A stretch of DNA of 64,000 bases, from contig JAAYSG010000060.1 in assembly GCA_012518435.1 (NCBI GenBank), forward strand, positions 9,777 through 73,776, written 5' to 3'. The translations under genes were made by a program, and so were the position numbers. How positions within the stretch are numbered: position 1 is the first letter of the stretch; the number at the start of each line of letters is the position of its first letter. Shown one piece after another: positions 1 through 64,000 of the stretch. The notes beneath the pieces were generated by a model. The model had not been told where the DNA came from and did no database searches. It saw nothing but the letters and a program-made list of their open reading frames with translations. Source of the DNA: Bacillota bacterium (GTDB lineage Bacteria > Bacillota > DTU030).

Positions 1-130
1 TAAGACGCGTAGCCTTACCCAGCATCAGGACCAATATACCGGCCGCCGGCGGATCCAGGGTACCGCCGTGGCCCACCCGCTTCACCCCAAATTTCCGGCG
101 GATTGCAGCCACCATATCATGGGAGGTCAT
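1..130 (-). CDS. truB: tRNA pseudouridine(55) synthase TruB, N-terminal part. The gene continues past the window start.
   Basis: The minus-strand translation from the ATG at 128-130 reads [43 protein letters not shown], which contains the TruB GHGGTLDP motif. Its position after nrnA/rbfA matches the conserved operon order. Confidence 0.8.
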
Positions 131-150
131 CCCCGGCGCTTTGAGGATGT

Positions 151-1173
151 TTAGAATCCCCTGCAAACGGCATCCCTCCCCGCCAATGCAGCAGCAACGG
201 TTTCCAGCACGGCTTTTTTTACATTGCTTAAAGAACCCTGCACACGACAGCCCGCCGCCCGGCTGTGGCCGCCACCACCAAAGCGTTGCGCGATTTTGCT
301 CACATCAACCCGGGAGTCCGAGCGCAAACTCACCTTCACTTTATTGTCCTCCGTCTCTTCAAACAAAATGCCCACGTAGACACCGGCAATTTCCCGGGCG
401 TAGTTTACAATCCCATTAATATTTTCCCTAGCCGCCCCAGTATCCCTAAGGCTAGAATTAGTTATCGTCAAATAGGCTATCTTACCATCGGGGCTCAGCT
501 CCAAGGAGTCTAAAGCACGACCTAGGAGCTTGGCCGCCTCCACCGGTCTAGAGGCAAAAACATACTCCGTAACCTGGGCTGGGTCAACACCCTTTTCCAA
601 TAGCTCTGCCGCACAAAGATGAGTTTCACTAGTGGTATTATCAAAACGAAAACTCCCCGTATCGGTAACAATGGCAGTATAAATACTTAGGGCGGTATCA
701 ACTGTAACCTCCCAGCCCAAGCCCGCCAGTAAGTGAAACACCATCTCCCCGGTGGAGCTGGCCTTTTCAATCCAGTTTATGTGCCCGTATTTGCTATTAG
801 TTAGATGGTGATCAATGTTAACTATCAAGGCCGGGACCTCTGCCAAAACCCAAGACCAAGCACCTAGACGTTCCTCATTGGCCGTATCCAGGGTTATAAT
901 CACTTCAAGGGCCGCCAGTTCCCCTGCGGATATTTGTTCTCCTTTGGACCGGATTTTTTCCCAGCCCGGAAGAAAACGGTAGACCAAGGGAACACCATCG
1001 GGATTTACCATAATGACATTTTTCCCCGCCCTCCGCAGGGAAAGACCCAGAGCCAACATGGAGCCAATGGCATCCCCATCGGCACTGACATGGGACAAGA
1101 GAAGGAAGTTTCCTTTATCCCGACATACCTCAATGACTCTATTTTTCTCCTCACACATCATCCCGTTCTTCAT
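151..1173 (-). CDS. nrnA: DHH-family phosphoesterase NrnA (oligoribonuclease / pAp phosphatase)
   Basis: The 348-aa ORF has the [12 protein letters not shown] and NIDHH (DHH) motifs and sits in the infB-rbfA-nrnA-truB context. The start was chosen at MKNGMM to limit overlap with rbfA; it could lie within about 15 nt of that. Confidence 0.8.
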
Positions 1174-1528
1174 TTTCTTCCCCATTCCCCTGGCCAAGTT
1201 TGTCCAAGATATTCTTCAGACGCATACCCCGTTCAATGGATTCATCCAAAAAAAAGACTAGCTCCGGTGTATATCTAAGACGCACCCTTTTTCCCATTTC
1301 CGTGCGGAGGTAGGCCTGGGCCCCTTTTAAGGCCTCCATTGTCCTACCCTTAGATTCTTCATCTCCCAAAACACTTACATAAACCCTTGCCTGGCGTAGA
1401 TCGCCTGTGATATCCACATCCGTCACACTTACAAAACCAATACGGGGATCCTTTAACTGCCGTTGAATTAACTCACCCAATTCCTGCTTGTATGCCTCCC
1501 GCACCCGCTGCCGCCGAACACCTGCCAT
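1151..1528 (-). CDS. rbfA: Ribosome-binding factor A
   Basis: Its size (about 125 aa) and the MAGVRRQRVREAYKQELGELIQ start fit RbfA, and it lies immediately downstream of infB. Confidence 0.85.
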   Translation of the reverse strand: MAGVRRQRVREAYKQELGELIQRQLKDPRIGFVSVTDVDITGDLRQARVYVSVLGDEESKGRTMEALKGAQAYLRTEMGKRVRLRYTPELVFFLDESIERGMRLKNILDKLGQGNGEENEERDDV

Positions 1529-1599
1529 TATTTTCAACCCCCACTTCCTCAAGCCAAATTGTCAGTTGATAAAAAGACATAAGTCCTGGGGCAGGCTAC

Positions 1600-3627
1600 C
1601 TAGGCCGGGCCTATCTCCTCCATGGCAAAGGCTTCCACAATGTCTCCTTCTTTAACATCACTAAAATCCTCCAGTCCTATGCCACATTCATAGCCGCTAA
1701 CAACTTCCCTGACATCATCCTTGAATCGGCGCAGGGAATCAACCCTACCCTCATAGACCACCACGCCATCCCGTATAAGACGCGCCTGGGCACCCTTGAT
1801 TATCTTCCCCTCCTGGACATAGCTACCGGCAATGGTACCCGCCCTGGGTACGCGGAAAGTTGCCCGCACCTCTGCCCGACCCAAGGTCACCTCCTGATAT
1901 TTGGGCTCCAGCATCCCCTTCATGGCCGCTTCTATATCATCCAAGGCTTCATAAATAACCCGGTAGAAACGGATATCGACCTTTTCCCTTTCGGCTTCCT
2001 TCTTGGCCAAGGGCTCCGGTCGCACATTGAAGCCAATGATGAGGGCATTGGACGCTGCCGCCAGCATAACATCAGTTTCTGTAATTGCCCCGGCACCGCC
2101 ATGGATAATGTTGAGGCGAACCTGATCATCACTTAACTTATTTAGGGATTGTTTTAAGGCTTCGACGGAACCCTGCACATCAGCCTTGATGATGATGTTT
2201 AATTCCTTTAATTCACCCTCTTGAATCTGATCGTAAAGTTCATTGAGGCTAATCCGGGCAGCCCTGGCCAGTTCCTGCTCCCTGTGTTTGTCTTGGCGTT
2301 CCTTGCTCAGCTGCCGCGCTGCCTTGTCATCGGCCAAAACCTGTAAAATATCTCCGGCCTGGGGGACCTCCGAAAGCCCCCAGACTTCAACTGGAATGGA
2401 GGGCCCAGCCTCATTAACCGTCTGCCCCTTATCATTAAGTATAGCCCGTACCCGGCCATGGGAAATACCGGCAATTACCGCATCGCCCACCCGCAGAGTT
2501 CCCTTCTGAATAAGAACCGTCGCCACCGGCCCCCGACCCTTGTCCAGTTGTGCTTCCACCACAATGCCCACGGCGGGGCGATGGGGATTGGCCTTAAGCT
2601 CCGCCATCTCCGCCACCAGTAAAAGCATTTCAAGTAAGTCATTTAGGCCTTCCTTGCGCAAGGCGGATACGGGTACACAGATGGTATCACCACCCCATTC
2701 TTCCACCAAAAGACCATGTTCCGTCAACTGTTGTTTAACCCTATCGGGCTGTATATTGGCCTTATCCATCTTGTTCAGGGCTATAATAATGGGAACACCC
2801 GCCGCCTTGGCATGGTTTATGGCCTCCACCGTCTGGGGCATCACCCCATCATCGGCGGCCACCACCAATACAGCAATATCCGTAACCCGGGCCCCCCGGG
2901 CCCGCATGGTTGTAAAGGCCTCATGTCCCGGGGTGTCTAGAAAAACAATTTTTTTCCCCTGATACTTGACCACCGAGGCTCCTATATGCTGGGTAATTCC
3001 TCCGGCCTCCCCGGCCGTTACCTCAGTTTCCCGTATAGCATCCAGGAGGGAGGTTTTACCATGATCAACATGCCCCATGACGGTAACCACCGGTGGCCGG
3101 GGCAATAATGATTCCGGATCATCCTCTTCAACCTCCACCAAGATTTCCTCCGCCCGCACCGGCTTACTGGGCCTTGTCTGGATGCCCAGTCTTTTGGCCA
3201 CCACATGGGCTGTCTCATAATCTATTTCCTGATTTAGGGCTGCCATTATGCCCATATCCACCAGTTTTTTCACCATATTTTGGGGTGCTTGACCCAATAT
3301 TTTCGCCAAATCCCTAACCGTCATGGTTTCTGGCAATTCAATGGTGCTGGGGGTTTTGTCCTTGGTTTTGCTCCTTTTCTCCCGGATAGGTTTCCTGGTG
3401 GGTTTATCCTCCCTTGGCATCTGAGTTTTCTCTTCCCCCTCTGCTTTCACCGTCCCGGCCGGTGTTACACCCAAAAGTCCTGATAGCTGGCTGGCCTCTT
3501 CTTCACTCACCGTGCTCATATGGCTTTTTACACTATAACCAAGTTCCTGCAACAGTTCAATAATATCCTTACTGCTAACCTTTAAGTCCCTGGCCACCTC
3601 ATATACCCTTACCCTCTTTTTTGGCAA
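1600..3627 (-). CDS. infB: Translation initiation factor IF-2
   Basis: This is a 675-aa ORF with a G-domain ([25 protein letters not shown]) and an N-terminus [19 protein letters not shown] typical of IF-2. Confidence 0.95.
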
Positions 3628-3666
3628 TAGCCCTCACCTCCACAAGTCTTCCCCCATTCATCTCCC

Positions 3667-3975
3667 CTAGGCCATGGATGTTCCCCCAATTGCTTGGGCC
3701 AGTGCGGTGGCGAAATTTTCATCTATAATTGCCACAACGGCCCGCTGCGGTTTTCCTATGATGAAGCCCATCTCCCCCTTCAGATTCCATGATAGGTAGG
3801 GAATACCCTTTCTTTTGCATAGCCCAATAAATTTTTCCCTGGTATTTGGCGCCGCATCGGTGGCAAGCAAAATTAGGTGGGCCTGCCCCCTCCGCATTGC
3901 TTGCTCACAAGCAAACTGGCCAGAAACCACCTTCCCCGCCCTTTGGGCCAAGCCCAAGAGGTTAAGCCCTTTCAT
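3667..3975 (-). CDS. ylxQ: L7Ae-family ribosomal protein-like RNA-binding protein (YlxQ-type)
   Basis: It is 102 aa and lies between ylxR and infB, as in the conserved nusA operon. It has L7Ae-like composition (GKVVSG...LILLATDA). Confidence 0.75.
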   Translation of the reverse strand: MKGLNLLGLAQRAGKVVSGQFACEQAMRRGQAHLILLATDAAPNTREKFIGLCKRKGIPYLSWNLKGEMGFIIGKPQRAVVAIIDENFATALAQAIGGTSMA

Positions 3976-4237
3976 CTTCGGCCAATTCCTGTTGAAGTGA
4001 TTCTACTATTTCCAGGGGAATAACAGTTTTTAGGGCCTTACCCAGGGCCTTTTGTTTCAAGGCCAGTTCAAGGCATTCCCGCCGGGGGCAAATGTAGGCA
4101 CCACGACCAGAACGTTTTCCCGTGGGATCAATGTGAATTTCCTCCTCCGGCGTCCTGACTATCCGAATCAGTTCCCGCTTGGGTTTCATCTGTTGGCAGC
4201 CCACACACATCCTCTGGGGCACCCTCCTCTTCCTCAT
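3962..4237 (-). CDS. ylxR: YlxR (DUF448) RNA-binding protein
   Basis: [29 protein letters not shown]...GRGAYIC matches the YlxR Cys motif and layout. The start at M18 of the ORF was chosen by analogy with B. subtilis YlxR. Confidence 0.75.
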
Positions 4238-5294
4238 GGTCCCCCCCTCCTTCCGCGGCCAATACTTGGCTTTCACTTCTGATGTCAATTTTCCAACCGG
4301 TTAGTTTTGCGGCCAAACGAGCATTTTGCCCTTCCTTGCCTATGGCTAGGGATAGTTGACGATCGGGTACCACAACCCGGGCTACCCTTGCTTCCTCATC
4401 CAATTGAACGGCCAATACCTTAGCCGGGCTCAGGGCATTGGCTATGTATTGGGATGGTTCAGAGTCATATTTTACAATATCCACCTTTTCACCCTTCAGT
4501 TCACTTACCGCCCCCTGCACCCTCATGCCCTTGGGGCCGACACAGGAACCAACGGCATCCACATTTTCATCCCGGGATGATACCGCCATTTTGGAACGGA
4601 AACCGGCCTCCCGGGCAATACCCCTAATTTCAACGGTGCCATCATGGATTTCGGGAACTTCCAGTTCAAATATTCTCTTTAGAAGGCCGGGATGGGTACG
4701 GGATAGGACAATTTGGGGACCCTTGGTCGTTTCATTAACCTGCACAATGTAAACCTTAATCCTATCGTTTTGCCTATAACTTTCGTTGGGCATTTGTTCC
4801 GGAGGTGCCAAAATGCCCTCTGCCCTGCCTAGGTCAACAACAACACTCCTGCCCTGATGGCGCTGCACAATGCCAGTAAGGATGTCACCCTCCCGATCGA
4901 CAAACTCCTCATAGAGTATACTTCTTTCCGCCTCCCGGATCCGCTGGACAACAACCTGTTTGGCAGTCTGGGCCGCAATCCGCCCAAATTCCTTTGGAGT
5001 GACTTCCTTTTCAATTACATCATCTATCCCATAGGACGGATCAACTTCCCTGGCCTCCCCAAGGGAGACCTCAGTAGTATCATCCTCCACCTCTTCCACA
5101 ACGGTTTTCCGGGAATAAACCCGCACTCCCCCCGATAGACGATCAATTTCCACCCTGACATTATTGGCAGAACCACCATAGTCACGGCGATAGGCGGATA
5201 TAAGTGCAGCCTCAATTGCCTCCAATAGGATTTCCTTATCAATCCCCTTCTCCTTCTCCAGATCAGCCAATGCCTCCAGAAAATCACTATTCAT
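4128..5294 (-). CDS. nusA: Transcription termination/antitermination factor NusA
   Basis: The N-terminal domain begins [32 protein letters not shown]1 and KH regions follow ([10 protein letters not shown]..., KH-like [31 protein letters not shown]), and the protein ends in an acidic tail. Confidence 0.92.
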
Positions 5295-5346
5295 CCCCCA
5301 ACCCTCCTCTAGGCATTTAAACCCACTCCCTGTGTAGTACATACTA

Positions 5347-5811
5347 TTACAGGCCAAATTCCACTACAAGGTGGGCCTTGGCAATTTTATTTAGGGGAAT
5401 ATAATAACTCTCCTGGTCAATTTCCAGATGAATAGATTCATCCCTAACCCCCTTTAGCCGCCCACGAAAATTCCTCCGACCCTTAATGGGGGCATAGGTA
5501 CGCACCTTGATTTCCTGACCCTGGAAACGGATAAAATCCTTCCTTTTCTTCAATGGTCTTTCGGCTCCCGGCGAAGACACTTCCAGAAGATAACTGTGGG
5601 GGATGGGATCCTTATCATCCAAAATCTGGCCCAAACCCTCGCTCATCCCCTGGCAATCCTCCAGAGCTACGCCACCCTCCTTGTCGATAAACACCCGCAA
5701 GTACCAACTGGGGCCCTCCTTACGATACTGGACATCAACAACTTCCAATCCTATTTTTTCCGCAATTGGCTCCGCCAGCTTTATAACCACATCCTCGACA
5801 CGCGAGCCCAA
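5347..5811 (-). CDS. rimP: Ribosome maturation factor RimP
   Basis: It is 154 aa, starts MGSRVEDVVIKLAEPIAEKIGLEVVDVQY, and is the first gene of the nusA operon. Confidence 0.9.
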   Translation of the reverse strand: MGSRVEDVVIKLAEPIAEKIGLEVVDVQYRKEGPSWYLRVFIDKEGGVALEDCQGMSEGLGQILDDKDPIPHSYLLEVSSPGAERPLKKRKDFIRFQGQEIKVRTYAPIKGRRNFRGRLKGVRDESIHLEIDQESYYIPLNKIAKAHLVVEFGL

Positions 5812-5934
5812 AGGACTTCCCCCCCCATAACCACGACATGTAAAATTATTGTACCAAAGTACCTATTCACTTATACCGCACTAACAAGGCCCCATTCTCC
5901 CCAATGGAGGGCTAAAGTAAGGATTAATACGAAA

Positions 5935-5957
5935 GAGTGGGCCCGTTACCCACTCTT
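5935..5957 (-). promoter_or_regulatory. Stem-loop in the rimP-nusA leader / downstream of the small membrane ORF (AGAGTGGG-loop-CCCACTCT)
   Basis: An 8-bp perfect inverted repeat with a 7-nt loop sits in the 5' UTR region of the operon. There is a weak U-tract on the minus strand. Confidence 0.25.
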
Positions 5958-6090
5958 TCCCATAAAACATGTATCAGCATTACAAAACGCGCCCTTGGAC
6001 AATTTCAAGTATATCACACAGACTAACCTTTGACAAGTTTAACAAACCCCTACCCCTTGCTTCCCCCATATTGCAACTTACTTCCCCACC

Positions 6091-6342
6091 CTAAAACCGT
6101 CTGTCTTCATAGCCATAGGCCATGTCCAGGCCCCACAATACCAACAAGAGATTGAGCAAGGCACCGGAAGGCAATACAGACCTGAGGAAAAAAAGGACCG
6201 TCTGGGCAATTATCAAGGCAAAAATAACAGCATTAAAAATAAAATTCGTCGGAATATCTGCCTTGATCCGTCTCATCATTATTCCCGCCAAAACCCCTCC
6301 CAAAGTAGAAAAGAGCATAGCCATTCCCGATACACCTCCCAT
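6091..6342 (-). CDS. Small hydrophobic membrane protein (hypothetical)
   Basis: The 83-aa ORF has two predicted TM stretches. There is no homology call. Confidence 0.3.
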   Translation of the reverse strand: MGGVSGMAMLFSTLGGVLAGIMMRRIKADIPTNFIFNAVIFALIIAQTVLFFLRSVLPSGALLNLLLVLWGLDMAYGYEDRRF

Positions 6343-6513
6343 TTTTCCCCTTCACCGGATAGAAACTAGCCGACATTATTCAACTTTTTCCAAGCCCTAA
6401 TTAATATCTTGGCTATTAAATCTTAAAAGTCCTGCCCCAGCGGCAACTTTTTCCCCACTATTGGCCCTATTTCCCTATTTTCCCCTACTATTTTAACTAA
6501 GCCCCGGAAAAAC

Positions 6514-8568
6514 CTAACCCTTCTTGCCAGCATCCTTATCCCGGCGGCGGAGCAAATTTACTTCCCTCGGATTCAAATTGTAAAGGGCATAAACCCTTTC
6601 CTCCACCTTTTCCAACAATATCCCCATTTCCCGGCGAAGAATAGCCACCACAGCTGCCGCTTCCCCCTTGTCTTCGGCCCCAACCATCCTTTGCCCCAGG
6701 TTAATTAGTTCTTGGGCCAGATTTATAAGGGGTTTTTGTTCATCGGGGGAAATTGCAGGCACAGGAAGATCCCGTAGGCCCGGCCCCCGGCTGGAACCCA
6801 TGGGCAGACGTGTAGCAGTTGCCCGGGATGCGGCAGATAGGATCCCGGCTTCCCGGGCATAAAAGGTCATAAGGCCGCTGTTTAAAAGGGGCAATAAATA
6901 AAATAGGGAATAATGGCTGAAGAGGGCATTGATAACATAGGCACTATTGTCACAATACTCCTCTGGGTCGTCACTATAGGCAGCGGCAATCCTCCTAGAA
7001 GCATCTAAGGATTGGCGAACAAAGATTTTTTCCCGTCGGAACCTAACATCGCTTTTGCCGATGGACACCCGGGCTTTTAACCCTTGGCCGGCAAGGTAAT
7101 TATTTATAGCCCGGGCAAGTTCACGATCATAGCAAATATATTTTCTCTTCCTTCCCCGGCCTGCAATTTGTTCCCCAGTGGGCCACCGAACTATATAGGG
7201 AGAAATATTGCTGCTGAAGATGGCCTTATGATAGCTGGAATCCAGGGGTTCAGCGGAGAGAAAGGGCTTTAAGCCAGCCCCGGGCCGGTTGGTAACATTC
7301 ATGCCGGAAATAGCCCTGTACAATTCCCCCAGGGGAGGACCCGCCGCCTTGATCTTGGCCAACAGGGAGGCAACCTCCTTTGGAACCGGCCGCAACCAGC
7401 CCGCCGGGGAAGAGTTTTGCGGAATCTCAATTGTTTCACCGGATAAGCCCCTTTGAAAGCGGATTCCATGCTTTGGGACCCCTCTTCCCTTCGGTGGTTT
7501 TTTTAGGATAAAAATTGCCTGTCGATTATTGACCCCGGGGAAGATCTCCAGATCAGAAACAATATGCTCAACTAAAGACTGGGACTGGATGTATTCCCGT
7601 ATTTCCTTGTAAACCGTTGTCTGAAAACCACTACCATCCACTACGACACCGGCCCTTCCCCCCACCTCCAACAATTCCAAAAAACGTTCTAAAAAAAACA
7701 TGGTCAGGTTATAGCGATTGCTCCTACGCCCCCGGCTAAACTGATATTGGGGTTTAAGGGTGTCAATATACTCCTGTTTTAGCCCTTGGGAACGCCGGGC
7801 ATAATTTGTCACATGGGGTGGATTACCCCCCACCACACTAAAGGGGCGGTCGAAGACGGTGGACAGGGGCCCATTTTTATCCAGGGCATCACCCCAGAAT
7901 AGGTTCTGAGTTGGCAGCCTTCCCGCCGCCTGCCAGACTTCCCTATCCTTTTCCAAAAGGACTAGGGCAGACAACTGTAAGGCCCAGGGATCTATATCCA
8001 CACCATAGAGATTATGCCGCAAAATTAGGGCGGGAACTTCCCCTTGGGGAACCCCCCGCCTGAGGTAAGCCGCCCGCAACCCATCATAGGCCCGGGAAAG
8101 AAAAAATCCACAACCACAGGACGGATCCAGGAAGGTAACTTGGCTAGGGTCCAATTTGCGAAGGAGAGGCAATAAGCTATGGGCCAAAATGAAATCCACC
8201 ACTTCGGGGGGAGTGTAATATACCCCCAAGCGCTGGCGCCGCCCAAGGGGTTGCAATTGAAGGTAAAGGGAGATGATTTCTTCCACAGGCACCACGGTTA
8301 GGGAAAAATCACGGAAGGTATCCCCCAGAAAGGGCTCCGCCTGGGCATTGAGCTCCTCCCAATCCCTCCAGAATAAATGGTTGTCATTGGAGGAGGAAAA
8401 AGCGCTGGGTATCGGCTCTGCCGGGGTTATATAACCCTTATCTTGCCATGCCTTTTTAACCAAGTAGCCTGTGAGAAAGGTATTTATTTGGGCCGGTGTA
8501 AATACCCTTCCCAAGGTCTTTCCCCCTACCTGCAAATTTTGTCCCAGGACCCTTTTTAGCTGATGCAT
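6514..8568 (-). CDS. Gamma-class N6-adenine DNA methyltransferase (Eco57I/TaqI-like). It appears to be an orphan and carries an atypical NPPH motif IV.
   Basis: GVYYTPPEVVDFI (motif X), FLDPSCGCGFFL (motif I, FxGxG), VVGGNPPHV (motif IV) and NRYNLTMFFLERFLELLEVGGRAGVVV are all present, followed by a C-terminal TRD of about 400 aa. The start was chosen at MHQLKRV to avoid overlap with the HAD gene. Confidence 0.8.
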   Translation of the reverse strand: MHQLKRVLGQNLQVGGKTLGRVFTPAQINTFLTGYLVKKAWQDKGYITPAEPIPSAFSSSNDNHLFWRDWEELNAQAEPFLGDTFRDFSLTVVPVEEIISLYLQLQPLGRRQRLGVYYTPPEVVDFILAHSLLPLLRKLDPSQVTFLDPSCGCGFFLSRAYDGLRAAYLRRGVPQGEVPALILRHNLYGVDIDPWALQLSALVLLEKDREVWQAAGRLPTQNLFWGDALDKNGPLSTVFDRPFSVVGGNPPHVTNYARRSQGLKQEYIDTLKPQYQFSRGRRSNRYNLTMFFLERFLELLEVGGRAGVVVDGSGFQTTVYKEIREYIQSQSLVEHIVSDLEIFPGVNNRQAIFILKKPPKGRGVPKHGIRFQRGLSGETIEIPQNSSPAGWLRPVPKEVASLLAKIKAAGPPLGELYRAISGMNVTNRPGAGLKPFLSAEPLDSSYHKAIFSSNISPYIVRWPTGEQIAGRGRKRKYICYDRELARAINNYLAGQGLKARVSIGKSDVRFRREKIFVRQSLDASRRIAAAYSDDPEEYCDNSAYVINALFSHYSLFYLLPLLNSGLMTFYAREAGILSAASRATATRLPMGSSRGPGLRDLPVPAISPDEQKPLINLAQELINLGQRMVGAEDKGEAAAVVAILRREMGILLEKVEERVYALYNLNPREVNLLRRRDKDAGKKG

Positions 8569-8593
8569 AATAACAAAACCCCCACAGGCAATA

Positions 8594-9313
8594 CTAAGCC
8601 CAAATGGACTCCAACAAGCCCGGAAGTTGGGAAAGGTGTTGCACCCGCCAGACCCCTTGGGGAGCATCCCCTTCCTGCCCAGAAGTAAACCAAATGGGTA
8701 CCATCCCGGCTGTTAGGGCCCCCTTCACATCCGTGCGGGGATCATCGCCAATATGGGCGGCCCTTTCCGCCACAGCCCCCAATTCCCCTAGGGTTCGGGT
8801 GAAAATATCCCGATTTGGCTTTGCAATTCCCAATTCATTGGAAAAGGTAAGGACCTGGAGATACTTGCTTAGCCCGGCAGCGGCCAGCCAGGGACGAATA
8901 ACCCGCCCCGGGGTACGGCCGGTGTTACATATAAGGGCCAGACGATATTTCTCTGCCAACACTGCCAGTACTTCTCCGGCCTGTTCCATAACAAGGATCT
9001 CTCCCCTGCCCCGGGCACTGGTGTAATACCCCATTAGTTCCCCCGTAAGTTCCCCAGTGGGCGTCAGCCCGGCCCGGCCCAGAATCCAATAAAGCTGCTC
9101 CTCCGGTAGTATATCCAGGCCCTCCTTCACCTGCCGGGCCATAACCATTTGGCGACATTCCTCAATTATCGCCGCTAACCTGTCCTCCCTAATACTAGGC
9201 CCGGCAGCAGCCAAAACCCGGCCCAGGTTTTTCGCTAGGCGGTCAGCCGCCTGATCATAATGTTTTTCATAGATTAGGGTATTCCAAAGGTCAAAGGTAA
9301 CTGCATAATCCAT
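8594..9313 (-). CDS. HAD-superfamily hydrolase (subfamily IA-like)
   Basis: The N-terminus MDYAVTFDLWNTLI (motif I-like) and the C-terminal GDDPRTDVKGA (motif IV) match the HAD pattern. Confidence 0.7.
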   Translation of the reverse strand: MDYAVTFDLWNTLIYEKHYDQAADRLAKNLGRVLAAAGPSIREDRLAAIIEECRQMVMARQVKEGLDILPEEQLYWILGRAGLTPTGELTGELMGYYTSARGRGEILVMEQAGEVLAVLAEKYRLALICNTGRTPGRVIRPWLAAAGLSKYLQVLTFSNELGIAKPNRDIFTRTLGELGAVAERAAHIGDDPRTDVKGALTAGMVPIWFTSGQEGDAPQGVWRVQHLSQLPGLLESIWA

Positions 9314-9382
9314 CTTTTCCCCTCCAGTTTGTTTTCTTCAAGCAGTGTCCTTCCATTTCCCACAAGCTTAATCCTTCTTTAT

Positions 9383-10570
9383 TTATGTAGTGGGGTTTAT
9401 TCTTGCCACCCCATCCTTCATGGCCCCCTGGGCCACAGCGGCGGCAACCCTATGAGCAACCTGGCGAGTAAAGACCCGGGGGACAACATATTGGGCGGTC
9501 AGTTCCTCCGGGGGTACCAATCCCGCCAGGGCATGGGCAGCAGCCAACTTCATGGCCGGGCTGATGCAACTAGCCCTAACATTTAGGGCACCCCGTAGCA
9601 CTCCGGGAAAAGCCAAGATATTGTTTATCTGGTTGGGGTAATCGGATCTCCCCGTGCCCACAACCACGGCCCCGGCTGCCAAAGCCTCCCGAGGGTCAAT
9701 TTCTGGAATGGGGTTGGCCAGGGCAAATACTATGGGATCCCTATTCATTGCCTGTATCATATCCCCCGTAAGAAGCCTGGGCCCCGAGACCCCCACAAAA
9801 ACATCAGCCCCGCTCAAGGCATCCGCCAAGGTCCCCCGCCGCCCCTCCCCATTGGCAATCCGGGCCAGCTCCTCCTTGGCAAAGTTCATTCCCCTGGCCC
9901 GGCCCCGATAAATAATGCCATGGCGGTCGCAGGGAATGAGATCCCCCACCCCTACTTCACAGCACATTTTGCCGATGGCAATTCCCGCTGCCCCGGCACC
10001 ATTTACAACCACTATCACATCCTGGAGCCTCTTTCCCACCACCTTCACAGCATTGAGAAGGGCAGCCAGGGTTACTATGGCGGTACCATGCTGATCATCA
10101 TGGAAAACAGGTATGGAAAGCCTGTCCTGCAACCTTTCCTCAATCTCAAAGCAGGCCGGTGCAGCAATATCTTCCAAATTTATTGCCCCAAAAGCAGGTT
10201 CCAAAAAAACAACGGTTTCGACAATTTTCTTTGCATCAGTGGTGGCCAAGCAGATGGGAAAGGCATCAATCCCAGCAAAGGCCTTGAATAGTATCGCCTT
10301 GCCCTCCATGACTGGCAGGGCAGCCCAGGGACCAATATCCCCCAATCCCAAAACAGCAGTGCCATTACTGACAACGGCCACTGTATTCCCCTTATTGGTG
10401 TATTCATACACCCTGTCAGGATCAGAATAAATCTCCTGGCAGGGTTCAGCCACACCGGGTGTGTAGGCTAAACTTAAGTCACTGACATTTTGCAGGGGCA
10501 CCTTGCTCCTTACCTCAATTTTCCCCCTGTTTTCCCTATGAAACCTCAGGGCGTCCTCCCGTAGGGCCAT
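9383..10570 (-). CDS. maeA: NAD(P)-dependent malic enzyme (short form)
   Basis: LAYTPGVAEPCQEI, VVSNGTAVLGLGDIGP and VVNGAGAAGIAIGK are malic-enzyme signatures. Confidence 0.88.
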   Translation of the reverse strand: MALREDALRFHRENRGKIEVRSKVPLQNVSDLSLAYTPGVAEPCQEIYSDPDRVYEYTNKGNTVAVVSNGTAVLGLGDIGPWAALPVMEGKAILFKAFAGIDAFPICLATTDAKKIVETVVFLEPAFGAINLEDIAAPACFEIEERLQDRLSIPVFHDDQHGTAIVTLAALLNAVKVVGKRLQDVIVVVNGAGAAGIAIGKMCCEVGVGDLIPCDRHGIIYRGRARGMNFAKEELARIANGEGRRGTLADALSGADVFVGVSGPRLLTGDMIQAMNRDPIVFALANPIPEIDPREALAAGAVVVGTGRSDYPNQINNILAFPGVLRGALNVRASCISPAMKLAAAHALAGLVPPEELTAQYVVPRVFTRQVAHRVAAAVAQGAMKDGVARINPTT

Positions 10571-10694
10571 GACATTTTCCTCCTTCGGTAAATTAGCAGC
10601 CTATACCCTTTGAAGTGGGAAAAATCGACATCCCGCCCCTTCCCATACAGGCCCATATTCCTTATTTCCCTACCGTTATATTGGTTCCTGCCCA

Positions 10695-10730
10695 GAAAAG
10701 AAAAAACCCCGGGGAATTATACCCGGGGGT
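10695..10730 (-). terminator. Rho-independent terminator after the anti-sigma-like gene
   Basis: On the minus strand a CCCCGGG..CCCGGGG hairpin is followed by TTTTTTCTTTT. Confidence 0.6.
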
Positions 10731-10787
10731 CTTCATCTGATCCGATGGGCCTTTGAACGAAACTGACCACTAGCCAGGGAAAGCATC

Positions 10788-11735
10788 CTAGTTCACCGGT
10801 TCCCGCACCACAAAGGTCAATCTAACCCTGTGGTCGGGGTTGTTATTGGGGGTTAAGGTTAAATGACCGTCGCCAAGGGAAGAGGCGTAAAAACCCTTTT
10901 TAACCGGGCTGATTGCACCCCAAGCGGCGGCACTGATTCCCATTTCCCCCTCATTACCCACCAAGACTAGGTACTGACCTAGCCGTAAGGTTAGGGGGCC
11001 TTGGGGGACCATGATCTCCCCCTGGGCATTGATATGATAAGGTATAAGGTATGTTACCTCTTGGAAAGTGCCGTCTTTAGCGGGGGCCAAATCCCTTCCT
11101 GGGGAATAGGAAAGGGGAGCCATTCGCCGTTCTACCAAAAAACCGGGGCCAAGCTCCAGCTGTCCACGGGGAACATTGTCTTCTTCATAATAAGGCAGTA
11201 CCTGCCCATCATCGTAGGCCAAAATCCGATAATGAAAGTACCTTTCTTCCCGATCCCGGGAGGAAATAATTATTAACTGCCCTTCTTCCCCCGGCAGTTC
11301 CATTGTTGCAATGGGTAGGGGAAGTCCCTCCCCCTTTAAAAGACTGCTGTATATTGGTTCCCAGCCCCCATCCTTTTGGGGAGCCCAAAGAACCGCCAAG
11401 AGGTTTTCCTGAATACTGTCCGGTTGGCTGACGCGAAAATAATTAACCCAATGGATATTCTCCTTGCTATTTAGTATCACCTTTTGCTGGGCAATCTGAA
11501 CACCCAGATCAACTTGTTTTGCCCCTCTCCCCAAGGGCAAAAGGGTATAGGCCAAAAAAATAATCAAAAGACCGACCGCAGCCTTGAGGAAAAACAGATT
11601 CCGGGGAGCCCGCGCCTTTTCCCGGCGGTACACCACTTCCGGCAAAGGGGTGATGAATAACCTGGAAAAAAACTCCTCCGCTTCCCGCTTGCCTTGACGC
11701 AGCTTGGCATCTAGTTCCCGGTCATCCATCAACAT
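10788..11735 (-). CDS. Anti-sigma-factor-like single-pass membrane protein
   Basis: It lies immediately downstream of the ECF sigma gene and overlaps it. It has a basic N-terminus, one TM helix (LFFLKAAVGLLIIFLAYTLL) and a large extracytoplasmic domain. Confidence 0.5.
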   Translation of the reverse strand: MLMDDRELDAKLRQGKREAEEFFSRLFITPLPEVVYRREKARAPRNLFFLKAAVGLLIIFLAYTLLPLGRGAKQVDLGVQIAQQKVILNSKENIHWVNYFRVSQPDSIQENLLAVLWAPQKDGGWEPIYSSLLKGEGLPLPIATMELPGEEGQLIIISSRDREERYFHYRILAYDDGQVLPYYEEDNVPRGQLELGPGFLVERRMAPLSYSPGRDLAPAKDGTFQEVTYLIPYHINAQGEIMVPQGPLTLRLGQYLVLVGNEGEMGISAAAWGAISPVKKGFYASSLGDGHLTLTPNNNPDHRVRLTFVVREPVN

Positions 11736-12280
11736 CCCTCCTTTAGGCTTTCTTTTAGCATGGCCCGGGCCCGGCATAAACGGGTACGTACATTCCCCGG
11801 AGTGATATTTAGTACTTGGGCAATCTCGGTGGTATTTAATTCTTGGAAATAGTAGAGGGCTATTACCAGCCGATATTTGAGGGGGAGTTCCATTACCCTT
11901 TGGAAAACCTCTCCCTCCTCCACAAGGGCCGGCGGGTTAGCAAATTTATCACCCAGCATTTCCAAGGCTCCATTGTCCCCATAGGGAATTAAACGCCGGA
12001 AGGCAGCGGAACGGAGATGGTCACGACATAAATTGACAGTAATTCGATAAATCCAGGTATAGTACGAACTATCCCGACGGAACCTATCCAGGTTTTTATA
12101 AACCCTATAAAAAACTTCCTGGGTGATATCCTCCGCTTGATATTGATCCCGCAGGTAGTAATATGCCAACCTTTGAACCTGACTGCCAAAACGCCGCATT
12201 AGATATTCCAGCTGGGCACAAGGCCCCCCATCCCTTTGCTCAACCCGCTGGCCCTCCACCAGAAAGGACATCCTCTCCAC
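11729..12280 (-). CDS. ECF-type RNA polymerase sigma-70 factor
   Basis: Region 2 (AEDITQEVFYRVYKNLDRF...YTWIYRITVNL) and a region 4 HTH (LNTTEIAQVLNITPGNVRTRLCRAR) are present. Confidence 0.85.
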   Translation of the reverse strand: MERMSFLVEGQRVEQRDGGPCAQLEYLMRRFGSQVQRLAYYYLRDQYQAEDITQEVFYRVYKNLDRFRRDSSYYTWIYRITVNLCRDHLRSAAFRRLIPYGDNGALEMLGDKFANPPALVEEGEVFQRVMELPLKYRLVIALYYFQELNTTEIAQVLNITPGNVRTRLCRARAMLKESLKEGC

Positions 12281-12365
12281 CCTCCGTAATTGCTACAATT
12301 AATGGCCCTGCGGTTAAAATTATACTATTAGGGCCAAGGTTTATCCAGTCTCCCTTGGCCCTTTT

Positions 12366-13373
12366 CTAGGCCCGGATTTCCTGACGCATAAACACGACAT
12401 AGGAGGCAGCGAAACAGAGAAGTGTGGCAGCCACCAAGCCTGTAAGATGGGGCCAAATCAATAGTAGGCTTTGGCCCAGGGGAAGGGCCCCGGGCACTGC
12501 CCCTTCTATCTGCTCTAAAAATATAGGACCCAGGGTGCGTATCTCTGGCGTAAGGATTGTAGTTATACTTTCCCAGTAAAGGGTGGCTGGCGAAAAACGA
12601 CTTAAGTTCTGCCGCCAGATCCAATTCCGGAGGAAAACACTTTGGGAGGCATCATTGGCAACGGGAACAATAACATCAGCGGCTATACCAGCCAAGAGAC
12701 CCAGAAAAACTGTAAAAAAGAGCCATACAGCAATTCCGGCCAGGGCCGAAGTGGCCGTTTGCCGAAATAAAAGGGAAAATAAAAGGGAAAGTCCCAGCCA
12801 AAAGCCCACATAGACAATGGTCAACATTAAAAAAACAAGGATGCGAGTCAACTCCTCCAGGCTGGGAGGCACCCCTAGCATAACCAAACCCAGCCCGGCC
12901 ACAATAAGGCCCAGGGAAACAATCATGAAGGCCATGACAGTTAGGCCGGCGAAAAATTTCCCATTTATCACCGCGTCCCGGTGGATAGGTTGCCCCAGAA
13001 GCTTACTCAGGGTACCCCGGGCACGTTCACCATTTATTCCATCAAAACCAAGGGCTAACCCCATTAGGGGGCACAGGAAGGATATAAAGGCCGCAAAGGA
13101 AGGTAAGGAATTCCCCGAATTGGTAAAAAGGCGAAGGAAAACAAGGTCTATCTCTTCTCCACTCCCTCCCTTGGTAATGCCCCGGGAAGCGGCGTAGATA
13201 CTGGAAAAACCCGTCACCGCCATTAGGAGGACCAATATCAAAAAACGTTTACTGGTAAGATGATCTGCCAGCTCCTTAAGAAAAACCACATCCATCCCTT
13301 CACTGACAAAACCCATGGGTTGTTTTTCTTTGCCCGGCCATAGTTTCTTTATTGCTGACAAAGGAGATGACAT
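12366..13373 (-). CDS. ABC-2 type transporter permease
   Basis: It is a polytopic membrane protein (about 6 TM) directly downstream of an ABC ATPase. The start was chosen at the second Met to give an atga overlap. Confidence 0.65.
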   Translation of the reverse strand: MSSPLSAIKKLWPGKEKQPMGFVSEGMDVVFLKELADHLTSKRFLILVLLMAVTGFSSIYAASRGITKGGSGEEIDLVFLRLFTNSGNSLPSFAAFISFLCPLMGLALGFDGINGERARGTLSKLLGQPIHRDAVINGKFFAGLTVMAFMIVSLGLIVAGLGLVMLGVPPSLEELTRILVFLMLTIVYVGFWLGLSLLFSLLFRQTATSALAGIAVWLFFTVFLGLLAGIAADVIVPVANDASQSVFLRNWIWRQNLSRFSPATLYWESITTILTPEIRTLGPIFLEQIEGAVPGALPLGQSLLLIWPHLTGLVAATLLCFAASYVVFMRQEIRA

Positions 13374-13374
13374 C

Positions 13375-14334
13375 CTACTGCACCCCTCCCTTGGAAAAGT
13401 ACATCCGATATATATCATCTAGACTATAACCCCGCCGCCTTAAATGTAGCAATTGAAAACCGCGGCTGGCCAATACTTCCGTCAGGTAGGGACGGAGTTC
13501 CTCTGCACAGTGAAGCAAAAATAGATCCCCCCACTCCTCCACCTTTGTAACCCCCTCCAGGTCCTCCAGTGCTTCCCTTAGGTGGGGGCCGCCGGGATCT
13601 GCCTGGAGCTCTATTACCAGCGGCTCACCCACCATAAGCTGTTCCCCCAAGGAGGCAATGGGGCCAACAGCCACCAACTCCCCCTTCACAAAGATACCCA
13701 CCCGATCACAAATTTGCTGTACCTGGTGTAACAGATGGGAAGAAATAAGGACTGTCCGCCCGTCCTCCCGAGACAGGCGGCGAATAATTTCCAAAACATC
13801 CCTTATCCCCTGGGGGTCAATGCCATTGGTGGGTTCATCCAAAATTACGATTTTCGGATCCTTCACTAGTACATCGGCAATCCCCAGACGTTGGCGCATC
13901 CCCCGGGAATATGTCCCCACCAGATCATCACCCATTGGGCTTAACCCCACCCGTTGAAGGGAGTCATCTATTCTTTCCTCAGCCTTAGGGCCGGCCATAC
14001 CGTTTAGGCGGGCCGTATACCGCAGGTTTTCCCGTCCAGTTAGTTCTTCGTAAAAACCCACATTGTCGGGCAAGTAACCAATTATCCTTTTAACCTCTAT
14101 TGGCTCCCTAATAGAATTGTAGCCGGCCACCCTTGCCCAACCGGTGCTAGGTTCCGTTAAACCCATCAACATTAAGATGGTTGTGGTTTTTCCGGCGCCA
14201 TTGGGCCCCAAAAGCCCAAATATCTCCCCCTCTTTTATTGTCAAATTTAGCTCCTTTACCGCAGCCACCTGCCCATATTCCTTGGTCAAGTTTTCCGTCT
14301 CGATTACAACCCTGTCGACACCCATTTTTATCAC
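13375..14334 (-). CDS. ABC transporter ATP-binding protein
   Basis: Walker A GLLGPNGAGKTTT, ABC signature YSRGMRQRLGIA and Walker B ILDEPTNGID are present. Confidence 0.9.
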   Translation of the reverse strand: MIKMGVDRVVIETENLTKEYGQVAAVKELNLTIKEGEIFGLLGPNGAGKTTTILMLMGLTEPSTGWARVAGYNSIREPIEVKRIIGYLPDNVGFYEELTGRENLRYTARLNGMAGPKAEERIDDSLQRVGLSPMGDDLVGTYSRGMRQRLGIADVLVKDPKIVILDEPTNGIDPQGIRDVLEIIRRLSREDGRTVLISSHLLHQVQQICDRVGIFVKGELVAVGPIASLGEQLMVGEPLVIELQADPGGPHLREALEDLEGVTKVEEWGDLFLLHCAEELRPYLTEVLASRGFQLLHLRRRGYSLDDIYRMYFSKGGVQ

Positions 14335-15527
14335 CTTCTCCCATAGTGCCTAAAGGCTGCCCCCACACCGGCAATTACCGCCAATATAATTACCAATCCT
14401 GTAAGGCCCCAAAGGGTAGATGTTTTAACCAGCACCCTTATCTGGGCCTTCCCATCGGCCTCCTTGCTGGAGGCAGTAAGGTTAACGGCATAATCACCGG
14501 CTATGGCTTTAGTGTCTGGTTTGATCTTGGCAGTCACCTGGCGGCTTTCCCCGGGAGCTAGCTTTTCAATTTGTTCCGGCTCGAAGGTCACCGACCAACC
14601 AGCAGGTTCCCGGGAAGACAGGGTAATATTTTCCAGGACGGAGGTGCCGTTATTCTCCACCTCCAGGGAAAGGCCTGTTTCCTTTCCGGCAATCGCCTGT
14701 GCATTTAGCCTTCCACTGGGGGTAGTAAGGGTCAATTCGTAGGTGCCGGTAATTGTCACCTGTAAATCCGTTTGGGCAGCACTAACAGCCGATACCGCCG
14801 CAACGGGAATGGTGTATTTCCCCGCCGTAACATTTTTGGGGGGTATTATACTAACATCTAAACCTTGGCTCCTCCCCGCCTCCAGGCTAAGGCTGGCTAT
14901 TTGTTTAGAATCATTGGCTGGGCTAAAATTTACCTGCCATCCCGGAGGTACCTTGGCCCCAAGGCTGTAAGATTGTTCCTGGGGTGTATTGTTGGTTAGA
15001 TCAACCCTAAACTGGAAGGTGGCACCACTGGGCCCCTGTAATTCGGGGTAGCGGGTCACCAATTCACCCCCCCGAACTGGCTCTCCAGTAACCCTCAGGT
15101 TTAAAGCTAGGGTGGAAACCCGCCCCCCTCCCCGGGCACTTATTGTTAATTGGTAGTCCCCCTCCTCCACCTTGGCGGGAACATCTATACTCAAATTCAC
15201 ACTGGGATTATAGCCACTGCCGGCAAACACCTGGTGAACCCGCCGACCATTACCCTCGATAACCGCTTCCCAGCCTTGGGGTTTGCTATCTACAGACAAT
15301 TCCACCTTGCCGTCCCCTGTATTTCTAATTTCCAAGGGAAAAATTACCCTTTCCCCCGGTTCCACGGCAATACCCGGGTAAGGTGTACTAAGCACCAAGC
15401 CATTGGCAGCTTGGGCCACACCATTACCTAAAAACAGGTTTAGGACAATGACGGCCAACAGCAAGAAGGATAGTAAAGATTTTGACCCATTCTTCACTCC
15501 TTGAGAAAAATTTTCCTTTCTCATCAT
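14331..15527 (-). CDS. Secreted, C-terminally membrane-anchored repeat-domain protein (CARDB/DUF11-like; COG1470-type ABC-associated)
   Basis: It has a signal peptide, repeated beta-rich PxGW-containing modules (SKPQGWEAV, KVPPGWQVNF, EPAGWSVTF) and a C-terminal TM helix. It is in an operon with the ABC-2 exporter. Confidence 0.55.
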   Translation of the reverse strand: MMRKENFSQGVKNGSKSLLSFLLLAVIVLNLFLGNGVAQAANGLVLSTPYPGIAVEPGERVIFPLEIRNTGDGKVELSVDSKPQGWEAVIEGNGRRVHQVFAGSGYNPSVNLSIDVPAKVEEGDYQLTISARGGGRVSTLALNLRVTGEPVRGGELVTRYPELQGPSGATFQFRVDLTNNTPQEQSYSLGAKVPPGWQVNFSPANDSKQIASLSLEAGRSQGLDVSIIPPKNVTAGKYTIPVAAVSAVSAAQTDLQVTITGTYELTLTTPSGRLNAQAIAGKETGLSLEVENNGTSVLENITLSSREPAGWSVTFEPEQIEKLAPGESRQVTAKIKPDTKAIAGDYAVNLTASSKEADGKAQIRVLVKTSTLWGLTGLVIILAVIAGVGAAFRHYGRR

Positions 15528-15605
15528 TCTCCCCTCCCGTTGAGGTTTATTTTTGCCTTCTATATGTTAGACGATTAAGCCACCCCATAGGTTACAAACC
15601 GGGGT

Positions 15606-15630
15606 AAAAAAAAATAGCCCCTCAGGGCTA
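15606..15630 (-). terminator. Rho-independent terminator after the threonine dehydratase gene
   Basis: The minus strand reads TAGCCC-CTGA-GGGCTA followed by a T9 run. Confidence 0.7.
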
Positions 15631-15690
15631 CTTTCCAAATTAAATTCCGTAAGGTGCAAGAAGGTTTCCCCTTCCCACCCTCCTAACCAA

Positions 15691-16653
15691 TTACTGGCTG
15701 ATCAGCCTTGGCAAAAGTTTTAGATCCATATTACCACCACTGATAACCACGGCCAGCTTTTTACCCTTTAGGGGCACCTTACCGGCCAGTACTGCGGCCA
15801 CCGTCACCGCCCCGGAGGGTTCTGCCAACAGTTTACCCCGTTCCAGAAGAAAAAGAAGGGCTTTTTTGATCTCCTCTTCCGTGACCAGCAAAATATCATC
15901 CACATGCTTCTGGACCACCGAAAAGGTCAAAAGACCCGGTTTGTTGGTTCGAAGGCCGTCGGCAAGGGTTTTGATACCTGTCAATTCGGTAACCTTCCCC
16001 GCCCGGAGGGATCGATACATGCTGTTACTAGCGACCGGTTCTACCCCGTAGACTTTTGTATCGGGCCTGGCGCCCTTAATGGCCGTGGCAATACCCGAGA
16101 TTAGCCCACCCCCACCCACCGGGACTAAAACGGCATCCACATCCGGCAGATCCTCCAGGATTTCAAGGCCAATGCTGCCCTGGCCCTCCATAACCCAAGG
16201 ATCATCAAAGGGATGAACAAAGCTCAGCCCCTTTGTCTGTGCCAATTCCTGGGCCTTTTCAATTCTTTCCTGGGAGGTGGTACCACAGGGAACAAGTTCA
16301 GCCCCGTATCCTTTGATAGCCGCCGCCTTGGCCGGGGAAACATCCTCCGGCACCACAACTATGGCAGGATAATCAGCCAATGCCGCCGCATAGGCCACTG
16401 CTTGGCCGTGGTTGCCCGAAGAGCCTGTGATAACCCCCCGGCAAATTTTTTGGGGATCAGATTTCAAAATAAAATTGGCAGCCCCCCTGACCTTAAAGGC
16501 TCCTGTTTTTTGCAGGTTTTCAGGTTTTAGGTAGATCTCATTTCCCGACAGCCTGCTCAAGGTTGCTGAATGATCAAGATATGTTCTAGTGATGACATTT
16601 TCTATCCGCTGCTGGGCCTCAATAATATCTGGAAAAGCAATCATCCCTTCCAC
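15691..16653 (-). CDS. PLP-dependent threonine/serine dehydratase family enzyme
   Basis: TGAFKVRGAAN carries the PLP-lysine, and GSSGNHGQAVAYAA and VPVGGGGLISGIA fit the fold-type II PLP family. It is 320 aa, the size of a catabolic or regulatory-domain-less enzyme. Confidence 0.85.
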   Translation of the reverse strand: MEGMIAFPDIIEAQQRIENVITRTYLDHSATLSRLSGNEIYLKPENLQKTGAFKVRGAANFILKSDPQKICRGVITGSSGNHGQAVAYAAALADYPAIVVVPEDVSPAKAAAIKGYGAELVPCGTTSQERIEKAQELAQTKGLSFVHPFDDPWVMEGQGSIGLEILEDLPDVDAVLVPVGGGGLISGIATAIKGARPDTKVYGVEPVASNSMYRSLRAGKVTELTGIKTLADGLRTNKPGLLTFSVVQKHVDDILLVTEEEIKKALLFLLERGKLLAEPSGAVTVAAVLAGKVPLKGKKLAVVISGGNMDLKLLPRLISQ

Positions 16654-16669
16654 CTCCTGGCCCTTTTAT

Positions 16670-17191
16670 TTAGCGATCAAAGTAAATGTTTTTACCCGTA
16701 ACAGAGAGGGGAATGGCCACCACAATTTCGCCTTCAATAAGTCCCAGCTTACGGGCCAAGACCCCCGGACGATACATAATCCTATTGTCCACATTGAGGA
16801 TGCCGGCGGTCTTAGCCGCAGAGCCGATGGCAATACCCAGATCAATCAAGCGCCAGGCACAGAGGGGGCCGGCAAATTCCGGGCCTTCGTGCAACTTCGG
16901 TGTGAGCAAATCACATTCGGCCTCCCCACAAGCGCCACAATCCAGGCCAACGGCTGCCGAATCCTTAAGGGATGCCAAAAGAAGGGCTCCAGAATCGCGC
17001 ACATTTTTCCCATCCCGTTCAAACCCCGGGTTATTCTTTTCCTTGGCATAGGCCAGCATGGCATCAGCCAACCTCTCCAAATCCTCACCCTCAATAACCC
17101 GCAAAGCAATAAAATCCTTCCCCCCAGCCTTGGGAGCAGTCCGGGCAGCCAAGGCCATTAAATTTGCTGATACCTTCAAGATTTCCTTCAT
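16670..17191 (-). CDS. DUF2148 ferredoxin-like Cys-rich protein
   Basis: LDCGACGEAEC...CAWRLIDLGIAIGSAAKTAGILNVDNRIMY...IPLSVTGKNIYFDR matches the DUF2148 pattern as I recall it. Confidence 0.6.
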   Translation of the reverse strand: MKEILKVSANLMALAARTAPKAGGKDFIALRVIEGEDLERLADAMLAYAKEKNNPGFERDGKNVRDSGALLLASLKDSAAVGLDCGACGEAECDLLTPKLHEGPEFAGPLCAWRLIDLGIAIGSAAKTAGILNVDNRIMYRPGVLARKLGLIEGEIVVAIPLSVTGKNIYFDR

Positions 17192-17384
17192 GGCTGTGCC
17201 TCCTTAGGATAATATTTCCGGGGAAATATATATCCCCTTGGTTACATAAATAATATTTATATTATTCGCCAACACCAGGCTTATTCCCTACCCACCCTTT
17301 GCAAAAATTCAAACACAGGGGCAACAACCCTGCCTCCGCTCCGGGGCAGTATCGGCCTGTCCAGCAAAGGATTGGGAAAAATGA

Positions 17385-18878
17385 TCAATTCCCACTGTCT
17401 TTGCCGGGAATAAGGAAGGTGTACTTTTCCCCACCTTTTTCCCCGAAGCCCTCTACCGTGCAAAATAGACCCAAAATCCTATCCACCATCCCCTTAAACT
17501 GCCGGTACTGCCTTTCCGCAACAAAAATAAAACCGTGGGCTAAAATACTGTAATTCCTATTTCTAATTTGGTTGCCAAGGTCAATCCAATCAATACCCTT
17601 CCCTTTGCCGGTGGGCACTTGGCTTAAGCGGAAGGGATCATTGAGGGCTTCCAGAAGCATATAACCATCCATGAGGGCGATGGGAGCAGGCAGTCTTTTC
17701 ACCGGCTCCATTTGGGCATCCTGCCGCGCCCCGTTAAAGAGTGTCAAGAGGTCGGGGGTAAAGGGGGAATAATTAGGCTGGGCCGTATCAATGTCATGGC
17801 AGGCCAGGCGCCGCTGTTCCATAATTTCCAAAAGGCGATATAAAAACAGGGAAGCAGAATCCCATTGTCCCTGGTGGGCCCGCCGCTGAGCATTATGGTA
17901 TACGGTAAAAACTAGGGTTTCAACGGCATCCTTATCTTGCAACAAGTCCAAGGTTGATCTTTGCGGACCGGTGGGCATCAATTTTGCCAGATAGTCCACC
18001 CTATCTTGCTGTTCCTGAAGAAAAGCAACCTCTCTTGTAATTTCACCCAAATTTAGCTTCTTTTTTATTTCTATTGCCTGGCCCAGCTGGTGGGCAGCCA
18101 TTTTTAAATTTAAACCATCCCAGGCCCCATAGGCCAGGGCCAAGGCCTGTAAGTATTGGGCTCGGCGGGGATCGGGCACATTTTGCACCAACTCCGACAG
18201 GATTTGGCTGGCCCCGTAAAATTCTTGCCTTTCCAAGAGTTCCAAGGCATTTTTTTCCCTTAAGACGCCGAAGACCTCATAGGGGTTGGGGAGAATCTTT
18301 AAGTACTCAGTACCCGGTTCCGGACAGCGGCGATCCTGCAAAAAGTTGGTGTTGTCCACATAGAGGAGATCAAAACCTAGGAAGGCCCCCACCAGGGCCA
18401 GCCCGGCGGCCATTGATTTGGTACCCCCGGTGATATCCACGGCTATTTCGCTTTTCCTCCCCCACTGTTCCCAGACTTCCTTAACCGCCTGATAAATTGT
18501 CCGCAGATCCGCCTTTTCCACCAACCTTTTATCCCATTGGGAGGGTGAGAGCCCGACATAGTCGATTATTTCGTCCAAATGTTTTTCCGTATCCATTGTA
18601 TAGAGGAAAAGGGTTTTTTGCGGTCGACAGGCCGATAGGGTGAAAATAAGGGGTTCCGGTGATTTCCCCACCGTCATAATAAGGCCAAAGAGATTCTTCT
18701 GGCGCATTTTCTCCCTTTCCCGAGCCTCAAAAATGGAGCAGGCCAAGGGAAAAACCTTTTCCCGATAATAACGGGCGGCCCTTATTCCTTCCTCACCCTT
18801 TGTGGGCATGTCCCGCCACTTTTTCTTTACCAGGGCCAACTCCTGCTGCAAGTTATAATTTTCCCCCTCAGTGGTCAT
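17385..18878 (-). CDS. csx1: Csx1/Csm6-family CARF-HEPN ribonuclease, a cyclic-oligoadenylate-activated type III ancillary nuclease
   Basis: The N-terminal CARF Rossmann domain reads FGLIMTVGKSPEPLIFTL...ITGGTKSMAAGLAL. The C-terminal HEPN R-X6-H motif is NQIRNRNYSILAHG. It lies directly downstream of csm5. Confidence 0.8.
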   Translation of the reverse strand: MTTEGENYNLQQELALVKKKWRDMPTKGEEGIRAARYYREKVFPLACSIFEAREREKMRQKNLFGLIMTVGKSPEPLIFTLSACRPQKTLFLYTMDTEKHLDEIIDYVGLSPSQWDKRLVEKADLRTIYQAVKEVWEQWGRKSEIAVDITGGTKSMAAGLALVGAFLGFDLLYVDNTNFLQDRRCPEPGTEYLKILPNPYEVFGVLREKNALELLERQEFYGASQILSELVQNVPDPRRAQYLQALALAYGAWDGLNLKMAAHQLGQAIEIKKKLNLGEITREVAFLQEQQDRVDYLAKLMPTGPQRSTLDLLQDKDAVETLVFTVYHNAQRRAHQGQWDSASLFLYRLLEIMEQRRLACHDIDTAQPNYSPFTPDLLTLFNGARQDAQMEPVKRLPAPIALMDGYMLLEALNDPFRLSQVPTGKGKGIDWIDLGNQIRNRNYSILAHGFIFVAERQYRQFKGMVDRILGLFCTVEGFGEKGGEKYTFLIPGKDSGN

Positions 18879-19093
18879 TGCACATCTCTCCTTTTCATAA
18901 GGGCTTGTTAAAGATAATCCTGCTGGGCTGCCACACCCCCATGCAGTATCTTGTCGGCCTTCTAGATAAAGGGCAAAATATCTTACAGATCATCCCAAGG
19001 GCTCCTCACAGTCCAGCCTTCGAAATAAACTTATGAACTGCTGCTGGCTAATTATAAGATAATGGAACTCCTTCCTTAATGTATCGCCTTTCT

Positions 19094-20239
19094 TTAATCG
19101 GCGGGACTTATCTGCACCTTCACCCAACCCAAGGTGGTGCACGGTTCTATCCCTTCCTGCATAACAACCTTGCGAGAACGGGGAAAAACCCCAGGATGCC
19201 GTGCTTTATAGAATTTTTGCCCCAGGTTCAGGCGTTCTTGCCCCCTCAAGGCCTGGCTAATAGTCATTGTCAAAAGGCCGGTCCCCCAGCCCAGGCGAAG
19301 ATTAGCCCCTCTTCCTTCCAGGCCCAGCAGATCATCCACCACCCCCTTCAATCCGGCGTGCTGGAAAAAGACCCTTTCCTCCGTGAGCAGGGCTGCTGTT
19401 TTCTCCTTGAGGCGGGAAAAAAGTTCCAGTGGCGTAAAAATACCCCTTCCTCCGGGGAATGCCCGAAAAAGCCCTTGCAAAAAGGGCGGAAAGGTAATGG
19501 TGCCAGTAAAAATTGTCCCCGGGGCTATGGTTTCTAAAAATACTGAAACTTGCCTTTCCCCTCTTCTGTCCCGGCGATCAAGGGAAAAATGAAAACCTTT
19601 CTCTTTATTGAGGCTGACAACCTTCACTTCAACCACTTCGGTGCAGTCCGGGTCCTCTGTGTGAAAGTCGCTTATTTGCAGGGTACGAAACCAATCCCGG
19701 TGGGGACCCTGCCTCGCCCCCGGAATATGGGCTTGGCTAAAAACATCCTCTTCTAAAAACCGTGCCACAGTTTTAGGATTATTCCTATTGGCCACCGCCT
19801 TTGCTGCACCTTTCCGCAGGGCTTCATCTTCTGTACAGTAAAGGTAAAGAATGAGATTGCGCAGGGCACCCTTTACCGCCGAACCTGGGATAACCGGTCT
19901 ATTCCCCACCATATCCCATTGCTGGGGGCGGAGGCTGAAAAAATGGCCTTTGATCTTATGTTTAATCCTGCGGCTGCTAATGGCAGCCCGCAGTGATTCC
20001 GCCTTGCGCCGGGGGAGGGACTGGAAAAAGCGAAAGAGATTGGGCCGGTAATCCCCCCCCAGGTAGCTTAAAAAACCCGCCGTTAGTCCTTCATCGTTTA
20101 GGGCCCGGACAAGCCTGTCCTCATTTATTAAATAGACCCACTCCCTATCCCGGAGAAACTCCATTGTTCCCAGTTCCCGCCCTTCTCCACCTATATGGAA
20201 GGGAGAAAGAATTTCCATCTCCACCTTATATCTGGCCAT
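19094..20239 (-). CDS. csm5: Type III-A RAMP Csm5 (Cas7 group)
   Basis: The G-rich loop IPGSAVKGALRN is present, the size is 381 aa, and it follows csm4. Confidence 0.8.
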   Translation of the reverse strand: MARYKVEMEILSPFHIGGEGRELGTMEFLRDREWVYLINEDRLVRALNDEGLTAGFLSYLGGDYRPNLFRFFQSLPRRKAESLRAAISSRRIKHKIKGHFFSLRPQQWDMVGNRPVIPGSAVKGALRNLILYLYCTEDEALRKGAAKAVANRNNPKTVARFLEEDVFSQAHIPGARQGPHRDWFRTLQISDFHTEDPDCTEVVEVKVVSLNKEKGFHFSLDRRDRRGERQVSVFLETIAPGTIFTGTITFPPFLQGLFRAFPGGRGIFTPLELFSRLKEKTAALLTEERVFFQHAGLKGVVDDLLGLEGRGANLRLGWGTGLLTMTISQALRGQERLNLGQKFYKARHPGVFPRSRKVVMQEGIEPCTTLGWVKVQISPAD

Positions 20240-20248
20240 ACTTACACC

Positions 20249-21181
20249 TCACTTCACCCTTACTAAAAAGGAACGCCCATACCTATACACCGGGTGGTAG
20301 CGGCGGGCAAATTCCGCAGGGGCCACATCCACTATGCTACCCTCTATGGGACGGGAAAATATACTCCCCTCAGCAAACATATTCAGCCGCAGGTGTTTGT
20401 GGTTTCCTAGAGCCCTGGGAGAATAAATCCAGCCACCCCGTTTTAAGAGGCGGTAGAAAAGAAGGGAGCCTCGGGTTTCCGAGGGGTCTGCTGGGTAAAC
20501 AAGGGACAAGGTCAAGTAGTTTTTCCCTCCCTCCAGCCCCGGACAGGAAAAATCCTCCACAAAAGTGGGAGTAAAGCGGCCATATCCCGAAGAGCGCTCC
20601 CCCCCTATTCCCTCTTCACCCAAGAGTTTAAGAACAGGCCCTAGTTGCCGCCAAAGGTCATCGCTCTCCGTCTTTAGTAAAAAGTAAAGGCCACAATCCC
20701 AATCCCGACAAAAGTGCACTTCAGCCACCTGATAAAGGGAGGAATCCTGACTAAGCCGATCCAGGGCCACCCGGGGGCGAAGTTCCCTAGTAATTGCCTC
20801 AGCCAACCTGGACTGGGATTTTTCCAGCTCTGTTAGGGAAAAATCAGCCCCTTGAATCCAAGGGGAAAAGAGGGATTCCGGCACATAGCGGGCCCTTTTG
20901 ACCCCCTTGCCATAGATACTGCGCAGGTCGGGATCTGATAAGGAGGCCAGCGCCAGGTAGGGTTTGGGATAATAGTATTCATCCCTTATGTAGGGGAAGG
21001 CAGAGGATAGACGCAGGGGCAGGTGTCCCTCGGGGGGGCCATAGACCCGGCACCAAAGACTATAAATAGCCCCGTAAAGGGTATCGGAATGGATCATGGT
21101 GCTGACCTCTTCCATACCCAAACCCCTTTCCCCCACATGGAGGGGGGAAGTAAAGCATAACTTTATGGCTCTAACGCCCAC
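20249..21181 (-). CDS. csm4: Type III-A Csm4 (Cas5 group RAMP)
   Basis: The N-terminus FTSPLHVGERG...HSDTLYGAIY is characteristic of Csm4. The size is 310 aa. Confidence 0.85.
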   Translation of the reverse strand: MGVRAIKLCFTSPLHVGERGLGMEEVSTMIHSDTLYGAIYSLWCRVYGPPEGHLPLRLSSAFPYIRDEYYYPKPYLALASLSDPDLRSIYGKGVKRARYVPESLFSPWIQGADFSLTELEKSQSRLAEAITRELRPRVALDRLSQDSSLYQVAEVHFCRDWDCGLYFLLKTESDDLWRQLGPVLKLLGEEGIGGERSSGYGRFTPTFVEDFSCPGLEGGKNYLTLSLVYPADPSETRGSLLFYRLLKRGGWIYSPRALGNHKHLRLNMFAEGSIFSRPIEGSIVDVAPAEFARRYHPVYRYGRSFLVRVK

Positions 21182-21187
21182 AGCAGC

Positions 21188-22033
21188 TCACCTGCCCTCT
21201 CCACAGAGCTGGACCAAAACCTCGGCAAAAAATTGCCCCAAGCCCTGGTCTTGCCCCTGCACATAAGTTTCTTCCTTTTCTGCACCCCGGCCAGGTAAAT
21301 AATAAGACAGGGGCCGGTAATGCACCCGCAACCTTTGCAATTCCACCCGGCCCGAACCCCGGGAGCCACTACCGCCAAGAAAATCATCGTTGAGAAGTTG
21401 AAGGAGGGAAAATATCTCCTCCAGGTCTGAAGATATTAAAGGAGCACTTAAGGGCTCATCAAGGTTATAAAAAAAACAGAAGTTAAACCTACTGCCCCGG
21501 GGTACCCTTTCCAACTGCCGGGGGGTGGCAGCAGATGTCAAACGATCCAAGGTGTTTTCAAACTTTAATTCCGTCAGATATAAACCCGTATCGATCTTTT
21601 CCAAAAGTTCCTTACTTTCCCCCTTAAGGGCCGCATCCTCCACATAAAGGCGGGCCGGGCGACTTTGGGGAATATTCCCATCTGAACTGGCGCCAAAGAG
21701 GCGGCAAACATGGCATTCTGGCACATTACATTCGTGGTGACGCACCTTATCCACCCGTTTATTAAAAAATTCGCCAATGCTTTTCTCGCTAAATTCTTGC
21801 CCGGCAAAGGCCTTTTTTTCGGCCAAACTGCGCAGTTTTCCCTTAATACTGCTCCCGGGAATATAAGGTTCCCTGGTTAGGGGATCCCGTACTACAGGAC
21901 TATCTACCCCACCTATTTCCATTACTTCTTGGGAAGCCCCAATATGTAAACCCGTCTGGCAATATAGCTCCCCGGCTATTTTTATCTTGCCCAAGAGCTT
22001 GCCCGTTGTCAGCATAGGAGCCATTTTCCACAC
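21188..22033 (-). CDS. csm3: Type III-A Csm3 (Cas7 backbone subunit)
   Basis: LGKIKIAGELYCQTGLHIG and YIPGSSIKGKLRSL are the classic Csm3 G-rich loop. The true start is probably MLTTGK, a few codons in. Confidence 0.9.
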   Translation of the reverse strand: MWKMAPMLTTGKLLGKIKIAGELYCQTGLHIGASQEVMEIGGVDSPVVRDPLTREPYIPGSSIKGKLRSLAEKKAFAGQEFSEKSIGEFFNKRVDKVRHHECNVPECHVCRLFGASSDGNIPQSRPARLYVEDAALKGESKELLEKIDTGLYLTELKFENTLDRLTSAATPRQLERVPRGSRFNFCFFYNLDEPLSAPLISSDLEEIFSLLQLLNDDFLGGSGSRGSGRVELQRLRVHYRPLSYYLPGRGAEKEETYVQGQDQGLGQFFAEVLVQLCGEGR

Positions 22034-22036
22034 CTC

Positions 22037-22444
22037 CTAATTTCCACCGTAAAAGCGGTGATAGGCAACCACACCTTCCACAAAACGGAGGAATTTTTCA
22101 AAGTCTTCTTGTCCTTCTTCCCCCGGGCGGATCTTGTCGATGGCCAAGCCCAGTACCTCGGACAAGGGTTGCACCTGTCGGCGCTGCCTGGCCGCCGCAT
22201 AGGCCAGGTGCACCTTCAAGAGCACCGCTGCCTGTTCTGCGCTTATATCTTTGTCCCGGCGTTTAATTTGCAAGTCCACTTTGCGCACCCCGTCTAAAAA
22301 CTTCCGAATTTGCGAGGTCTTCAGTCCCGCATCCTTGACAGTTTTGGCTAAATTATCAGCCCACTGCACCAGATCTTTATTGTCCACAGCAGCCAAATAG
22401 TCCATCTTCTGCAGTTCCTTTTTAATATCTCTAACCGTCCTCAA
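22037..22444 (-). CDS. csm2: Type III-A small subunit Csm2 (Cas11)
   Basis: It is a 135-aa all-helical basic protein between cas10 and csm3. Confidence 0.75.
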   Translation of the reverse strand: MRTVRDIKKELQKMDYLAAVDNKDLVQWADNLAKTVKDAGLKTSQIRKFLDGVRKVDLQIKRRDKDISAEQAAVLLKVHLAYAAARQRRQVQPLSEVLGLAIDKIRPGEEGQEDFEKFLRFVEGVVAYHRFYGGN

Positions 22445-24867
22445 CCTTCCCCACCTCCCCTGGTAATTAAATCAATGACCCTTAGCACCGCTGGTAGATA
22501 ATAGCTTAAATTTTCCCCGTTCATGGCCGCCCCCAGCAAGGGCCGGTAGAAACTGTCCCGATAAGATCTGTTTCTTTCCTCGGAACGGGTGAAGAGGTAA
22601 TGGAGCCGGGGTATTAGCCAGGCCCTCTCCCCGTTTTCCCCACGGGCATAGGCGGCGGCCAAATGGGCCAAATTGTGGAGAAAACTTTTACTATAGGCCA
22701 AGGGCCTTATCCTTCCCTTTTCACCATAGTGTGCCCCCCGCAGGAATAAGGTGTAAAAATCCTTGAGGGTACTACACCCTCCGGTGGTAACCTCCCTCCC
22801 TCCCACCTTATCCCACTTGAAGGCCCAATGGGAAAAGGCAAAGCTATCCCGCCCATTATCCTTTGCCTTCTGCTCCCCTTGGCCGGCCATTTCCGCCAGC
22901 CGATAAAGGGGGATTTTCTCATCCGCCACCGTCAACCCACCCGATAGGGTTAAGGAGGGATTATGGCCGGTGTAGCGGCGAAAATCCCCATGGATCTGAT
23001 AGGCAGCCTCCAAAGCATCATTCCAGGCTCCCAGCAAAAATAGATCATCCCCTCCGGCATAGACCAAATTCAACCACATTTTACGGCCTTGATGGACCAA
23101 GAGGAGGGGATCCTTTATTTCCTCAGCCAAGAAGGCAGGCAAATAGTATTTAAAGTAAAGGTTAAGCCTCTCTGAAAGGTCATTTAGGCGGGCAAAGGAG
23201 AACTTATCCTCCAGCAGGCCACGACTAAAAACCGACCCTAATCGATCCACATCCAGGCGCAACACTCCTAATTTTTCCGCCCCTATACTATTTTCAACTA
23301 GGCCGTCAAATTCTTTACAAGTAAAATAACTGCCGGAGGGAAAATTTCCCGCAGCCACCGACACGGGTTTTGATAAGACCCAGGGGGTATCCAGGAGATA
23401 ATATCCAGCCATGGGCCCGGAATAGTTGCCCCGAGTGAAAAGAAAAGGTACCCCCATCAGATCCAAGAGCAAGCCATCACCCTTGTTGGTGGCTTGTCCC
23501 GATTTGGGAAGGCGGTAAAATTCCTTTACCTCCGGCAACAGCTGGCCTAAACTAAACATCTGGGCACAGAAGGGGCAGACCAACAGATCATCCTCACCGG
23601 GATAGGGAATTAGTTCTTTACCCCTTTCCTGGCAAATAGGGCAAGATTCCTCTGCTGTTTCCGGGGCAAAAATACTGGCGTAATCCTCCTCAATCTCCCG
23701 CAACCACTTTCTTTCCTTGGCAATACTGAGTTTTTGTCCCACCATATGCCAAGTTTTACCCAAGCCACCGGCCAAACCCACCGCCGCTAGCGGTTCCATC
23801 GCCAGGGAAAGGTAAAGGGTTGTACCAAAACACTGGTATAACCAGCTATTAACCTGCCGCTGGACAGCAGTTATCTTTTCCCGCGCCCTTAGAGTATTTG
23901 GGACCAGGAGGTATAAACCCCCACCACTGGCATAGATGATGCAGGCCCGGGGCAGATCCAGCTCCGTCACTAGACGGGTTACAAGGGCTTCCAGGAGTAA
24001 TTCCAAATAAAAAGAACGCCCCCGCACCGTCTTCAGAGCCCCTTTGGAAGATAAGGTATAAATAAAATCTTGTATCCCAGAGAGATCACCCCCCAGAAGG
24101 AGGTAACGCTCCTCCTCTTCATCCTCAATTTTCTCCCTCAGGTCTTCCCCGGCCCAGGAGGCACCATCCTCCTGCAAATACTTATAGGTGCACCAGGCCA
24201 AGGCAGCCGTAGTTTTTAAGTGGTGATAGAGGGAAATGTCGGGCGCTCCCCCCAGTGCGCATGAATTCCCAGGAACATAAAGGGTGTACTTTTGCAACAA
24301 AAGAAGCAGAGTATCCTCTGCCACACCCCTGGGGTCCTGGGCCAACTCTCCCCGTAACCCTTGCCACAGCCCCTTATATAAGTTAGTAAAATCCACAGTC
24401 CCCTTTCCCCCCACCCGGGGATAATTGTAGTCCACCGCCGGCCGCGGTTCCCAGACTAAATCTTCTTTCACCGGCTCCCTATGGGGCAAGGCAACCCCTT
24501 TAAAAACCGGGGACAGCAGACGGTCCGGTTCCAAATCATCCTCTCCCCCAACTCCCAATCCCTCCATCCCGGTGGCAATATTATTTGCCTGGGCCACCAG
24601 GTAAAGACTATTTTGCAAATTATAATTTTTTCCCGGCAGGGCCTCCGGCGCTAATTCCCCATATTGGGCATCATCTTCTTTTAGCAGATGGTGCCGCCTA
24701 ATAATTTCCACCACATTTTGCGACAGACCAGCCCCTTGGGCCCAGAGGGCACCTAGTTCCTGGTGCCGCAGTTTGCGCCTGTCATCATCCTTTGCTAAGG
24801 AGCGGAAAATCAGCTTTCCAATATCATGCAGCAGTGCACCGGTAACAATATCCTTGCGCAGAGCCAT
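22441..24867 (-). CDS. cas10: Cas10/Csm1 large subunit, with both the HD nuclease domain and the GGDD cyclase palm present
   Basis: There is an N-terminal HD motif (ALLHDIGK), zinc-finger cysteines (CPICQ...CPFC) and YAGGDDLFLLGAW (GGDD). The size is 808 aa. Confidence 0.92.
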   Translation of the reverse strand: MALRKDIVTGALLHDIGKLIFRSLAKDDDRRKLRHQELGALWAQGAGLSQNVVEIIRRHHLLKEDDAQYGELAPEALPGKNYNLQNSLYLVAQANNIATGMEGLGVGGEDDLEPDRLLSPVFKGVALPHREPVKEDLVWEPRPAVDYNYPRVGGKGTVDFTNLYKGLWQGLRGELAQDPRGVAEDTLLLLLQKYTLYVPGNSCALGGAPDISLYHHLKTTAALAWCTYKYLQEDGASWAGEDLREKIEDEEEERYLLLGGDLSGIQDFIYTLSSKGALKTVRGRSFYLELLLEALVTRLVTELDLPRACIIYASGGGLYLLVPNTLRAREKITAVQRQVNSWLYQCFGTTLYLSLAMEPLAAVGLAGGLGKTWHMVGQKLSIAKERKWLREIEEDYASIFAPETAEESCPICQERGKELIPYPGEDDLLVCPFCAQMFSLGQLLPEVKEFYRLPKSGQATNKGDGLLLDLMGVPFLFTRGNYSGPMAGYYLLDTPWVLSKPVSVAAGNFPSGSYFTCKEFDGLVENSIGAEKLGVLRLDVDRLGSVFSRGLLEDKFSFARLNDLSERLNLYFKYYLPAFLAEEIKDPLLLVHQGRKMWLNLVYAGGDDLFLLGAWNDALEAAYQIHGDFRRYTGHNPSLTLSGGLTVADEKIPLYRLAEMAGQGEQKAKDNGRDSFAFSHWAFKWDKVGGREVTTGGCSTLKDFYTLFLRGAHYGEKGRIRPLAYSKSFLHNLAHLAAAYARGENGERAWLIPRLHYLFTRSEERNRSYRDSFYRPLLGAAMNGENLSYYLPAVLRVIDLITRGGGEG

Positions 24868-24973
24868 TCCCCCCCTTCATGGTCTAGATAGGCTGTAATA
24901 AATAATGGTTGCAATTCCCGGAGGGAATTAGGATATTCCTTATAACCTTCTCTTTTCCCATTCCAACTTACAA

Positions 24974-25239
24974 GGTTACCAAGTTTCAATTCCCACCAGG
25001 GAATTAGGAGTGTTTTAACTAAAATAAAACAGTTCAGCCGGGATTACATTTCCACAGTTTCAATTCCCACCGGGGAATTAGGCATTGTTTGGGCGTGATG
25101 TTAGGAGTATGTGCTGTCGTCTAAGAATATTTCAATTCCCACCGGGGAATTAGAAAGTGTTTTGATTTCCTTGGAGACGGTATCAAGTGGCGGCCTGGGC
25201 ATTCTTCAATTCTCAAAGGGAATAGAGAGAGCTTACTAA
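24974..25239 (-). CRISPR. Degenerate CRISPR array A: 4 repeat copies of a variant repeat, TTTCAATTCCCACCGGGGAATTAG..., with spacers of 48, 36 and 38 bp
   Basis: Repeats lie at 24974-25009, 25058-25093, 25130-25165 and 25204-25239 (the last is strongly decayed). The AATTCCC/GGGAATT stem is the same as in array B, but the loop (ACCG) and the 3' half differ. Confidence 0.55.
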
Positions 25240-25452
25240 TAACGGGAGGATGACAATAATACAATTTGACATTTTAGGTGCAAATTCCTTCCAAAACGCC
25301 GCAAATAGTAAATAACCCCTTTGCATAACCCCAAACCCCTGAAATATAAGATTTTAGACCATGCAAGGGGCCCGATGAGGAAAATAATGGGTTTTGTCCA
25401 TCGCCACTCATTGGGACAAATTGGGCTGTGGGTAAGGCAAAACCCCCTCGTC

Positions 25453-26415
25453 ACATAATTCCCCAGGGGAATTAGAGGGTGTTTTGACATAGGCACAATG
25501 GGACTTGCTCCCATATTCGATAGTTTCAATTCCCCAGGGGAATTAAAGGGTGTTTTGACCTTTTCCAGCGCATGGAAAGCGCCGGCGCCGTGATTTTCAA
25601 TTCCCTGGGGGAATTAAAGGGTGTTTTGACGCCATATCTTTTATAATTTTGGAAATGATCGTGGTTTTCAATTCCCTGGGGGAATTAAAGGGTGTTTTGA
25701 CGGGCCTTTTGGTGTACCAACTGTGCTAGTACGGTCTTTCAATTCCCTGGGGGAATTAAAGGGTGTTTTGACCGGCGGCAATTGCTGCACACAGCAAGCC
25801 CAGCATCTTTCAATTCCCTGGGGGAATTAAAGGGTGTTTTGACGGAAGCATGAAGGAACTATCGGAAGTGATGGAACTTTCAATTCCCTGGGGGAATTAA
25901 AGGGTGTTTTGACCTTGGAGGATCTGCAAGCGTATATCCGTGGCGATCTTTCAATTCCCTGGGGGAATTAAAGGGTGTTTTGACCGGGGTTCACCGTAAG
26001 TTATTGGGTAAACTTTATCTTTCAATTCCCTGGGGGAATTAAAGGGTGTTTTGACACCCGCCCCCGGTATGTTTAATTTCCGGGGTAATCTTTCAATTCC
26101 CTGGGGGAATTAAAGGGTGTTTTGACCGCGGATCGCGGCGGTGGATTAGGTTGGAATGGAGATTTCAATTCCCTGGGGGAATTAAAGGGTGTTTTGACAC
26201 GGCTTTGTGGTGGCAGACTATGTGGTAGCCGTGATATTTCAATTCCCTGGGGGAATTAAAGGGTGTTTTGACTTATCACTATCGGAATTGGCCATGCGGA
26301 GGCAGAATTTCAATTCCCTGGGGGAATTAAAGGGTGTTTTGACTTGGCCGCCGTCCTGTATCTTTCTTCCGCCTTCTGATTTCAATTCCCTGGGGGAATT
26401 AAAGGGTGTTTTGAC
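25453..26415 (-). CRISPR. CRISPR array B: 14 repeats of 36 bp and 13 spacers of 34-38 bp. The repeat on the plus strand is TTTCAATTCCCTGGGGGAATTAAAGGGTGTTTTGAC, inferred to be transcribed as GTCAAAACACCCTTTAATTCCCCCAGGGAATTGAAA.
   Basis: Repeat starts are 25453 (degenerate, truncated), 25524 (CCCCAGGGG variant), 25595, 25666, 25737, 25808, 25878, 25949, 26020, 26091, 26163, 26237, 26308 and 26380. Degeneracy is at the low-coordinate end. Confidence 0.95.
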
Positions 26416-26790
26416 AGTGAGCTCTGTAACCCTTACTGTATAAGGCCCGAAATGCTGCTTTGCGCGAAACTACAAATTGGCTTGTAATATACTTTGACCT
26501 TCATGTCGGAAACTCCTCCTAAGCGTGTCAAACAAGGATCGCGAAGCTAGCGGGTTTTTATGTCCCGTTGACCTATGCGAATGCGGGCAGAGAGAGCCCC
26601 GCCCCTGATATGGAAGGGCCATGTCAAGACCCCATCCCGGGGAGTATTAGGGCTATTTTGCAAGTATACGCACAGGATCCAAAGTGTTGATTGGCGCGAG
26701 CCAAGGGATTAGCCCTAGTATGCTAATTACTTTGACTCATATCCCAGGAAATCCTTCAAGGTAGAAATAATAAAACCCACAATTATAAAT
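26416..26790 (-). promoter_or_regulatory. Putative CRISPR leader (AT-rich, non-coding) flanking the conserved end of array B
   Basis: It is a roughly 370-bp non-coding AT-rich segment next to the best-conserved repeats. This orientation matches the cas operon direction and a GTC...ATTGAAA repeat polarity. Confidence 0.45.
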
Positions 26791-26835
26791 GGCAGTAAGA
26801 AGGATAGTGGGCGGTGGTAGATGGGGCAACAAGAA

Positions 26836-26883
26836 AATAAAGCATGCCGTATTTAAAGAAGCAGGTACTTTTGTACCTGCTTC
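26836..26883 (-). terminator. Strong rho-independent terminator between the serine hydrolase gene and the CRISPR leader
   Basis: GAAGCAGGTAC-TTTT-GTACCTGCTTC is a perfect 11-bp stem, followed on the minus strand by TTTAAATAC..TTTATTTTCTT. Confidence 0.65.
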
Positions 26884-27059
26884 TCACCCACCATATAACA
26901 AAGGTTCCCTTCATTTTTCAATTTTAAAAAGTACTAGTAAATGGTGCGTAAATGTGCTTTGCCTTCCCAACCCATCCGGGGAAAATGACATGGGGAACAA
27001 CTTTGAGGAAGCAATCTTTACCCAATAAATAACCTAAATACAGCCATTAAAATCCCCCC

Positions 27060-28034
27060 TTAGAAACGATCAAAGGGCCAATATTCTTCTATAAGGCCAC
27101 TGAGAATTTTTTCAATGGGTTCTACATCATGCTGGTAAGCCTGGGTAATTATTATGCCCCTGTCTGCAGGTAAAATAGTCAGGGTTTGGCCATCGGTTCC
27201 GTGACCAAAGTAAAAATCTTCCTTGGCTAACCAAATGCCATACCCATAGCCATAACGGCGAAATAGCCTTTCAGGGGTATCCACATCTTTAGTGCGAAAA
27301 CGTAAGGTTAGCATTTTGTCCAGCCAGTCTTTAGGGATGATGGTTTGGCCCCTAAATACCCCTCCATTTAAGAGGAGTTCTCCTATCTGCAACAAACCCT
27401 CCGGGAATAACCATAGACGGGTCGCCCCGGCCAAGTACTTACCATACCTCTCCCACCTAAAATCCTCTAGGCCCAGGGGATTAAAAAGTTCCCGGGTGAT
27501 GAATTCCAATAAATCTTCCTGCAAAAACTCCTGCAGAGTCACCGCCAATAAATAAAAACCAGCATTGGAATACAAATAGTGTTCCCCGGGCTCATAGACT
27601 AGGGGGTAATTTACCAATAAATCCACATAAGTATGGGGATCAATATCTTTAATATCATCACGCATTAACAGCACCTTGTCATAGCCAATGGAGTGGGTTA
27701 AAAGGTGCCTGACCTGGATCTTTTGCAGGTATTCCAGGTTTTTTTCATTGGTCAAGTTGACAACATCTTTTATGAGGGGATAAACATATGTGTCATCGCT
27801 AAAGGGTGTATATTTGCCTTCCCGGGCCAAGCGATACACAATCCCTGCCGTCAGTGTCATGACGGTTTTACTAATACTACGTATATCACTCATGTCTCTT
27901 TTTGCCTTGAAGCAATGGACAAAACAATTATCCTTATCCTTTAGGAGAAAATAGTGCATATTTATTTGCCTGCCCTTACTATCCTTGGCCTGTTCAAACG
28001 TTTTTACTAGCTGGTCAAATTTTTCCTGGTTCAT
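27060..28034 (-). CDS. Beta-lactamase-fold serine hydrolase (class C / esterase-like family)
   Basis: SxxK (SISKTV), YxN (YLYSNAGF) and an H-G-T third motif (FGHGTDG) are present. The gene is markedly lower in GC than the flanking cas genes. Confidence 0.7.
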   Translation of the reverse strand: MNQEKFDQLVKTFEQAKDSKGRQINMHYFLLKDKDNCFVHCFKAKRDMSDIRSISKTVMTLTAGIVYRLAREGKYTPFSDDTYVYPLIKDVVNLTNEKNLEYLQKIQVRHLLTHSIGYDKVLLMRDDIKDIDPHTYVDLLVNYPLVYEPGEHYLYSNAGFYLLAVTLQEFLQEDLLEFITRELFNPLGLEDFRWERYGKYLAGATRLWLFPEGLLQIGELLLNGGVFRGQTIIPKDWLDKMLTLRFRTKDVDTPERLFRRYGYGYGIWLAKEDFYFGHGTDGQTLTILPADRGIIITQAYQHDVEPIEKILSGLIEEYWPFDRF

Positions 28035-28105
28035 TATCTCACCTCTCACCATCTCACCCCCACTAATCTTTAAAAATAGTGCAACAATAATGCCCTATAA
28101 TGAAT

Positions 28106-28139
28106 GGTTTCAAGTTAGTCCAAAGGCTAACTTGAAACC
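28106..28139 (-). terminator. Hairpin terminator after the FGGY kinase gene
   Basis: GGTTTCAAGTTAG-TCCAAAGG-CTAACTTGAAACC is a 13-bp perfect stem with a moderately U-rich minus-strand tail (ATTCATTAT). Confidence 0.5.
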
Positions 28140-28162
28140 ACACTTCATAAGCCATCTTTTAT

Positions 28163-29728
28163 TTAATCGACATGCTTCATGGCCACCTGGGCCAACTCAT
28201 TATAGATGTTGGCATCCTTAAGGGCTAAGAAGGTCTTTTTAAACATTTGATAAAAATCGGTGTAAATTTCATGTTTTTTCATATCGGGTTGGATAATCTC
28301 CTCAGTATGCACCATATCTTCAATGGCTTCATCAATACTGTTTAAGGCCCCTGCCCCAACTCCACCTAAAATAGCTGCCCCCAAGGCTGCACATTCCGAT
28401 ACCTGTAGTCTCTCCACCGGTCTGCCATAGATATCTGCCTGCATCTGGGTCCAAAACTCTGAACGGGCCCCGCCCCCGGAGAGACGAATAATATCAAAGG
28501 GGCGCCCCAGAGCCCCTTCCATGGCCTCAACTGCCATGCGCAACTCATATATAATACCCTCCAGTACTGATCTGGCCACATGATGCCGATCATGGATTTG
28601 TGTTACACCCAGCATGCCACCCCGGGCATTATCATGATAGTGGGGAGTTGCTTGGCCGTTAAAGGAGGGGAAGAACAAAAGACCACGGCATCCTATGGGG
28701 GCCTGGGAGGCTTCCAGGGTTATGATATCATAGGGGCTTAAATTTAAGACTGCCCCCATCTCCTTTTCGGGCTGGCCAAAGGTATCCCGCCACCATCTGA
28801 GGGCCTCTCCCGCAGCATGGGCTGTACCTTCCATATCCCATTTGTGGGGAATGGCATGGCTGCCAAAGGATACCCCGCTTCCGGCAATTTGGTCCACATT
28901 TTTGATGTCATCTATTTGGGCCACCATGACAGCAGCAGTACCCAGGGATAGCTCGGCGATCCCCTCCCTGTTTACCCCCGAACCCACTGCCGCACACTGT
29001 TGATCCCCACCACCGGGAGATAAGATAGTACCAGGAGCAAAGCCGGTGGCCTCAGCTGCCTCTAAAGAAACTTCGCCCACTGATCTCAGATCATGGAGGA
29101 TAGGGGGCAATTTTCCCCTATCTATGCCTATGGCATCTAATAATTCGGCTGACCAATCTAATGTTTCGATATTAAACATTCCATTATAGTTTAATGCCGA
29201 TGGAACGGCAAAGGTTTCTTCCGATCCTAAACGGTGTAAAACCCACTCCTGGCCATTGACAAACTTCCAGGTTTTTTCGTAAATATCAGGATGATTATCA
29301 AGCAACCACTTTAACTTCGGGTAGACCCACATGCTTGAAGGATGCAAGCCACTGGTGTTATAGTATTTATCACTACCGATCTTATCTTTTATCCATTGGG
29401 TTTCCTTGGTGGCCCGCCCATCTGACCAGACAATGGCATCAATTAGCGGTTCCCAGTTTTTATCTATGGGGACAAAGGAACCCCTCTGGCTGGAGACACC
29501 AATGGATACAATATCCCGGCTAGCACCCTTAAATTTACTAATTGCTTCTTTGGAGGCTTTACACACCCCAGCCCAAAGTTCCTGCATATCCTGATCAACC
29601 CAACCGGGGTGGGGGTGTTTAGTAGTATATTCGCTATAACCACTGCTGACAATATTACCCCGACCATCAAAGATTATAACGGCTGTACCCGTTGTACCCG
29701 CATCAATCCCGGCAAAATATTTTGCCAT
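28163..29728 (-). CDS. FGGY-family carbohydrate kinase (xylulokinase / LsrK-like)
   Basis: The N-terminus MAKYFAGIDAGTTGTAVIIFD is the FGGY phosphate-1 motif. The size is 521 aa, and the C-terminal FGGY motifs (RLSGGGARSEFWTQMQADIYG) are present. Confidence 0.85.
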   Translation of the reverse strand: MAKYFAGIDAGTTGTAVIIFDGRGNIVSSGYSEYTTKHPHPGWVDQDMQELWAGVCKASKEAISKFKGASRDIVSIGVSSQRGSFVPIDKNWEPLIDAIVWSDGRATKETQWIKDKIGSDKYYNTSGLHPSSMWVYPKLKWLLDNHPDIYEKTWKFVNGQEWVLHRLGSEETFAVPSALNYNGMFNIETLDWSAELLDAIGIDRGKLPPILHDLRSVGEVSLEAAEATGFAPGTILSPGGGDQQCAAVGSGVNREGIAELSLGTAAVMVAQIDDIKNVDQIAGSGVSFGSHAIPHKWDMEGTAHAAGEALRWWRDTFGQPEKEMGAVLNLSPYDIITLEASQAPIGCRGLLFFPSFNGQATPHYHDNARGGMLGVTQIHDRHHVARSVLEGIIYELRMAVEAMEGALGRPFDIIRLSGGGARSEFWTQMQADIYGRPVERLQVSECAALGAAILGGVGAGALNSIDEAIEDMVHTEEIIQPDMKKHEIYTDFYQMFKKTFLALKDANIYNELAQVAMKHVD

Positions 29729-30087
29729 AAATTAGCTCATCCTTTCTATTTTATTTGCTATTAAAAAGCCCTCGTTAGCACTAGCCTGCTCTAACAGGGA
29801 ACTCTATAGCCATTTATCCCTATATTTCCTTTTTTTATCTAATATACTCCGCCCCAGAAACAAATATTGTCTTCGCATTATTCCATATTTTCATTCACCA
29901 TTATTAATATCCTTCGCTAACTAGGAAACAATTCCTCCTTCTTTTTGAAAATAACTAGTTATTGGCCGGTACCTATCTAGTGATCCTGAGATCCGATATG
30001 AGGATGGCGGCAGGAAGTCCCTTTCCCCTACCGAAGTAATTCTCTATATACTAATTCCCTTCGAAAATAGGAAAGGTGTGCTCTACT

Positions 30088-30855
30088 ATGCTACAAAGGT
30101 TTAGATTTACCCTAAAATGTCTGCAGGCGGGCAGGGTGAGGGGGATGGGGGGAGGGGAGGTACATGGCCTGCTCTTTTCCCTTCTGGGGGAGGCCGGAAA
30201 AGAAAGAGCGGAAGGGCTACATAAAACCAGCAAAAAGCCTTTCTCCCTATCGCCCTTACAGGGGATAGGGAAAAGGCACAATGGTTTTTTTTACCTTCAG
30301 CCGGGGGAAATATATAGTTTTACAGTTGCCAGCCTTACGGAAGAAATGCACCACCAGTTAGAAGAGGTGGTGGCTCGCTGGAGCCCAAGGGAGATAGAAT
30401 TAGGGACGGCCCTTTTGGCCACCCAAGATGTTGGGCCGGAAATACCCGGTGGTATAACCTACCAGGAGCTTGTGGCCAAGGCCCAGGCTAGACATAATAC
30501 AAGTTTGGAATTTGTCACCCCCACCAGCTTCCGCCAAAGGGGAACTCAAATCCTCTTCCCCCAGCCAGAATATGTCTTCGGCAGCTTACGCCAGCGCTGG
30601 AATGATCACGGCCCCATTCAACTCCCTCTGGATTTAGATCTAACCCAAGTCCGGGTCACAAGGCACCGGATACACACCCAGGTCTTACATTTTAAGAACT
30701 ATAAAATCATCGGCTTTACCGGTAGATGTAGCTATCAAGTATCCGAAAAAACCCCCGACTTCCTCCCCTGGCTCCTTTCCGTCTTGGCCAATTTCGGGGA
30801 AATTGCCGGGGTGGGCTATAAAACCACCATGGGGATGGGGGTTATGAGGCGTTAG
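30088..30855 (+). CDS. cas6: Cas6 crRNA endoribonuclease (RAMP), separated from the effector operon
   Basis: The C-terminal glycine-rich loop is GEIAGVGYKTTMGMGV (GxGxxxxxGxG). The size of about 255 aa is typical. It is the only cas gene on the plus strand, 3.6 kb from the array. Confidence 0.8.
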   Translation: MLQRFRFTLKCLQAGRVRGMGGGEVHGLLFSLLGEAGKERAEGLHKTSKKPFSLSPLQGIGKRHNGFFYLQPGEIYSFTVASLTEEMHHQLEEVVARWSPREIELGTALLATQDVGPEIPGGITYQELVAKAQARHNTSLEFVTPTSFRQRGTQILFPQPEYVFGSLRQRWNDHGPIQLPLDLDLTQVRVTRHRIHTQVLHFKNYKIIGFTGRCSYQVSEKTPDFLPWLLSVLANFGEIAGVGYKTTMGMGVMRR

Positions 30856-30944
30856 AAGTAAGGAAGGTGCAAACACACATCCCGACCAGCAAACCCCCAC
30901 CTAGGGCCCTCCAGCCCTTGCTTAATTTACTCAACCGGGGAGTG

Positions 30945-32372
30945 TTAAATCTTTAGACCGGGTGCTTCCTTGCTCAGTTTCCCATAATCAAAGGGTTTCC
31001 CCAAAGGGTTGAAAACAATTGTTAATAATAGGGGCACGGCTAGGGCAAGGGCAAAGGAATAGAGCAAATTACCCCGGGTAAATAAGGGGTCTGGGAAGAG
31101 GATGGCCCCGGCCATAATGCCTAAAATCGTGGCTAGGGCGGCTGCCTTCCCGGACAAGCGCTCGACAAAGAGGCCGGCCAATGTTGGGACAAAGGCTGCT
31201 GCACAGACTAGATCGGCAAGGAAAAACAGGTAGAGGACACTATAGCCCCGGGAAGATACAATAACAGCCAAGGCGCAGATTAAAGCAGTAATTAAACGAG
31301 CCTTAGCAACCAGGCCCTGGGGAGTAAGCTCCCTTTTCCGACGGCCCATTTCCACGGTAATAACACTGACAATGGCATTGATTAGTGTATCCACAGTACT
31401 CATAACCAGGAGCATGAGCATAACAATGACAACAACCATTACCCAGGACGGCGTGGCATAAAGCACCAGCTCAAAGAGGGCGGCGGAAGGAATTACTTTC
31501 CGGTCAATGGTCAAGGCCATAAGGCCAAAAAAGCCGGACATGAGCATCAGGGGCAGCATAATGAGCCCGGCCCCCAGAAAAGATTTGCGGACAGTGGAAT
31601 TGTCTTTACAGGCGTAGGAGCGGGTCCAGTAGGCTTGGTTGAAAAAGTTGGAGGCAATGACAGCAATTAAGAGGGTGAGGAAAAACTCCCAGCCTTCCCA
31701 ATGGGAAAGGCTAAATATATGGGGGTTTACCCTCTGGGCCTTCTCCATAATTACCTCAAAACCTCCCAGGCTTTGGCTGCTGGTAAAGAAGGCAATAAAC
31801 ATAAGGGGGATAAAGATGGCCGCCTGAATAGCATCGGTAAAAATAGTCCCGTGTATACCGCCATAGGTTGTATAGATTAAAGTGCCGCCCCCAATTAGCA
31901 GGGCAACTAACCCCAGGGGAAGGTCCGACACCAGGTTGATGGCCAGAGCAATTCCCGTTAATTCTGCGGCAATAAATACCGATAGGTAGAATACTGTTGT
32001 GAATAAGGTAAGCAGATGCATTTGGGAACCAAAACGATGGTAGACAAACTCCGGTAGGGTTGAACCCCAGGGGAAGATTTCCCGCAGGCGGGGCCCAATC
32101 CAAATGAATATGAATATCCCGCAAGCCTGGGCCAAGGCATAGCCGCCAAAGGCCAAAACCCCTCCCCAAGTAGCCGCTTCGGGAAGGCTAAAGAGGATCC
32201 AGGATCCCATTTCGGAAGCTAAAATCGTCCCCATGGCCACCAGGCTAGTGAGGGTACCCCGGGCGGTGAGGAATGAATCCACATCCTGGACTTTACTACG
32301 ATGTTGGTAAACATACATTACCGCAATAATTGTAAACATCACCACAGGGGCAATTATCCAAAAAGTCATCAC
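30945..32372 (-). CDS. Sodium:solute symporter (SSS) family transporter
   Basis: It is a 475-aa polytopic protein with SSS-like N-terminal segments (LTARGTLTSLVAMGTILASEMG). Confidence 0.7.
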   Translation of the reverse strand: MMTFWIIAPVVMFTIIAVMYVYQHRSKVQDVDSFLTARGTLTSLVAMGTILASEMGSWILFSLPEAATWGGVLAFGGYALAQACGIFIFIWIGPRLREIFPWGSTLPEFVYHRFGSQMHLLTLFTTVFYLSVFIAAELTGIALAINLVSDLPLGLVALLIGGGTLIYTTYGGIHGTIFTDAIQAAIFIPLMFIAFFTSSQSLGGFEVIMEKAQRVNPHIFSLSHWEGWEFFLTLLIAVIASNFFNQAYWTRSYACKDNSTVRKSFLGAGLIMLPLMLMSGFFGLMALTIDRKVIPSAALFELVLYATPSWVMVVVIVMLMLLVMSTVDTLINAIVSVITVEMGRRKRELTPQGLVAKARLITALICALAVIVSSRGYSVLYLFFLADLVCAAAFVPTLAGLFVERLSGKAAALATILGIMAGAILFPDPLFTRGNLLYSFALALAVPLLLTIVFNPLGKPFDYGKLSKEAPGLKI

Positions 32373-32652
32373 TTAAAACTCCCTTCAACGCGACATAATT
32401 GGCAGCAGGCGCAATTGTCGTTTAAATATGGTCACCCCTGCATCCTTCCCGCTGAAAACAACATTCCCTTATTTACTTCAACCCCTATGATCCATCTATT
32501 CACCGGACCCGGGGTAGCACGATTTCACAGCTCTTTACCAGCAGTGGGAAGTAATTCGCCCACCACTAGTTTCATCCTTCTAATGATGCCAGCCTTGCTG
32601 GTATGGATGCCCTTTAGGATGGCAAGTTATTCTTATTCCCAAAACAGGGAAA

Positions 32653-33420
32653 TCAAATATAGGCTGCTATTAACTGGGCGGCCTTTTGACCGGAGAGGAG
32701 CATGCCCCCAAAGATAGGGCCCATCCTGCAACCACCTGCAACATTGGTGGCTGCCATGCCAGATACAAATAAACCGGGGGCAAGCATGCGGGTGTTCCTC
32801 ACCACGTCTTCCTCACCCAATACTGGATTCATAAAGGATTCCTTCCGTATATCAAGGGGAATCCTTTTATTATACAAATTGGCAAGGACAGCGTCATGCC
32901 CCGTTGCATCCAAGACAGCCTTGGCCATCAGTACCATTGGATCGACGTGTAAACCTGACATTTCGATTGTACTGTTGTTAACAACAACACCATCTACCCT
33001 ATCCCCCGTACAATGAATATCCTCGGCAAACATTAAATTAAATAGGTTTACATTTGCTTGGGAGGAAACGGCAAATATAAGCTTGCTGGCCAGGGCCAAG
33101 GACGAAACTACCAGTGCTTCTTCATCTTCCCGATAAGGAATCGCAAAGTTTTCAAGGATATCCCTTGTATCCTTCTGTAATACAACCTTGTTAAAACTCA
33201 TGGCCCCACCCCAGATTCCTCCACCGGGTACCAAGTGCCGGTCTATTATGGTTACATTGTATCCATCCTGAGAAAGCTCATGGGCGCATATTAGGCCCGA
33301 AGGGCCCGCTCCCACAACTATAACATCCGACTCCACCGCCCGTTCCAGATCCCGGAAATAATTCCGGAGAATCTTACGGCTGGCCTGTCCTGCATTAACG
33401 GGGTTTTTAAAAATGTTCAT
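32653..33420 (-). CDS. thi4: Thiazole synthase Thi4 family (sulfide-dependent, His-type, non-suicidal)
   Basis: The dinucleotide fold VVGAGPSGL is present. DATGHDA has His where yeast THI4 has its suicide Cys. The C-terminus GMLLSGQKAAQ also fits. A TPP riboswitch lies upstream. Confidence 0.85.
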   Translation of the reverse strand: MNIFKNPVNAGQASRKILRNYFRDLERAVESDVIVVGAGPSGLICAHELSQDGYNVTIIDRHLVPGGGIWGGAMSFNKVVLQKDTRDILENFAIPYREDEEALVVSSLALASKLIFAVSSQANVNLFNLMFAEDIHCTGDRVDGVVVNNSTIEMSGLHVDPMVLMAKAVLDATGHDAVLANLYNKRIPLDIRKESFMNPVLGEEDVVRNTRMLAPGLFVSGMAATNVAGGCRMGPIFGGMLLSGQKAAQLIAAYI

Positions 33421-33497
33421 TTATTTTTCCTCCTACGGCAAAATTTCCTTCTCCTTTGGCTCCACTCTCCTTATTGCTGTTGCACCCCCTTCTCAGC

Positions 33498-33538
33498 AAA
33501 ATAAAAAGCCGCCCTTCCGGTCTGGATAAGGCAGCCTA
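33498..33538 (-). terminator. Candidate intrinsic terminator / expression platform of the TPP riboswitch
   Basis: On the minus strand an imperfect GCUGCCUU...AAGGGCGGC stem is followed by UUUUUAUUUU, between the aptamer and the thi4 start. Confidence 0.4.
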
Positions 33539-33554
33539 AAACCTTTGTGTCAGC

Positions 33555-33640
33555 TTTGTTCCCTACGCTGGCATTACCCAGATCAGGTTACAGGGTCAGA
33601 AGTAAATACTTCCCTCTCAGCCGGTTACCCAGCTCCCCTT
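33555..33640 (-). ncRNA. TPP (THI-box) riboswitch aptamer
   Basis: The minus strand reads GGGGAGCUGGGUAACCGGCUGAGAGGGAAGUAUUUACUUCUGACCCUGUAACCUGAUCUGGGUAAUGCCAGCGUAGGGAAC. The CUGAGA, ACCCUG and CCUGAUCUGG.UAAUGCCAGCGUAGGGAA blocks are all present. Confidence 0.85.
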
Positions 33641-33735
33641 TTTTTTCCATTATAACCCCAAACAGCAGTGGCGTCAAATCAAACACAAATTTTGAGCCAA
33701 CTAGTTTGTCCAGTTACCAGTTTTCACCGCCTCAT

Positions 33736-35412
33736 CTAACCCCCACTATTTCCAGCAAATCCTGCTGCATCCATATTCTCTGCTCCCAGGGCAATGGGAA
33801 GCAAAACCGATGTGATGGCCGCTCCCAAGAAAAGGAGAAATCCCAGCAGTCCACTAATACTAACCTTCCCCATCCATATATTAGCCCCTCCCATGGTCAT
33901 AGTCAGGGCTACAACAACTCCATAACCCACTTCCGCCAGCATACTTAAGTGAACAGCGGGGATGGAGACCCGCTGGCGGGGATCCGGGGCATCGAATTTG
34001 GGAGAAATAGTACCGGCAGCGATGTTTATTGCCACTAGGCCCGGGCTAGTTAAAAGGGTGAATCCGGCCATTAAGAAAAAACGCCTGTCACCCAAAAGCA
34101 AGGTTAAAATAAAGGTTAAGATCACTATAAAGAAAAATATCAAGGGAGTCAGCCCCACCAGTTTACCGTAGAGGATTTCTTTATTGGTCGTGGGACTGGT
34201 TCGTAAGAGGGGCCAACTCTTGCCTTCCCGGGCTAGAGAGCCCAGGGCTAAACTTGAAGATAGCATGCTGCTGGTAAAAAAGATAAAAAAGAAGTAAATT
34301 CCCAAGGGCAGGTCTGATATGTCCTGGGGGGAAAAGGGATTTGCCCGACCCATAAAAGGAACAATTATGCCTACACTCAATACTACTAGCATATATATGG
34401 CCTGGGACCATTCCCGCAGATCCCGGCTGATCATTTTTATTTCCTTGCCCGCCAGGGCCATTATAATCCCCCGGGGGAGAAAACCCGCTAGCCACCGCCC
34501 CAAGGCCCAGCCTTTGGGGCCTTCTTTTTTGCACCGCCCCACCTCGGCACTGCCGGCCCAGCCCCCATAGAAGGCTTCCTGCACTAGGAAAAGGCAGAGG
34601 GAAAAGAAAATAAGACCTGATATGGCCACCAGGCCGGCCCAGAGGAAAAAACCGCTCCAGCGTGCCTGACTGGCAGCCAAGGTTGCCTGGGCCAACCAAG
34701 AGGCGGGGGAAAAACCAATCCGGGCAAAACTGAGGCTGCCTGTTATGCGGGCTACCTGCCCAGCGTCCAAGGAAGTAATACTGCGAGTACCTAACTGGAT
34801 GGCGGCATAGGCTAGGCCTCCCAAAAGGGAACCCAAGGCTACCCCCACTTCCCGTACCCGATAAGGGGGTATAATCCGCATTACAAAGAGGTTGAGGACT
34901 GCACCCAGGGCTGTGGGCCAAAGGAGGATAAAAAGGGTCAGTAAAAGCATGGCAGGATAGTAGGACCATCTTACTCCAATACTGGCACCAAAACCTAGCA
35001 TAACTGGCAAAGTAAGAAGAACTAGCGCTATGAATACCGATGCCAGGATCTCCAAAAACTTGATAAGAAAGACCTGCTTTATTCTTAGGGGGGCAGCAAA
35101 TAAAAGGGGGAGGTCCGATGAGGAATACATGACGCTAAAGGCTGACCCACAAGCAGTAAAAAGGCTGACGACCAAACCAAGAAGGTACAATCCCGACAGG
35201 GCATCCCCCAATAAAGGGGGTCCAAAATCCTGCCCCATTTCCCCGGCTAATTCCGCCAGGATCAGAAAGAAAAAACGGCTTCCCAGGAAGGCGACTAGAA
35301 ACCAAACAAAGGCCAAAAGGGACAGTATAATAGTGCCTACTTTTTTAGACTCTGTCTCGCCAGTTGAGCGCCATAATAAGCGCCACTTCCATTTCAACAG
35401 GTCTGTCATCAT
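33736..35412 (-). CDS. Large polytopic ABC exporter permease (putative ABC-2 / 'ABC exporter' family)
   Basis: It is 558 aa with more than 10 TM segments, immediately downstream of and overlapping the ABC ATPase. Confidence 0.55.
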   Translation of the reverse strand: MMTDLLKWKWRLLWRSTGETESKKVGTIILSLLAFVWFLVAFLGSRFFFLILAELAGEMGQDFGPPLLGDALSGLYLLGLVVSLFTACGSAFSVMYSSSDLPLLFAAPLRIKQVFLIKFLEILASVFIALVLLTLPVMLGFGASIGVRWSYYPAMLLLTLFILLWPTALGAVLNLFVMRIIPPYRVREVGVALGSLLGGLAYAAIQLGTRSITSLDAGQVARITGSLSFARIGFSPASWLAQATLAASQARWSGFFLWAGLVAISGLIFFSLCLFLVQEAFYGGWAGSAEVGRCKKEGPKGWALGRWLAGFLPRGIIMALAGKEIKMISRDLREWSQAIYMLVVLSVGIIVPFMGRANPFSPQDISDLPLGIYFFFIFFTSSMLSSSLALGSLAREGKSWPLLRTSPTTNKEILYGKLVGLTPLIFFFIVILTFILTLLLGDRRFFLMAGFTLLTSPGLVAINIAAGTISPKFDAPDPRQRVSIPAVHLSMLAEVGYGVVVALTMTMGGANIWMGKVSISGLLGFLLFLGAAITSVLLPIALGAENMDAAGFAGNSGG

Positions 35413-36170
35413 TCCACCCCTTCCCGCAGGAAACGGATGGTATCCCTATGCTCCACCCCACCGGTCAATTTAAGAAAAACATCCTCCAGGGAATATTCCT
35501 GGGCCTGACTGCGGAGTTGATCCATGGTACCACAGGCAATTAGTTCACCCTGGTTTATAATGCCCACCCTAGTACACATATGCTGGGCAATCTCCAAAAT
35601 ATGGGTGGACATGAAAACAGCGGCTCCTCGGCTCACTAGGGTACGGAGAATGTCCTTCAACAAGCGGGCACTGGCGGGATCAAGACCCAAGGTTGGTTCA
35701 TCTAGAAGAAGTACCCGCGGATTATGGATTAGGGCCCCGGCGATGGCAATTTTTCGCCGCATCCCCCGGGAATAGGACTGGATGTAGTCATCAGCCCTTT
35801 CCGCCAAGCTAAAGAGTTGTAGGAGTTCGGGAATCCTTTCTTCTTTATCCTTTTTTCCTACCTTATAAAGGTCAGCCATGAAGGATAAAAATTCCCGGCC
35901 CGAGAGCTTCTCATAGAGAATCGGTTCATCGGGGACAAAACCCAGGCAAGATTTGGCCGCAACAGGCTCACTTTTAATATCATAGCCGTTGATTATAATT
36001 TCACCGGCGGTGGGCCGCAAAAGGCCGGTGAGCATTTTTATAGTGGTAGTTTTACCAGCCCCGTTAGGGCCCAAAAACCCAAAGAGTTCCCCCGCCGCGA
36101 TATGTAAGTTCAGCTTTTCCAGAGCCTTGGCGCCGGCAAAATCCTTGCTCAAATTTATCGTTTTAATCAC
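35409..36170 (-). CDS. ABC transporter ATP-binding protein
   Basis: Walker A GFLGPNGAGKTTT, signature YSRGMRRKIAIA and Walker B LLLDEPTLGLD are present. Confidence 0.9.
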   Translation of the reverse strand: MIKTINLSKDFAGAKALEKLNLHIAAGELFGFLGPNGAGKTTTIKMLTGLLRPTAGEIIINGYDIKSEPVAAKSCLGFVPDEPILYEKLSGREFLSFMADLYKVGKKDKEERIPELLQLFSLAERADDYIQSYSRGMRRKIAIAGALIHNPRVLLLDEPTLGLDPASARLLKDILRTLVSRGAAVFMSTHILEIAQHMCTRVGIINQGELIACGTMDQLRSQAQEYSLEDVFLKLTGGVEHRDTIRFLREGVE

Positions 36171-36273
36171 GGTTTACAGCACACCCTCCGGTAATAATAT
36201 ACCTTGTCAAGCAAAAACAGGAGGCGGAGCCCTGTTCTAACAAACAGAGTTCCGACCCCTGTTCTAGTTCCAG

Positions 36274-36471
36274 TTAGATTCCCTTCTTCCTTCTTTCGGC
36301 CAATAATTGGCCCCCTATGGCCACTTCCTCGGGATCTGTTGGTTTTAGGTAGACCACAAAGGCTTCTTCATCGACACCCGTTATCTCACTGGCTTTCTTG
36401 GTAAAGGATTTCACCAACTCCTCCTTTTGGGCCTTATCCAGCTTGGGCCCCAAGAAAAAAATTGTCGGCAC
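36274..36471 (-). CDS. 4-oxalocrotonate tautomerase family protein
   Basis: It is 65 aa and starts MPTIFF, with the catalytic Pro1 after Met removal, as is typical for 4-OT. Confidence 0.55.
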   Translation of the reverse strand: MPTIFFLGPKLDKAQKEELVKSFTKKASEITGVDEEAFVVYLKPTDPEEVAIGGQLLAERRKKGI

Positions 36472-36644
36472 TAAAACTCCTCCCTTCGATTATATAATAC
36501 AACTCCCTGGGAAATATTTTCACCACCCCAGTGGAAAATTCCTCCCCGGTGAAGGAAATGTTCCCGACAAAAATAGCTAGGGGGGTCATTCGCCCAGAAA
36601 GGAATCGGCACCGGGTAAGCCCAGTGCCGTAACCTTTTTATCCC

Positions 36645-38759
36645 TCAGATCCCCACCTCATCCAACTTAGCCAGATTATATCTTCTAATGATATCCATTA
36701 ACTTAAGGGCATATTGGGAATCCGTGGCATAACCACACCGTTTTAGGGCCCAGGCCCCTTGGCCACTATCGTGCATAACCGCCCGGAAGGGTTCATAGCG
36801 GCTACCGGTGAGGAGGAAATCCTTGTGGTCGGCCCAGCCTTCTTGGGGGTCGGCATAGGCCCGAAAGTTGGCATCTATTCTATAGGGCTGCCCATTATAT
36901 TCTTCCCAGGTGCTGGAGATGACCGACCCCGCTGAGGCCCCGCCCTTAATGCCAAAAAGGTTGTTGGAGAATTTGCCAGAATACTTGTCCACCGGGACCT
37001 TTTGACCCCAGCCTGTTTCTAAAATTGCCTGGGCCGTCTGCAAAGCCGCTGACATGCCCGTCCTCTGCCATGATTCAACGGCCAAGGCGGAGGCAAAGTC
37101 CAAAAATTTTTCCTTTTCAATGATGGGGCGGGCTTCATGAAGTTGCCCCAAGTAGACCCGGAAGGAAACTTCCTCACTGGTGACCTTTCTACCATTCCTG
37201 GTGGTGCCCTCCGCCCAGAGCCGCCATTCCCCTTCATCTCCTGGGGTCGGGGTCCAGGTGTATTTACCGTCTGCCTCCTCTCCCTCGGCGATAAGCCGTC
37301 TTTCTCCCCTTTGGTTGTTAAGCAGATAATACTTTATGTTCCGCAAATCAACATTGCACCTGGATGTCAATTCCACCGGGCCACTAACCACCTGATTGGG
37401 GCCCACGCCCTGCAAAAGGAGCTGGGGCTCAGCCGGTATTTTTACCCGAACGGGGTCACTGGTATGAACGCGGCCCGCGGGATCTAGGACCCTAACCAAA
37501 ACCTCTTTAGTCCCCACATCGTCTGGCCCCGGGAACCAAGTGTAACCACCATAGGGAATCTTGGCCAATACCTTCTCCCGACCTGTCTCCGGATCCCGCA
37601 ATATATACTCTGTCTGGCTGACAGCAAAGTTCCTGTTAGCCAGAAGGTTGACGGGTTTTGTTATGGTGCTACCGGCACTTACTCCCAGCAGACCCAGCCT
37701 TGGCTCAACTTCGGCCCGGACGGTGACAGCACGACTGGGAAAGGCTTGTCCGGTATCATCATAGGCGATAACCCGCAGGGAATAGGTTCCGCTATCGGCC
37801 ACCTGGGGGGTCCAAGGGTAGTTCCCGTATGGATCGGCTTCTTCAGAAAGGAAAACCCTATCATTGTCCAGGTTTGTTATTTCATACTTCACATAGGCCG
37901 GGGCAAAATTCAAATCGGCCCTTAGGGAAACAGTGTCCTTTATTGTGGTGTTGGGAGACAATCCCAGCAGGGATACCTCCGGGGTCACCAGCAGTTGCAC
38001 ACCAACCGCATCCCCGGCCACGAAATCATCCTGGTCATCATAGAGGGCGGCAACCAAAACCCACTTCCCCCTATCCTTAACTTCCGGAAGATAGTTATAG
38101 GTAGCGGTGGGCTGATTCCCCCGGGCAATTACCTTACCCTTGCCCCTTTCAGGGTTCAACAAAAGATACTTAATTTTACTAGCTCCCGCCGGAACCCCCT
38201 CCGGGAAGCGGGATTTCAGCTGGATGGCCCCCGTAATTACCCCTTGCGCTTGAACCGATTCTATTTCCACGGGAAAGAAGGGCTCTATGTCAGCGGGCTG
38301 GTTAGAATTGACAGTAACCGTCCGACTGGACTCCTCCCACCCTATACCCACCCCCAGGGCGTTACTGGCCAGGCGGATGGGAACAAAGGTGCGCCCGGCG
38401 TATATTTGGGGGGGAACATCGCTTAAACCGTAGGTTTTTTCCTGGTCAATCTTGTATTCTACCAAATGGCTGTCGATACGCAATAATACAGAACGGTTCC
38501 CCTTGGAAATATGTACAGTTCTGTCCCTTTCATTCCACTTGACCTCCGCACCCATTTCTTCAAAGGTTAGGCGGGCCGGAACCAAGGTCCGGCCATTTTT
38601 AATCATGGGCTGGGGCAAGGCATCTATACGGCGGCCGTCTATGAGGAGCCTGACCTCCCCGGCACTAAAGCCCGTGGAGGGTAGCATTTGGATGATAAGA
38701 AGGGTAAGGATAAAATAGGAAAGGAGACGCCGTCTGTTCACCTTGGTAATGTATTTCAT
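36645..38759 (-). CDS. Secreted cell-wall hydrolase: copper-amine-oxidase-like N-terminal domains, Ig-like repeats and a C-terminal GH73 N-acetylglucosaminidase domain
   Basis: There is a signal peptide (MKYITKVNRRRLLSYFILTLLII), CAO_N-like modules (GRTLVPARLTFEEMGAEVKW..., GRTFVPIRLASNALGVGIGW) and a C-terminal glucosaminidase motif (AQAILETGWGQ...NNLFGIKG). Confidence 0.65.
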   Translation of the reverse strand: MKYITKVNRRRLLSYFILTLLIIQMLPSTGFSAGEVRLLIDGRRIDALPQPMIKNGRTLVPARLTFEEMGAEVKWNERDRTVHISKGNRSVLLRIDSHLVEYKIDQEKTYGLSDVPPQIYAGRTFVPIRLASNALGVGIGWEESSRTVTVNSNQPADIEPFFPVEIESVQAQGVITGAIQLKSRFPEGVPAGASKIKYLLLNPERGKGKVIARGNQPTATYNYLPEVKDRGKWVLVAALYDDQDDFVAGDAVGVQLLVTPEVSLLGLSPNTTIKDTVSLRADLNFAPAYVKYEITNLDNDRVFLSEEADPYGNYPWTPQVADSGTYSLRVIAYDDTGQAFPSRAVTVRAEVEPRLGLLGVSAGSTITKPVNLLANRNFAVSQTEYILRDPETGREKVLAKIPYGGYTWFPGPDDVGTKEVLVRVLDPAGRVHTSDPVRVKIPAEPQLLLQGVGPNQVVSGPVELTSRCNVDLRNIKYYLLNNQRGERRLIAEGEEADGKYTWTPTPGDEGEWRLWAEGTTRNGRKVTSEEVSFRVYLGQLHEARPIIEKEKFLDFASALAVESWQRTGMSAALQTAQAILETGWGQKVPVDKYSGKFSNNLFGIKGGASAGSVISSTWEEYNGQPYRIDANFRAYADPQEGWADHKDFLLTGSRYEPFRAVMHDSGQGAWALKRCGYATDSQYALKLMDIIRRYNLAKLDEVGI

Positions 38760-39103
38760 TTTTTTGTCACTCCCTTTGCTTTTTTTGCTTCGTTGGGGAT
38801 AAATTCCGTGATCCACATGGGAAAAAAATCCCGTCTGGTTTATTTTTGACGTTGCCGGGGATAAAATTGTTCCCATGAACAGGCAAAACAACCACAATTT
38901 AATCATCTAAGCAAAATTATCGTTTACCCATGGGTGGCAGGGAAAAGGCGTGCAAATTTATTCCCATTGTGATACTCTTGTACTGGATAAAATAATATCC
39001 CGTTCGCGCCATTGGGTTATTAACCTCAAGTAACTCCATCATGGCCATTGCAAAATCAATAGACACTAATATGCCTGGATATTAAAGGAAGGGGTGTTGC
39101 TTT

Positions 39104-40663
39104 ATGGATAACTTTTCCCTCCCAGCATCCGTTGGGGTGGCGGCCATTGGTTTAAAAACAGGGCTTATCATACCCAATGATGACATCGCCGCCATTACCG
39201 CAGACACGGTAAAGCCCTTTGTTGAGGACGGAGACATTATTTGCGTTACGGAGGCGGTGGTGGCCCGTTCCCAAAATAGGTATATAACCTGTGATGAGCT
39301 ATCCCGCGATATCATCAACAAGCTAAAACTAAAACCCAAGAGCACCCTGGCCGTCATCAGCCCCATTGCCAGCCGCAACCGCTTTGCCCTCATCATGAAA
39401 TCCCTGGCCATGGCCACCCGAGGGGGTAAGGTCATTGTCCAGCTCTCCATGCCCTTTGATGAGGTGGGCAACAGAATCATAAACGAAGAATTTGCCACCA
39501 CCCGCCTGCGCTTGAAAAAGGTCTTAAAAAGCCTGCGGGAGGCCCGGGAAAACACTCCCCAACTCAATGTCCTTATTCGGGAAATAATCGCCGCCCTAAA
39601 ACTACAGGAAATGGGCTACCACATCCTGAGCATCCGGAAAATCACAGGCCGGGGAATAGCCGATTTAACGGTGCGAACTCCGGAAGGAAAGCTGGCAATA
39701 GCCGAGGTAACCTTTGACCACTTACAAAGAACCGCCGCCAAGGCCCTGGGCATTAAAAAAGATGTCAAAGGGGCAGAACAAGCCCTGGCCATAGCCGTTG
39801 ACTTGGGACACTACAGCATTAAGATCGTCGATGCCCACTCACTTGTGGAGAATCCGGAGGAAACAATCCCCGCTGTGTACAGATTTGATAGCCAATTGGA
39901 TAGCTACCACGATCCCTATGTTATTTATACAAATGAAATGGAAGACCTCACCTTTTCCCACCCCATAACGGGGTTGGACTATCGCCACCTGTACCTGGAA
40001 ATGATTGCCGCCGGGGGGGCCAAGGGGGAAATCATTTTTTCCAATAATCCCCTCAAGGTCTATGACCGGGGTTACTTAAACGGTATTTGCATCGGCGCCG
40101 TCCACGAAGGGGAAAAGCTGCGGGAGCTGTTTGAAGCCTTCGGCGCCAATGTACCGGTCATAACCATCGGTGATGTGGGCCCCGGGCAATGGGGCGTAAT
40201 AGGTTCCAATGTATCCGATTTTGAGGAAGGGCTGCTGAAACTGCTGCCGGGTGACCCCGATGCCATGGCCAACAAAATAAGGGATAAAATAAGAAAGGTA
40301 AGTGGCAAGAAGGCAGAGGTATTGATCTTCGGTGACGGTGCCTATAAAGACCCGGATTCGGGTATATATGAGCTTGCCGATCCACACCCCACCGTTGGCA
40401 TAAGTGATGGCCTTTGCGGGGCATCCCTGCGTACAGGTGTAAAACTAAAACTACAGGTGGATACCCTCTACAATCAAGGTTATTCCCGGGAAGAAATAGA
40501 AAATTTCATCAAGGAACTGCCCCAGGAGGCATCGCCCGAAGAACTGGGGACCACCCCCCGGGAAATGACCAGCATCATCGCCACCTTAGCCGATTTGGTA
40601 ACGGGCTCCGCCGATTTGGGTACCCCCATTGTCCTCATCCGGGGTTTTAAATTTTCCCCCTGA
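39104..40663 (+). CDS. Hypothetical 519-aa protein whose N-terminal region resembles the CofE / F420-0:gamma-glutamyl ligase fold
   Basis: IGLKTGLIIPNDDIAAIT...VEDGDIICVTEAVVARSQNRYI resembles the CofE N-terminal pattern. The rest of the protein is unassigned. Confidence 0.35.
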   Translation: MDNFSLPASVGVAAIGLKTGLIIPNDDIAAITADTVKPFVEDGDIICVTEAVVARSQNRYITCDELSRDIINKLKLKPKSTLAVISPIASRNRFALIMKSLAMATRGGKVIVQLSMPFDEVGNRIINEEFATTRLRLKKVLKSLREARENTPQLNVLIREIIAALKLQEMGYHILSIRKITGRGIADLTVRTPEGKLAIAEVTFDHLQRTAAKALGIKKDVKGAEQALAIAVDLGHYSIKIVDAHSLVENPEETIPAVYRFDSQLDSYHDPYVIYTNEMEDLTFSHPITGLDYRHLYLEMIAAGGAKGEIIFSNNPLKVYDRGYLNGICIGAVHEGEKLRELFEAFGANVPVITIGDVGPGQWGVIGSNVSDFEEGLLKLLPGDPDAMANKIRDKIRKVSGKKAEVLIFGDGAYKDPDSGIYELADPHPTVGISDGLCGASLRTGVKLKLQVDTLYNQGYSREEIENFIKELPQEASPEELGTTPREMTSIIATLADLVTGSADLGTPIVLIRGFKFSP

Positions 40664-40893
40664 TAGGGCACACCCCTTGGGACGGGGGATTGTTTGAGAA
40701 TATTCTTGCCTGCAATTATTTGCAAAGTATGGGTTTTTGCAGACCCGGAAACATTGTTTTCCCAGATTGGATCTGGGTATATAGCCTCCCTGCCCACCGC
40801 CACCCCAACTTATAAGTTGGTATGTAACTTGCATCTATATTAATGACAGGAATCCCTACGGAAAAATAATTAGGGAAGGGAGGATTTACTATT

Positions 40894-41958
40894 ATGAAGT
40901 TGTTTCAGGACATGGTGGAACAGGATCATGAACAGGTGGTATTTTGTCAGGATAAGGTGTCGGGCCTAAAGGCAATCATCGCCATCCACGATACCACCCT
41001 AGGCCCGGCCCTGGGGGGATTGCGCATCTGGCCCTATGCTACAGAAGAGGAAGCATTATTCGATGTCCTAAGACTTTCCAAAGGAATGACATATAAAAAT
41101 GCCGCCATGGGCTTAAACCTGGGAGGCGGCAAAGCGGTAATGATGGCCGACCCCAAAACAGACAAAACGGAGGAACTATTCCGGGCCTTTGGTCAATTTG
41201 TTGATACCCTGGGGGGCCGCTATATTACTGCCGAAGACGTTGGCTCCAGCCTGTCTGACATGACTACCATTAGGAGCGTTACACCCTATGTGGGAGGCCT
41301 CCCCGATACCAGTGGCGATCCCTCCATTGTGACCGGCTACGGCGTCTTCAGGGGGATCCAAGCCGCCCATATGCACAAGTTTGGTACCAGCGATCTGGCC
41401 GGTAAGACGGTGGCCATCCAAGGGGCAGGCAAGGTGGGTACCTACCTTATGTCCCACCTAATGGATGCCGGAGCCAAGGTCCTCATTACTGATATTTCTC
41501 CCGAACGGGTAGAGGCCGCTGTGGAAAAGGGAGCAATTGCTGTGGATCCGGCCGAGATATTTGATGCCCAGTGTGATATTTTTGCCCCCTGTGCCCTGGG
41601 TGGGGTTATTAATGACGAAAGTATCCCCCGGCTGAAGGCCAAAATTGTCGCCGGTTCTGCCAACAACCAGCTCCTGGAAGCCCGCCATGGCCAGGCCCTG
41701 GCCGAGCGGGGCATCCTCTATGCCCCCGACTTTATTGTCAACGGTGGCGGTGTCATCAATGTTGCCCAAGAATTAGACCCTGCCGGTTACAACCGGGAGT
41801 TGGCCCAGGCCAAGGCGGGGAAAATCTATGACATCCTTCTAGAAGTCTTTGCCCTGGGAGAAGAAAAGGGTCTGCAACCCCACGAAGCAGCAGACCTTTA
41901 TGCCGAAGAAAGAATTGAGAAGGCCCTAGCCCAAAAGCGGGTTTACATCCCCCGCTGA
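40894..41958 (+). CDS. Leucine (Leu/Phe/Val) dehydrogenase, Glu/Leu/Phe/Val dehydrogenase family
   Basis: GGLRIWPYATEEEAL, KNAAMGLNLGGGKAV (catalytic Lys region) and the NAD Rossmann fold GAGKVG are present. Confidence 0.85.
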   Translation: MKLFQDMVEQDHEQVVFCQDKVSGLKAIIAIHDTTLGPALGGLRIWPYATEEEALFDVLRLSKGMTYKNAAMGLNLGGGKAVMMADPKTDKTEELFRAFGQFVDTLGGRYITAEDVGSSLSDMTTIRSVTPYVGGLPDTSGDPSIVTGYGVFRGIQAAHMHKFGTSDLAGKTVAIQGAGKVGTYLMSHLMDAGAKVLITDISPERVEAAVEKGAIAVDPAEIFDAQCDIFAPCALGGVINDESIPRLKAKIVAGSANNQLLEARHGQALAERGILYAPDFIVNGGGVINVAQELDPAGYNRELAQAKAGKIYDILLEVFALGEEKGLQPHEAADLYAEERIEKALAQKRVYIPR

Positions 41959-42175
41959 GCGCTATGAGCTGGAGGAGCCTCTTCGCCTCTAAAGCCGGGG
42001 AGGCTTCTTTATTTTTCTTGGGGAGCAAAATCTCCCAAGATACTTGCGGTATCATCCCCAAGCGGCATTTAAGATTTGCTGTCCACCGGCACACTAATGT
42101 TTGACCAATCCCCAACTGTTGCCTATACTTGAAGTGTAACCTTGTTCCTTTCTCTTTTATTCCGGGGGTGAAGTC

Positions 42176-42640
42176 TTGGTAATATCTGCATTGTTACTTG
42201 TACCCGTGGTAATCCTTATTTTCATTATATTTTTACTGGCCGGCAATAAGATTAACAGCCTGAAGGAGGGAGGACTGATTGTGCGCAACATTTACCTGTA
42301 TATGGTTCTTTTTGCAACTTTGATGATGACCATTGGTGGCAGTGTAAGTATATTTATGGCCGCTGCTGATATTATTGCCCCTACACCCTACTACCAAACC
42401 CTGGAAGACTACAAAAGCATGATGATGGATAGGGCCCACTACGAAAATGAAGGGACACGGCCTACCCAGGAGGATTTGGAGAGAAGGTATGAAGCCGCCG
42501 TACTTTCCCACAAGCAAAATCAAGCCGCCAGGGCCACCAACATCCTCATTAAAAGTTTTGGTTGGGTCCTCATTCCTCTGCCGGTTTTTATTTACTTCCA
42601 ACGTGCCCTGACAAAAAAGGAAGAAAAATATAAGAATTAA
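42176..42640 (+). CDS. Small membrane protein (hypothetical)
   Basis: It is 154 aa with 3 hydrophobic segments. There is no homology call. Confidence 0.35.
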   Translation: MVISALLLVPVVILIFIIFLLAGNKINSLKEGGLIVRNIYLYMVLFATLMMTIGGSVSIFMAAADIIAPTPYYQTLEDYKSMMMDRAHYENEGTRPTQEDLERRYEAAVLSHKQNQAARATNILIKSFGWVLIPLPVFIYFQRALTKKEEKYKN

Positions 42641-42655
42641 AAGGGGGTATATCCC

Positions 42656-43147
42656 ATGATCTTAGTCAGCGCCTGCCTCCTGGGCCTACACACCCGCTAT
42701 GACCAAGGTACTTGCCATAATCAAGAATTAATAGACCTTCTGCGGCAAGGGCTTGTCATCCCCGTTTGCCCAGAACAACTGGGTGGCCTCCCCACTCCCC
42801 GCCCCTGTTCGGAAATAAAAGGAGGGAGCGGCCCTGATGTTCTAGCGGGAAGGGCCATGGTCCAGTCCCGGGAAGGGGATGATTTCACAGAACAATATAT
42901 CCGGGGAGCCCAGGAAGCCCTTTATTTAGCCCAACTGCTTAAAACACCCGCCGCCATCCTCAAGGCCCACAGTCCCGCCTGTGGCAGCAAGAAAATATAC
43001 GACGGGAGCCATAAGCGGGTACTGCGCCCCGGTGTCGGGGTGCTGGCCGCCCTCCTGAGGGAAAATGGTATTACCGTCTACTCGGAGGAGGATTTAAACC
43101 CAGGTTTACTCAAGAAACTGGCAAGTTCCTTAGCTGGCCGGGAATAG
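42656..43147 (+). CDS. DUF523 family protein (TudS-like Fe-S thiouracil desulfidase family)
   Basis: The N-terminus MILVSACLLGLHTRYDQG....PVCPEQLGGLPTPR has the DUF523 Cys pattern. Confidence 0.65.
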   Translation: MILVSACLLGLHTRYDQGTCHNQELIDLLRQGLVIPVCPEQLGGLPTPRPCSEIKGGSGPDVLAGRAMVQSREGDDFTEQYIRGAQEALYLAQLLKTPAAILKAHSPACGSKKIYDGSHKRVLRPGVGVLAALLRENGITVYSEEDLNPGLLKKLASSLAGRE

Positions 43148-43199
43148 TATTTTCCCGCCGTGGTTTAAAAGTACTATCTTAAATAGGGGGGAATATTGG

Positions 43200-43925
43200 G
43201 TGAAACCTATTATTGGCATTGCCTCCAGCTACAAGATGGGGGGGAAAAAGGGGGGGAGACTGGAATCTTATGTGAAAGCAGTTGAGGCCGCCGGTGGTAT
43301 CCCCATAATATTGGTCCCCTTGGGAGAGGCGGGCAACCTGGACCTGCAGCTAAATATCCTTGCCGGCCTACTGCTGACCGGGGGTGGGGATATTGATCCC
43401 CTTCATTATGGTGAAGAACCCCAGCAATGTTTGGGTACTATTGAACCAGCTCGGGATAGGTATGAGCTTTGCCTAACCCAGCTGGCCGCGGAAAGAAAAA
43501 TGCCCATTTTGGGGGTTTGTCGTGGGATGCAAGTTTTAAATGTTGCCCTGGGCGGCAGCCTCCACCAGGACATTTCCACCGCCATAAAAGGGGCTCTCAA
43601 GCATAGGCAAGAGGCCCCGGTTTGGTACCCAACCCACTCCATAAGAATTGGGGAAGGGAGCAAAACCCATAAAATACTGGGTGCCAAATCTATACGGGTT
43701 AACAGCCTTCACCATCAGGCCGTAGATAGGGCAGGTGAAAACCTAATTATTGCCGCCAAATCCAAGGGTGATGGTGTGGTAGAGGCCATTGAAGGTAAGG
43801 GAAACTTACCCTATTTGGGTGTTCAGTGGCATCCAGAGGCACTGCAAGCCAATGATTTCTCCACCGCTATTTTCCGTTGGTTTGTCTCCACCGCCCGGGA
43901 ATACGGCCAAAAGGGAACCTTATAG
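43200..43925 (+). CDS. Class I glutamine amidotransferase-like hydrolase (peptidase C26 / PuuD family)
   Basis: ILGVCRGMQVLNVALGGSL (Cys nucleophile) and the HH motif (SLHHQAV) are present. Confidence 0.8.
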   Translation: MKPIIGIASSYKMGGKKGGRLESYVKAVEAAGGIPIILVPLGEAGNLDLQLNILAGLLLTGGGDIDPLHYGEEPQQCLGTIEPARDRYELCLTQLAAERKMPILGVCRGMQVLNVALGGSLHQDISTAIKGALKHRQEAPVWYPTHSIRIGEGSKTHKILGAKSIRVNSLHHQAVDRAGENLIIAAKSKGDGVVEAIEGKGNLPYLGVQWHPEALQANDFSTAIFRWFVSTAREYGQKGTL

Positions 43926-44918
43926 GGCCTGGATCCGGGTCAACCCGGCAGCCTGGGCCATTTCCAGTGCTGCTTGATATTCCTTTACTGTAATTCTCCG
44001 CCCCAACTGAGGATGACCCACCGCCTTGTAGTGGGGCCGGTACTGGCCCATAATATTTATATAAGTGTCCTTTGCCACATCCCGGGCAATAAACTGCATT
44101 ACCCTATTAGTACCTGCCAATCCGGCGGGTAAAACCAAGTGCCGCACCAATAGCCCGCGGGTGGCAACGCCCTCTTTATCTAATCTCAGATCTCCCACCT
44201 GGCGGTGCATTTCCTTCACAGCCATAAAATTCACCTCCGGATAATCGGGGGCTTGGGCAAATTCCCGGGCGGGGAGTGTTTCCCCAAACTTCATATCCGG
44301 CATATAAATGTCCACAATTCCCTCCAGGAGACCAATAGTCTCCAGGGAGTCATAGCCACCGGTATTATAGATTAGGGGGATTTTCAATCCCCCCTCCGCG
44401 GCCATCCTCACCGCCGCAATTATATTGGGAACCACATGGGTGGGTGTAACAAGATTAATATTGTGGCACCCCAAGGCTTGTAAGCGAAGCATCATCCTAG
44501 ACAATTCCTCATCACTGACCCGGCGGCCTTCGCCCAAATGGGCTATGGTATAATTTTGGCAAAAAATGCACCCCAGGTTACAGTGGGAGAAAAAAATAGT
44601 ACCGGATCCACCGCTGGCCACCAGGGGTGGCTCTTCGCCAAAATGTGGACCCACACTGGAAACAAGGGCTTTATGGGCTGTTTGACAGGTACCCAAGGAA
44701 GATGCCCCGGCTTCATTATAGCGGGATACCCGACAATTCCTTGCACACAATACACATGGTGAGGCCAGTTTCCTGGCCCTTTTCAACTTCTCGTCCCATT
44801 GCTCCCCAGTGAGCAAAAGATAGGCCGGGGAAGTCCTCACTTTGTAAACCTCCCTTCTCAAGAAAAAACCCCGCAGGAAAGTAGGCCATTTTCCTTGGCG
44901 GGTTTTCTCCGTTCTCAA
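43920..44918 (-). CDS. Radical SAM protein, PflX-like (COG1313) activating-enzyme family
   Basis: The rSAM motif CNLGCIFCQNY (CxxxCxxC) is present, with an additional N-terminal Cys cluster (CVLCARNCRVSR). Confidence 0.75.
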   Translation of the reverse strand: MRTEKTRQGKWPTFLRGFFLRREVYKVRTSPAYLLLTGEQWDEKLKRARKLASPCVLCARNCRVSRYNEAGASSLGTCQTAHKALVSSVGPHFGEEPPLVASGGSGTIFFSHCNLGCIFCQNYTIAHLGEGRRVSDEELSRMMLRLQALGCHNINLVTPTHVVPNIIAAVRMAAEGGLKIPLIYNTGGYDSLETIGLLEGIVDIYMPDMKFGETLPAREFAQAPDYPEVNFMAVKEMHRQVGDLRLDKEGVATRGLLVRHLVLPAGLAGTNRVMQFIARDVAKDTYINIMGQYRPHYKAVGHPQLGRRITVKEYQAALEMAQAAGLTRIQAL

Positions 44919-44986
44919 TCTTCAATATTATTGTATTGGCAGTCCTTCAATAATACTGCCAACCCTATCGGTGTCCACCTACCCAC

Positions 44987-45838
44987 CTAGGCCAGTAAGT
45001 TTTCCCTAAATTTTGTCGGTGGATAAGTTGCGAATTTTTTGAACTCCTTAATGAAATGGGCCTGGTCAAAATAACCATTGGTATGGGCAATATTAGTCAG
45101 GCTGACACTATTCTTACTACAGATCATCTTTACCGCATTCTGGAATCTCATAATTCTATTATAGTGGGCCATGGTAATCCCGAACATTTTTTTAAACCTG
45201 CTGCGGCAATGCCTATCGGTATAACCCACCATCCTTGCCAGCTCACCCACCTGCAGCTGCCCCTTGGAAACACACATGGAAACCGCAAGGTTTTCCGCCA
45301 GGCCGGGAACATAATCATGATCCAGCAGATGTCTTTGGGCATAAGCAAGAAGTATACGGATCCTCCTGCGAAAATCATCGTTATTCAGAACCCTATCCGT
45401 CAGCAACTCAACCTCCGGAAAATAATGTTTTAAATCAACTTCTGTACTTCCTAATTCCGCAAAGGAGAGATTGCTGCTTTTTATCCCAGCCAAACTGTAG
45501 GGTTTAAAGCCAAAATAGGTAACATTTGGTTCTAATTCAATGGGTTTTTCCCCGTGGATAATCCCCGATAGGGTTACACGGGGGTCCTGGGCATCACATT
45601 TAAACAATATATTTGCACAGCCATCGGGAATTAAGTTAAACCGGGTGTCTTGGGCAGAGGTTCCCGTGACAAACTGGTAAAACAAGGCAAGACCCTTTCG
45701 GGAAGCCGGGTTCCACTCCAAAACTGCTTCTGCATAGTTTTTTACACCCGCCTTGATGTTGGGCTGAAACGGGGGAGAAACTTGTTTCATGTGCCTACCT
45801 GTGTCCACAAATTCCACCAAAACAACCTCCCTCCTCAA
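44987..45838 (-). CDS. AraC-family transcriptional regulator
   Basis: The C-terminal AraC HTH reads GELARMVGYTDRHCRSRFKKMFGITMAHY...NIAHTNGYFDQAHFIKEFKK. Confidence 0.8.
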   Translation of the reverse strand: MRREVVLVEFVDTGRHMKQVSPPFQPNIKAGVKNYAEAVLEWNPASRKGLALFYQFVTGTSAQDTRFNLIPDGCANILFKCDAQDPRVTLSGIIHGEKPIELEPNVTYFGFKPYSLAGIKSSNLSFAELGSTEVDLKHYFPEVELLTDRVLNNDDFRRRIRILLAYAQRHLLDHDYVPGLAENLAVSMCVSKGQLQVGELARMVGYTDRHCRSRFKKMFGITMAHYNRIMRFQNAVKMICSKNSVSLTNIAHTNGYFDQAHFIKEFKKFATYPPTKFRENLLA

Positions 45839-46004
45839 TTGGGAATTTCAAGCGGTTTCACCTTTTAGGAAATTATTTAGACAGATCAGGTAGTACATGC
45901 CTTGGCTTGAGCGGAAATGCAGAAGGGGATTAATTGCCATAATGCCTTTAGCTATATCTTCTCCCCAAGGCCAAGAATTCCTTTTTCTGGGCGGGATAAA
46001 CTTT

Positions 46005-47106
46005 TTAGTCCCCGGACACAAATTCCCGGGCCTGCTCCTCCCCTCTTATTACCCGCAAGGCTCCTTGGGCCAGGGCTTCCATTTCATTTTCCCCCGGAAT
46101 CACCTTTACCGGCGCCAAAAAAGCCACCCTATCTTTAATCCAGCTGACAAGCATTTCCGAATGGGCCATTCCCCCTGTTAAGATAATGGCATCAATTCTT
46201 CCTGCCACCACAACGGCCAGCTTCCCAATGTTTTTGGCTACATTGTGGGCCAAAGCCTCATAAACCAAGGCGGCCTTCTTATCGCCCTCTGCTATCATTT
46301 TTTCAACTTCCCGGGCATCCGTTGTTCCAAAGTAGGCCATTAACCCCCCCTGGCGCCTGACCTTTCTCATCATTTTCTTATAGTCATACTCCGGGGAGCT
46401 GGCCATTTTTATTACTTGAAAAACCGGCAAACCCCCGGCCCGTTCCGGGGAAAAGGGCCCTTCATCATCGGATATCATATCTATAATGCGGCCCCCTTTG
46501 TGAAGGCTCAGGGTAATGCCACCACCCAGGTGGGCCACCAACAAGGATAACTCATCATAGGCCTTGCCCACTTCCTGGGCATATTTTATTGCCGAGGCCC
46601 TCATGTTGAGGTTGTGCCCCATGCCCTTCCTTTCCATTTCGGGTAGGCCGGTAATTCTGGCAATGGGTTCCATCTCATCTACGGTAACCGGGTCATATAC
46701 ATAGGCCTCTATACCTAAGTCTTGTGCAATACCTTGGGCGATAATGGCACCCAGGTTGGAAGCATGTTCATTTTGGGGGTGATACTTCAATTGATAAACC
46801 ATATCGTCATTTACCCTATAGGCTCCGGATTTTACCGGTGGCAATAAACCGCCCCGGGCCACAATGGCTGTAATGGACCCAAGGGGTATATTCCTCTCAT
46901 CCAATTGAGATAAGATTGTTTCCTTGCGCAGGGGGTATTGATCATTTATTTCGGGAAATTTGGCCAGTTCTTCCCGAGAATGTTCAATGGACTCCACAAA
47001 GAGAGGTTTTTCGCCCTCATAAATGGCAATTTTAGTTGAGGTCGAACCGGGATTGAGCACCAAAATCCGAACTGACATAATTCCATCCCCTTCCAAGTAT
47101 GCTAAT
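46005..47106 (-). CDS. buk: Butyrate kinase (acetate/butyrate kinase family)
   Basis: The N-terminus MSVRILVLNPGSTSTKIAIYE, VAHLGGGITLS and IILTGGMAHSE match butyrate kinase. Confidence 0.85.
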
Positions 47107-47206
47107 GGGCATAACCTTTTAAGCATTGGACAAATACCTTCTGCCAGAAACACTTCTTCCCCCGGCGATGGCAAACACCGCCAGAGGAAGAAGTTGTGGT
47201 TGCTCC

Positions 47207-48325
47207 CTATTCTACCGGCCCCTCATCCGGGGGTGTCAATGGGGGCAAGGGCCAGAACTCAAAGAGGTCCCCATAGGCCGCCCAGATGGGAAAGAGCAGA
47301 CCCAGCATCATGGTATTTATGGCATTGAGACCATCGGGATAAACCATGGTTTCCCCGAAGTGCCAATTGCAAAAGGCCTGGACAACTACATAACCCACGG
47401 CTCCCAGCAATAGGGAAAGGGCCAGGTTGAAAAAGCCGCCAGCCAGCCCCTCCATGGTCCTCCCTGGCCATGTTTGGAAGATGGTCAATGTTATAAGGAT
47501 CCCAAAAATAGCACCTATAGCATAGGACATGAGGTGGAGTGGTTCAATGTGTAGCTGATAGACACCAACATTAAAGGCTATATAGCCCAGAACCAGGCAG
47601 CTGACGGTGACGGCAGCACCAAAAACCGGCTGCTCCAGCTTAAGGTTACTAAAGGGCCACATGCCTAGGATGGCAAAAACCCAAAGGAAGACAAGGGAAC
47701 ACAGGGTGTATGTTATACCATGTTCCCAGGGGAAGGGCCCCGTAGGCGCAAAGAAGATTTCCAAAGGCCCTCCTGCCGCGTAAAGGGGTACAGGTTCTAT
47801 GGGTGAGGGATATACGCCCAAGGGATACGACACAAGACTAAAGTCAAAGAGCTGGATCAGGCAAAAGGCAATGGTATAAGCAGTTATTATATAGGTAAAG
47901 CCGGCCGCTGGGGGAGATAGTTTATTGAAGGGCCAGAAATTAAAGGCCAGGAAGATGAAAAACATGGTAACGATGGACATAATTGTATGCAAGGCCACAA
48001 AGGGATGGAGGGCACCACCACCGACAAAATTGATGAGACCGTAACAGAGCAGTGTCCCCCAAATAAAAGCAAATATCCCCATTAGCATCCCACTCAATGG
48101 TTGGGGGATATTGTCCACCGGCAGACTCCTTCCCTTCCACATGGCTCCCAACACCACCAGCATGCCGACACAGGACATGGCCAAGTAGCCAAAAAATCCG
48201 GTGTACATCTCAATATCAAAACTGCTGGTTATGATAAAGGCCATTATAAAGGTAACAATTAGTACGAATATCCCGCGCCCCGGGTGCCTTTTTGCCCAAT
48301 CGGCACTTAAAAAGCCACCATTCAT
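47207..48325 (-). CDS. Polytopic membrane protein of unknown function embedded in the ptb-buk operon
   Basis: It is 372 aa with about 10 TM segments, between ptb and buk on the same strand. Confidence 0.5.
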   Translation of the reverse strand: MNGGFLSADWAKRHPGRGIFVLIVTFIMAFIITSSFDIEMYTGFFGYLAMSCVGMLVVLGAMWKGRSLPVDNIPQPLSGMLMGIFAFIWGTLLCYGLINFVGGGALHPFVALHTIMSIVTMFFIFLAFNFWPFNKLSPPAAGFTYIITAYTIAFCLIQLFDFSLVSYPLGVYPSPIEPVPLYAAGGPLEIFFAPTGPFPWEHGITYTLCSLVFLWVFAILGMWPFSNLKLEQPVFGAAVTVSCLVLGYIAFNVGVYQLHIEPLHLMSYAIGAIFGILITLTIFQTWPGRTMEGLAGGFFNLALSLLLGAVGYVVVQAFCNWHFGETMVYPDGLNAINTMMLGLLFPIWAAYGDLFEFWPLPPLTPPDEGPVE

Positions 48326-48486
48326 TTTCTTACCACCTTTCCCATAATGATATTTTTACAACCATTTACAGGTTCTTCAGAAAATATAGGGTGTCACCCC
48401 CCTTTCTTTGGAAGGTATTAGTGAAAAGGTTCCCTGGCGGCATACCCTTCTTTCCCGCCCCCGGTGTTCTCCGGGGGCCCCGGGGG

Positions 48487-49395
48487 CTATTCCCCCGCTG
48501 TGGCCGCCGCCAGGGCCAGGGATAAATATTTTTCCTCCCGGGAAGAACCCCTGGAGGTAACAACTATGGGTGCCTTGGCCCCCAAAATCAGGCCCGCCAT
48601 TTTAGCCCCCGCCATCTCAATAAGGCATTTTCCCAGGATATTGCCAGCCGTTATGTTGGGTGCCACTAAAATATCCACATCACCGGCCACCTCACTCACA
48701 TAACCCTTGGCTATTGACCTTTCTTTGCGGACCGCCAGATCAAAGGAGATGGGACCTTCCACTAGGCAGTTTTTGATTTCCCCCCTTTGGTTCATTTCCT
48801 TCAAGGCCGCCGCATCAACTGTTTCCGGCATCTTGGCATTAACCTTTTCTATGGCTGCCAATACCCCCACCTTTGGTTTTTTATAACCCAATTTGCGCAA
48901 GGCCCCCACGGCGTTTTCAATAATGGCCTTCTTTTGCTCAAGGGTTGGATACAAGATCATCCCCCCATCGGTTGATGCCAAAATCTTGTGGTAACTGGGT
49001 ACAACCTTGAGGGCAATGTGGGACATGACACCCCCCACACCAAGTCCAGTTTCCTTGTCAACGACCGCTTTCAATAACTGTCCTGTCTCCAACTTGCCCT
49101 TCATCAAAAAGTCGGCCCTTCCTTCATTTACCAGCCGGACACCTAGGGCAGCCGCCTCCTGGGGTGTATCCGCCCCATGGATGACAAAGGCATCCCTTTC
49201 CTTCCCGGCTTCAAGCAAGAGTCCTTCGATTGTGGCCCTATTCCCGATCAAGAGGGGTTCTAAAATTCCATCCTGGTGGCCCTTTAGGGCTGCCTCCATG
49301 GATTCCATATCCTCTGCACACACAATGGCAACCCTTTTCGTGCTGGGATCCTCCTTTAGTCTCCTAATTATGTCATCAAAGTTTTTTAAATACAC
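48487..49395 (-). CDS. ptb: Phosphate butyryltransferase / phosphotransacylase
   Basis: It is 302 aa, starts MYLKNFDDIIRRLKEDPSTKRVAIVCAEDMESMEA, and carries phosphate acyltransferase family motifs. Confidence 0.85.
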   Translation of the reverse strand: MYLKNFDDIIRRLKEDPSTKRVAIVCAEDMESMEAALKGHQDGILEPLLIGNRATIEGLLLEAGKERDAFVIHGADTPQEAAALGVRLVNEGRADFLMKGKLETGQLLKAVVDKETGLGVGGVMSHIALKVVPSYHKILASTDGGMILYPTLEQKKAIIENAVGALRKLGYKKPKVGVLAAIEKVNAKMPETVDAAALKEMNQRGEIKNCLVEGPISFDLAVRKERSIAKGYVSEVAGDVDILVAPNITAGNILGKCLIEMAGAKMAGLILGAKAPIVVTSRGSSREEKYLSLALAAATAGE

Positions 49396-49705
49396 ATCTG
49401 ACCCTCCCTAGCGATAGACTTCTCCTTGCCCCCGGACTTCCCGGCGGCTAGCCACGACAAATGCTCATTTCATCTCTATTCTCCTTATATGGCATGTTAT
49501 CAGACAATTACATCAATCCATTGTATAAAACGGAAGAAATAAGGATCGGCCAGGGGAAAACCTTTCACAAAATTTGCTGTATTGTAGCAATAACAAGATT
49601 ACTTCTGTTTTATACTATAGACCATTCTTGGAATGTTATAACATGTTCATAAGTGTACCTGAGGGTTCAACCGGCAACAAATAAAACACGGAAAGGAGAT
49701 TGACA

Positions 49706-51067
49706 ATGGATCCAAAACTAAAGGTATTGTTGGATAATTCCCGGGCAGCCTTGGCAGAAATGCAAAAATGTACGCAAGAAGAAGTGGATCTCATGTGTCG
49801 GGTTATCAACATGGCGGTCTCGGAAAATGCTGAAGAATTAGCGAAGCTGGCGGTAGAGGAAACCGGTATGGGAAATGTACCATCTAAAATAGACAAAAAC
49901 AAAACAATGGGTTCCGGAGTTTGGTTGACCATGAAGAACAAAAAATCCATGGGGATAATTGACAAGGATGAGGAAAAGGGACTCTACTATGTAGCCCATC
50001 CCAAGGGTGTAGTTGCCTCAGTGGCACCCACCACTAACCCCACAATAACCCCCCTGGGAAATGCCATGTTGGCCATTAAAGGTAGAAACACAATTATAGT
50101 ATCCCCCCACCCCCGCTCTATAAAAACCACAGGTAAAACAATTGAGTATATGAATGCCGCCCTGCGGGAAATAGATGCACCGGAACATGTAATCCAAATG
50201 GTGGAGGACCCCAGTATTGAGGGGACCCAAGCCCTAATGGCTGCGGCTGATGTGGTTGTGGCCACCGGGGGCATGAGTATGGTAAAGGCTGCCTACTCCA
50301 GCGGTAAACCCGCCTATGGTGTGGGCCAAGGCAATGTGCAGTCCATAATAGATCGGGAATGCGACGACCTCAACCAGGCCGCCCAATTTATTGTCATTGG
50401 CAGAAGTTTTGATAACGGCGTAATCTGCGCCTGCAACCAATCGGCCATTGTCCCCCGGGATATGAAGGATGACCTAATAAAGGCCTTGGAAGCCCATGGC
50501 GCATATTATATCGGGGATGAAGAAGAAGTAGCCAAGATTAGAAACGTGGTGTTTGAGGAAAACGGCAGACCCAAGGTAGAGGTTATTGGCAAGGCAGCCT
50601 TTGAAGTAGCGGCCAAGGCTGGGATAGATGTTCCCAAGGATACTTCCATCCTGGTGGTGGCCTGTGAAGCCAAAGGAAGCGAAGATGTCCTGTGTGGAGA
50701 AAAACTCTGCCCAGTACTTATCCTGACCACCTATGATGACTTCGAAGAAGGGGTGGCCATTGCCAAGGCTAATCTGCTTTATCAGGGAACCGGCCACTCA
50801 GCGGTAATTCACACCAGCAACAAGGAAAAGGTTGAGTACGCTGCCCTAAAATTGCCCGTGGGCAGATTGTTGGTCAATGTGCCGGGCATTGCAGCCGGTG
50901 GCGGGGGGCTTTTCACCCATCTCAATCCAACACCCTCCTTGGGCTGTGGCTCATGGGGTGGAAACAGTATTTCCGAAAACCTAACCTACGAGCACCTCTT
51001 AAATATTGCCACCATCGCCTATCCCAGAAAAGAAGCACCACCAACGGATGAAGAGATTTGGGCCTAG
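49706..51067 (+). CDS. CoA-acylating aldehyde dehydrogenase (EutE/PduP-like)
   Basis: The N-terminal helical region, the catalytic region (AIVPRDMKDD... IICACNQS?; Cys within GVICACNQSAIV) and the overall 450-aa architecture match this family. Confidence 0.75.
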   Translation: MDPKLKVLLDNSRAALAEMQKCTQEEVDLMCRVINMAVSENAEELAKLAVEETGMGNVPSKIDKNKTMGSGVWLTMKNKKSMGIIDKDEEKGLYYVAHPKGVVASVAPTTNPTITPLGNAMLAIKGRNTIIVSPHPRSIKTTGKTIEYMNAALREIDAPEHVIQMVEDPSIEGTQALMAAADVVVATGGMSMVKAAYSSGKPAYGVGQGNVQSIIDRECDDLNQAAQFIVIGRSFDNGVICACNQSAIVPRDMKDDLIKALEAHGAYYIGDEEEVAKIRNVVFEENGRPKVEVIGKAAFEVAAKAGIDVPKDTSILVVACEAKGSEDVLCGEKLCPVLILTTYDDFEEGVAIAKANLLYQGTGHSAVIHTSNKEKVEYAALKLPVGRLLVNVPGIAAGGGGLFTHLNPTPSLGCGSWGGNSISENLTYEHLLNIATIAYPRKEAPPTDEEIWA

Positions 51068-51131
51068 GATAGTATAGGTTAAAATTCCCCCCTGGGGCCA
51101 CTAATCCCAATTTAGTTGCAGCGGGGGGGAT

Positions 51132-52343
51132 TTGTATTCTGGAAAGGAAATGAAAGGTGAACACATGAAAAAAAGGGTTTTATTGATGGGAACCATCTTG
51201 ATGCTTTTTTTGGGCTTGATTTATGCCTGGTCACTATTTGCGGCCCCCCTGGAAGATTTTTTTGCATGGAATCGAAGCCAAACCTCCATGACCTTTTCCA
51301 TTAGCATGATTACCTTTTGCCTAGGGAATGTAATTTCCAGTATCATACTAAGAAGGAAACAACCCCGCCTAGTCATTCTCATCTCCGCCGGACTATTTCT
51401 TCTGGGATTCTTCTTTGTGTCCCTAATCACAAACATATGGGGATTGTATATATTTTATGGGGTTATGTGTGGCTTGGGGACGGGCCTTAGCTATAATGCC
51501 ATTTTATCCACGGTACCCAAGTGGTATCCCGATGGAACCGGTTCCGTAACGGGAACCCTCCTAATGGGAATGGGTTTGGGAAGTTTACTCCTGGGAACGG
51601 TAGTGAGGAGGTTGATGGATTTACTCATCTGGCGGACAACATTTAAAATGCTTGCTCTTCTCTTCTTTCTCCTCTTTAGCCTCGGGTCCTTGAGCATTAT
51701 AAATCCACCCACCACCAATAAAATAAGGGGAAAGAAGGAACAAGGGGCAATGAATGCCAAGGGGGATTATCCCCTGGGGGAAATGATAATGACGCGGGAT
51801 TTTTGGCTGTTGTTCCTCTGGGCAACCATAACCTCAGCCATAGGGTTGGGGCTAGTATCCAATGCCAGCTATATGGCGCAAGAAATTGGTGTTGGAGAGG
51901 CCATGTTACCCCTACTAGTGGGAATGGTATCCGTGGGAAACGCAATGGGAAGGCTGCTATTTGGTAGGATTGCCGATATCATGGATGGCAAAAAAGCAAT
52001 GCTCGTGGGTAACCTAGTTTTTCTGGGTGCTTTATCATTATCCATCCTGGCCAACAAGACAGGCATTATTGTCCTTTTACTACTGGGGTTTGCCCTGGGA
52101 GGCATTGGTTATGGTGCACCGCCAACCCTGTCCGCAGCCTTGACCAAGAAAAAATTCGGCCAAAAGTATTTTCCCGAAAACCTCAGTGCCATCCTCCTGG
52201 TGTTGATCCCGGCTTCCCTGCTGGGACCCACCATCACAGCCAGCCTTTACCGCCAGAGCGGACATTACCTGGCCAGTTATTTTATTATGTTGGCAATGGT
52301 GATCCTGGCCTTCCTACCGGCGGGAATTTATAGGGAGAACTGA
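51132..52343 (+). CDS. MFS transporter, oxalate/formate antiporter (OFA)-like family
   Basis: It is a 12-TM MFS protein with an OFA-like N-terminus (LIYAWSLFAAPLEDFF). Confidence 0.7.
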   Translation: MYSGKEMKGEHMKKRVLLMGTILMLFLGLIYAWSLFAAPLEDFFAWNRSQTSMTFSISMITFCLGNVISSIILRRKQPRLVILISAGLFLLGFFFVSLITNIWGLYIFYGVMCGLGTGLSYNAILSTVPKWYPDGTGSVTGTLLMGMGLGSLLLGTVVRRLMDLLIWRTTFKMLALLFFLLFSLGSLSIINPPTTNKIRGKKEQGAMNAKGDYPLGEMIMTRDFWLLFLWATITSAIGLGLVSNASYMAQEIGVGEAMLPLLVGMVSVGNAMGRLLFGRIADIMDGKKAMLVGNLVFLGALSLSILANKTGIIVLLLLGFALGGIGYGAPPTLSAALTKKKFGQKYFPENLSAILLVLIPASLLGPTITASLYRQSGHYLASYFIMLAMVILAFLPAGIYREN

Positions 52344-52540
52344 ACCTTAGTTTGTGTTGGTCAATTGTAGATCCCAAGCCCCAGGTCAGAATGTCACCCC
52401 AAGTGAAGCAAAGGTAAAATTCCCGGGAGACACCAGCAACTGGACCGGGCCCAGACAGATAGGATGGGTTAGGATCCTTTGTGGCAGTTCCAGAAGGTAG
52501 ATGGGGTATGCCATGGAACACAAGGGGGGGCAATTACAAG

Positions 52541-52586
52541 AAAACAAAAGAGGGGGGAGAGTAGCTCTGCCACCCCTCTTTTTTTG
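52541..52586. terminator. Bidirectional intrinsic terminator between the MFS gene (+) and hcp (-)
   Basis: An AGAGGGG...CCCCTCT hairpin is flanked by A-rich 5' and T7 3' tracts. Confidence 0.55.
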
Positions 52587-52624
52587 CCCTTCCTCTAAAT
52601 ATAAATTGTCTCCCTCACTACCCC

Positions 52625-54256
52625 CTATTGGGACATGAAGTACTCAATATCCTCCTTTACAGTGCCGATACCCGCAATACCGAATTTGTCAACCAAAACC
52701 GCCGCCACATTGGGTGAGAGAAAGGCCGGTAGGGTGGGACCCAAGTGAATGTTTTTGACACCCAGGTAGAGTAGGGCCAGAAGTACTATGACAGCCTTTT
52801 GCTCGTACCAGGCGATATTGTAGGCTATGGGCAGCTCATTGACGTCATCGAGTCCGAAGGCCTCCTTGAGTTTTAGGGCAATGACTGCCAGGGAGTAGGA
52901 ATCATTGCACTGCCCGGCATCCAATATCCTGGGAATACCGTCAATGTCCCCCAACTGGAGTTTATTATAACGATATTTAGCACAGCCTGCGGTGAGGATA
53001 ACGGTGTCCTGGGGCAGACTTTGGGCAAATTCAGTATAGTATTCCCTAGACTTCATACGCCCGTCACAACCGGCCAAAACAAAGAACTTTTTAATGGCCC
53101 CCGATTTAACCGCGGCAACCACCTTGTCCGCCAGGGATAACACCTGGTTATGGGCAAAGCCCCCTATTATGCTCCCGGTTTCAATTTCGGTGGGAGGGGG
53201 AAGGGTTTTAGCCAAGGCAATGATTGGGGAAAAATCCTTCTTACCCTTTTCATCTGCTTCAATGTGGGGGCAGCCGGGATAACCGGTGGAACCCGTTGTA
53301 AATATCCTGTTTTTAACCTCTTCACTCCGGGGTGGCACGATGCAGTTGGTGGTAAAGAGAATTGGCCCCCCAAAGGATACGAATTCATCAATTTGCTGCC
53401 ACCAGGCATTGCCGTAATTGCCCACAAAGTGCTCATACTTTTTAAAGGCTGGATAGTAGTGAGCCGGCAGCATTTCACCGTGGGTGTAGACATCAACACC
53501 GCTCCCCTTGGTCTGTTTTAGGAGCTGCTCAAGGTCAGTGAGATCATGGCCAGAAATTAGGATGGCCGGATTATCCCGCACACCAATATTGACCTTTGTC
53601 ATCTCCGGGTTCCCAAATCTATCTACATGGGCCTGATCCAGAAGGGCCATGACCTTTACCCCATATTCCCCTGTTTTTAGGGCTAAGGCAACCAGGTCAT
53701 CAACGGAAAGGGCATCATCCAATGTGGCAACCAAGGTCTCATAGATGAAGGAGTTGATGGCCAAGTCCTCTTTGCCCATATTTTTGGCATGCTCGGCATA
53801 GGCTGCCATACCCTTTAAACCATAGGTAATTAACTCCCGGAGGGAGCGCACGTCTTCATTTTCGGTGGCCAATACCCCCACAGATGCGGCCTTCTCCAAC
53901 ATGGCCTCTCGGGAATCCACAGTAAAGGTTGCTGCCTCATGGAGCTCCTCCACCGCAGCCCTTTTCCCAAGTTCATCCCTAAGGGCCAATAGTTTTTTGA
54001 TTTGTATTTCCAAGGATTCATCGTCAAAATTTGCATTGGTTATGGTCATAAATAGACTGCTCAGCACTTGATAATTTTCTTCCGCTAATTTGCTAATATC
54101 CAATTTCCCCTTGACCACTATTTCGGCAACACCCTTAACTGTATAAATCAGGAGATCCTGGAGTTTAGCCACTTCCTCATTTTTTCCACAGACGCCCCGC
54201 ACCCTACAGGCTTCTCCCCTTGCCGTCTCCTGACATTGATAGCAAAACATACCCAT
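52625..54256 (-). CDS. hcp: Hybrid cluster protein / hydroxylamine reductase
   Basis: The N-terminal cysteine cluster [25 protein letters not shown] is present and the size is 543 aa. Confidence 0.92.
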
Positions 54257-54518
54257 AGACCATCCTCCTCTACTTATTGGTTGAATAATTTTATTCCCCC
54301 TCCAGGCCTTTTTGCCAAGTTAAGCAACCTTTTGGCACCCAGATGGGGCTCTTTGTCTTATTCTGTCTAACAAGCCCCAATCCCTTCTTGAAACAACAAT
54401 TTGCTCTTCACCCAAGGAGAAAATATGTGTCAATACTTCATATTTTAACCACCAATTACAGACCCTTGCACAGGTCCAGCCATGATGCTACAATGGGGCT
54501 AGAAAGGAGGATAGAGTA

Positions 54519-54974
54519 ATGAAAGCCATAACCATTGCCCGTATAGGAATTATAGCCGCCCTCTACTTCATCATCACCTACTTCCTCCTCCCCATCAGCT
54601 TTGGTGCAATCCAATTGCGGGTGGCCGAGGGCCTAACTGTGTTGCCCATCCTTTATCCCGAATCCATTGCCGGTCTATTTATAGGAGTCCTTCTCTGCAA
54701 TGCCCTTCTGGGCGGCTTGGGCCTAGTTGATGTTGTAGTAGGAAGTTTAACCACCCTTGTTGCAGCCTACATAAGCTATAGGTTTCGCCACAGCTACATT
54801 GCCTACCTAAGCCCCATTATCCTCAATGCCTTTATTATAAGTCTTTACCTTCACCTTTTGGCCGGACTTCCCTATTGGCTCACAGTTTTATCCATCGGAA
54901 CTAGCCAGGCCATAGTCGTCTTTGCCATTGGCTACCCCCTCATTTGGTACCTGCGCCGATATAGGGAAAGATAG
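54519..54974 (+). CDS. Small 5-TM membrane protein, QueT/ECF S-component-like
   Basis: It is 151 aa. The QLRVAEGLTVLP motif resembles the QueT (DUF988) family. No preQ1 riboswitch was found upstream. Confidence 0.4.
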   Translation: MKAITIARIGIIAALYFIITYFLLPISFGAIQLRVAEGLTVLPILYPESIAGLFIGVLLCNALLGGLGLVDVVVGSLTTLVAAYISYRFRHSYIAYLSPIILNAFIISLYLHLLAGLPYWLTVLSIGTSQAIVVFAIGYPLIWYLRRYRER

Positions 54975-54991
54975 GTGAGCCATAATCTGCG

Positions 54992-55036
54992 AAAAATTTA
55001 AGGGGGCAGATGCTTATAAGCATCTGCCCCCTTTCA
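54992..55036. terminator. Bidirectional terminator built on a 30-nt perfect palindrome
   Basis: The palindrome GGGGGCAGATGCTTATAAGCATCTGCCCCC lies between the QueT-like gene (+) and trxA (-). It is followed by TTTC on the plus strand and TTAAATTTTTC on the minus strand. Confidence 0.6.
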
Positions 55037-55129
55037 TGGCCCAATAAATTATTATTTCCCCACAATCACCCTGAGGCATTTGTAAAGGAAGGGTTGTTAT
55101 CCATGGGAAGTTTCATTATTTATTGGTGG

Positions 55130-55456
55130 CTAGAGGTACCGCTCCAGCCTATCCAACAATTCCTCCTGTGTTTGATAACCGGTGAAACGGATGACCTCCT
55201 TTCCCTCCTTGACCAAAAGCAAGGTGGGAACACTGAGAATACGGAAGCGGCCGGCCAATTCCTGGTTTTCCTCGGCATTTAACTTTACCACCCTTAGCCG
55301 GCCAGCCAATTCCCGGGCTACTTCCTCCAAGACCGGTGCCAGTCTTTTACAGGGCCCACACCACGAGGCCCAAAAATCTATTAGCACTGGGATTTGGGCA
55401 TTGAGTACGACGGTAGAAAAATCCTCTTCCACAATCTCTTGCACAATTTCTGGCAA
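55130..55456 (-). CDS. trxA: Thioredoxin
   Basis: It is 108 aa with the WCGPC active site. Confidence 0.9.
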   Translation of the reverse strand: MPEIVQEIVEEDFSTVVLNAQIPVLIDFWASWCGPCKRLAPVLEEVARELAGRLRVVKLNAEENQELAGRFRILSVPTLLLVKEGKEVIRFTGYQTQEELLDRLERYL

Positions 55457-55610
55457 CTACCACTACCCCCTATGAATTTAATTCAGTTCTATTTTCTCCA
55501 CCACTGGAAAAACTCCTCCCTGGAATGGCGGATAATTACCTTCCCAATGGCATTTTCCCTCTCCGTTCCCAGGGCTATTCCAGTTGGGGGTAGTTTTTCC
55601 CCGGGTTTTG

Positions 55611-57260
55611 CTAGATGCCGTACTTTTTAAAAATCCGCTCCACTCGTTCTTCCTCGCTGAGGATCTCGTCTGTTTCCGGATCGACGGCGTAGATGGCTCC
55701 GTTAATGGGCTTGGTAACCACCTCGCCACAGGCGTAGGCATTGCCCTTAAGCTGGGGTGTATCCATAAGGCCAATTTCCACCGCCTTGGTCAAGGTGGCC
55801 GGATCTGCCAAGGGATCTTCCACCTTATCTCCGCCCAAGGCCTTGATGGCGTTGATCAGGACCTGGGCTTCCTTCTTTAGCTCTTCCTTACGCTCAATTA
55901 CTTCCGGGTCATGGGTCATGTCGGGCATCCCGTGGAGGCAGTTTTGGATAACCTTCCGGGCAATCTTACAGCTTTCGATAACATCCTCTGCTGTAGCTGC
56001 ATGATGGGCTTCACAGTAGCCAACCACATGCATAATGTCAGGTTTCATGGCCATTTGTACATAGGTTGAGGCCCCCAACTGACCAATTGCATAGGCAGGA
56101 TCCACAGGATAGCTCAAAAGGCCCGCTCGGGTTTGCCGTAGGCAACGGAAGTTTTCATCCTGCAGGGCCTCAGCCAACTCAGCCTTGGCCAACATCTTGG
56201 CTAAATCCATTTTATCCGAAAGGGTCGGTGGGGTATTGAACATGTAGGTGGCGATATAGGTCTTTACTCCCATCTTCTTGTTTAGGTAGGCGCTAAGATA
56301 TGCCGACACAACTGCCACCACATCGTGAGCATCCCGCAGTTCCCAGTGGTGAGGTTCGTTGGCCTCCACTGGTACATCGTGATCACCGTGCCACTTCATG
56401 AGCCGTAGATGTTCCTCTATTGATTCCTGCAGGGTCATGGGGCCCCGGCCATCTACCAGATTAAACCAAAATATGGAGGTGGCACACCAGGCATTTTTAA
56501 TGGTCCGCCGTAGCATTTCCCCGTAGCGCAGGAGCTGAGCCGTGCCGGCATAGGAGCGCATAAGGGGATAGTTGCCCCTACGGGTCGCTTCGTAAAGTTC
56601 TTCAAAGTCAGCCTCGGAACGAATGGGCACCCCCCCTGCCCCCCGCCTGCTTGGATCTGCCTTTTCCGGGGTAAAGAAGTTTTCTTGGGCATCCTGATCT
56701 GGGCCCAGGGAAAGAACATCAAGGATTTCCGCCTCGGCAATTTTCTTAATCCCTTCCACCGTGGGCTTGATACTATCTGCCGGAAAGCCAAAATGATGCC
56801 GGATAACCGGGAAGGGCTTTTTCCATTCCAGCCGGGGTACCAATTCATCGGGAAAGTCTGCTTCCGTTCGTTCGCCGATATCCTGTCCCTTCAACCAGGC
56901 AATCACATTTTCCAAGGGTTCCTCCCCGGTGAAGTAGGCTTCAAAAAGGCCCACCTCCTTGGCCCTTTCCGCCACCGGGGGTGTCCCCCCAAAGACAAAA
57001 CGTCTATCAAGGAGTCCCGCCTCTTCTAGGCCTTGTTTAAGTTCTAGTAAAAGACTGTATCCCGTTTCCGGTGTAAGTCGATAGCTTATGGCAACCACAT
57101 CGGGATCCGTCTCCCTAATGGCACCAATGACATCTTTAAGGGGTGTAGCGGCACCAAGAAACTCCGTCTGATAGCCCTGTTCCGCGGCCAGGCGAAGGAA
57201 ATTTAGTGTTCCGGCCACGTGGACACATTCACCTATGGGTGCTCCCAATATTTTAGCCAT
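55611..57260 (-). CDS. Uncharacterized 549-aa protein with an N-terminal cobalamin-binding-like Rossmann domain fused to a large unassigned domain
   Basis: The N-terminus ILGAPIGECVHVAG...DVVAISYRLT...FVFGGTPP aligns with the glutamate-mutase S / MCM B12-binding domain. The ligand His is conserved, but Cys replaces the Asp of DxHxxG. The remainder has no rSAM CxxxCxxC. Confidence 0.45.
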   Translation of the reverse strand: MAKILGAPIGECVHVAGTLNFLRLAAEQGYQTEFLGAATPLKDVIGAIRETDPDVVAISYRLTPETGYSLLLELKQGLEEAGLLDRRFVFGGTPPVAERAKEVGLFEAYFTGEEPLENVIAWLKGQDIGERTEADFPDELVPRLEWKKPFPVIRHHFGFPADSIKPTVEGIKKIAEAEILDVLSLGPDQDAQENFFTPEKADPSRRGAGGVPIRSEADFEELYEATRRGNYPLMRSYAGTAQLLRYGEMLRRTIKNAWCATSIFWFNLVDGRGPMTLQESIEEHLRLMKWHGDHDVPVEANEPHHWELRDAHDVVAVVSAYLSAYLNKKMGVKTYIATYMFNTPPTLSDKMDLAKMLAKAELAEALQDENFRCLRQTRAGLLSYPVDPAYAIGQLGASTYVQMAMKPDIMHVVGYCEAHHAATAEDVIESCKIARKVIQNCLHGMPDMTHDPEVIERKEELKKEAQVLINAIKALGGDKVEDPLADPATLTKAVEIGLMDTPQLKGNAYACGEVVTKPINGAIYAVDPETDEILSEEERVERIFKKYGI

Positions 57261-57283
57261 TTGTCTTCCTCCTTTGTCCTTGC

Positions 57284-58384
57284 TTATGATTGAAAGCCCT
57301 CTGTTACAAATTGCAGCATCCCTTCCCCATCAAGACCACCTAAACCAAGGTTTTCCACATTGCGTCCTAGCCCCCAAAAATCCTTATCATAGAGGATACA
57401 GGATAAATCCACCATAACCCGGGAAGCTGGTGTAGCCACACCCAAAGCCTCTCCCAGGGAGGCAATGGGCACCAGCCCAGTGGAGATATCTTCCAGGATG
57501 TAACGAACCTGCATGGTTTTAGGCCCATCAATGCCGTGATAGGCCTCGGTATTGTGCAGCAATTCAAAGAGGGTTTCCCCCTCACTGCCATACACCCGCT
57601 TTATCCAAGCCGCCGCCGACTCCATTTCAATACCCAGGGCCTTGGCCACGGCAATCCGCTCATCATCTACCTTCCCCATGGCCTTGGTCACCATTTCCGT
57701 CATACCTTCCACATAAAATTTGAAGGATACCTGGGACTCAATCCGGCCGGTATTAAGGAGCACAGGGGTAGGATGGAAGACAGCCCCTATATTATCAAGG
57801 CTTGTTTCCAAGACATTGGCCGCCGCAATAAACTGGGGCAAGACGGGTTTTATACAAGCAAGGACTGCCTGCGTATCCTTAGCCGGGAAGGCCGCCAAGG
57901 CTACTTCCTTCTTGATTCCCTTTACTGCCACCCGGGCCGGTCCTGAAATGCGACAGGCATAGAGGAGGGTTTGGGTTTCGGCAATCTTTACCTGCACCTT
58001 GACACCCGACTGGCGCAACACTTGGGAAAATTCCAGGGCACCACCGGTGCGCCCAGGGTTAATGATAATGATTTGTCCATCTTCCAAATGGGGAGCCAAG
58101 GTTTCCGCCATAAACCGGTGGGCAAAGGCAGGTACCACCACCATAATAACTTCTACACCGGCCACTGCCGCGGCCATGTCTGTGGTAACCTTATTGACAG
58201 GGCCAACTCCCTCCAGCACTCCCTCCACCGTCACGGCACCCTTTTCCTTAATGGCGGCTATTTCTTCCGGAAATTTATTGTAGATATTGACCTCTTTTCC
58301 CAACATCCCCAGATGGGCAGCAAAGGCATGGGCACCATTGCCTGCACCTAAAATAGCCACCCGGTTAAATCCCTTCTTCGTCAA
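57284..58384 (-). CDS. NAD(P)-dependent opine-dehydrogenase-like oxidoreductase
   Basis: The N-terminal Rossmann fold reads RVAILGAGNGAHAFAAHLG. The overall size of 366 aa and the helical C-terminal domain fit the octopine/nopaline dehydrogenase family. Confidence 0.6.
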   Translation of the reverse strand: MTKKGFNRVAILGAGNGAHAFAAHLGMLGKEVNIYNKFPEEIAAIKEKGAVTVEGVLEGVGPVNKVTTDMAAAVAGVEVIMVVVPAFAHRFMAETLAPHLEDGQIIIINPGRTGGALEFSQVLRQSGVKVQVKIAETQTLLYACRISGPARVAVKGIKKEVALAAFPAKDTQAVLACIKPVLPQFIAAANVLETSLDNIGAVFHPTPVLLNTGRIESQVSFKFYVEGMTEMVTKAMGKVDDERIAVAKALGIEMESAAAWIKRVYGSEGETLFELLHNTEAYHGIDGPKTMQVRYILEDISTGLVPIASLGEALGVATPASRVMVDLSCILYDKDFWGLGRNVENLGLGGLDGEGMLQFVTEGFQS

Positions 58385-58491
58385 ATCTTTAACCTCCTTC
58401 TCTGTGTTTCAATTCAGTCACCACTCCGGTTTTGCCCGTAACCTCCCCCCTTTCCTTTCGCCCATTTCTTCCCCCGCATCAGTAGATGGTC

Positions 58492-59955
58492 TTAGTTAAT
58501 AAGGGAAAACCTCCTATGGGAACCATGGTAGGTCTTTGCCACGGCTGGTTCCTGCCAATCTATGCTTTTTTTCATAAAGCCCAGGGCCTGCCTAGGGGCA
58601 ATTTCCCCCAAGAGACCGGCTGCCCAGAGGATATAATGTCGGTCTAGCAAAAATTGCGGTGTTGTGGGCTGCAATACTAAGGGGTTTTGGTTTTGGGCAA
58701 AGGCCCGGGCCAAGACCTCCCTGGGATTTTCCAAATGCACAAAAATACCCCCGGTGGCCAGGACATAGCCAACACCGGTTAGATCCTTACCCTCCTGGAT
58801 AAAGTATTGACCGGTTGGCGTGCAAAATTCCCTGAGGGTACCCACATGCCGCGCCACCGCCTTTTCAACTGCAGTGACAGCCATGCCCCTGTCCAAGGCC
58901 CAATCTGTTGGTGTTTCCGGGAGCCAGCCCAGTTCAAAGGACAAACGGGATATCATTGCCTCCACATTTACATCCACCCCGATATTTTCCTGGACGCGTT
59001 CCTTACCGGCACTCTCCAAAAGGGATAAGGCACTGACCCGCAGCCCCAGATCACCCTCCACTGTCCTTTTGGCCCGAGGTTCCGGCAATCCCCGGACTAT
59101 GGTGCGACTGCGCCTTGGTTTGCCTTCTGCCACGGAATGGACATCTGTGGTGGCCCCTCCCACATCAATAACCATGAGCTCACCGATTCCCTCCTCCCCC
59201 GGAACACCATCGGCTAAAAGTCGGGCACCGGCCAGGACTGCCGCCGGAGTTGGCATCAAAATACCCCCATCGACAAAGGCCTCGGCCCGCTGCAGGCCCT
59301 TGGCCTCTACAATTTTTTCCATAAACACCTGCCTAATGGTATCCCGGGCCGGCTCGATGTTTAGTTCACCCAATTCGGGCATGACATTCTTTGTAACGCG
59401 AACATCCTTGCCCGACTCCCGCAAAATACGGGCTGCTTCGGGGGCTACCACCTTGTTCCCGGCCAGAATAATAGGCACATTGATCCGGGATCTGGCCAAA
59501 AAGCGAGCATTATGCAAAAGTACCTTCTTGTCCCCGCCATCAGTACCGCCAGCCAAAAGAATAATATCCCCCGGTTCCTTTTCCAGAAGGGACAGTTCTT
59601 CCTTGGTAAGTTCATAGGCATAGGCCCCCAGTACCCGGGCCCCGGCCCCCAAGGCCGCCCTACGGGCTGCTTCTACAGTAAAATCTGGCACAAGGCCAAT
59701 GGCTATCATTCGCAGACCACCGGCGGCGCTGCTGCAGGCCAGCTTGGGGTGAAATTGACACTTCCCCCCCAACCTTTCTTCAATCTTGGCAACTGCCTCT
59801 TCCATTCCCAAGGTGATATCTGTGGCAATGGTTGTCAAGGAAGTAGCCCCTGCCAATAAAGTTCCATCATCCATATCCACCGCCACCACCTTGGTGTAAG
59901 TACTGCCAAAGTCAATCAATAGGGCCGTACCCACTTTATTTTCCCTCCCCACCAT
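58492..59955 (-). CDS. GlmL/MutL-like ASKHA (actin/Hsp70-fold) protein, possibly a reactivase/chaperone of a B12-dependent mutase
   Basis: LLIDFGSTYTKVVAV (phosphate-1) and MVIDVGGATTDV (phosphate-2) are present. The size of 487 aa and the architecture match the glutamate mutase L component. Confidence 0.65.
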   Translation of the reverse strand: MVGRENKVGTALLIDFGSTYTKVVAVDMDDGTLLAGATSLTTIATDITLGMEEAVAKIEERLGGKCQFHPKLACSSAAGGLRMIAIGLVPDFTVEAARRAALGAGARVLGAYAYELTKEELSLLEKEPGDIILLAGGTDGGDKKVLLHNARFLARSRINVPIILAGNKVVAPEAARILRESGKDVRVTKNVMPELGELNIEPARDTIRQVFMEKIVEAKGLQRAEAFVDGGILMPTPAAVLAGARLLADGVPGEEGIGELMVIDVGGATTDVHSVAEGKPRRSRTIVRGLPEPRAKRTVEGDLGLRVSALSLLESAGKERVQENIGVDVNVEAMISRLSFELGWLPETPTDWALDRGMAVTAVEKAVARHVGTLREFCTPTGQYFIQEGKDLTGVGYVLATGGIFVHLENPREVLARAFAQNQNPLVLQPTTPQFLLDRHYILWAAGLLGEIAPRQALGFMKKSIDWQEPAVAKTYHGSHRRFSLIN

Positions 59956-59958
59956 AAT

Positions 59959-60738
59959 TTAGTACCCATAGGAAATACCATCATCATACCTGCGGCGAAT
60001 AGTAAAGCGATATTTTTCCCCCCGATAATAAACACGACGAAACTCCACCGGAATATCCTTACTGGTATATGCTATGGAAGTTACCTTGATAATGGGCGCC
60101 CCCTCCGGTACCTGCAAAAGTTCCGCTATGTTTAAGCCAGCAACAACAGCCTCGAACCCCTGATCTGCATAGGCCAAATCCAAACCTAATTTTTGGGCAT
60201 GGTAGCTTAAAAGGGGAATCCACAGTCCGTATTTGCGCCGGTCCTCATCGCCTTCATCAATTATGCTGCGGCCCAGCTCATAGGGCAGATAAATTATGTA
60301 CAAACCAGTGGGCTCGGCATCTCCCTTACCCAAGGCCCGTAAATGAACTATATCTTCTCCAGCCTTAACCTGTAATATTTTTGCCATCTCTATATCCGCC
60401 GATATTATCCGGTGTTCCAAGACCTCCATTCCCGGCCGCCAACCCCTGGATTTAATGGTATCCATAAAATTAGTAATGGCATTAACCTGTTGCTCCACTT
60501 TTTTGGGAGCAGCAACAAAGGTACCTTTTCCTTGTATGCGGTAAAAGGTCCCCTCTGCAATAGCCTCTGCCAGCGCCTGGCGGACAGTGGTTCTACTCAA
60601 ATTAAAACGTCGGCAAAGCTCCCTTTCAGAGGCAATCTGCTGGTTAGGCCGTAAGTTACCCTTCTCTATTTCCCCGTAAAGATAATCCTTTAGGCGTTTA
60701 TATAGTGGTCGGGTTTCATTGTTACCTAACAATGCCAC
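59959..60738 (-). CDS. GntR-family (HutC/UTRA subfamily) transcriptional regulator
   Basis: The N-terminal winged HTH reads ASERELCRRFNLSRTTVRQALAE, with a C-terminal UTRA-like domain. Its stop overlaps the GlmL-like start. Confidence 0.85.
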   Translation of the reverse strand: MALLGNNETRPLYKRLKDYLYGEIEKGNLRPNQQIASERELCRRFNLSRTTVRQALAEAIAEGTFYRIQGKGTFVAAPKKVEQQVNAITNFMDTIKSRGWRPGMEVLEHRIISADIEMAKILQVKAGEDIVHLRALGKGDAEPTGLYIIYLPYELGRSIIDEGDEDRRKYGLWIPLLSYHAQKLGLDLAYADQGFEAVVAGLNIAELLQVPEGAPIIKVTSIAYTSKDIPVEFRRVYYRGEKYRFTIRRRYDDGISYGY

Positions 60739-61061
60739 ACTCTCCCCTATAATTAAGTTGTCACTACCTGTCGTTCCACATGTTACTACCTGTTATGATC
60801 AGTATACTATTGTCTTTGACACTATATTTAGAATTCCTCCTTTATTTTATAAATTATTATTGTTAATTTTGTGACGAGTCTTGGGACGGCAAAGATTCCC
60901 TTAGCCATGGGATCCGTTGGAAATAGCTGGGTTTCCCATAATGTCATGCGCCATTAATAAGCTAAAAGATAAGGGGAAAATAATCATCTGAATATTGGGC
61001 CTTTCTTTCTTTGTGAAAATACAATACCAATATGTTATAATTGCCTGGGGGGGAGACGACC

Positions 61062-62111
61062 ATGACGCGAAGTATAATACATATAGATATGGATGCCTTC
61101 TATGCCGCTGTTGAGGAACGCGACAACCCCTTACTAAAGGGGAAACCCATAGTAGTGGGGGGAAGCAATCCCCGTTCCCGTGGGGTTGTTTCTACTGCCT
61201 CCTATGCAGCCCGCAAGTATGGAATCCATTCCGCCATGCCCCTAAAACAGGCTTACCTGCGCTGTCCCCAGGCTATATTTTTGCCAGTCAATATGGCCAA
61301 ATATAAGGAGGCCTCCCGACAAATACACCAGATTTTCCGACAGTTTACCCGCCTCATAGAGCCCATTTCCTTGGATGAAGCCTTTTTGGATGTGTCGGGA
61401 ACAGATGCTGTATCCGTGGGGAAAGAAATTAAACACCTAATTAATAACAGGTTAAGACTTACAGCCTCAATTGGTGTATCCCACAACAAATTTTTAGCCA
61501 AGTTGGCCTCTGAATGGGAAAAACCCAATGGTTTCACTGTAATACCCAAGGATAATATAGAAGGTTTCCTTTCCCCCCTTTCCGTCCGCCGCATCTGGGG
61601 GGTGGGCCCCCGTACAGAAGCCCAACTAAACGAGATGGGAATCTTCACCATTGGCGATCTACAGCAGCTGGAGCGGGGATTTCTCCAAAAGACCTTCGGC
61701 AAGTTGGGGAATGAACTGTATGACCTGTGCCGGGGGATAGATAATCGTCCGGTCAAATCATCCCGCCTGCCCAAATCCTTTGGTGAGGAGGAGACCTATT
61801 ACACAGATGAGGGAAACATGGCGGTACTAGAGGCCTCCCTGGCAGAATTTTCTCAATCCCTGGGGGAGCGTCTCCGGGACAAAGGTCTTTTGGGCCGTAC
61901 CATTACCCTTAAGATCCGCTATGATGATTTTGAAACAAACACCAGGAGTATGACCTTAATGAATCCCATCGCAGAGCCGGATAAACTATACAAGTGTTCC
62001 CTGCTCCTATTGCAAAGGGCAAGGTTGAACCAGCGCAAAATCCGTCTTATTGGTCTGGCGGTGAGTAATTTTATCTACCCCGGCGAGCCTTATCAATTGA
62101 CCCTTTGGTGA
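61062..62111 (+). CDS. dinB: DNA polymerase IV (Y-family translesion polymerase)
   Basis: MTRSIIHIDMDAFYAAVEERDNP...SIGVSHNKFLAKLAS are classic DinB motifs. Confidence 0.9.
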   Translation: MTRSIIHIDMDAFYAAVEERDNPLLKGKPIVVGGSNPRSRGVVSTASYAARKYGIHSAMPLKQAYLRCPQAIFLPVNMAKYKEASRQIHQIFRQFTRLIEPISLDEAFLDVSGTDAVSVGKEIKHLINNRLRLTASIGVSHNKFLAKLASEWEKPNGFTVIPKDNIEGFLSPLSVRRIWGVGPRTEAQLNEMGIFTIGDLQQLERGFLQKTFGKLGNELYDLCRGIDNRPVKSSRLPKSFGEEETYYTDEGNMAVLEASLAEFSQSLGERLRDKGLLGRTITLKIRYDDFETNTRSMTLMNPIAEPDKLYKCSLLLLQRARLNQRKIRLIGLAVSNFIYPGEPYQLTLW

Positions 62112-62169
62112 AAATAACTGGGCAACTAGGCTGGGAAAGGGATTATACGGAAAGGGTTGAAGAAGGATA

Positions 62170-62823
62170 ATGTGGACAAGAAACATTATGCGTTACCCAA
62201 TTATCATCATCGGTTTGTGTTTTTGCGGCCTAGGTGCGTACCTTACCGTCTTAGCCGGCCTGGGGACAGACCCTTGGACGGTTTTTCACATGGGTATTAG
62301 CAATTACCTCCCCTTGACAATAGGCCAAATAACCCAAGTGTTTGGTCTGTTCTTTATCGCCCTGGGATTTTGCCTAGGAACAAAACCCGGCATTGGTACC
62401 ATCCTCAACATGTATTTTTACGGCCTCTTTTATGACTTCTGGGATCGGGTTGCTATTTTACCCTTTCCCTCCTCACTCTTGGTGCAGATTTTATACCTTT
62501 TGGCTGGGGTAGTGACACTGGGGGCTGGTTTGGCAATATACATCAGTGCCGGTCTTGGTGCAGGCCCCCGCGACGGTGTGGTTTTGGGCCTTCACAATCG
62601 CCTGGGCCTGAGTATTCGCCTGGCCAAAAGTAGTATGGAGGTGGCTGCCCTTACCATTGGCTATTTCATCGGTGGTCTGGCGGGAATAGGTACACTTTTC
62701 TTTGCCCTTGCCATTGGTCCGGTGATGCAGTACTGGCTAAAAATATGCCAGCAGTTCCTCATCCCCCTTCTGTCGCCAGAGGCCAAAGGGATACCCCTTT
62801 CCGCAGAGGACACAAAATTATAG
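62170..62823 (+). CDS. YczE/YitT-like polytopic membrane protein
   Basis: It is 217 aa with about 6 TM segments and composition resembling YczE-family proteins. Confidence 0.45.
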   Translation: MWTRNIMRYPIIIIGLCFCGLGAYLTVLAGLGTDPWTVFHMGISNYLPLTIGQITQVFGLFFIALGFCLGTKPGIGTILNMYFYGLFYDFWDRVAILPFPSSLLVQILYLLAGVVTLGAGLAIYISAGLGAGPRDGVVLGLHNRLGLSIRLAKSSMEVAALTIGYFIGGLAGIGTLFFALAIGPVMQYWLKICQQFLIPLLSPEAKGIPLSAEDTKL

Positions 62824-62939
62824 GGGATAAAAGGACGGGTTCACCGGAAAAACCCCCGCCTCCCTCCCCCACCCCTTCTTCGTTGGGGCTTAAGCCCCAG
62901 TAAGTTGCGACCTATGTTCCATGCTCCTTAGGGGGGAAA

Positions 62940-62950
62940 TGTGATATAAT
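62940..62950 (+). promoter_or_regulatory. Candidate extended -10 promoter element (TGaTATAAT) upstream of the ParM-like gene
   Basis: TGTGATATAAT lies about 50 bp upstream of the putative TTG/GTG start, which is preceded by the AAAAGGGG RBS. No clear -35 was seen. Confidence 0.3.
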
Positions 62951-62997
62951 TTAAATGATAGTAAATTCTGAAATCCTTGCGAAAAGGGGTGGTTTTT

Positions 62998-64000
62998 TTG
63001 GCTTTGCAGGCAGTGAAAATCGGCGACAGGCAAACATCTTACAACCAGGGGGAAGAACCGAATATCAGACCAGAAGAAGATTCCTGGGGTAATGCCTTAA
63101 AAAATATCGCCGTCGATATCGGCTATGGTTTCGTAAAGCTCCTCATTGGCCAACAATCGGTCCGCTTTCCCAGTGTTGTGGGGATGGGTAGGGAGCTCAA
63201 TTACCTTTCACCCTTGAGCAAATATAACCAGCCCTTGGATAACTTACAAACCAAAATCGATGGTCGTAACTACTTTGTCGGCAATTTGGCCGTACGCCAA
63301 AGTGATCTTGCTTCCCGATCCCTGGAGCAAAACCGTGTCATCGACCCCAATGCCAAGATCCTCCTCCTCACGGCCATAGGCCTTCTAACCCAGTGGGAGG
63401 ACCAACAATTTAACCTGGTCACCGGCCTTCCCACCAGTTATTACGCAAATTACAGTCAGGCGTGGGCCCGGGAACTCACCGGTCAGTACAGTGTGGGTGT
63501 TCAACAAAACGGCCAACCTAGGCAAAAGAAGATCACCCTTAAGGAGGTTCAAATTATTCCCCAGCCCTTTGGCACCCTTTATGATCAGATGCTAAACACC
63601 ATTGGTGACATTATTAATCAAGAACTGGGCGAAATGCTTGTGGGGATCGTGGATGTGGGCTTTAAAACAACTGACTTTGCCGCCGCCCATAACCTGGAAT
63701 TTATTGCCCATCTAAGCAGTTCCACCACAACAGGTATAGCCAATGTGCATCGCCTCATGGCAAATTACCTGCAAAATAATTTTAAGTTGGAAAAAGAGGA
63801 CTATGAATTGGACGAAATCGTAGAAAAGGCGGTCACCCGGGTAGCAGGGGAAAGCCAGGACCTGACAAGTATAAGAAACACATTCTTTGAGCAGACAGCA
63901 CATAAAATTATTAACGAACTTTCCACCAGATGGGATTACAGGCAGTTCGACATTATTCTCCTCACGGGTGGGGGCGGGAAAGGGCTCTCCCAATATATCA
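62998..64000 (+). CDS. Actin-like ATPase of the ParM/StbA (Alp) family, partial; it runs past the window end
   Basis: Phosphate-1 NIAVDIGYGFVKL, phosphate-2 VGIVDVGFKTTDF and the adenosine motif IILLTGGGGKG are all present. The frame is open to position 64000, and a TTG or GTG start is inferred. Confidence 0.6.
   Translation, partial: MALQAVKIGDRQTSYNQGEEPNIRPEEDSWGNALKNIAVDIGYGFVKLLIGQQSVRFPSVVGMGRELNYLSPLSKYNQPLDNLQTKIDGRNYFVGNLAVRQSDLASRSLEQNRVIDPNAKILLLTAIGLLTQWEDQQFNLVTGLPTSYYANYSQAWARELTGQYSVGVQQNGQPRQKKITLKEVQIIPQPFGTLYDQMLNTIGDIINQELGEMLVGIVDVGFKTTDFAAAHNLEFIAHLSSSTTTGIANVHRLMANYLQNNFKLEKEDYELDEIVEKAVTRVAGESQDLTSIRNTFFEQTAHKIINELSTRWDYRQFDIILLTGGGGKGLSQYI

Follow-up and report, generated by a model that had tools for sequence, protein, structure and literature searches.

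The Type III-A Effector Genes

The window (the whole stretch of DNA that was analyzed, 64 kb in length) contained the genes cas10-csm2-csm3-csm4-csm5 on the minus strand, all of which scored above the NCBIfam type III-A equivalog cut-offs and also above the curated Pfam cut-offs. The cas10/csm1 gene (22441-24867, minus strand) encodes a protein of 808 aa (TIGR02578, 543 bits versus a cut-off of 170; PF22335, PF18211, and PF01966), and its translation contains an HD nuclease motif (LLHDIGK), a zinc finger (CPIC...CPFC), and the cyclase motif YAGGDDLF (GGDD). Its stop is overlapped by the start of csm2 (22037-22444, minus strand), which encodes the Cas11 small subunit (135 aa; PF03750, 1.1e-28; TIGR01870, 75.5 bits versus a cut-off of 30.6). 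The csm3 gene (21188-22033, minus strand; TIGR02582, 220 bits versus a cut-off of 90) encodes the Cas7 backbone subunit that cleaves target RNA, with the catalytic Asp in a GGVDSPVVRD motif; its true start is likely the ATG at 22024, giving 278 aa, the same as in the relative L002. These are followed by genes for two RAMP proteins, the Cas5-like Csm4 (20249-21181, minus strand; 310 aa; TIGR01903, 262 bits versus a cut-off of 55; PF17953, Csm4_C) and the Cas7-like Csm5 (19094-20239, minus strand; 381 aa; TIGR01899, 59.9 bits versus a cut-off of 38.3; PF03787, RAMPs).

The gene 3' of csm5 is csm6 (17385-18878, minus strand; 497 aa), which encodes a predicted cyclic oligoadenylate (cOA)-activated RNase of the Csx1/Csm6 family (TIGR02710 type, 172 bits versus a cut-off of 83.9) with a CARF-6H-HEPN architecture. 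It matched PF09670 (Csm6 HEPN, 1.2e-20), PF22205 (Csm6_6H), and the PADLOC model CARF1--CARF_HEPN (2e-130), and its CARF and HEPN motifs read DITGGTKSM and RNRNYSILAHG, respectively. Its best solved relative was Csm6 of Thermus thermophilus (5FSH, E 3.5e-27), aligned over residues 33-454, nearly end to end. The initial annotation had named this CARF-HEPN gene csx1, which is a difference of nomenclature and no error, because its domains are called Csm6 HEPN and Csm6 6H in Pfam, and PADLOC labels its models of this family Csx1 or Csx1/Csm6. The same annotation had claimed a complete type III-A effector module. HMM profiles (Cas10, Csm2-5, Csx1, and Cas6) run on the ORFs bore this out, with each Csm subunit above its Pfam/NCBIfam cut-off and with Cas6 and the CARF-HEPN protein also matched, and every element was found at the position it had been assigned.

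All seven cas ORFs were full length, and the HD, GGDD, Csm3 Asp, HEPN R-X-H, and Cas6 glycine-rich loop motifs were intact. Two metagenomes contained the same species (99.8-99.9% identity), and every ORF was intact there too. The window, from an uncultured fermenter bacterium, holds an ordinary and apparently intact CRISPR defence locus of type III-A (Csm).

CRISPR Arrays and Leaders

Two arrays lie upstream of cas10, as had been claimed, although the second, a decayed mini-array, does not rank equally with the main one. The main array (25452-26415, minus strand) consists of 14 copies of a 37-nt repeat (GTCAAAACACCCTTTAATTCCCCCAGGGAATTGAAAN) that alternate with 13 spacers (33-37 nt), and runs from R01 at the leader end (26415) to R14 at 25452. 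Its repeat gave 13 matches at up to 3 mismatches versus 0 expected in shuffles, formed a hairpin with an energy of -10.2 kcal/mol (z -3.1), and was matched on the minus strand by Rfam CRISPR-DR63. Twelve of the 14 repeats were identical across 36 nt, and the terminal repeat R14 was degenerate (…GGGAATTATGTG), and the same degenerate terminal repeat was also found in L003-type relatives. From leader to trailer, the last base of the repeat was T four times, G six times, A twice, and C once (permutation p about 1e-4), and the main array shows polarized growth.

The main-array leader (26416-27059, minus strand), inside which a same-species metagenome contig (NODE_300) breaks at window position 26436, was homologous over its repeat-proximal ~150 nt to array leaders of relatives in a MAFFT alignment, including one that adjoins cas2. 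Because growth was polarized and the leader is homologous to leaders that are so served in relatives, the spacers were probably acquired by Cas4/Cas1-Cas2-type machinery whose genes now lie in another part of the genome or have been lost. The spacers of the main array and the mini-array matched nothing among the phage, plasmid, or IMG/VR contigs tested.

The mini-array (24908-25239, minus strand) comprises five degenerate repeats (R15-R19) and four spacers, and ends about 40 nt before the cas10 ATG. The hairpin and a ATTGAAAN-like tag were retained in R16-R19, in which they were 93% conserved while the 5' parts had drifted to 67%, a pattern that suggests continued selection on crRNA processing; R15 has lost its hairpin. 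An orthologous four-repeat mini-array is present in L002 at an equal distance from cas10 (41 nt in the window versus 42 nt in L002), and in L003-type relatives the mini-array has decayed far further than in the window. The mini-array therefore appears to have been inherited from a common ancestor with these relatives and to have decayed since. In L002, the closest relative, a CARF gene stands ahead of the mini-array where the window has its main array. The inter-array segment (25240-25451, minus strand), a putative mini-array leader, contained a promoter-like box (TTTGCA-17-TATTAT, 25284-25256) that is kept in L002 and L012; the promoter scan that found this box returned a total number of sites no higher than in shuffles.

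Absence of Adaptation Genes

Neither a Pfam scan of 51 non-overlapping ORFs tiling the 64-kb window, which were taken in preference to other ORFs of at least 110 aa that overlap them on other frames, nor a Pfam scan of 46 small intergenic ORFs in the window detected Cas1, Cas2, or Cas4. The ORFs running off the window ends encode TruB and a ParM-like ATPase. When the whole window was searched by six-frame tblastn with Cas1/Cas4, Cas2, Cas3, Cas5, Cas7, and Cas8 of a relative, the best E-value was 0.04, a chance match. The earlier claim that cas1 and cas2 are absent from the 64 kb was thus upheld by the scans of ORFs and small ORFs and by the six-frame tblastn. Spacer acquisition, by this evidence, must presumably be supplied from elsewhere in the genome or have been lost.

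The lack of cas1 and cas2 across 64 kb may also be read to mean that the locus is an orphaned, decaying relic, in which adaptation has gone, cas6 is left from a lost I-B system, and the III-A genes and arrays give no immunity and are heading toward pseudogenes. The divergence of the mini-array repeats, with R15 unable to fold, would fit such decay, as would spacers without a detectable target among the sequences tested and a repeat-like hairpin upstream of cas6 that is decayed relative to that of relatives. We nevertheless consider this reading very improbable, given seven full-length cas ORFs with intact catalytic motifs, main-array repeats that are nearly all identical, and the conserved hairpin and tag of R16-R19. 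Furthermore, type III systems without adaptation genes of their own are commonly functional, for example in T. thermophilus HB8 (PMC5256923).

Cas6 and the Genes Between It and the Leader

The cas6 gene for the pre-crRNA endoribonuclease (30076-30855, plus strand; PF10040, 6.9e-21; TIGR01877, 76 bits versus a cut-off of 58.65) lies 3.66 kb from the first repeat of the main array. Its longest ORF begins at a GTG at 30076, and the true start is likely the ATG at 30088 (30088-30855, 255 aa), the encoded protein being 100% identical to a 255-aa gene call in ENA (P0121). The best solved relatives were Cas6A/B of T. thermophilus (E 4e-12). Two non-CRISPR genes, identified with Pfam and NCBIfam, separate cas6 from the leader, namely a beta-lactamase-family serine hydrolase (27060-28052, minus strand) and an FGGY carbohydrate kinase (28163-29728, minus strand), and neither gave a PADLOC match (27060-29728). 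The G+C content of this stretch was 0.44-0.47 versus about 0.50-0.52 in its flanks, within a dip that spans 25-31 kb of the window.

A DTU030-like sister lineage of biogas bacteria (L027, L028, and L031-33; GCA_050951745.1) carries a composite I-B/III-B/III-A locus, and Cas6 of the window was 60-61% identical to the Cas6 adjoining the type I-B operon in L027 and L031. This Cas6 clade heads type I-B operons in L027 and L031-33, and in Desulfotomaculum copahuensis (cas6-cas8-cas7). The window Cas6 probably pairs with the repeat family of the main array, because the relative with the 60-61% identical Cas6 has arrays with the same core, TAATTCCC-N3-GGGAATTGAAA, and the sampled parts of its I-B, III-B, and III-A modules showed no second cas6. 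An ELFV dehydrogenase gene directly downstream of cas6 in L031 was 82% identical to one located ~10 kb downstream of cas6 in the window, and cas6 thus seems to occupy an orthologous chromosomal place. The initial annotation had described cas6 as displaced, on the opposite strand and remote from the leader with two unrelated genes in between. Its remoteness and strand and the intervening genes stand, whereas "displaced" does not, since cas6 appears to be a type I-B-type gene at its ancestral chromosomal place. A relocated type III-A cas6 was ruled out by the I-B clade of the protein, by this place, and by the I-B/adaptation operon that relatives carry between cas6 and the array.

Vestigial repeat-like units, a tentative assignment, lie 74 nt apart upstream of cas6 (29977-30079, plus strand), and the proximal unit (CTAATTCCC-TTC-GAAAAT-AGGAAAGG, 30051-30079) overlaps the cas6 Shine-Dalgarno sequence. 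The hairpin of this unit is intact at the equivalent place in L031/L027 and L117 and broken in the window. Repeat hairpins adjacent to start codons (R19 before cas10, and the unit over the cas6 Shine-Dalgarno sequence) might act as Cas6-responsive cis-regulators that couple cas expression to Cas6 and crRNA load. The cas10-proximal distance of 41 versus 42 nt, kept in L002 where Cas10 is 74% identical and the spacers are unrelated, would agree with such a role, as would a conserved hairpin and tag beside drifting 5' parts and a cas6-upstream hairpin kept in three lineages. Regulation of this kind is quite improbable, however, because comparison of the mini-array spacers with the window gave nothing beyond chance matches, decay of the mini-array has gone much further in L003-type relatives, the window's own cas6 hairpin is broken, and the sample comprises two or three lineages. 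Mini-arrays of this sort were considered degraded and without function in a survey of type III loci (PMC10120712).

A Probable Reduced Composite Locus

The serine hydrolase and FGGY kinase genes occupy the position that cas8-cas7-cas5-cas3-cas4/cas1-cas2 holds in relatives (compared with L027 and L031). The window is best explained as a reduced version of the sister lineage's arrangement, i.e., cas6, I-B and adaptation genes, array, (III-B, array,) and III-A. That it is a reduced composite I-B/III locus is suggested by comparison with relatives, namely by the I-B-clade Cas6, by Neomoorella's own cas6, and by the shared terminal repeat, leader, and mini-array. Whether the change was a loss here or a gain in the sister lineage is judged by parsimony, with a single sister lineage well sampled.

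Gain is the unlikely direction. It would mean that the ancestor had cas6, arrays, and III-A, that the sister lineage later gained I-B and cas4/cas1-cas2 (and III-B) through an insertion separating cas6 from the array, and that the window lost nothing. Cas modules are known to be mobile, the interval between the leader and cas6 contained no detectable type I-B or adaptation gene remnants or I-B pseudogenes, and in the relative, cas6 is on the other strand and parted from cas8 by the unrelated ELFV dehydrogenase gene. On the other hand, D. copahuensis, a more distant organism, also has a canonical I-B operon headed by a Cas6 of this clade, and the repeat-like units that precede cas6 are matched in L031 by a paralogous unit ahead of cas8. 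Type I-B loci characteristically have mini-arrays ahead of cas6 (PMC10120712). The two intervening genes are also lower in G+C than their surroundings, as newcomers would be, and 12 identical repeats require a Cas1-Cas2 source. We therefore retain reduction as the preferred reading. The locus is, very probably, a type III-A (Csm) interference module with a Csm6 effector, supplied by arrays whose repeat is of a I-B family and by a I-B-type Cas6 with its gene at a distance of 3.7 kb.

Proposed Mechanism

The arrays would be transcribed on the minus strand toward cas10, starting both in the leader (26416 onward) and at the second promoter-like box (~25270). The way the repeats are oriented, the degeneracy of the trailer repeat, and the leader homology suggest this direction. 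By homology, Cas6 may bind the AATTCCC/GGGAATT hairpin and cut at its 3' base to leave an 8-nt tag, AUUGAAAN, and the crRNAs would then be loaded and trimmed by Cas10-Csm2-Csm3-Csm4-Csm5. On binding of a complementary transcript, Csm3 is predicted to cut the RNA, the Cas10 HD domain to cut DNA, and the Cas10 GGDD palm to make cOA (probably cA4, by homology to TtCsm6), which would activate the Csm6 HEPN RNase. The sequence has every catalytic motif needed for target cleavage, cOA synthesis, and Csm6 activation, the activities themselves being predicted.

Comparison with Known Systems

The sister lineage resembles the window in its orthologous place, Cas6, Cas10 (about 64% identical), and csm6 type, and both have the common repeat core, a terminal repeat that is degenerate in the same way (…GGGAATTATGT), and a homologous leader. 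Only in the sister lineage do the I-B and adaptation genes separate cas6 from the first array, and only there do cmr1-6 with csx1 lie between two arrays, whereas the mini-array is better preserved in the window.

The nearest named III-A relatives are those of Neomoorella thermoacetica (L115), with cas10-csm2-csm3-csm4-csm5 and a TIGR02710/PF09670-type csm6 in equal order, a Cas10 that is 42% identical, and a small array (4 repeats) upstream of the operon. Neomoorella, however, has its own cas6 (AF_1859_N and Cas6, 333 aa) that overlaps the cas10 start, a gene that the window does not have, and an unrelated 30-nt repeat with a …ACGGAAAC tag, whereas the window uses another Cas6 and repeat family. 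L116 resembles Neomoorella in having an AF_1859_N and Cas6-type Cas6 overlapping the cas10 start and a different repeat, and Cas6 of the window was unrelated to Neomoorella/L116-type Cas6 (E 2.7). The III-A clade's own cas6 thus appears to be missing from the window.

The III-A system of T. thermophilus HB8 (TthCsm; Csm6 TTHB152 and Cas6A/Cas6B) has, like the window, csm1-csm6 in an operon without cas1, cas2, or cas6. Thermus uses one 8-nt tag, and its crRNAs are made from arrays that the co-resident type I and III-B systems also use, with Cas6 acting in trans (PMC5256923). Its proteins are the best solved relatives of the window Csm6 and Cas6, at distant sequence levels. Unlike in Thermus, the window arrays immediately precede cas10 in the same orientation, and the partner type I system, I-E in Thermus versus I-B-like in the relatives of the window organism, is absent from the 64 kb.

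The III-A systems of Staphylococcus epidermidis RP62a and Streptococcus thermophilus share with the window the effector genes, an HD/GGDD Cas10, the Csm3 catalytic Asp, a CARF-HEPN effector (Csm6), and an array that precedes the cas genes and runs in their direction, but, unlike in the window, cas1, cas2, and cas6 are inside the operon. Their Csm6 proteins respond to cA6, while that of the window, of the TtCsm6 type, is predicted to respond to cA4. The locus is of a known kind, to which the window adds one further member.

Type III-A effector module

Six ORFs at 17385-24867 on the minus strand were assigned with Pfam and NCBIfam to cas10/csm1, csm2, csm3, csm4, csm5, and a CARF-HEPN gene, and the locus is confirmed as a type III-A (Csm) CRISPR-Cas system. 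The curated type III-A equivalog cut-offs of NCBIfam were used as thresholds for the subunit calls, with Pfam in agreement, and every Csm subunit scored above them, as expected from the complete effector module claimed in the initial annotation. Cas10/Csm1 reached 543 bits against TIGR02578 (cut-off 170), also matched PF22335, PF18211, and PF01966, and carried in its translation the HD motif LLHDIGK, a CxxC...CxxC zinc finger, and the GGDD cyclase motif YAGGDDLF. The small subunit was Csm2 rather than Cmr5 (PF03750, 1.1e-28; TIGR01870, 75.5 bits, cut-off 30.6). Csm3 (TIGR02582, 220 bits, cut-off 90) contained the catalytic-Asp motif GGVDSPVVRD, and was followed by Csm4 (TIGR01903, 262 bits, cut-off 55) and Csm5 (TIGR01899, 59.9 bits, cut-off 38.3), so that the RAMP subunits were ordered csm3-csm4-csm5, as type III-A requires.

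The gene downstream of csm5 encoded a 497-aa protein with an N-terminal CARF domain, a 6H helical domain, and a C-terminal HEPN domain with R-X4-6-H. In Pfam, this protein matched PF09670 (Csm6 HEPN), PF22205 (Csm6 6H), and, weakly, CARF, whereas the Csx1 families of Pfam gave no match; it also scored above the NCBIfam cut-off of TIGR02710. Alignment with Thermus thermophilus Csm6 (5FSH; E 3.5e-27) ran almost from end to end, and spanned the CARF motif DITGGTKSM (DxTxGTK) and the HEPN motif RNRNYSILAHG (RN..S.L.HG). Its architecture and nearest solved relative identify the protein as a Csm6. PADLOC labels the same family Csx1 (2e-73) or "Csx1/Csm6" (7.5e-63), and the two names overlap for this family; therefore, the earlier assignment as csx1 correctly recognized a CARF-HEPN effector, and differs from ours in nomenclature only. 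The non-coding gap between csm5 and csm6 was 215 nt (18879-19093), compared with 68 nt in the related locus L002, and the two genes abut in the related locus L003.

Main array and its spacers

Two arrays had been noted upstream of cas10, and both were recovered as a 14-repeat main array and a five-repeat second array on the minus strand. The main array extended from 26415 down to 25452, with repeats of 37 nt, 13 unique spacers of 33-37 nt, and a period of 70-74 nt. Twelve of the 14 repeats were identical over 36 nt, and 13 repeat occurrences were found at up to three mismatches, compared with none in 100 shuffles. The minus-strand sequence of the repeat is GTCAAAACACCCTTTAATTCCCCCAGGGAATTGAAAN, and its 3' end, ATTGAAAN, is of the type that is the usual form of the 8-nt tag generated by Cas6. 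The repeat folds into a hairpin of 7-10 bp (-10.2 kcal/mol, z -3.1), and the Rfam match to CRISPR-DR63 was likewise on the minus strand.

The repeat closest to cas10 was degenerate (ending in ATTATGTG), and the 37th and last base of the repeats in 25452-26415 fell into blocks from leader to trailer (four T, six G, two A, and one C; permutation p ~1e-4). Such blocks are expected if new units are copied from a slowly mutating leader-proximal repeat, and they record successive acquisitions at the leader end. The degenerate terminal repeat and the blocks therefore place the leader at 26416 onward, with transcription toward cas10 and polarized growth. The last ~150 nt of this leader aligned with array leaders of a sister lineage of DTU030-like biogas bacteria, one of which adjoins cas2. 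Regular spacing, unique spacers, a leader, and a degenerate terminal repeat, which are the criteria for a CRISPR array, were all present. No other array with this repeat was found among the GTDB species genomes scanned, and a metagenome scan turned up only the repeat variant of the sister lineage and not the exact repeat.

Searches for spacer targets returned no candidates. The concatenated spacers gave only chance matches by blastn against 50,697 phage records (E 0.8), none was found in a plasmid search, and the exact 24-mers of the four newest spacers had no match in IMG/VR. Within the window, the spacers gave matches at chance level only, and a regulatory or self-targeting role was rejected on this ground.

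cas6 and the search for adaptation genes

The single cas6 of the window (PF10040; TIGR01877, 76 bits, cut-off 58.65) was located on the plus strand at 30076-30855 as the longest ORF, and a metagenome gene call that is 100% identical starts at the ATG at 30088. Its product carried the C-terminal glycine-rich loop GVGYKTTMGMG, and is predicted to be a Cas6 endoribonuclease with a cognate hairpin repeat. The gene had been described as lying on the opposite strand beyond the leader, with two unrelated genes in between, and this arrangement holds: it is 3.66 kb beyond the first repeat, and the interval contains a beta-lactamase-family serine hydrolase (27060-28052) and an FGGY kinase (28163-29728). 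Neither gene had a PADLOC match that would tie it to defence, and both are absent from the cas6-array interval of the sister lineage; they were rejected as CRISPR accessory genes. The G+C content was 0.44-0.47 over 25-31 kb, including the arrays, the leader, and these genes, vs. ~0.50-0.52 on both flanks.

The initial annotation also found no cas1 or cas2 in the 64 kb, and the searches agreed. No Pfam match to Cas1, Cas2, or Cas4 was obtained among 51 ORFs tiling the window and 46 small intergenic ORFs, and neither cas1 nor cas2 adjoined the module inside the window. Six-frame tblastn of the whole 64 kb with 17 proteins of relatives, covering Cas4/Cas1, Cas2, Cas3, Cas5, Cas7, Cas8, and Cmr, was likewise negative, and the idea that the window retains fragments of type I-B, adaptation, or Cmr genes was rejected. 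The ORFs running off the window ends were TruB and an actin-like (ParM/ALP-type) ATPase (62965-64000, plus strand), the latter with no match in the PADLOC defence library. A 717-aa N6-adenine methyltransferase with Eco57I-like and TaqI_C specificity domains (6514-8667, minus strand) matched the MTase_II, type IIG, and PglX-like models of PADLOC, with no nuclease partner identified nearby.

Relatives and origin of the locus

Two contigs, one from a food metagenome and one of 72.6 kb from ENA (NODE_300), encoded the exact Cas10 and Cas6; they were 99.8-99.9% identical to the window, and both broke at the arrays. The organism occurs in ENA ERZ2648292 (NODE_300) and in SRR3747714. Among GTDB species genomes, the best NusA match was the biogas MAG "Clostridia bacterium DTU030" (81%), followed by another MAG (73%) and by Heliobacterium and Thermincola (~70%); the window therefore derives from an uncultured fermenter lineage of Bacillota. 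In L002, Cas10 was 74% identical, and synteny with the window extended through csm6, DUF2148, and a PALP gene, with a CARF ring-nuclease-like gene in the place of the main array. This gene (L002 312-1364; PF09651 Cas_APE2256, TIGR02619) lies upstream of the mini-array, is weakly similar to ring nucleases, and had no counterpart in the window by tblastn. In the DTU030-like lineage (L003), Cas10 was ~64% identical, the same degenerate terminal repeat was found (ending in GGGAATTATGT), and heavily decayed repeat remnants lay between it and cas10. The shared terminal repeat, together with the mini-array or its remnants in relatives, indicates that both arrays are older than the divergence of these lineages. 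In L003, csm6 was followed by DUF2397, DUF2398, and an SMC/SbcC-like ATPase (8148-13172), which look like another defence or condensin-like system.

The sister lineage harbored a composite locus that consisted of cas6 on the plus strand, an ELFV dehydrogenase, cas8-cas7 (I-B Cst2/DevR)-cas5-cas3-cas4/cas1-cas2, an array, cmr1-6 with csx1, a second array, and cas10-csm2 through csm6. Its Cas6 was 60-61% identical to that of the window, and the ELFV dehydrogenase encoded immediately after its cas6, on the downstream side, was 82% identical to the product of the window gene at 40894-41958; the two cas6 genes are therefore at orthologous places. A 44%-identical Cas6 heads a cas6-cas8-cas7 operon in Desulfotomaculum copahuensis. 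In contrast, the nearest named type III-A relatives, Neomoorella thermoacetica and the locus L116 (Cas10 42-43%), have a distinct Cas6 (AF_1859_N plus Cas6) whose gene overlaps the cas10 start, and a 30-nt repeat unrelated to that of the window; the window Cas6 showed no similarity to this AF_1859_N Cas6 (E 2.7). From these comparisons, a Csm effector clade that normally has its own cas6 appears to have come to use arrays of a type I-B repeat family in its place, with processing passed to a type I-B Cas6.

The window is arranged like the composite locus but lacks its type I-B interference, adaptation, and type III-B genes, and the interval is occupied by two metabolic genes of low G+C content. 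Loss by replacement in the lineage of the window is the reading we favour, with some reserve, over a gain in the sister lineage. A gain of the type I-B operon there is rather unlikely. Loss is supported by the tie of the Cas6 clade to type I-B also in a genome further removed, by the serine hydrolase and kinase genes, which look like newcomers, and by the array, which must have had a source of Cas1-Cas2; tblastn found no gene remnants in the window to prove it.

Mini-array and hairpins at the 5' ends of cas10 and cas6

The second array (25239-24908, minus strand) was a mini-array of five mutually different repeats that ended 40 nt before the cas10 ATG. Its last four repeats retained the hairpin (-8.6 to -9.9 kcal/mol) and a ATTGAAAN-like tag, whereas the first no longer folds; hairpin and tag were conserved at 93%, vs. 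67% for the 5' part of the repeat. The L002 mini-array had four repeats, the last of which ended 42 nt before cas10, and spacers unrelated to those of the window. Promoter and terminator scans of the window gave site counts equal to those of shuffles, and only a box conserved across lineages was used from them. This promoter-like box, TTTGCA-17-TATTAT within CTGGGAGGAnTTTTCAC..ATGTCAAATTGTATTA (25256-25284, minus strand), was conserved in L002 (~1540-1580) and in the related locus L012. The first repeat of the mini-array follows it after ~20-45 nt in the window and after ~40-70 nt in L002. The box points to a single transcript for the mini-array and the cas10 operon.

Mini-arrays near type III systems were reported for 10-14% of these systems in a survey of CRISPR loci, and were judged to be degraded because their positions are not conserved between closely related genomes (PMC10120712). 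Here, the position relative to cas10 was conserved between two lineages only, with far more decay in a third. In N. thermoacetica (L115), a four-repeat array lies just upstream of cas6-cas10 and a 55-repeat array downstream of csm6 (8722-8949 and 17419-21000); across this Cas10 clade, the type III-A operon is repeatedly preceded by a small array. A regulatory mini-array of the CreR/cr-like kind should have a spacer that is partly complementary to a toxin gene or a cas promoter, over at least 10 nt that include the seed. For spacers S15-S18, the window contained only chance matches of 13-16 nt, each with one mismatch (lowest E 0.09) and none located in a promoter, so that the mini-array does not show this hallmark.

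At cas6, a repeat-like hairpin (CTAATTCCC-N3-GGGAAT) lies directly against the Shine-Dalgarno sequence in the sister-lineage loci L031 and L027 and in the related locus L117, and the window copy has a broken 3' arm. A weaker repeat-like unit was located 74 nt upstream of the hairpin; the units lie at 29977-30079 (plus strand) in the window, at 9890-9990 and 7990-8100 in L031, and at 215-318 in L117. The paralogous unit of ~110 nt in L031 is upstream of cas8, and has an identical 12-nt stretch (GGCCTTCCCTGC) in common. A full second mini-array upstream of cas6 was not accepted, as the distal unit is discernible only via the L031 alignment and is kept as tentative. Mini-arrays in front of cas6 have been described from type I-B loci (PMC10120712; 10.1101/2023.03.10.532045), and the units resemble them. 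If real, they are a further sign that the origin was type I-B.

The hairpins kept at the 5' ends of the cas10 operon and of cas6 could conceivably be Cas6-binding or Cas6-cleavage sites that couple the expression of both to the level of free Cas6, which we consider improbable. This idea draws on the last mini-array repeat, which in both the window and L002 ends 40-42 nt short of the cas10 ATG, and on the solitary repeat-like hairpin at the cas6 Shine-Dalgarno sequence, with which it overlaps in three lineages. If true, it would amount to a protein-RNA feedback loop that is distinct from the Cascade-guided CreR mechanism, and would contradict the view of mini-arrays near type III loci as mere debris. 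The hairpins are a small lead on post-transcriptional control of cas genes.

Proposed function and comparison with known systems

There is ample precedent for type III-A modules without cas1, cas2, and cas6 of their own that draw on the arrays and Cas6 of a co-resident type I system, and the locus is nothing new as a defence system. It is a clean natural example of modular reduction, in which one chromosomal site carries I-B, III-B, and III-A in one lineage and only cas6, arrays, and III-A in another, and in which a type III-A effector clade seems to have exchanged its own cas6 and repeat family for type I-B ones. For annotation, the lesson is that a cas6 that looks "displaced" is not necessarily a relocated type III gene, and can instead be all that survives of a neighboring system.

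Transcription of the minus strand would yield pre-crRNA, which Cas6 would cut at the 3' base of the hairpin to leave crRNAs with the 5' tag AUUGAAAN. As in other Csm systems, the Csm complex would take up and trim these crRNAs, and target transcripts would switch on RNA cleavage by Csm3, the HD DNase of Cas10, and cyclic oligoadenylate synthesis. Csm6 would be activated next, probably by cA4, given its similarity to TtCsm6. The catalytic motifs are seen in the sequence, and the activities are predicted from well-studied Csm systems. The closest functional parallel is T. thermophilus HB8, in which the csm1-6 operon lacks cas6, cas1, and cas2, as does the operon of the window. In that organism, the crRNAs carry one 8-nt tag and originate from seven arrays, which are shared with its type III-B and type I-E systems (PMC5256923).

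Follow-up and report, generated by a model that had tools for sequence, protein, structure and literature searches.

A kinase-hydrolase gene pair flanked by a stand-alone cas6 and the CRISPR leader of a type III-A locus is very probably a metabolic passenger

Two genes that are not cas genes, encoding a beta-lactamase-fold serine hydrolase and an FGGY-family kinase, lie between the CRISPR leader and cas6 of a type III-A locus in the window (the whole stretch of 64,000 nucleotides analysed here). An earlier sequence-only reading had described this arrangement, and the open reading frames, the domains, cas6 and the leader were all found; it had left two possibilities, passenger insertions or candidate type III accessory genes. 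We consider it very probable that the pair is a self-contained metabolic cassette unrelated to CRISPR, occupying the variable gap that separates a stand-alone cas6 from the array leader. Many other bacteria carry the same pair away from any CRISPR locus, and the genes are therefore regarded as passengers. The first of the two possibilities thus holds in substance: the pair recurs as a unit away from CRISPR, has its kin in contigs of 28-30% GC and is absent from the nearest relatives of the locus. These comparisons fit a horizontally acquired passenger of an ordinary kind, and no new immune part.

Organization of the locus

The features of the region are as follows.

17385..24867, minus strand: type III-A effector operon cas10, csm2, csm3, csm4, csm5, csm6 (Pfam and PADLOC)
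24909..25166, minus strand: mini-array of 4 variant or degenerate repeats, adjoining cas10
25167-25451: leader-like stretch beside the mini-array
25452..26415, minus strand: main CRISPR array, 14 repeats of 37 nt (Rfam CRISPR-DR63 on the minus strand)
26416..26855, minus strand: leader of the main array, adjoining the best-conserved repeats
26856..26885, minus strand: hairpin with a 13-bp stem (-25.1 kcal/mol, z -5.0), 175 nt past the end of the hydrolase gene
27060-28052, minus strand: beta-lactamase-fold serine hydrolase, 324-330 aa (PF00144, Beta-lactamase family)
28106..28139, minus strand: intercistronic hairpin between kinase and hydrolase, 13-bp stem and 8-nt loop (-25.6 kcal/mol, z -6.2)
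28163-29728, minus strand: FGGY-family carbohydrate/polyol kinase, 521 aa (Pfam FGGY_N and FGGY_C)
30076..30855, plus strand: cas6, stand-alone (PF10040, TIGR01877)

The locus is of type III-A (Csm), with a Cas10 that carries HD and GGDD motifs, csm2-5, a CARF-HEPN Csm6 (by PADLOC) that is a canonical cOA effector, cas6 and an array. The arrays together span about 24909 to 26415 and are read on the minus strand, so that the leader faces the hydrolase gene. The mini-array and its leader-like stretch have the same arrangement in the related locus L068, and the main leader, over the 118 nt that adjoin the repeats, matches the leader found upstream of cas10 in that locus at 66% identity (E 1.7e-4). 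The cas6 gene is divergent from the kinase gene, with an intergenic region of 347 bp between them. Neither cas1 nor cas2 was found in the 64 kb, and tblastn with the cas2 and cas4-cas1 of a relative gave no remnant; the array had no match among the INPHARED phages by megablast, and Rfam reported only CRISPR repeats around the pair, with no riboswitch or other known RNA.

The canonical type III-A order is array-cas10-csm2-6-cas6, as in Staphylococcus epidermidis. The window shares with it an array upstream of cas10, csm2-5 and csm6, the HD/GGDD Cas10 and the CARF-HEPN Csm6, but its cas6 is outside the csm operon, 3.7 kb past the array and on the opposite strand, and comes from a clade whose nearest members adjoin type I operons.

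The stretches 22332-26008, 26482-37894 and 26436-40855 are each found in one of three independent assemblies, with 99.7-99.8% identity; only 26009-26435, inside the array, rests on the window's own assembly. The eight cas10-proximal repeats and spacers of the main array are reproduced in one independent contig (L072). We consider it exceedingly improbable that the juxtaposition is an assembly artefact in which a segment with leader, hydrolase and cas6 was joined through identical repeats onto the cas10 segment. Two short-read contigs with the pair do stop 20-66 nt before the first repeat, the contig with cas10 stops inside the array at 26008, and the stretch between is covered by the window assembly alone; such breaks at arrays are, however, expected of short-read assemblers, the repeats are identical on both sides of the uncovered stretch, the leader beside the hydrolase has a homologue in the leader next to cas10 in L068, and a relative has counterparts of both Cas6 and the repeat together, its repeat being about 90% identical.

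Properties of the two proteins

The hydrolase matches PF00144 with an E-value of 1.4e-20 and 74.2 bits against a cut-off of 27. In 24 homologues S58 and K61 (SxxK) and Y160 and N162 (YSN) are invariant, as are G284 and T285 of the HGT motif, in which His is the majority residue; the window protein has SISK, YSN and HGT. Translation probably starts at the ATG at 28034, since homologues align from residue 7, and a signal peptide is not evident in the translation. The AlphaFold model (pLDDT 93, pTM 0.92) is compact and single-domain, and has the two-part alpha/beta plus all-alpha domain fold of the PBPs; its best Foldseek match in the PDB is the PBP-like esterase Lsa45 (TM 0.78, E 1e-19), with NylB, EstG, the R61 DD-peptidase and others among the further matches. 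By sequence and modelled fold the protein is classed as a cytosolic class-C beta-lactamase/PBP-like serine hydrolase of the family VIII esterase/amidase type.

Its closest known systems are the PBP-like or family VIII esterases and amidases, such as Lsa45 of Leptospira (PDB 8dc1), the 6-aminohexanoate-dimer hydrolase NylB, EstG and the LovD-type acyltransferases. It has in common with these the fold (TM 0.78 to 8dc1, and many matches with E about 1e-13) and the SxxK, YxN and H-G-T motifs, but it is only 14-20% identical in sequence to any solved structure, it is compact (320-330 aa) with no evident signal peptide, and its family is centred on low-GC Firmicutes.

The kinase is a complete FGGY protein, matching FGGY_N (6e-57, 193.5 bits) and FGGY_C (3.6e-35, 122 bits) over residues 4-458. 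The full two-domain architecture is that of the xylulokinase XylB, the glycerol kinase GlpK, GntK and LsrK, and the ATP-site motifs DAGTTG and GGGARS of known FGGY kinases are present in the translation. It clears no NCBIfam equivalog cut-off: the best match is XylB (321 bits against a cut-off of 380), followed by GntK (274 against 649), GlpK (266 against 590) and LsrK (237 against 528). Because it is below every equivalog cut-off and about equally far from the glycerol kinases and xylulokinases of the PDB, the kinase is assigned, from these scores, to a group of orthologues, as yet uncharacterised, that are found paired with the hydrolase.

Occurrence of the pair in other genomes

Sixty-one loci with hydrolase homologues were fetched (about 55 distinct, 534 kb). 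The closest comparisons come from metagenome assemblies, since a search of genome contigs with the single hydrolase sequence gave only two distant Erysipelothrix loci; in a database of 5.8 billion proteins the nearest homologue is only 67% identical and comes from a contig of 29% GC.

Kinase and hydrolase are linked in six other genomic contexts, with identities to the window proteins of 67-79% and 47-67%, respectively. Three of the six have the same tandem order and strand: L003-L006 (kinase 79%, hydrolase 67%), L009 (78% and 64%) and L012 (75% and 62%). The pair is convergent in L041/L042 (67% and 48%), where the neighbours in L041 are a DeoR regulator, a G3P-dehydrogenase-like gene and a second FGGY kinase; it is divergent with one gene between in L073/L074 (75% and 55%), with a SorC-type regulator as neighbour in L073; and the two genes are 6.4 kb apart in L050 (69% and 47%). 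The three tandem contexts also have the intercistronic hairpin at the same site (L003, L009 and L012), with three base pairs kept through changes on both sides. Kinase and hydrolase are recurrent partners of each other in several unrelated genomes, and the compensatory changes mark the intercistronic hairpin as a conserved feature of the two-gene cassette.

Test of an association with CRISPR

The sequence-only reading had raised the possibility of type III-associated accessory genes and had suggested looking for hydrolase homologues next to cas10 or csx1 elsewhere. No cas gene or array was found in the 61 loci: tblastn with the window's cas proteins over the 534 kb gave no match, Cas10 and Cas6 HMMs and a phmmer panel gave only three matches of 13-14 bits, to ORFs of 230-310 aa, no CRISPR array was detected, and the Pfam tables of the neighbours contain no cas family. 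A repeat array beside the homologue in L027 is a plain tandem repeat of 81 nt and was rejected as CRISPR. Neither protein has a CARF, SAVED or other extra domain, the hydrolase consisting of PF00144 alone and the kinase of FGGY_N and FGGY_C alone, and neither was matched by PADLOC. In a literature search, no report came up that connects type III systems with FGGY or serine beta-lactamase-fold proteins. The 2025 CRISPR-Cas classification (PMC12669027) makes no mention of kinases or hydrolases anywhere in its main text, and its sole 'beta-lactamase' is the metallo-beta-lactamase (beta-CASP) Cas14 of type VII.

It is thus very unlikely that the hydrolase, the kinase or both are a lineage-specific type III accessory, for example an enzyme that degrades or modifies cOA, or an effector. 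Position is all that favours this, as the pair is inside the cas6-to-array interval and shares its strand with the array and the csm genes, and such a role would be new, given the silence of the classification. Against it stand the absence of cas genes and arrays from all 61 loci, kinase orthologues that travel with the hydrolase and not with cas10, the domain and PADLOC results, the related csm loci L068 and L069, which have no copy of the pair in the available sequence, and the presence of Csm6, which already fills the effector role.

Comparison with related CRISPR loci

Two groups of relatives are informative. L068 shares with the window the csm6-DUF2148-ThrDH flank at 84-88% amino-acid identity, and L062-L066 share cas6 (60%) and an ELFV dehydrogenase (82%), with a different non-cas gene between cas6 and the effector operon. 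The closest cas6 relative also has its cas6 in divergent orientation to the effector operon, with a non-cas gene between, and the cas6-adjacent module there is of type I, as against type III-A in the window. The pair is absent beside cas6 or the csm operon in these nearest relatives, as regards L068 and L069 within the sequence at hand, their contigs ending at or near the arrays and the region past their leaders being outside the comparison.

The proposal that insertions had split cas6 from the effector genes finds no support in this comparison, since cas6 is outside the csm operon in every related csm locus found. As to whether array and cas6 are normally contiguous, the relatives keep the outer flanks and do not have the pair, within the same bounds on L068 and L069.

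We also considered whether the pair had replaced a type I and adaptation module between cas6 and the leader. This idea found no support: tblastn with the relative's cas2, cas4-cas1, cas3, cas5, cas7 and cas8 and with the L068 CARF protein found no remnant in the window, the best match (E 0.036) lying inside csm5. Nor does the window leader significantly resemble the type I leader of the relative.

Base composition and origin of the pair

With a GC content of 0.427, against a mean of 0.506 (z -2.9), the hydrolase gene is the lowest of the 48 genes in the window, as had been noticed when a horizontal insertion was suggested on the grounds of its AT-richness. The observation stands, but the signal is for the most part not one of recent insertion. 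GC2 of the gene is 0.305 and that of homologues 0.23-0.25, which makes this a family trait. At third positions the deficit of the hydrolase is milder than its overall GC deficit and is found in the kinase too (GC3 of the pair 0.474 and 0.479 against a mean of 0.542, the second and third lowest of the 48 genes), and in its synonymous codons the pair is host-like. Family-wide amino-acid composition accounts for most of the GC deficit of the hydrolase, with no signal of fresh insertion. GC is 0.28-0.30 in the Firmicute-type contigs that carry the closest homologues and 0.33 at the median of the hydrolase loci, as compared with 0.50 for the window and 0.48-0.61 for its CRISPR relatives.

Any transfer was an old one, to judge from the host-like codon use. 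We propose that both genes came together, by horizontal transfer, out of a donor of low GC and have since drifted largely to host composition. No tRNA was found in the window, no direct or inverted repeats flank 26400-30200, and there is no transposase or integrase among the neighbouring ORFs scanned; no relatives of the hydrolase were found in IMG/VR, and PLSDB plasmids matched neither protein. These searches give no pointer to the route or the direction of transfer.

The alternative that the pair is the older resident, an ancestral housekeeping placement around which cas6 and the array and csm genes were assembled, is unlikely, although the host-like codon use and the lack of mobile-element scars suit it, CRISPR modules are highly mobile, with the change of the cas6-adjacent module between type I and type III-A as an instance, and L003 has, immediately upstream of the pair, a PF16949 permease and an ABC ATPase, two families that in the window occur 4 kb upstream of it. 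Between window and L003 the pair is 79% and 67% identical, whereas the ABC ATPase and the permease are far more diverged (48% and 22%). An anchored position of the CRISPR parts is suggested by the outer flanks of the csm operon (DUF2148 and ThrDH, in L068) and of cas6 (ELFV dehydrogenase, in L062), which are conserved in relatives. The finding that the sequence-only reading had named as pointing to ancestral placement, the same two genes at the same position in related genomes, was not obtained, as no relative has the pair there; and the nearest homologue, as given above, is distant and from a low-GC contig.

Hairpins and transcription

Both hairpins are stable (z -5.0 and -6.2), which bears out part of the claim that each gene has its own hairpin terminator. 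The tails that follow are UUUAAAU (26856-26885) and AUUCAUUAU (28106-28139); neither is a canonical U-tract, and a terminator consensus scan flagged neither hairpin. For this reason two further claims are not borne out: that a strong terminator at 26858-26883 insulates the leader, and that the genes are separate transcription units, the hairpin between them being the conserved feature of the cassette described above. The hairpin at 26856-26885 is possibly a weak terminator before the leader, and may reduce read-through into it. The pair is probably transcribed as one unit from the 347-bp region shared with cas6, and the intercistronic hairpin might adjust how much kinase is made relative to hydrolase, or make the upstream message more stable.

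The pair is transcribed in the direction of the leader, and the hairpin that comes after the pair is non-canonical, so some transcriptional coupling to the array is possible.

Discussion

Non-cas genes within or beside CRISPR-cas loci that have no functional link to them are background neighbours in gene-neighbourhood surveys. The pair resembles these in being metabolic genes between cas genes and array with no recurrent cas association elsewhere; it differs in being a cassette of two genes that is conserved, as is its own intercistronic hairpin, and in that composition and phylogeny give a clear hint of a horizontal origin. In the metabolic role that we favour, the hydrolase would act on a derivative of a sugar or polyol, cleaving off a group bound through an ester or amide link, and the kinase would phosphorylate the product of the hydrolase or its precursor. 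The pair would have no role in type III immunity, which Cas10 (HD/GGDD), Csm2-5, Csm6 and the nearby Cas6 already cover.

It is highly improbable that the cassette has been co-opted into type III function in this lineage, by read-through to the leader or through an enzyme acting on cOA signals. In the first case, transcripts from the pair's sugar-regulated promoter would pass the non-canonical hairpin, and the supply of crRNA would then depend on nutrient state. Co-option has only position and a common strand in its favour, and all of the comparative evidence speaks against it.

For a metabolic cassette that is very probably unrelated to CRISPR, placement inside a CRISPR-cas locus, even in the gap between cas6 and leader, is no evidence of function, and the case can serve as a negative control; the candidate 'serine-hydrolase accessory gene' can be dropped. 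The uncharacterised FGGY orthologue group and its compact cytosolic PBP-like hydrolases are a modest lead for enzyme function in anaerobic Firmicutes. The locus itself shows modular turnover around an anchored stand-alone cas6, with type I in one case and type III-A in the other and nearly the same repeat.

Organization of the locus

An FGGY kinase and a PF00144 serine hydrolase lie between cas6 and the CRISPR leader. The sequence-only reading had identified both genes and arranged them relative to the leader, array, csm operon and cas6 as they are found here:

24909–25166: mini-array of four variant or degenerate repeats, directly in front of cas10 and separated from the main array by a 285-nt gap
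25452–26415, minus strand: main CRISPR array, 14 repeats of 37 nt (repeat strand by Rfam CRISPR-DR63)
26416 to about 26855, minus strand: leader of the main array, facing the hydrolase
27060–28052, minus strand: serine hydrolase (PF00144), 330 amino acids as called
28163–29728, minus strand: FGGY kinase, 521 amino acids (FGGY_N 6e-57, FGGY_C 3.6e-35)
30076–30855, plus strand: cas6, divergent from the kinase with 347 bp between
Downstream of the arrays: cas10, csm2, csm3, csm4, csm5 and csm6; the HD and GGDD motifs of Cas10 are intact, and csm6 is of the CARF-HEPN type

The leader is assigned to the stretch facing the hydrolase because Rfam places the repeats on the minus strand, with the degenerate ones lying towards cas10. 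The mini-array region (24909–25451) includes a leader-like stretch of its own, between the main array and cas10. Kinase and hydrolase are separated by 110 nt, and 643 nt of non-coding sequence extend from the hydrolase to the array. Since alignments of the hydrolase homologues begin at residue 7, and the ATG at 28034 is preceded by a good ribosome-binding site, the protein probably starts there and is 324 amino acids long. A 79-residue open reading frame (26789–27028, plus strand), annotated in public contig L070, falls between the hydrolase stop codon and the leader and spans a hairpin; it has no family match and is probably spurious. Elsewhere in the window (6514–8667 and 1600–3627) are two possible other defence genes: an N6-adenine methyltransferase of 717 amino acids, with Eco57I/TaqI_C/MmeI-like domains and PADLOC MTase_II, PglX-like and type IIG matches, and a 675-residue protein with a weak LeoA-like match.

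Three independent metagenome assemblies match the region at 99.7–99.8% identity. Contig L072 corresponds to 22332–26008 (cas10, mini-array, gap, and eight repeats with identical spacers), and the two pair-carrying contigs, L070 and L071, correspond to 26482–37894 and 26436–40855. The latter both end 20–66 nt before the first repeat, and 26009–26435, inside the array, is supported solely by the window's own assembly, as might be expected if pair and CRISPR locus had been brought together in an assembly chimera. Short-read assemblers typically break at arrays. The leader on the hydrolase side is similar to one found next to cas10 in a relative (66% over 118 nt, E = 1.7e-4), and we regard the join between the two sides as real, with only the slightest residual doubt.

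The kinase–hydrolase pair in other genomes

The hydrolase family is well populated (356 matches to proteins of about 320 residues, the best non-self match at 67% identity), and members come from Tissierellaceae, Clostridiaceae, Atopostipes and Erysipelothrix, among other named sources. We sampled 61 hydrolase-family loci (534 kb in total, roughly 55 distinct), and six further contexts link the hydrolase with a kinase orthologue of 67–79% identity.

Arrangement of kinase and hydrolase genes at loci with hydrolase homologues
L003–L006, L009 (same contig as L011), L012: tandem, same order and strand
L041/L042: convergent
L073/L074 (Tissierellaceae MAG): divergent, with one gene between
L050: 6.4 kb apart

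Enough upstream sequence is available for four distinct close homologues of 62% identity or more, and in three of these the kinase gene immediately precedes the hydrolase. Genes of sugar or polyol metabolism are found close by in other genomes: in L041 a DeoR regulator, a second FGGY kinase and a glycerol-3-phosphate-dehydrogenase-like gene, and in L073 a SorC-type regulator. In L012 a second FGGY gene (1–1865, only its C-terminus on the contig) is directly upstream of the pair; the peptide it encodes is very similar to the C-terminus of the window kinase, which suggests that the kinase was duplicated in tandem. The modelled hydrolase forms one compact PBP-like domain (pLDDT 93), for which the PBP-like esterase Lsa45 is the best structural match and NylB, family VIII esterases and LovD-type acyltransferases come next; the kinase scores under every curated equivalog cut-off.

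The alternative that the two genes are true type III accessory genes finds no support in this sample. None of the 61 loci has a cas gene (tblastn with all window cas proteins) or a CRISPR array, neither gene matches a PADLOC defence model, and neither has a domain beyond its catalytic fold. Profile searches (HMMs from 120 Cas10 and 77 Cas6 homologues, with phmmer searches for csm2-6, cas1-8 and a CARF protein) returned only three Cas10-HMM matches of 13–14 bits in open reading frames of 230–310 residues, most likely reflecting shared HD or GGDEF-type domains. We consider an accessory role very improbable; the recurrent linkage indicates that the two genes are partners of each other and not of CRISPR. 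A candidate array in L027 (about 10954–11739), beginning at the 3′ end of a hydrolase homologue, consists of at least seven tandem copies of an 81-nt unit with no unique spacers, and is therefore not a CRISPR array.

Composition and origin of the pair

At 0.427 the GC content of the hydrolase is the lowest of the 48 window genes (mean 0.506, sd 0.027; z −2.9), as the earlier inference of an insertion had assumed, but the deficit is mainly in codon positions 1 and 2. Its low GC2 (0.305) is a family trait, since homologues have values of 0.23–0.25. At silent sites the deficit is milder and is shared by the kinase (GC3 0.474, z −2.1, and 0.479, z −1.9; second and third lowest of 48), and neither gene stands out in its synonymous-codon likelihood when scored against the codon usage of the window (z +1.3 and +0.7). 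Such a composition would fit a joint acquisition that is old and largely ameliorated, and carries no signal of fresh insertion.

Contigs with the closest pair homologues have GC contents of 28–30% (L003 0.295, L009 0.277, L012 0.285), and the median of all hydrolase loci is 0.33, whereas the window is at 50% and the relatives found via its cas genes at 48–61%. Between the window and L003 the kinases are 79% and the hydrolases 67% identical, compared with 48% for the neighbouring ABC ATPase and 22% for the PF16949 permease. The GC disparity and the greater similarity of the pair than of its ABC neighbours point to horizontal transfer between a low-GC Firmicute lineage and that of the window, in either direction. 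The counterpart of this ABC pair in L003 sits immediately before the cassette. No flanking repeats or tRNA were found around the pair, nor any viral or plasmid copies. The passenger interpretation was right in substance: this is very probably a horizontally acquired, CRISPR-independent kinase and esterase/amidase cassette that happens to sit between cas6 and the leader. That the pair is an older resident of the site is unlikely.

Hairpins and transcription

Stable hairpins flank the hydrolase at 26856–26885 (13-bp stem, −25.1 kcal/mol, z −5.0) and 28106–28139 (13-bp core stem, −25.6 kcal/mol, z −6.2). These had been read as a terminator for each of two separate transcription units, the former (as 26858–26883) a strong one insulating the leader; the stems exist, but their tails (UUUAAAU and AUUCAUUAU, respectively) have no U-tract and a consensus terminator scan flagged neither. 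The intergenic hairpin recurs between the orthologues in L003, L009 and L012, where paired substitutions in the two arms of the stem preserve three pairs (A-U/G-C to G-C/U-A, for instance). Its loop measures 8 nt in the window as in L003 and is longer in L009 and L012, and this variation argues for an RNA structure rather than a protein-binding palindrome. Textbook terminators are directly 3′ of the hydrolase in the relatives. The pair may be a bicistronic unit in which the internal hairpin attenuates or stabilises the transcript.

Related CRISPR loci

The closest csm relative, L068 (Cas10 74%), shares with the window the downstream flank csm6–DUF2148–threonine dehydratase (84–88% amino-acid identity), so that the csm operon looks anchored at this chromosomal site. 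Upstream of its cas10 are the same four-repeat mini-array and leader (about 1365–1870), then a CARF-family gene (Cas_APE2256; 312–1364) and the contig end; this gene has no counterpart in the window (tblastn, best E 0.76–1.1 in two runs). In L069 (Cas10 64%) the array precedes cas10 and the contig breaks off inside it; after csm6 are DUF2397, DUF2398 and SbcC/SMC-like ATPase genes (8148–13172), a set resembling a Wadjet-type plasmid-defence operon, in which case the region would be a defence island.

Of the informative Cas6 relatives, the closest (61% identity when found by homologue search and 60% by tblastn) is in L062–L066 (about 1–10771), from an organism related to that of the window (ELFV dehydrogenase 82%, 2-thiouracil desulfurase 71%). 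Its cas6 is divergent from a type I operon (cas8-like, cas7 (DevR), cas5, cas3, cas4-cas1, cas2), with one non-cas gene, a dehydrogenase paralogue, between; next to cas2, at the contig end, is the repeat, which shares about 90% identity with that of the window. The Cas6 homologue of Desulfotomaculum copahuensis (44%) likewise precedes type I-like genes; the loci at which this Cas6 clade sits beside type I operons are those of L062–L066 and L067 (10001–13942). In L062 two ELFV-dehydrogenase paralogues (8413–9504 and 11005–12069) flank cas6; one is 82% and the other 51% identical to the single window copy at 40894–41958. The roughly 10 kb from cas6 to this copy in the window hold a sodium:solute symporter, an adjoining Thi4-type sulfide-dependent thiazole synthase (32653–33420; TIGR00292, 243 bits, cut-off 148), the ABC transporter pair, a cell-wall hydrolase and an F420-ligase-like gene.

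In both L068 and L069 cas6 is outside the csm operon. From these layouts, members of this clade normally have a stand-alone cas6, separate from the effector genes, beside an interchangeable module. The pair fills a variable gap between cas6 and the leader, and did not demonstrably split a once contiguous III-A operon. No relative has the pair at this position in the sequence available, which for L068 and L069 ends at or near their arrays. Type I genes, cas1 and cas2 are absent from the scanned window ORFs, and there are no remnants anywhere in the window (tblastn with the relative's type I and adaptation proteins); given also the association of its Cas6 clade with type I operons, the III-A system appears to depend on a Cas6 of the type I kind, without a local adaptation module.

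Two modest leads follow: the recurrent kinase–hydrolase partnership with its conserved hairpin, and a possible exchange of type I for type III-A beside an anchored cas6 that would serve nearly the same repeat.

Follow-up and report, generated by a model that had tools for sequence, protein, structure and literature searches.

A fused GlmS-GlmE-like putative B12-dependent mutase and its opine dehydrogenase partner form a widespread family in bacteria and archaea

Adenosylcobalamin-dependent isomerases are known to catalyze only about a dozen reactions. The described system closest to the locus studied here is glutamate mutase of Clostridium cochlearium and C. tetanomorphum, in which GlmS and GlmE are separate chains accompanied by GlmL, the B12-binding motif reads DxHxxG, and methylaspartase is the partner enzyme. 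We take Arg66, Arg100, Arg149, Glu171 and Tyr181 to be the substrate-binding and catalytic residues of GlmE, and E330 presumably contacts the adenosyl ribose in the GlmE structure. In D-ornithine 4,5-aminomutase (OraS/OraE) and lysine 5,6-aminomutase (KamD/KamE), a PLP-anchoring lysine presumably lies 11 residues past the cobalt-binding histidine (Lys629 in OAM, Lys144 beta in 5,6-LAM). CENDH-type opine dehydrogenases (ODHs) act with NAD(P)(H) on secondary amines composed of an amino acid and a 2-oxo acid, making or breaking the C-N bond between the two parts.

Two papers of 2009 drew attention to an ODH paired with a B12-binding protein and flagged it as a putative new family dependent on B12: Zhang, Rodionov, Gelfand and Gladyshev predicted it as a novel family (PMC2667541), and Mavromatis et al. 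described the pair in the Hore_09740/09750 operon (PMC2626281). The family predicted then had a distant B12-binding domain at the N-terminus and an invariably adjacent pfam02317 octopine/nopaline dehydrogenase, with Ddl and AsnB sometimes near; its members came from thermophilic anaerobes and Chloroflexi. These papers were written with about 11 genomes known, and they did not include a GlmE-fold assignment of the catalytic domain, GlmL, gene fusions or the Cys substitution described below.

The window, a 64-kb stretch of DNA, carries a four-gene operon, in which every gene and every feature given below lies on the minus strand. Its first gene encodes a GntR/HutC regulator (59959-60738; 259 aa), followed by a GlmL/MutL-family ASKHA ATPase (58492-59955; 487 aa), an NAD(P)-dependent ODH of the CENDH type (57284-58384; 366 aa) and a fused GlmS-GlmE-like, adenosylcobalamin-type putative mutase (55611-57260; 549 aa). 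All of the reading frames that a sequence-only reading had given were borne out by the ORF list at their positions and on that strand. Domains were assigned to the encoded proteins with Pfam and NCBIfam profile searches and their score cutoffs. The same operon, or a related one, is present in numerous species and on numerous independent contigs; the arrangement is thus not a product of chance.

Does the 549-aa protein resemble a B12-dependent mutase? Its first 120 or so residues had been read as a B12-binding domain, and PF02310 indeed matches residues 3-119 (56904-57254) at 41.1 bits, above the cutoff of 32.1. A Foldseek comparison of this Rossmann domain with GlmS and HcmB gave TM-scores of 0.75-0.84, and by sequence the domain most resembles corrinoid proteins, 4jgi and MttC among them. 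The stretch PIGECVHVAG (residues 8-17) contains a CxHxxG motif (C12-V-H14-V-A-G17; 57210-57227) in place of the canonical DxHxxG. HMMER paired G-E-C-V-H-V-A-G with G-S-D-C-H-A-V-G of GlmS, which puts Cys12 at the Asp position, as had been noticed earlier. Across 192 family sequences, His14 and Gly17 are present in 100%, Cys occupies the Asp position in 96%, and Asp itself is found there in 3.6%. Furthermore, Arg61 stands where the SxL motif has Leu. Because of these two replacements, the mode of cofactor binding could differ from the canonical one.

The remainder of the protein had been described as a large unassigned domain. When the PDB was searched by sequence alone, the protein and the family profile both matched nothing but B12 domains; the barrel needed fold comparison. 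This placed a GlmE-like TIM-barrel catalytic domain at residues ~140-549 (55614-56843), with GlmE as the best structural match of the 549-aa protein and an identity of ~15%. The glutamate mutase models TIGR01503 (18.1 bits vs. a cutoff of 390.1) and NF002612 (20.8 vs. 110) fell below their cutoffs, and PF06368 matched weakly (21.5 vs. 26.6). Neither profile nor structure searches placed the protein in a well-characterized non-B12 family. The earlier statement that GlmE and GlmS are missing is thus correct for separate subunits, but the 549-aa protein unites divergent homologues of both in one chain, and GlmL is not orphaned from its mutase. We infer from fold, motifs and homology that this protein is a single-chain, fused GlmS-GlmE-type adenosylcobalamin radical isomerase, with cofactor binding and the adenosyl form both being predicted features.

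We aligned the family to GlmE with hhalign, once using the single GlmE sequence and once using an alignment of GlmE homologues; probabilities were low in both runs. An HMM drawn from GlmE homologues with 78% identity or more did not detect the family, its range being too narrow. For these reasons, the residue mapping that follows, which has an hhalign probability of 7.8% and is anchored by short motifs only, is tentative. In the global alignment, E171, Y181 and R100 of GlmE fall on Ser262, Asp270 and Gln or Thr, respectively, while R149 may match R235 and R66 may match R154 or K147. The invariant pair E417-A418 aligns, again at low probability, with E330-A331 of GlmE. The barrel contains seven to eight invariant Arg residues. 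An invariant active-site Cys serving as a thiyl-radical relay was ruled out, as 13 of the 192 members have Ala, Ser or Tyr in place of Cys259.

The partner enzyme had been called opine-dehydrogenase-like, and the profile scores (150 bits for PF02317, Octopine_DH; 36.6 bits for PF01210) agree. Its N-terminal AILGAGNGAHA conforms to the GxGxxG/A fingerprint of NAD(P) Rossmann domains. The protein is 44% identical over 348 residues (E = 1.9e-88) to N-(1-D-carboxyethyl)-L-norvaline dehydrogenase (CENDH) of Arthrobacter sp. 1C (1bg6), which is as close to the mutase-linked ODHs as these are to one another. The window ODH keeps the catalytic His202, Arg292 and Glu296 (CENDH numbering), which are also conserved among 68 mutase-linked ODHs (at least 95%). 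Fold, motifs and homology together mark the partner as a true opine dehydrogenase of the CENDH type with a predicted activity to match. One position sets the mutase-linked enzymes apart: where CENDH has Ala111 and OcDH has Gln118, they have an invariant Arg, suggesting a more acidic substrate. Some genomes harbor two copies of the ODH.

How general is this pairing? The family comprises more than 7,500 sequences and is represented in 546 species genomes of Bacillota, Anaerolineae, Sumerlaeota and archaea; hundreds of anaerobes carry the pair. We collected 80 related loci, 44 of which had full flanks. An ODH gene lies within 5 kb of the mutase gene in 42 of these 44 species loci, and in 56 of 73 loci it is directly upstream on the same strand; at a few loci (L025, L038), none was found within 10 kb. 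The two genes have also been fused, in P0031 (924 aa, 17 member sequences) and in ORFs of loci L018 and L027. A GlmL gene is within 5 kb at 11 of the 44 fully flanked loci (~25%), and absent from that interval at the other ~75%; among all loci the count is 26 of 80, drawn from Bacillota, Sumerlaeota, Anaerolineae, Bathyarchaeia and Hadarchaeota. Mutase-GlmL fusions exist as well (P0266, P0272 and P0276). The conserved core is therefore ODH plus mutase, and GlmL is clade-specific. Co-occurrence beyond this genome, which the sequence-only reading had proposed to examine, thus holds, for ODH and mutase at nearly all fully flanked loci and for GlmL at a part of them. The GntR regulator is confined to the closest relatives. 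Most operons consist of ODH and mutase alone, and so the word “pathway”, which that reading had used, may overstate the case.

No third pathway enzyme or transporter was consistent across the loci. Recurrent neighbors are limited to particular lineages and include Ddl, a 4HBT thioesterase, AsnB, Lgt, Dpp/Opp transporters and a C45 peptidase, with Ddl-type ligases being found among the occasional neighbors and fusions. One locus (L088) has a GshB/RimK-like ATP-grasp fusion with a C26 gamma-glutamyl hydrolase. Another (L020) features an oxoprolinase/caprolactamase-like lactamase, a sarcosine/opine-oxidase-like alpha-beta flavoenzyme with a small subunit, and a HutG/agmatinase-like hydrolase. The informative accessory neighbors are anecdotal, each occurring in one to a few lineages. 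As a hint at the substrate, the compounds on which these occasional neighbors and fusions act are glutamyl compounds, lactams or secondary amines.

The ASKHA protein, previously read as a GlmL-like, reactivase-type protein, scored above threshold with NF040745 (accessory_GlmL; 594.7 vs. 475 bits), TIGR01319 (451.7 vs. 204) and PF13941 (556 vs. 27), and it is 55% identical to GlmL of the canonical glmS-glmL-glmE-methylaspartase operon of Desulforamulus reducens. Its AF2 model (pLDDT 84) has the ASKHA fold and matches generic ASKHA proteins, with the diol-dehydratase reactivase DdrA appearing at rank 12 of the structural matches. We regard it as a putative chaperone or reactivase of the mutase. 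To our knowledge, ATP-dependent reactivation of the mutase is a proposal even for the canonical GlmL.

The regulator has a GntR winged helix-turn-helix (PF00392, 54.8 bits) and a C-terminal UTRA domain (PF07702, 89.5 bits), in keeping with the UTRA-type regulator proposed earlier, and its gene is separated from glmL by 3 nt. Upstream are two direct repeats, ACAGGTAGT(A/G)ACA (60781-60793 and 60759-60771), that constitute a candidate GntR operator. They are 22 nt apart, start to start, and lie 20-55 nt upstream of the gntR start codon. The repeat has only these two exact matches in the 64-kb window; with up to two mismatches allowed, there are six matches vs. 1.0 expected by chance. A GntR homologue is present at two closely related loci (L005 and L007) and at none of the 44 fully flanked loci of other species; the repeats are kept in the orthologous upstream region of L005 and partly in that of L007. 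The GntR/HutC protein is probably a local, autoregulated repressor. No cobalamin riboswitch or other known RNA was found near the operon. The thioredoxin gene that had been pointed out does sit beside the operon (55130-55456; Pfam/NCBIfam assignment), but it accompanies the operon in the closest relatives alone. None of the 44 fully flanked loci of other species has it, and at L006 it is inverted; it was thus ruled out as a part of the system.

The window's 549-aa protein and ODH appear to belong to the family predicted in 2009. The taxa overlap (e.g., Thermoanaerobacter and Chloroflexi), and the roughly 11 genomes of that time have grown to the present set, which includes archaea. The gene combination, taken in the sequence-only reading to be undescribed, is therefore that of a genuine, long-standing family rather than a new discovery. 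That reading's “uncharacterised” fared better: our literature search for functional studies joining an opine dehydrogenase with cobalamin, a mutase or GlmL returned only the two genome-context notes of 2009 and one transcriptome mention.

Could the fused protein simply be an S-E isoform of true glutamate mutase, converting L-glutamate to (2S,3S)-3-methylaspartate, with the ODH replacing methylaspartate ammonia-lyase? GlmE is the best structural match, PF06368 is weakly matched, and the window GlmL exceeds the “equivalog” cutoff of the methylaspartate-mutase accessory model in addition to its likeness to the canonical-operon GlmL. However, the scores with TIGR01503 and NF002612 are far under the cutoffs and identity to GlmE is low; E171, Y181 and R100, which presumably handle the glutamate, are not kept in the low-probability alignment. 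Moreover, no methylaspartate ammonia-lyase gene occurs in the window or at any of the 80 related loci, unlike in the D. reducens operon, whereas an ODH is the near-constant partner. We consider this explanation improbable. Somewhat less probable still is an aminomutase that depends on PLP, as the ornithine 4,5- and lysine 5,6- enzymes do; the ODH would then act as the post-mutase NAD(P)-dependent dehydrogenase of those fermentations. The position 11 residues past the coordinating His14 is an invariant Ala (Ala25) rather than the PLP lysine, and residues 1-125 contain no Lys that is conserved in the family. GlmE is also the closer relative, and ODH chemistry concerns secondary, not primary, amines; the dehydrogenases that accompany the aminomutases are of another family.

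Database names of relatives (“methionine synthase”, “MCM cobalamin-binding subunit”) and the sequence proximity of the B12 domain to corrinoid proteins would fit a corrinoid methyltransferase or methionine-synthase-like protein, an identity that we deem very unlikely. We give equally little credence to the notion that ODH and mutase serve unrelated processes and are adjacent through shared block inheritance alone. Many flanking genes are plain housekeeping genes, e.g., nadD, rsfS, lgt and the H+-PPase gene, as this notion would have it; but the ODH-mutase adjacency persists across bacterial and archaeal phyla while the surroundings change, and the two genes have fused independently.

As a whole, the locus is best explained as a two-enzyme module, a radical B12 mutase and an ODH, with GlmL and GntR as helpers, and we hold this reading with reasonable though not full confidence. 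In this module, the N-terminal domain would bind cobalamin base-off/His-on via His14, with Cys12 replacing the usual Asp, and the C-terminal GlmE-like TIM barrel would hold the substrate. Given their conserved adjacency and the gene fusions, the ODH and mutase would catalyze consecutive steps on one metabolite. GlmL may serve as an ATP-dependent ASKHA chaperone or reactivase that swaps damaged cofactor, as proposed for glutamate mutase, and the GntR/UTRA protein would repress its own operon at the two ACAGGTAGTRACA repeats until bound by a pathway metabolite.

What, then, might the substrate be? In the tentative mapping the glutamate-binding residues of GlmE are not kept, and the aminomutase PLP lysine is missing; these lost residues suggest that it is not free L-glutamate and that the enzyme is not a PLP-dependent aminomutase. 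An amino-dicarboxylate or a secondary amine of the opine type is the probable substrate. The invariant barrel Args and the extra ODH Arg at the OcDH Gln118 position hint at an acidic, N-substituted compound. In a working model that we hold with low confidence, the mutase would act on an N-(carboxyalkyl) amino acid (opine) and rearrange its dicarboxylate part, which resembles glutamate or aspartate, and the ODH would add an oxo-acid “handle” and/or take it off again, yielding a net isomerized amino acid or oxo acid. A more specific version, which strikes us as possible but doubtful, is a PLP-independent “carrier” system: the ODH would reductively couple a common amino acid with a 2-oxo acid, the mutase would rearrange the carbon skeleton of the opine or shift its nitrogen, and the ODH or its paralogue would cleave the isomer oxidatively, freeing a different amino or oxo acid. 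If this were true, B12 would gain a new reaction class, that of an adenosylcobalamin mutase whose substrates are secondary-amine opines, and the system could supply, e.g., beta-amino acids, branched dicarboxylates or 2-oxobutyrate in anaerobes.

The family is large, spans bacteria and archaea, and is distinct from the known adenosylcobalamin isomerases, with an unusual Cys-His cofactor motif. Its cultured hosts include Thermoanaerobacter, Caldanaerobacter and Tepidanaerobacter, rendering the question of its function directly testable. Solving it would correct thousands of misleading annotations, among them “methylaspartate mutase accessory protein” and the two database names given above. It would also add a new B12 reaction and reveal the otherwise obscure physiological role of the CENDH-type opine dehydrogenases of bacteria.

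Five ORFs lie in a row on the minus strand between positions 55130 and 60738 of the window. Pfam and NCBIfam searches bore out the gene identities that the sequence-only reading had proposed: a regulator with GntR and UTRA domains (59959-60738, -); a 487-aa ASKHA protein of the MutL/GlmL type, called GlmL here (58492-59955, -; NF040745, 594.7 bits, cutoff 475); a 366-aa opine dehydrogenase-like enzyme, ODH (57284-58384, -; Octopine_DH, 150 bits); and a 549-aa B12-domain fusion protein, the mutase (55611-57260, -), whose B12-binding match covers residues 3-119 (41.1 bits, cutoff 32.1). Gaps of 3, 107, and 23 nt separate these four genes. The thioredoxin gene (55130-55456, -) is the ORF directly 3' of the mutase. 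Since a strong terminator-like hairpin with a 15-bp stem (55033-55000, -) comes after it, it may be co-transcribed in the window. The operon is flanked by a hybrid-cluster (prismane) protein (52625-54256, -) and the queuosine-precursor transporter QueT (54519-54974, +); in other genomes, neither of these accompanies the operon.

Beyond its B12-binding region, the mutase had been described as a large unassigned domain. Pfam/NCBIfam gave a weak match to Met_asp_mut_E (GlmE) at residues 383-514. An AlphaFold2 model calculated with 26 homologues as input was confident (pLDDT 87, pTM 0.86), and a Foldseek search of the PDB with this model ranked the glutamate mutase epsilon subunit at the top (6h9e_B, E 6.6e-16; 1cb7_B, E 3.8e-15; TM 0.57-0.66). 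Ornithine 4,5-aminomutase, methylmalonyl-CoA mutase, and lysine 5,6-aminomutase came next; the N-terminal domain matched GlmS, HcmB, and corrinoid proteins. On this fold evidence, the large domain is a GlmE-type barrel, and the 549-aa protein is a highly divergent fused GlmS-GlmE homologue. In P0248, another member of the family, PF06368 extends over almost the whole barrel, with a score (27.5 bits) barely above the cutoff (26.6). The suggestion that GlmE and GlmS are missing is right for separate subunits only: the 549-aa fused protein is a homologue of both, and GlmL is not orphaned from a mutase.

The cofactor motifs of the mutase were examined by HMMER alignment to GlmS. The segment G-E-C-V-H-V-A-G falls opposite G-S-D-C-H-A-V-G of GlmS, so that Cys12 corresponds to the Asp of DxHxxG, as had been noticed earlier. 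His14 and Gly17 are invariant in all 192 family sequences; position 12 is Cys in 184 of them and Asp in seven. The Cys-for-Asp replacement is a trait of the family, which also tolerates Asp. In the SxL motif, here S-Y-R-L, Arg61 is invariant, and the GG motif is retained. Also invariant is E417-A418, which aligns with E330-A331 of GlmE, in which E330 touches the adenosyl ribose.

Does the protein then belong to one of the described mutase types? Against the NCBIfam glutamate mutase models, it scores far under the cutoffs. Global alignment to GlmE with hhalign has a low probability (7.8%), but short motifs anchor most of its strands; the alignment pairs GlmE Glu171 with Ser262, Tyr181 with Asp270, and Arg100 with Gln/Thr, a residue mapping that is suggestive only. 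A methylaspartase gene is absent from all 80 related loci, whereas the canonical glutamate mutase operon of Desulforamulus reducens has one. In the two known B12 aminomutases, the PLP lysine lies 11 residues past the His. In the mutase family this position is always Ala (Ala25), and the B12 domain has no conserved Lys; these observations speak against the PLP aminomutase type. Neither a radical-SAM motif nor a methyltransferase domain was found in the mutase with Pfam, NCBIfam, or inspection of the ORF. No NCBIfam model (June 2026) covers the family, which is a distinct variant inside the known class of B12 isomerases.

Sequence comparison shows the window dehydrogenase to be a true opine dehydrogenase: it is 44% identical (E 1.9e-88) to Arthrobacter N-(1-D-carboxyethyl)-L-norvaline dehydrogenase (CENDH; 1bg6) and keeps the catalytic His202, Arg292, and Glu296. 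At the position of CENDH Ala111 and octopine dehydrogenase Gln118, the mutase-linked ODHs invariably carry Arg, which may reflect an additional carboxylate group in the substrate. GlmL was modeled by AlphaFold2 with an ASKHA fold (pLDDT 84); its Foldseek matches comprise acetophenone carboxylase and hydantoinase-type proteins and sugar kinases, and DdrA, the reactivase of diol dehydratase, ranks 12th among them. The window GlmL shares 55% identity with its counterpart from a canonical glmS-glmL-glmE-methylaspartase operon.

The mutase family is large: more than 7,500 sequences in a 90%-identity collection and, at 50% identity, 987 clusters at E <=1e-3 or 267 at E <=1e-30. A scan of 185,579 species genomes found 546 carriers, which include Thermoanaerobacter, Caldanaerobacter, Tepidanaerobacter, Thermosediminibacter, Halanaerobiales, Anaerolineae, and Sumerlaeota among bacteria, as well as the archaeal groups Bathyarchaeia and Hadarchaeota. 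Linkage was counted in the 80 best loci, 44 of which are fully flanked (at least 5 kb on either side). An ODH gene lies within 5 kb of the mutase in 71 of the 80 (42/44 fully flanked). At 73 loci the upstream sequence was long enough to judge gene order, and at 56 of these ODH immediately precedes the mutase in the same orientation. GlmL occurs within 5 kb in 26/80 and 11/44, respectively. Co-occurrence of the cluster's genes stands for ODH and in part for GlmL; it fails for the GntR regulator and the thioredoxin, neither of which appears at any fully flanked locus of another species (0/44). The most frequent operon is ODH-mutase and nothing more, and in some Anaerolineae two paralogous ODH genes precede the mutase. 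Functional coupling is supported by gene fusions: ODH-mutase (P0031, 924 aa, 17 member sequences; ORFs in loci L018 and L027), mutase-GlmL (P0266, P0272, and P0276), and mutase with a GshB/RimK-like ATP-grasp domain in the single chain of P0248 (L088, 35-4463; ODH upstream, C26 gamma-glutamyl hydrolase downstream). What is conserved is the pairing of ODH with a fused GlmSE-like AdoCbl-type isomerase, and GlmL is a clade-specific helper. The thioredoxin, which is inverted in the related locus L006, is unrelated to this system.

The GntR regulator is local to the window's lineage. The same operon was found on 12 or more metagenome contigs, a biogas-fermenter sample being among their sources, and a Bacillota MAG holds a version whose mutase is 95% identical. 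Since only 3 nt separate gntR from glmL, the regulator is probably co-transcribed with the operon and autoregulated. Two direct repeats, ACAGGTAGT(A/G)ACA, spaced 22 nt apart, lie 20-55 nt 5' of the gntR start codon; they are the sole exact matches within the 64-kb window and are kept in the orthologous regions of related MAGs. We propose these ACAGGTAGTRACA repeats as a candidate GntR operator.

Elsewhere in the window, a type III CRISPR-Cas locus (22441-26423) encodes an 808-aa Cas10/Csm1 with HD, Csm1_B, and palm2 domains (22441-24867, -), followed by an array of about four copies (24909-25162) and an adjoining one of about 14 (25452-26412). Their repeats are related yet distinct, and Rfam places CRISPR-DR63 at 25523-25559. 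A TPP riboswitch (33548-33644, -; 58.5 bits, above the gathering score) lies just 5' of a minus-strand ORF (32653-33420). A 519-aa protein (39104-40663, +) matches F420-0:gamma-glutamyl ligase across a split region, and its gene adjoins that of a Glu/Leu/Phe/Val-type amino-acid dehydrogenase (40894-41958, +).

Accessory neighbours of the ODH/mutase pair are lineage-specific and anecdotal. They include a Ddl-type ligase and a 4HBT thioesterase (Sumerlaeota and Tepidanaerobacteraceae), AsnB and a YheO-like regulator (Thermoanaerobacter), a Crp-like regulator (Halanaerobiales), and Dpp/Opp transporters, a C45 (AAT) peptidase, and a c-di-AMP receptor (Anaerolineae). On an Anaerolineales MAG contig (CAZYHC010000013.1; L020, 1338-15442), the mutase and two ODH copies lie amid genes for a sarcosine/opine-oxidase-like flavoenzyme (alpha, beta, and small subunits), a HutG/agmatinase-family hydrolase, an aldehyde:ferredoxin oxidoreductase, and an ATP-dependent lactamase of the oxoprolinase/caprolactamase type (A and B subunits); such a set would suit the breakdown of an N-substituted amino acid or a lactam. 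At another locus (L089, 163-4105), a 732-aa mutase variant has a tail with weak resemblance to M15 peptidases, and genes for LeuC/LeuD-type aconitase-family subunits come next. A paralogous subfamily (600-636 aa, ~31% identical to the mutase) retains the xHxxG and ISYRLTP motifs. Its member P0281 (620 aa, 31% identical) has a canonical DxHxxG and a ~60-aa insert, and is encoded in a glycan-biosynthesis cluster (metagenome contig TONG22-1 scaffold_2723; L086, 3063-10023) with an ATPgrasp_ST ligase, SDR, aldo-keto reductase, Octopine_DH, DegT aminotransferase, FdtA, and glycosyltransferases. Thus, the mutase/ODH/ATP-grasp trio recurs in a second context. Taken together, the neighbours point to N-substituted/glutamyl-type amino-dicarboxylates as candidate substrates.

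Public names for relatives of the mutase are inconsistent ('methionine synthase', 'methylmalonyl-CoA mutase cobalamin-binding subunit', 'cobalamin-dependent protein') and probably wrong; the adjacent GlmLs are auto-named 'methylaspartate mutase accessory protein GlmL' with no methylaspartate mutase present. The sequence-only reading matched the gene combination to no described pathway. Full-text literature searches found no functional study of the ODH/mutase pair, and with the corrections made here, the proposal of an uncharacterised cobalamin-dependent system is supported. The pairing itself, however, has been in the literature since 2009: the Hore_09740/Hore_09750 operon was noted in thermophilic anaerobes without an assigned role (Mavromatis et al. 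2009, PMC2626281). The ODH of Thermoanaerobacter X514 (Teth514_2108) was up-regulated in an ethanol-adapted strain (Lin et al. 2013, PMC3751872).

We infer a specific model in which an opine would act as carrier. For such install-and-cleave logic, SbnA/SbnB, with an N-substituted glutamate as intermediate, offer a precedent. Most likely, the mutase would isomerise an amino-dicarboxylate or an opine-type secondary amine by radical chemistry, and in a coupled step ODH would make or break a C-N bond with NAD(P) as cofactor.
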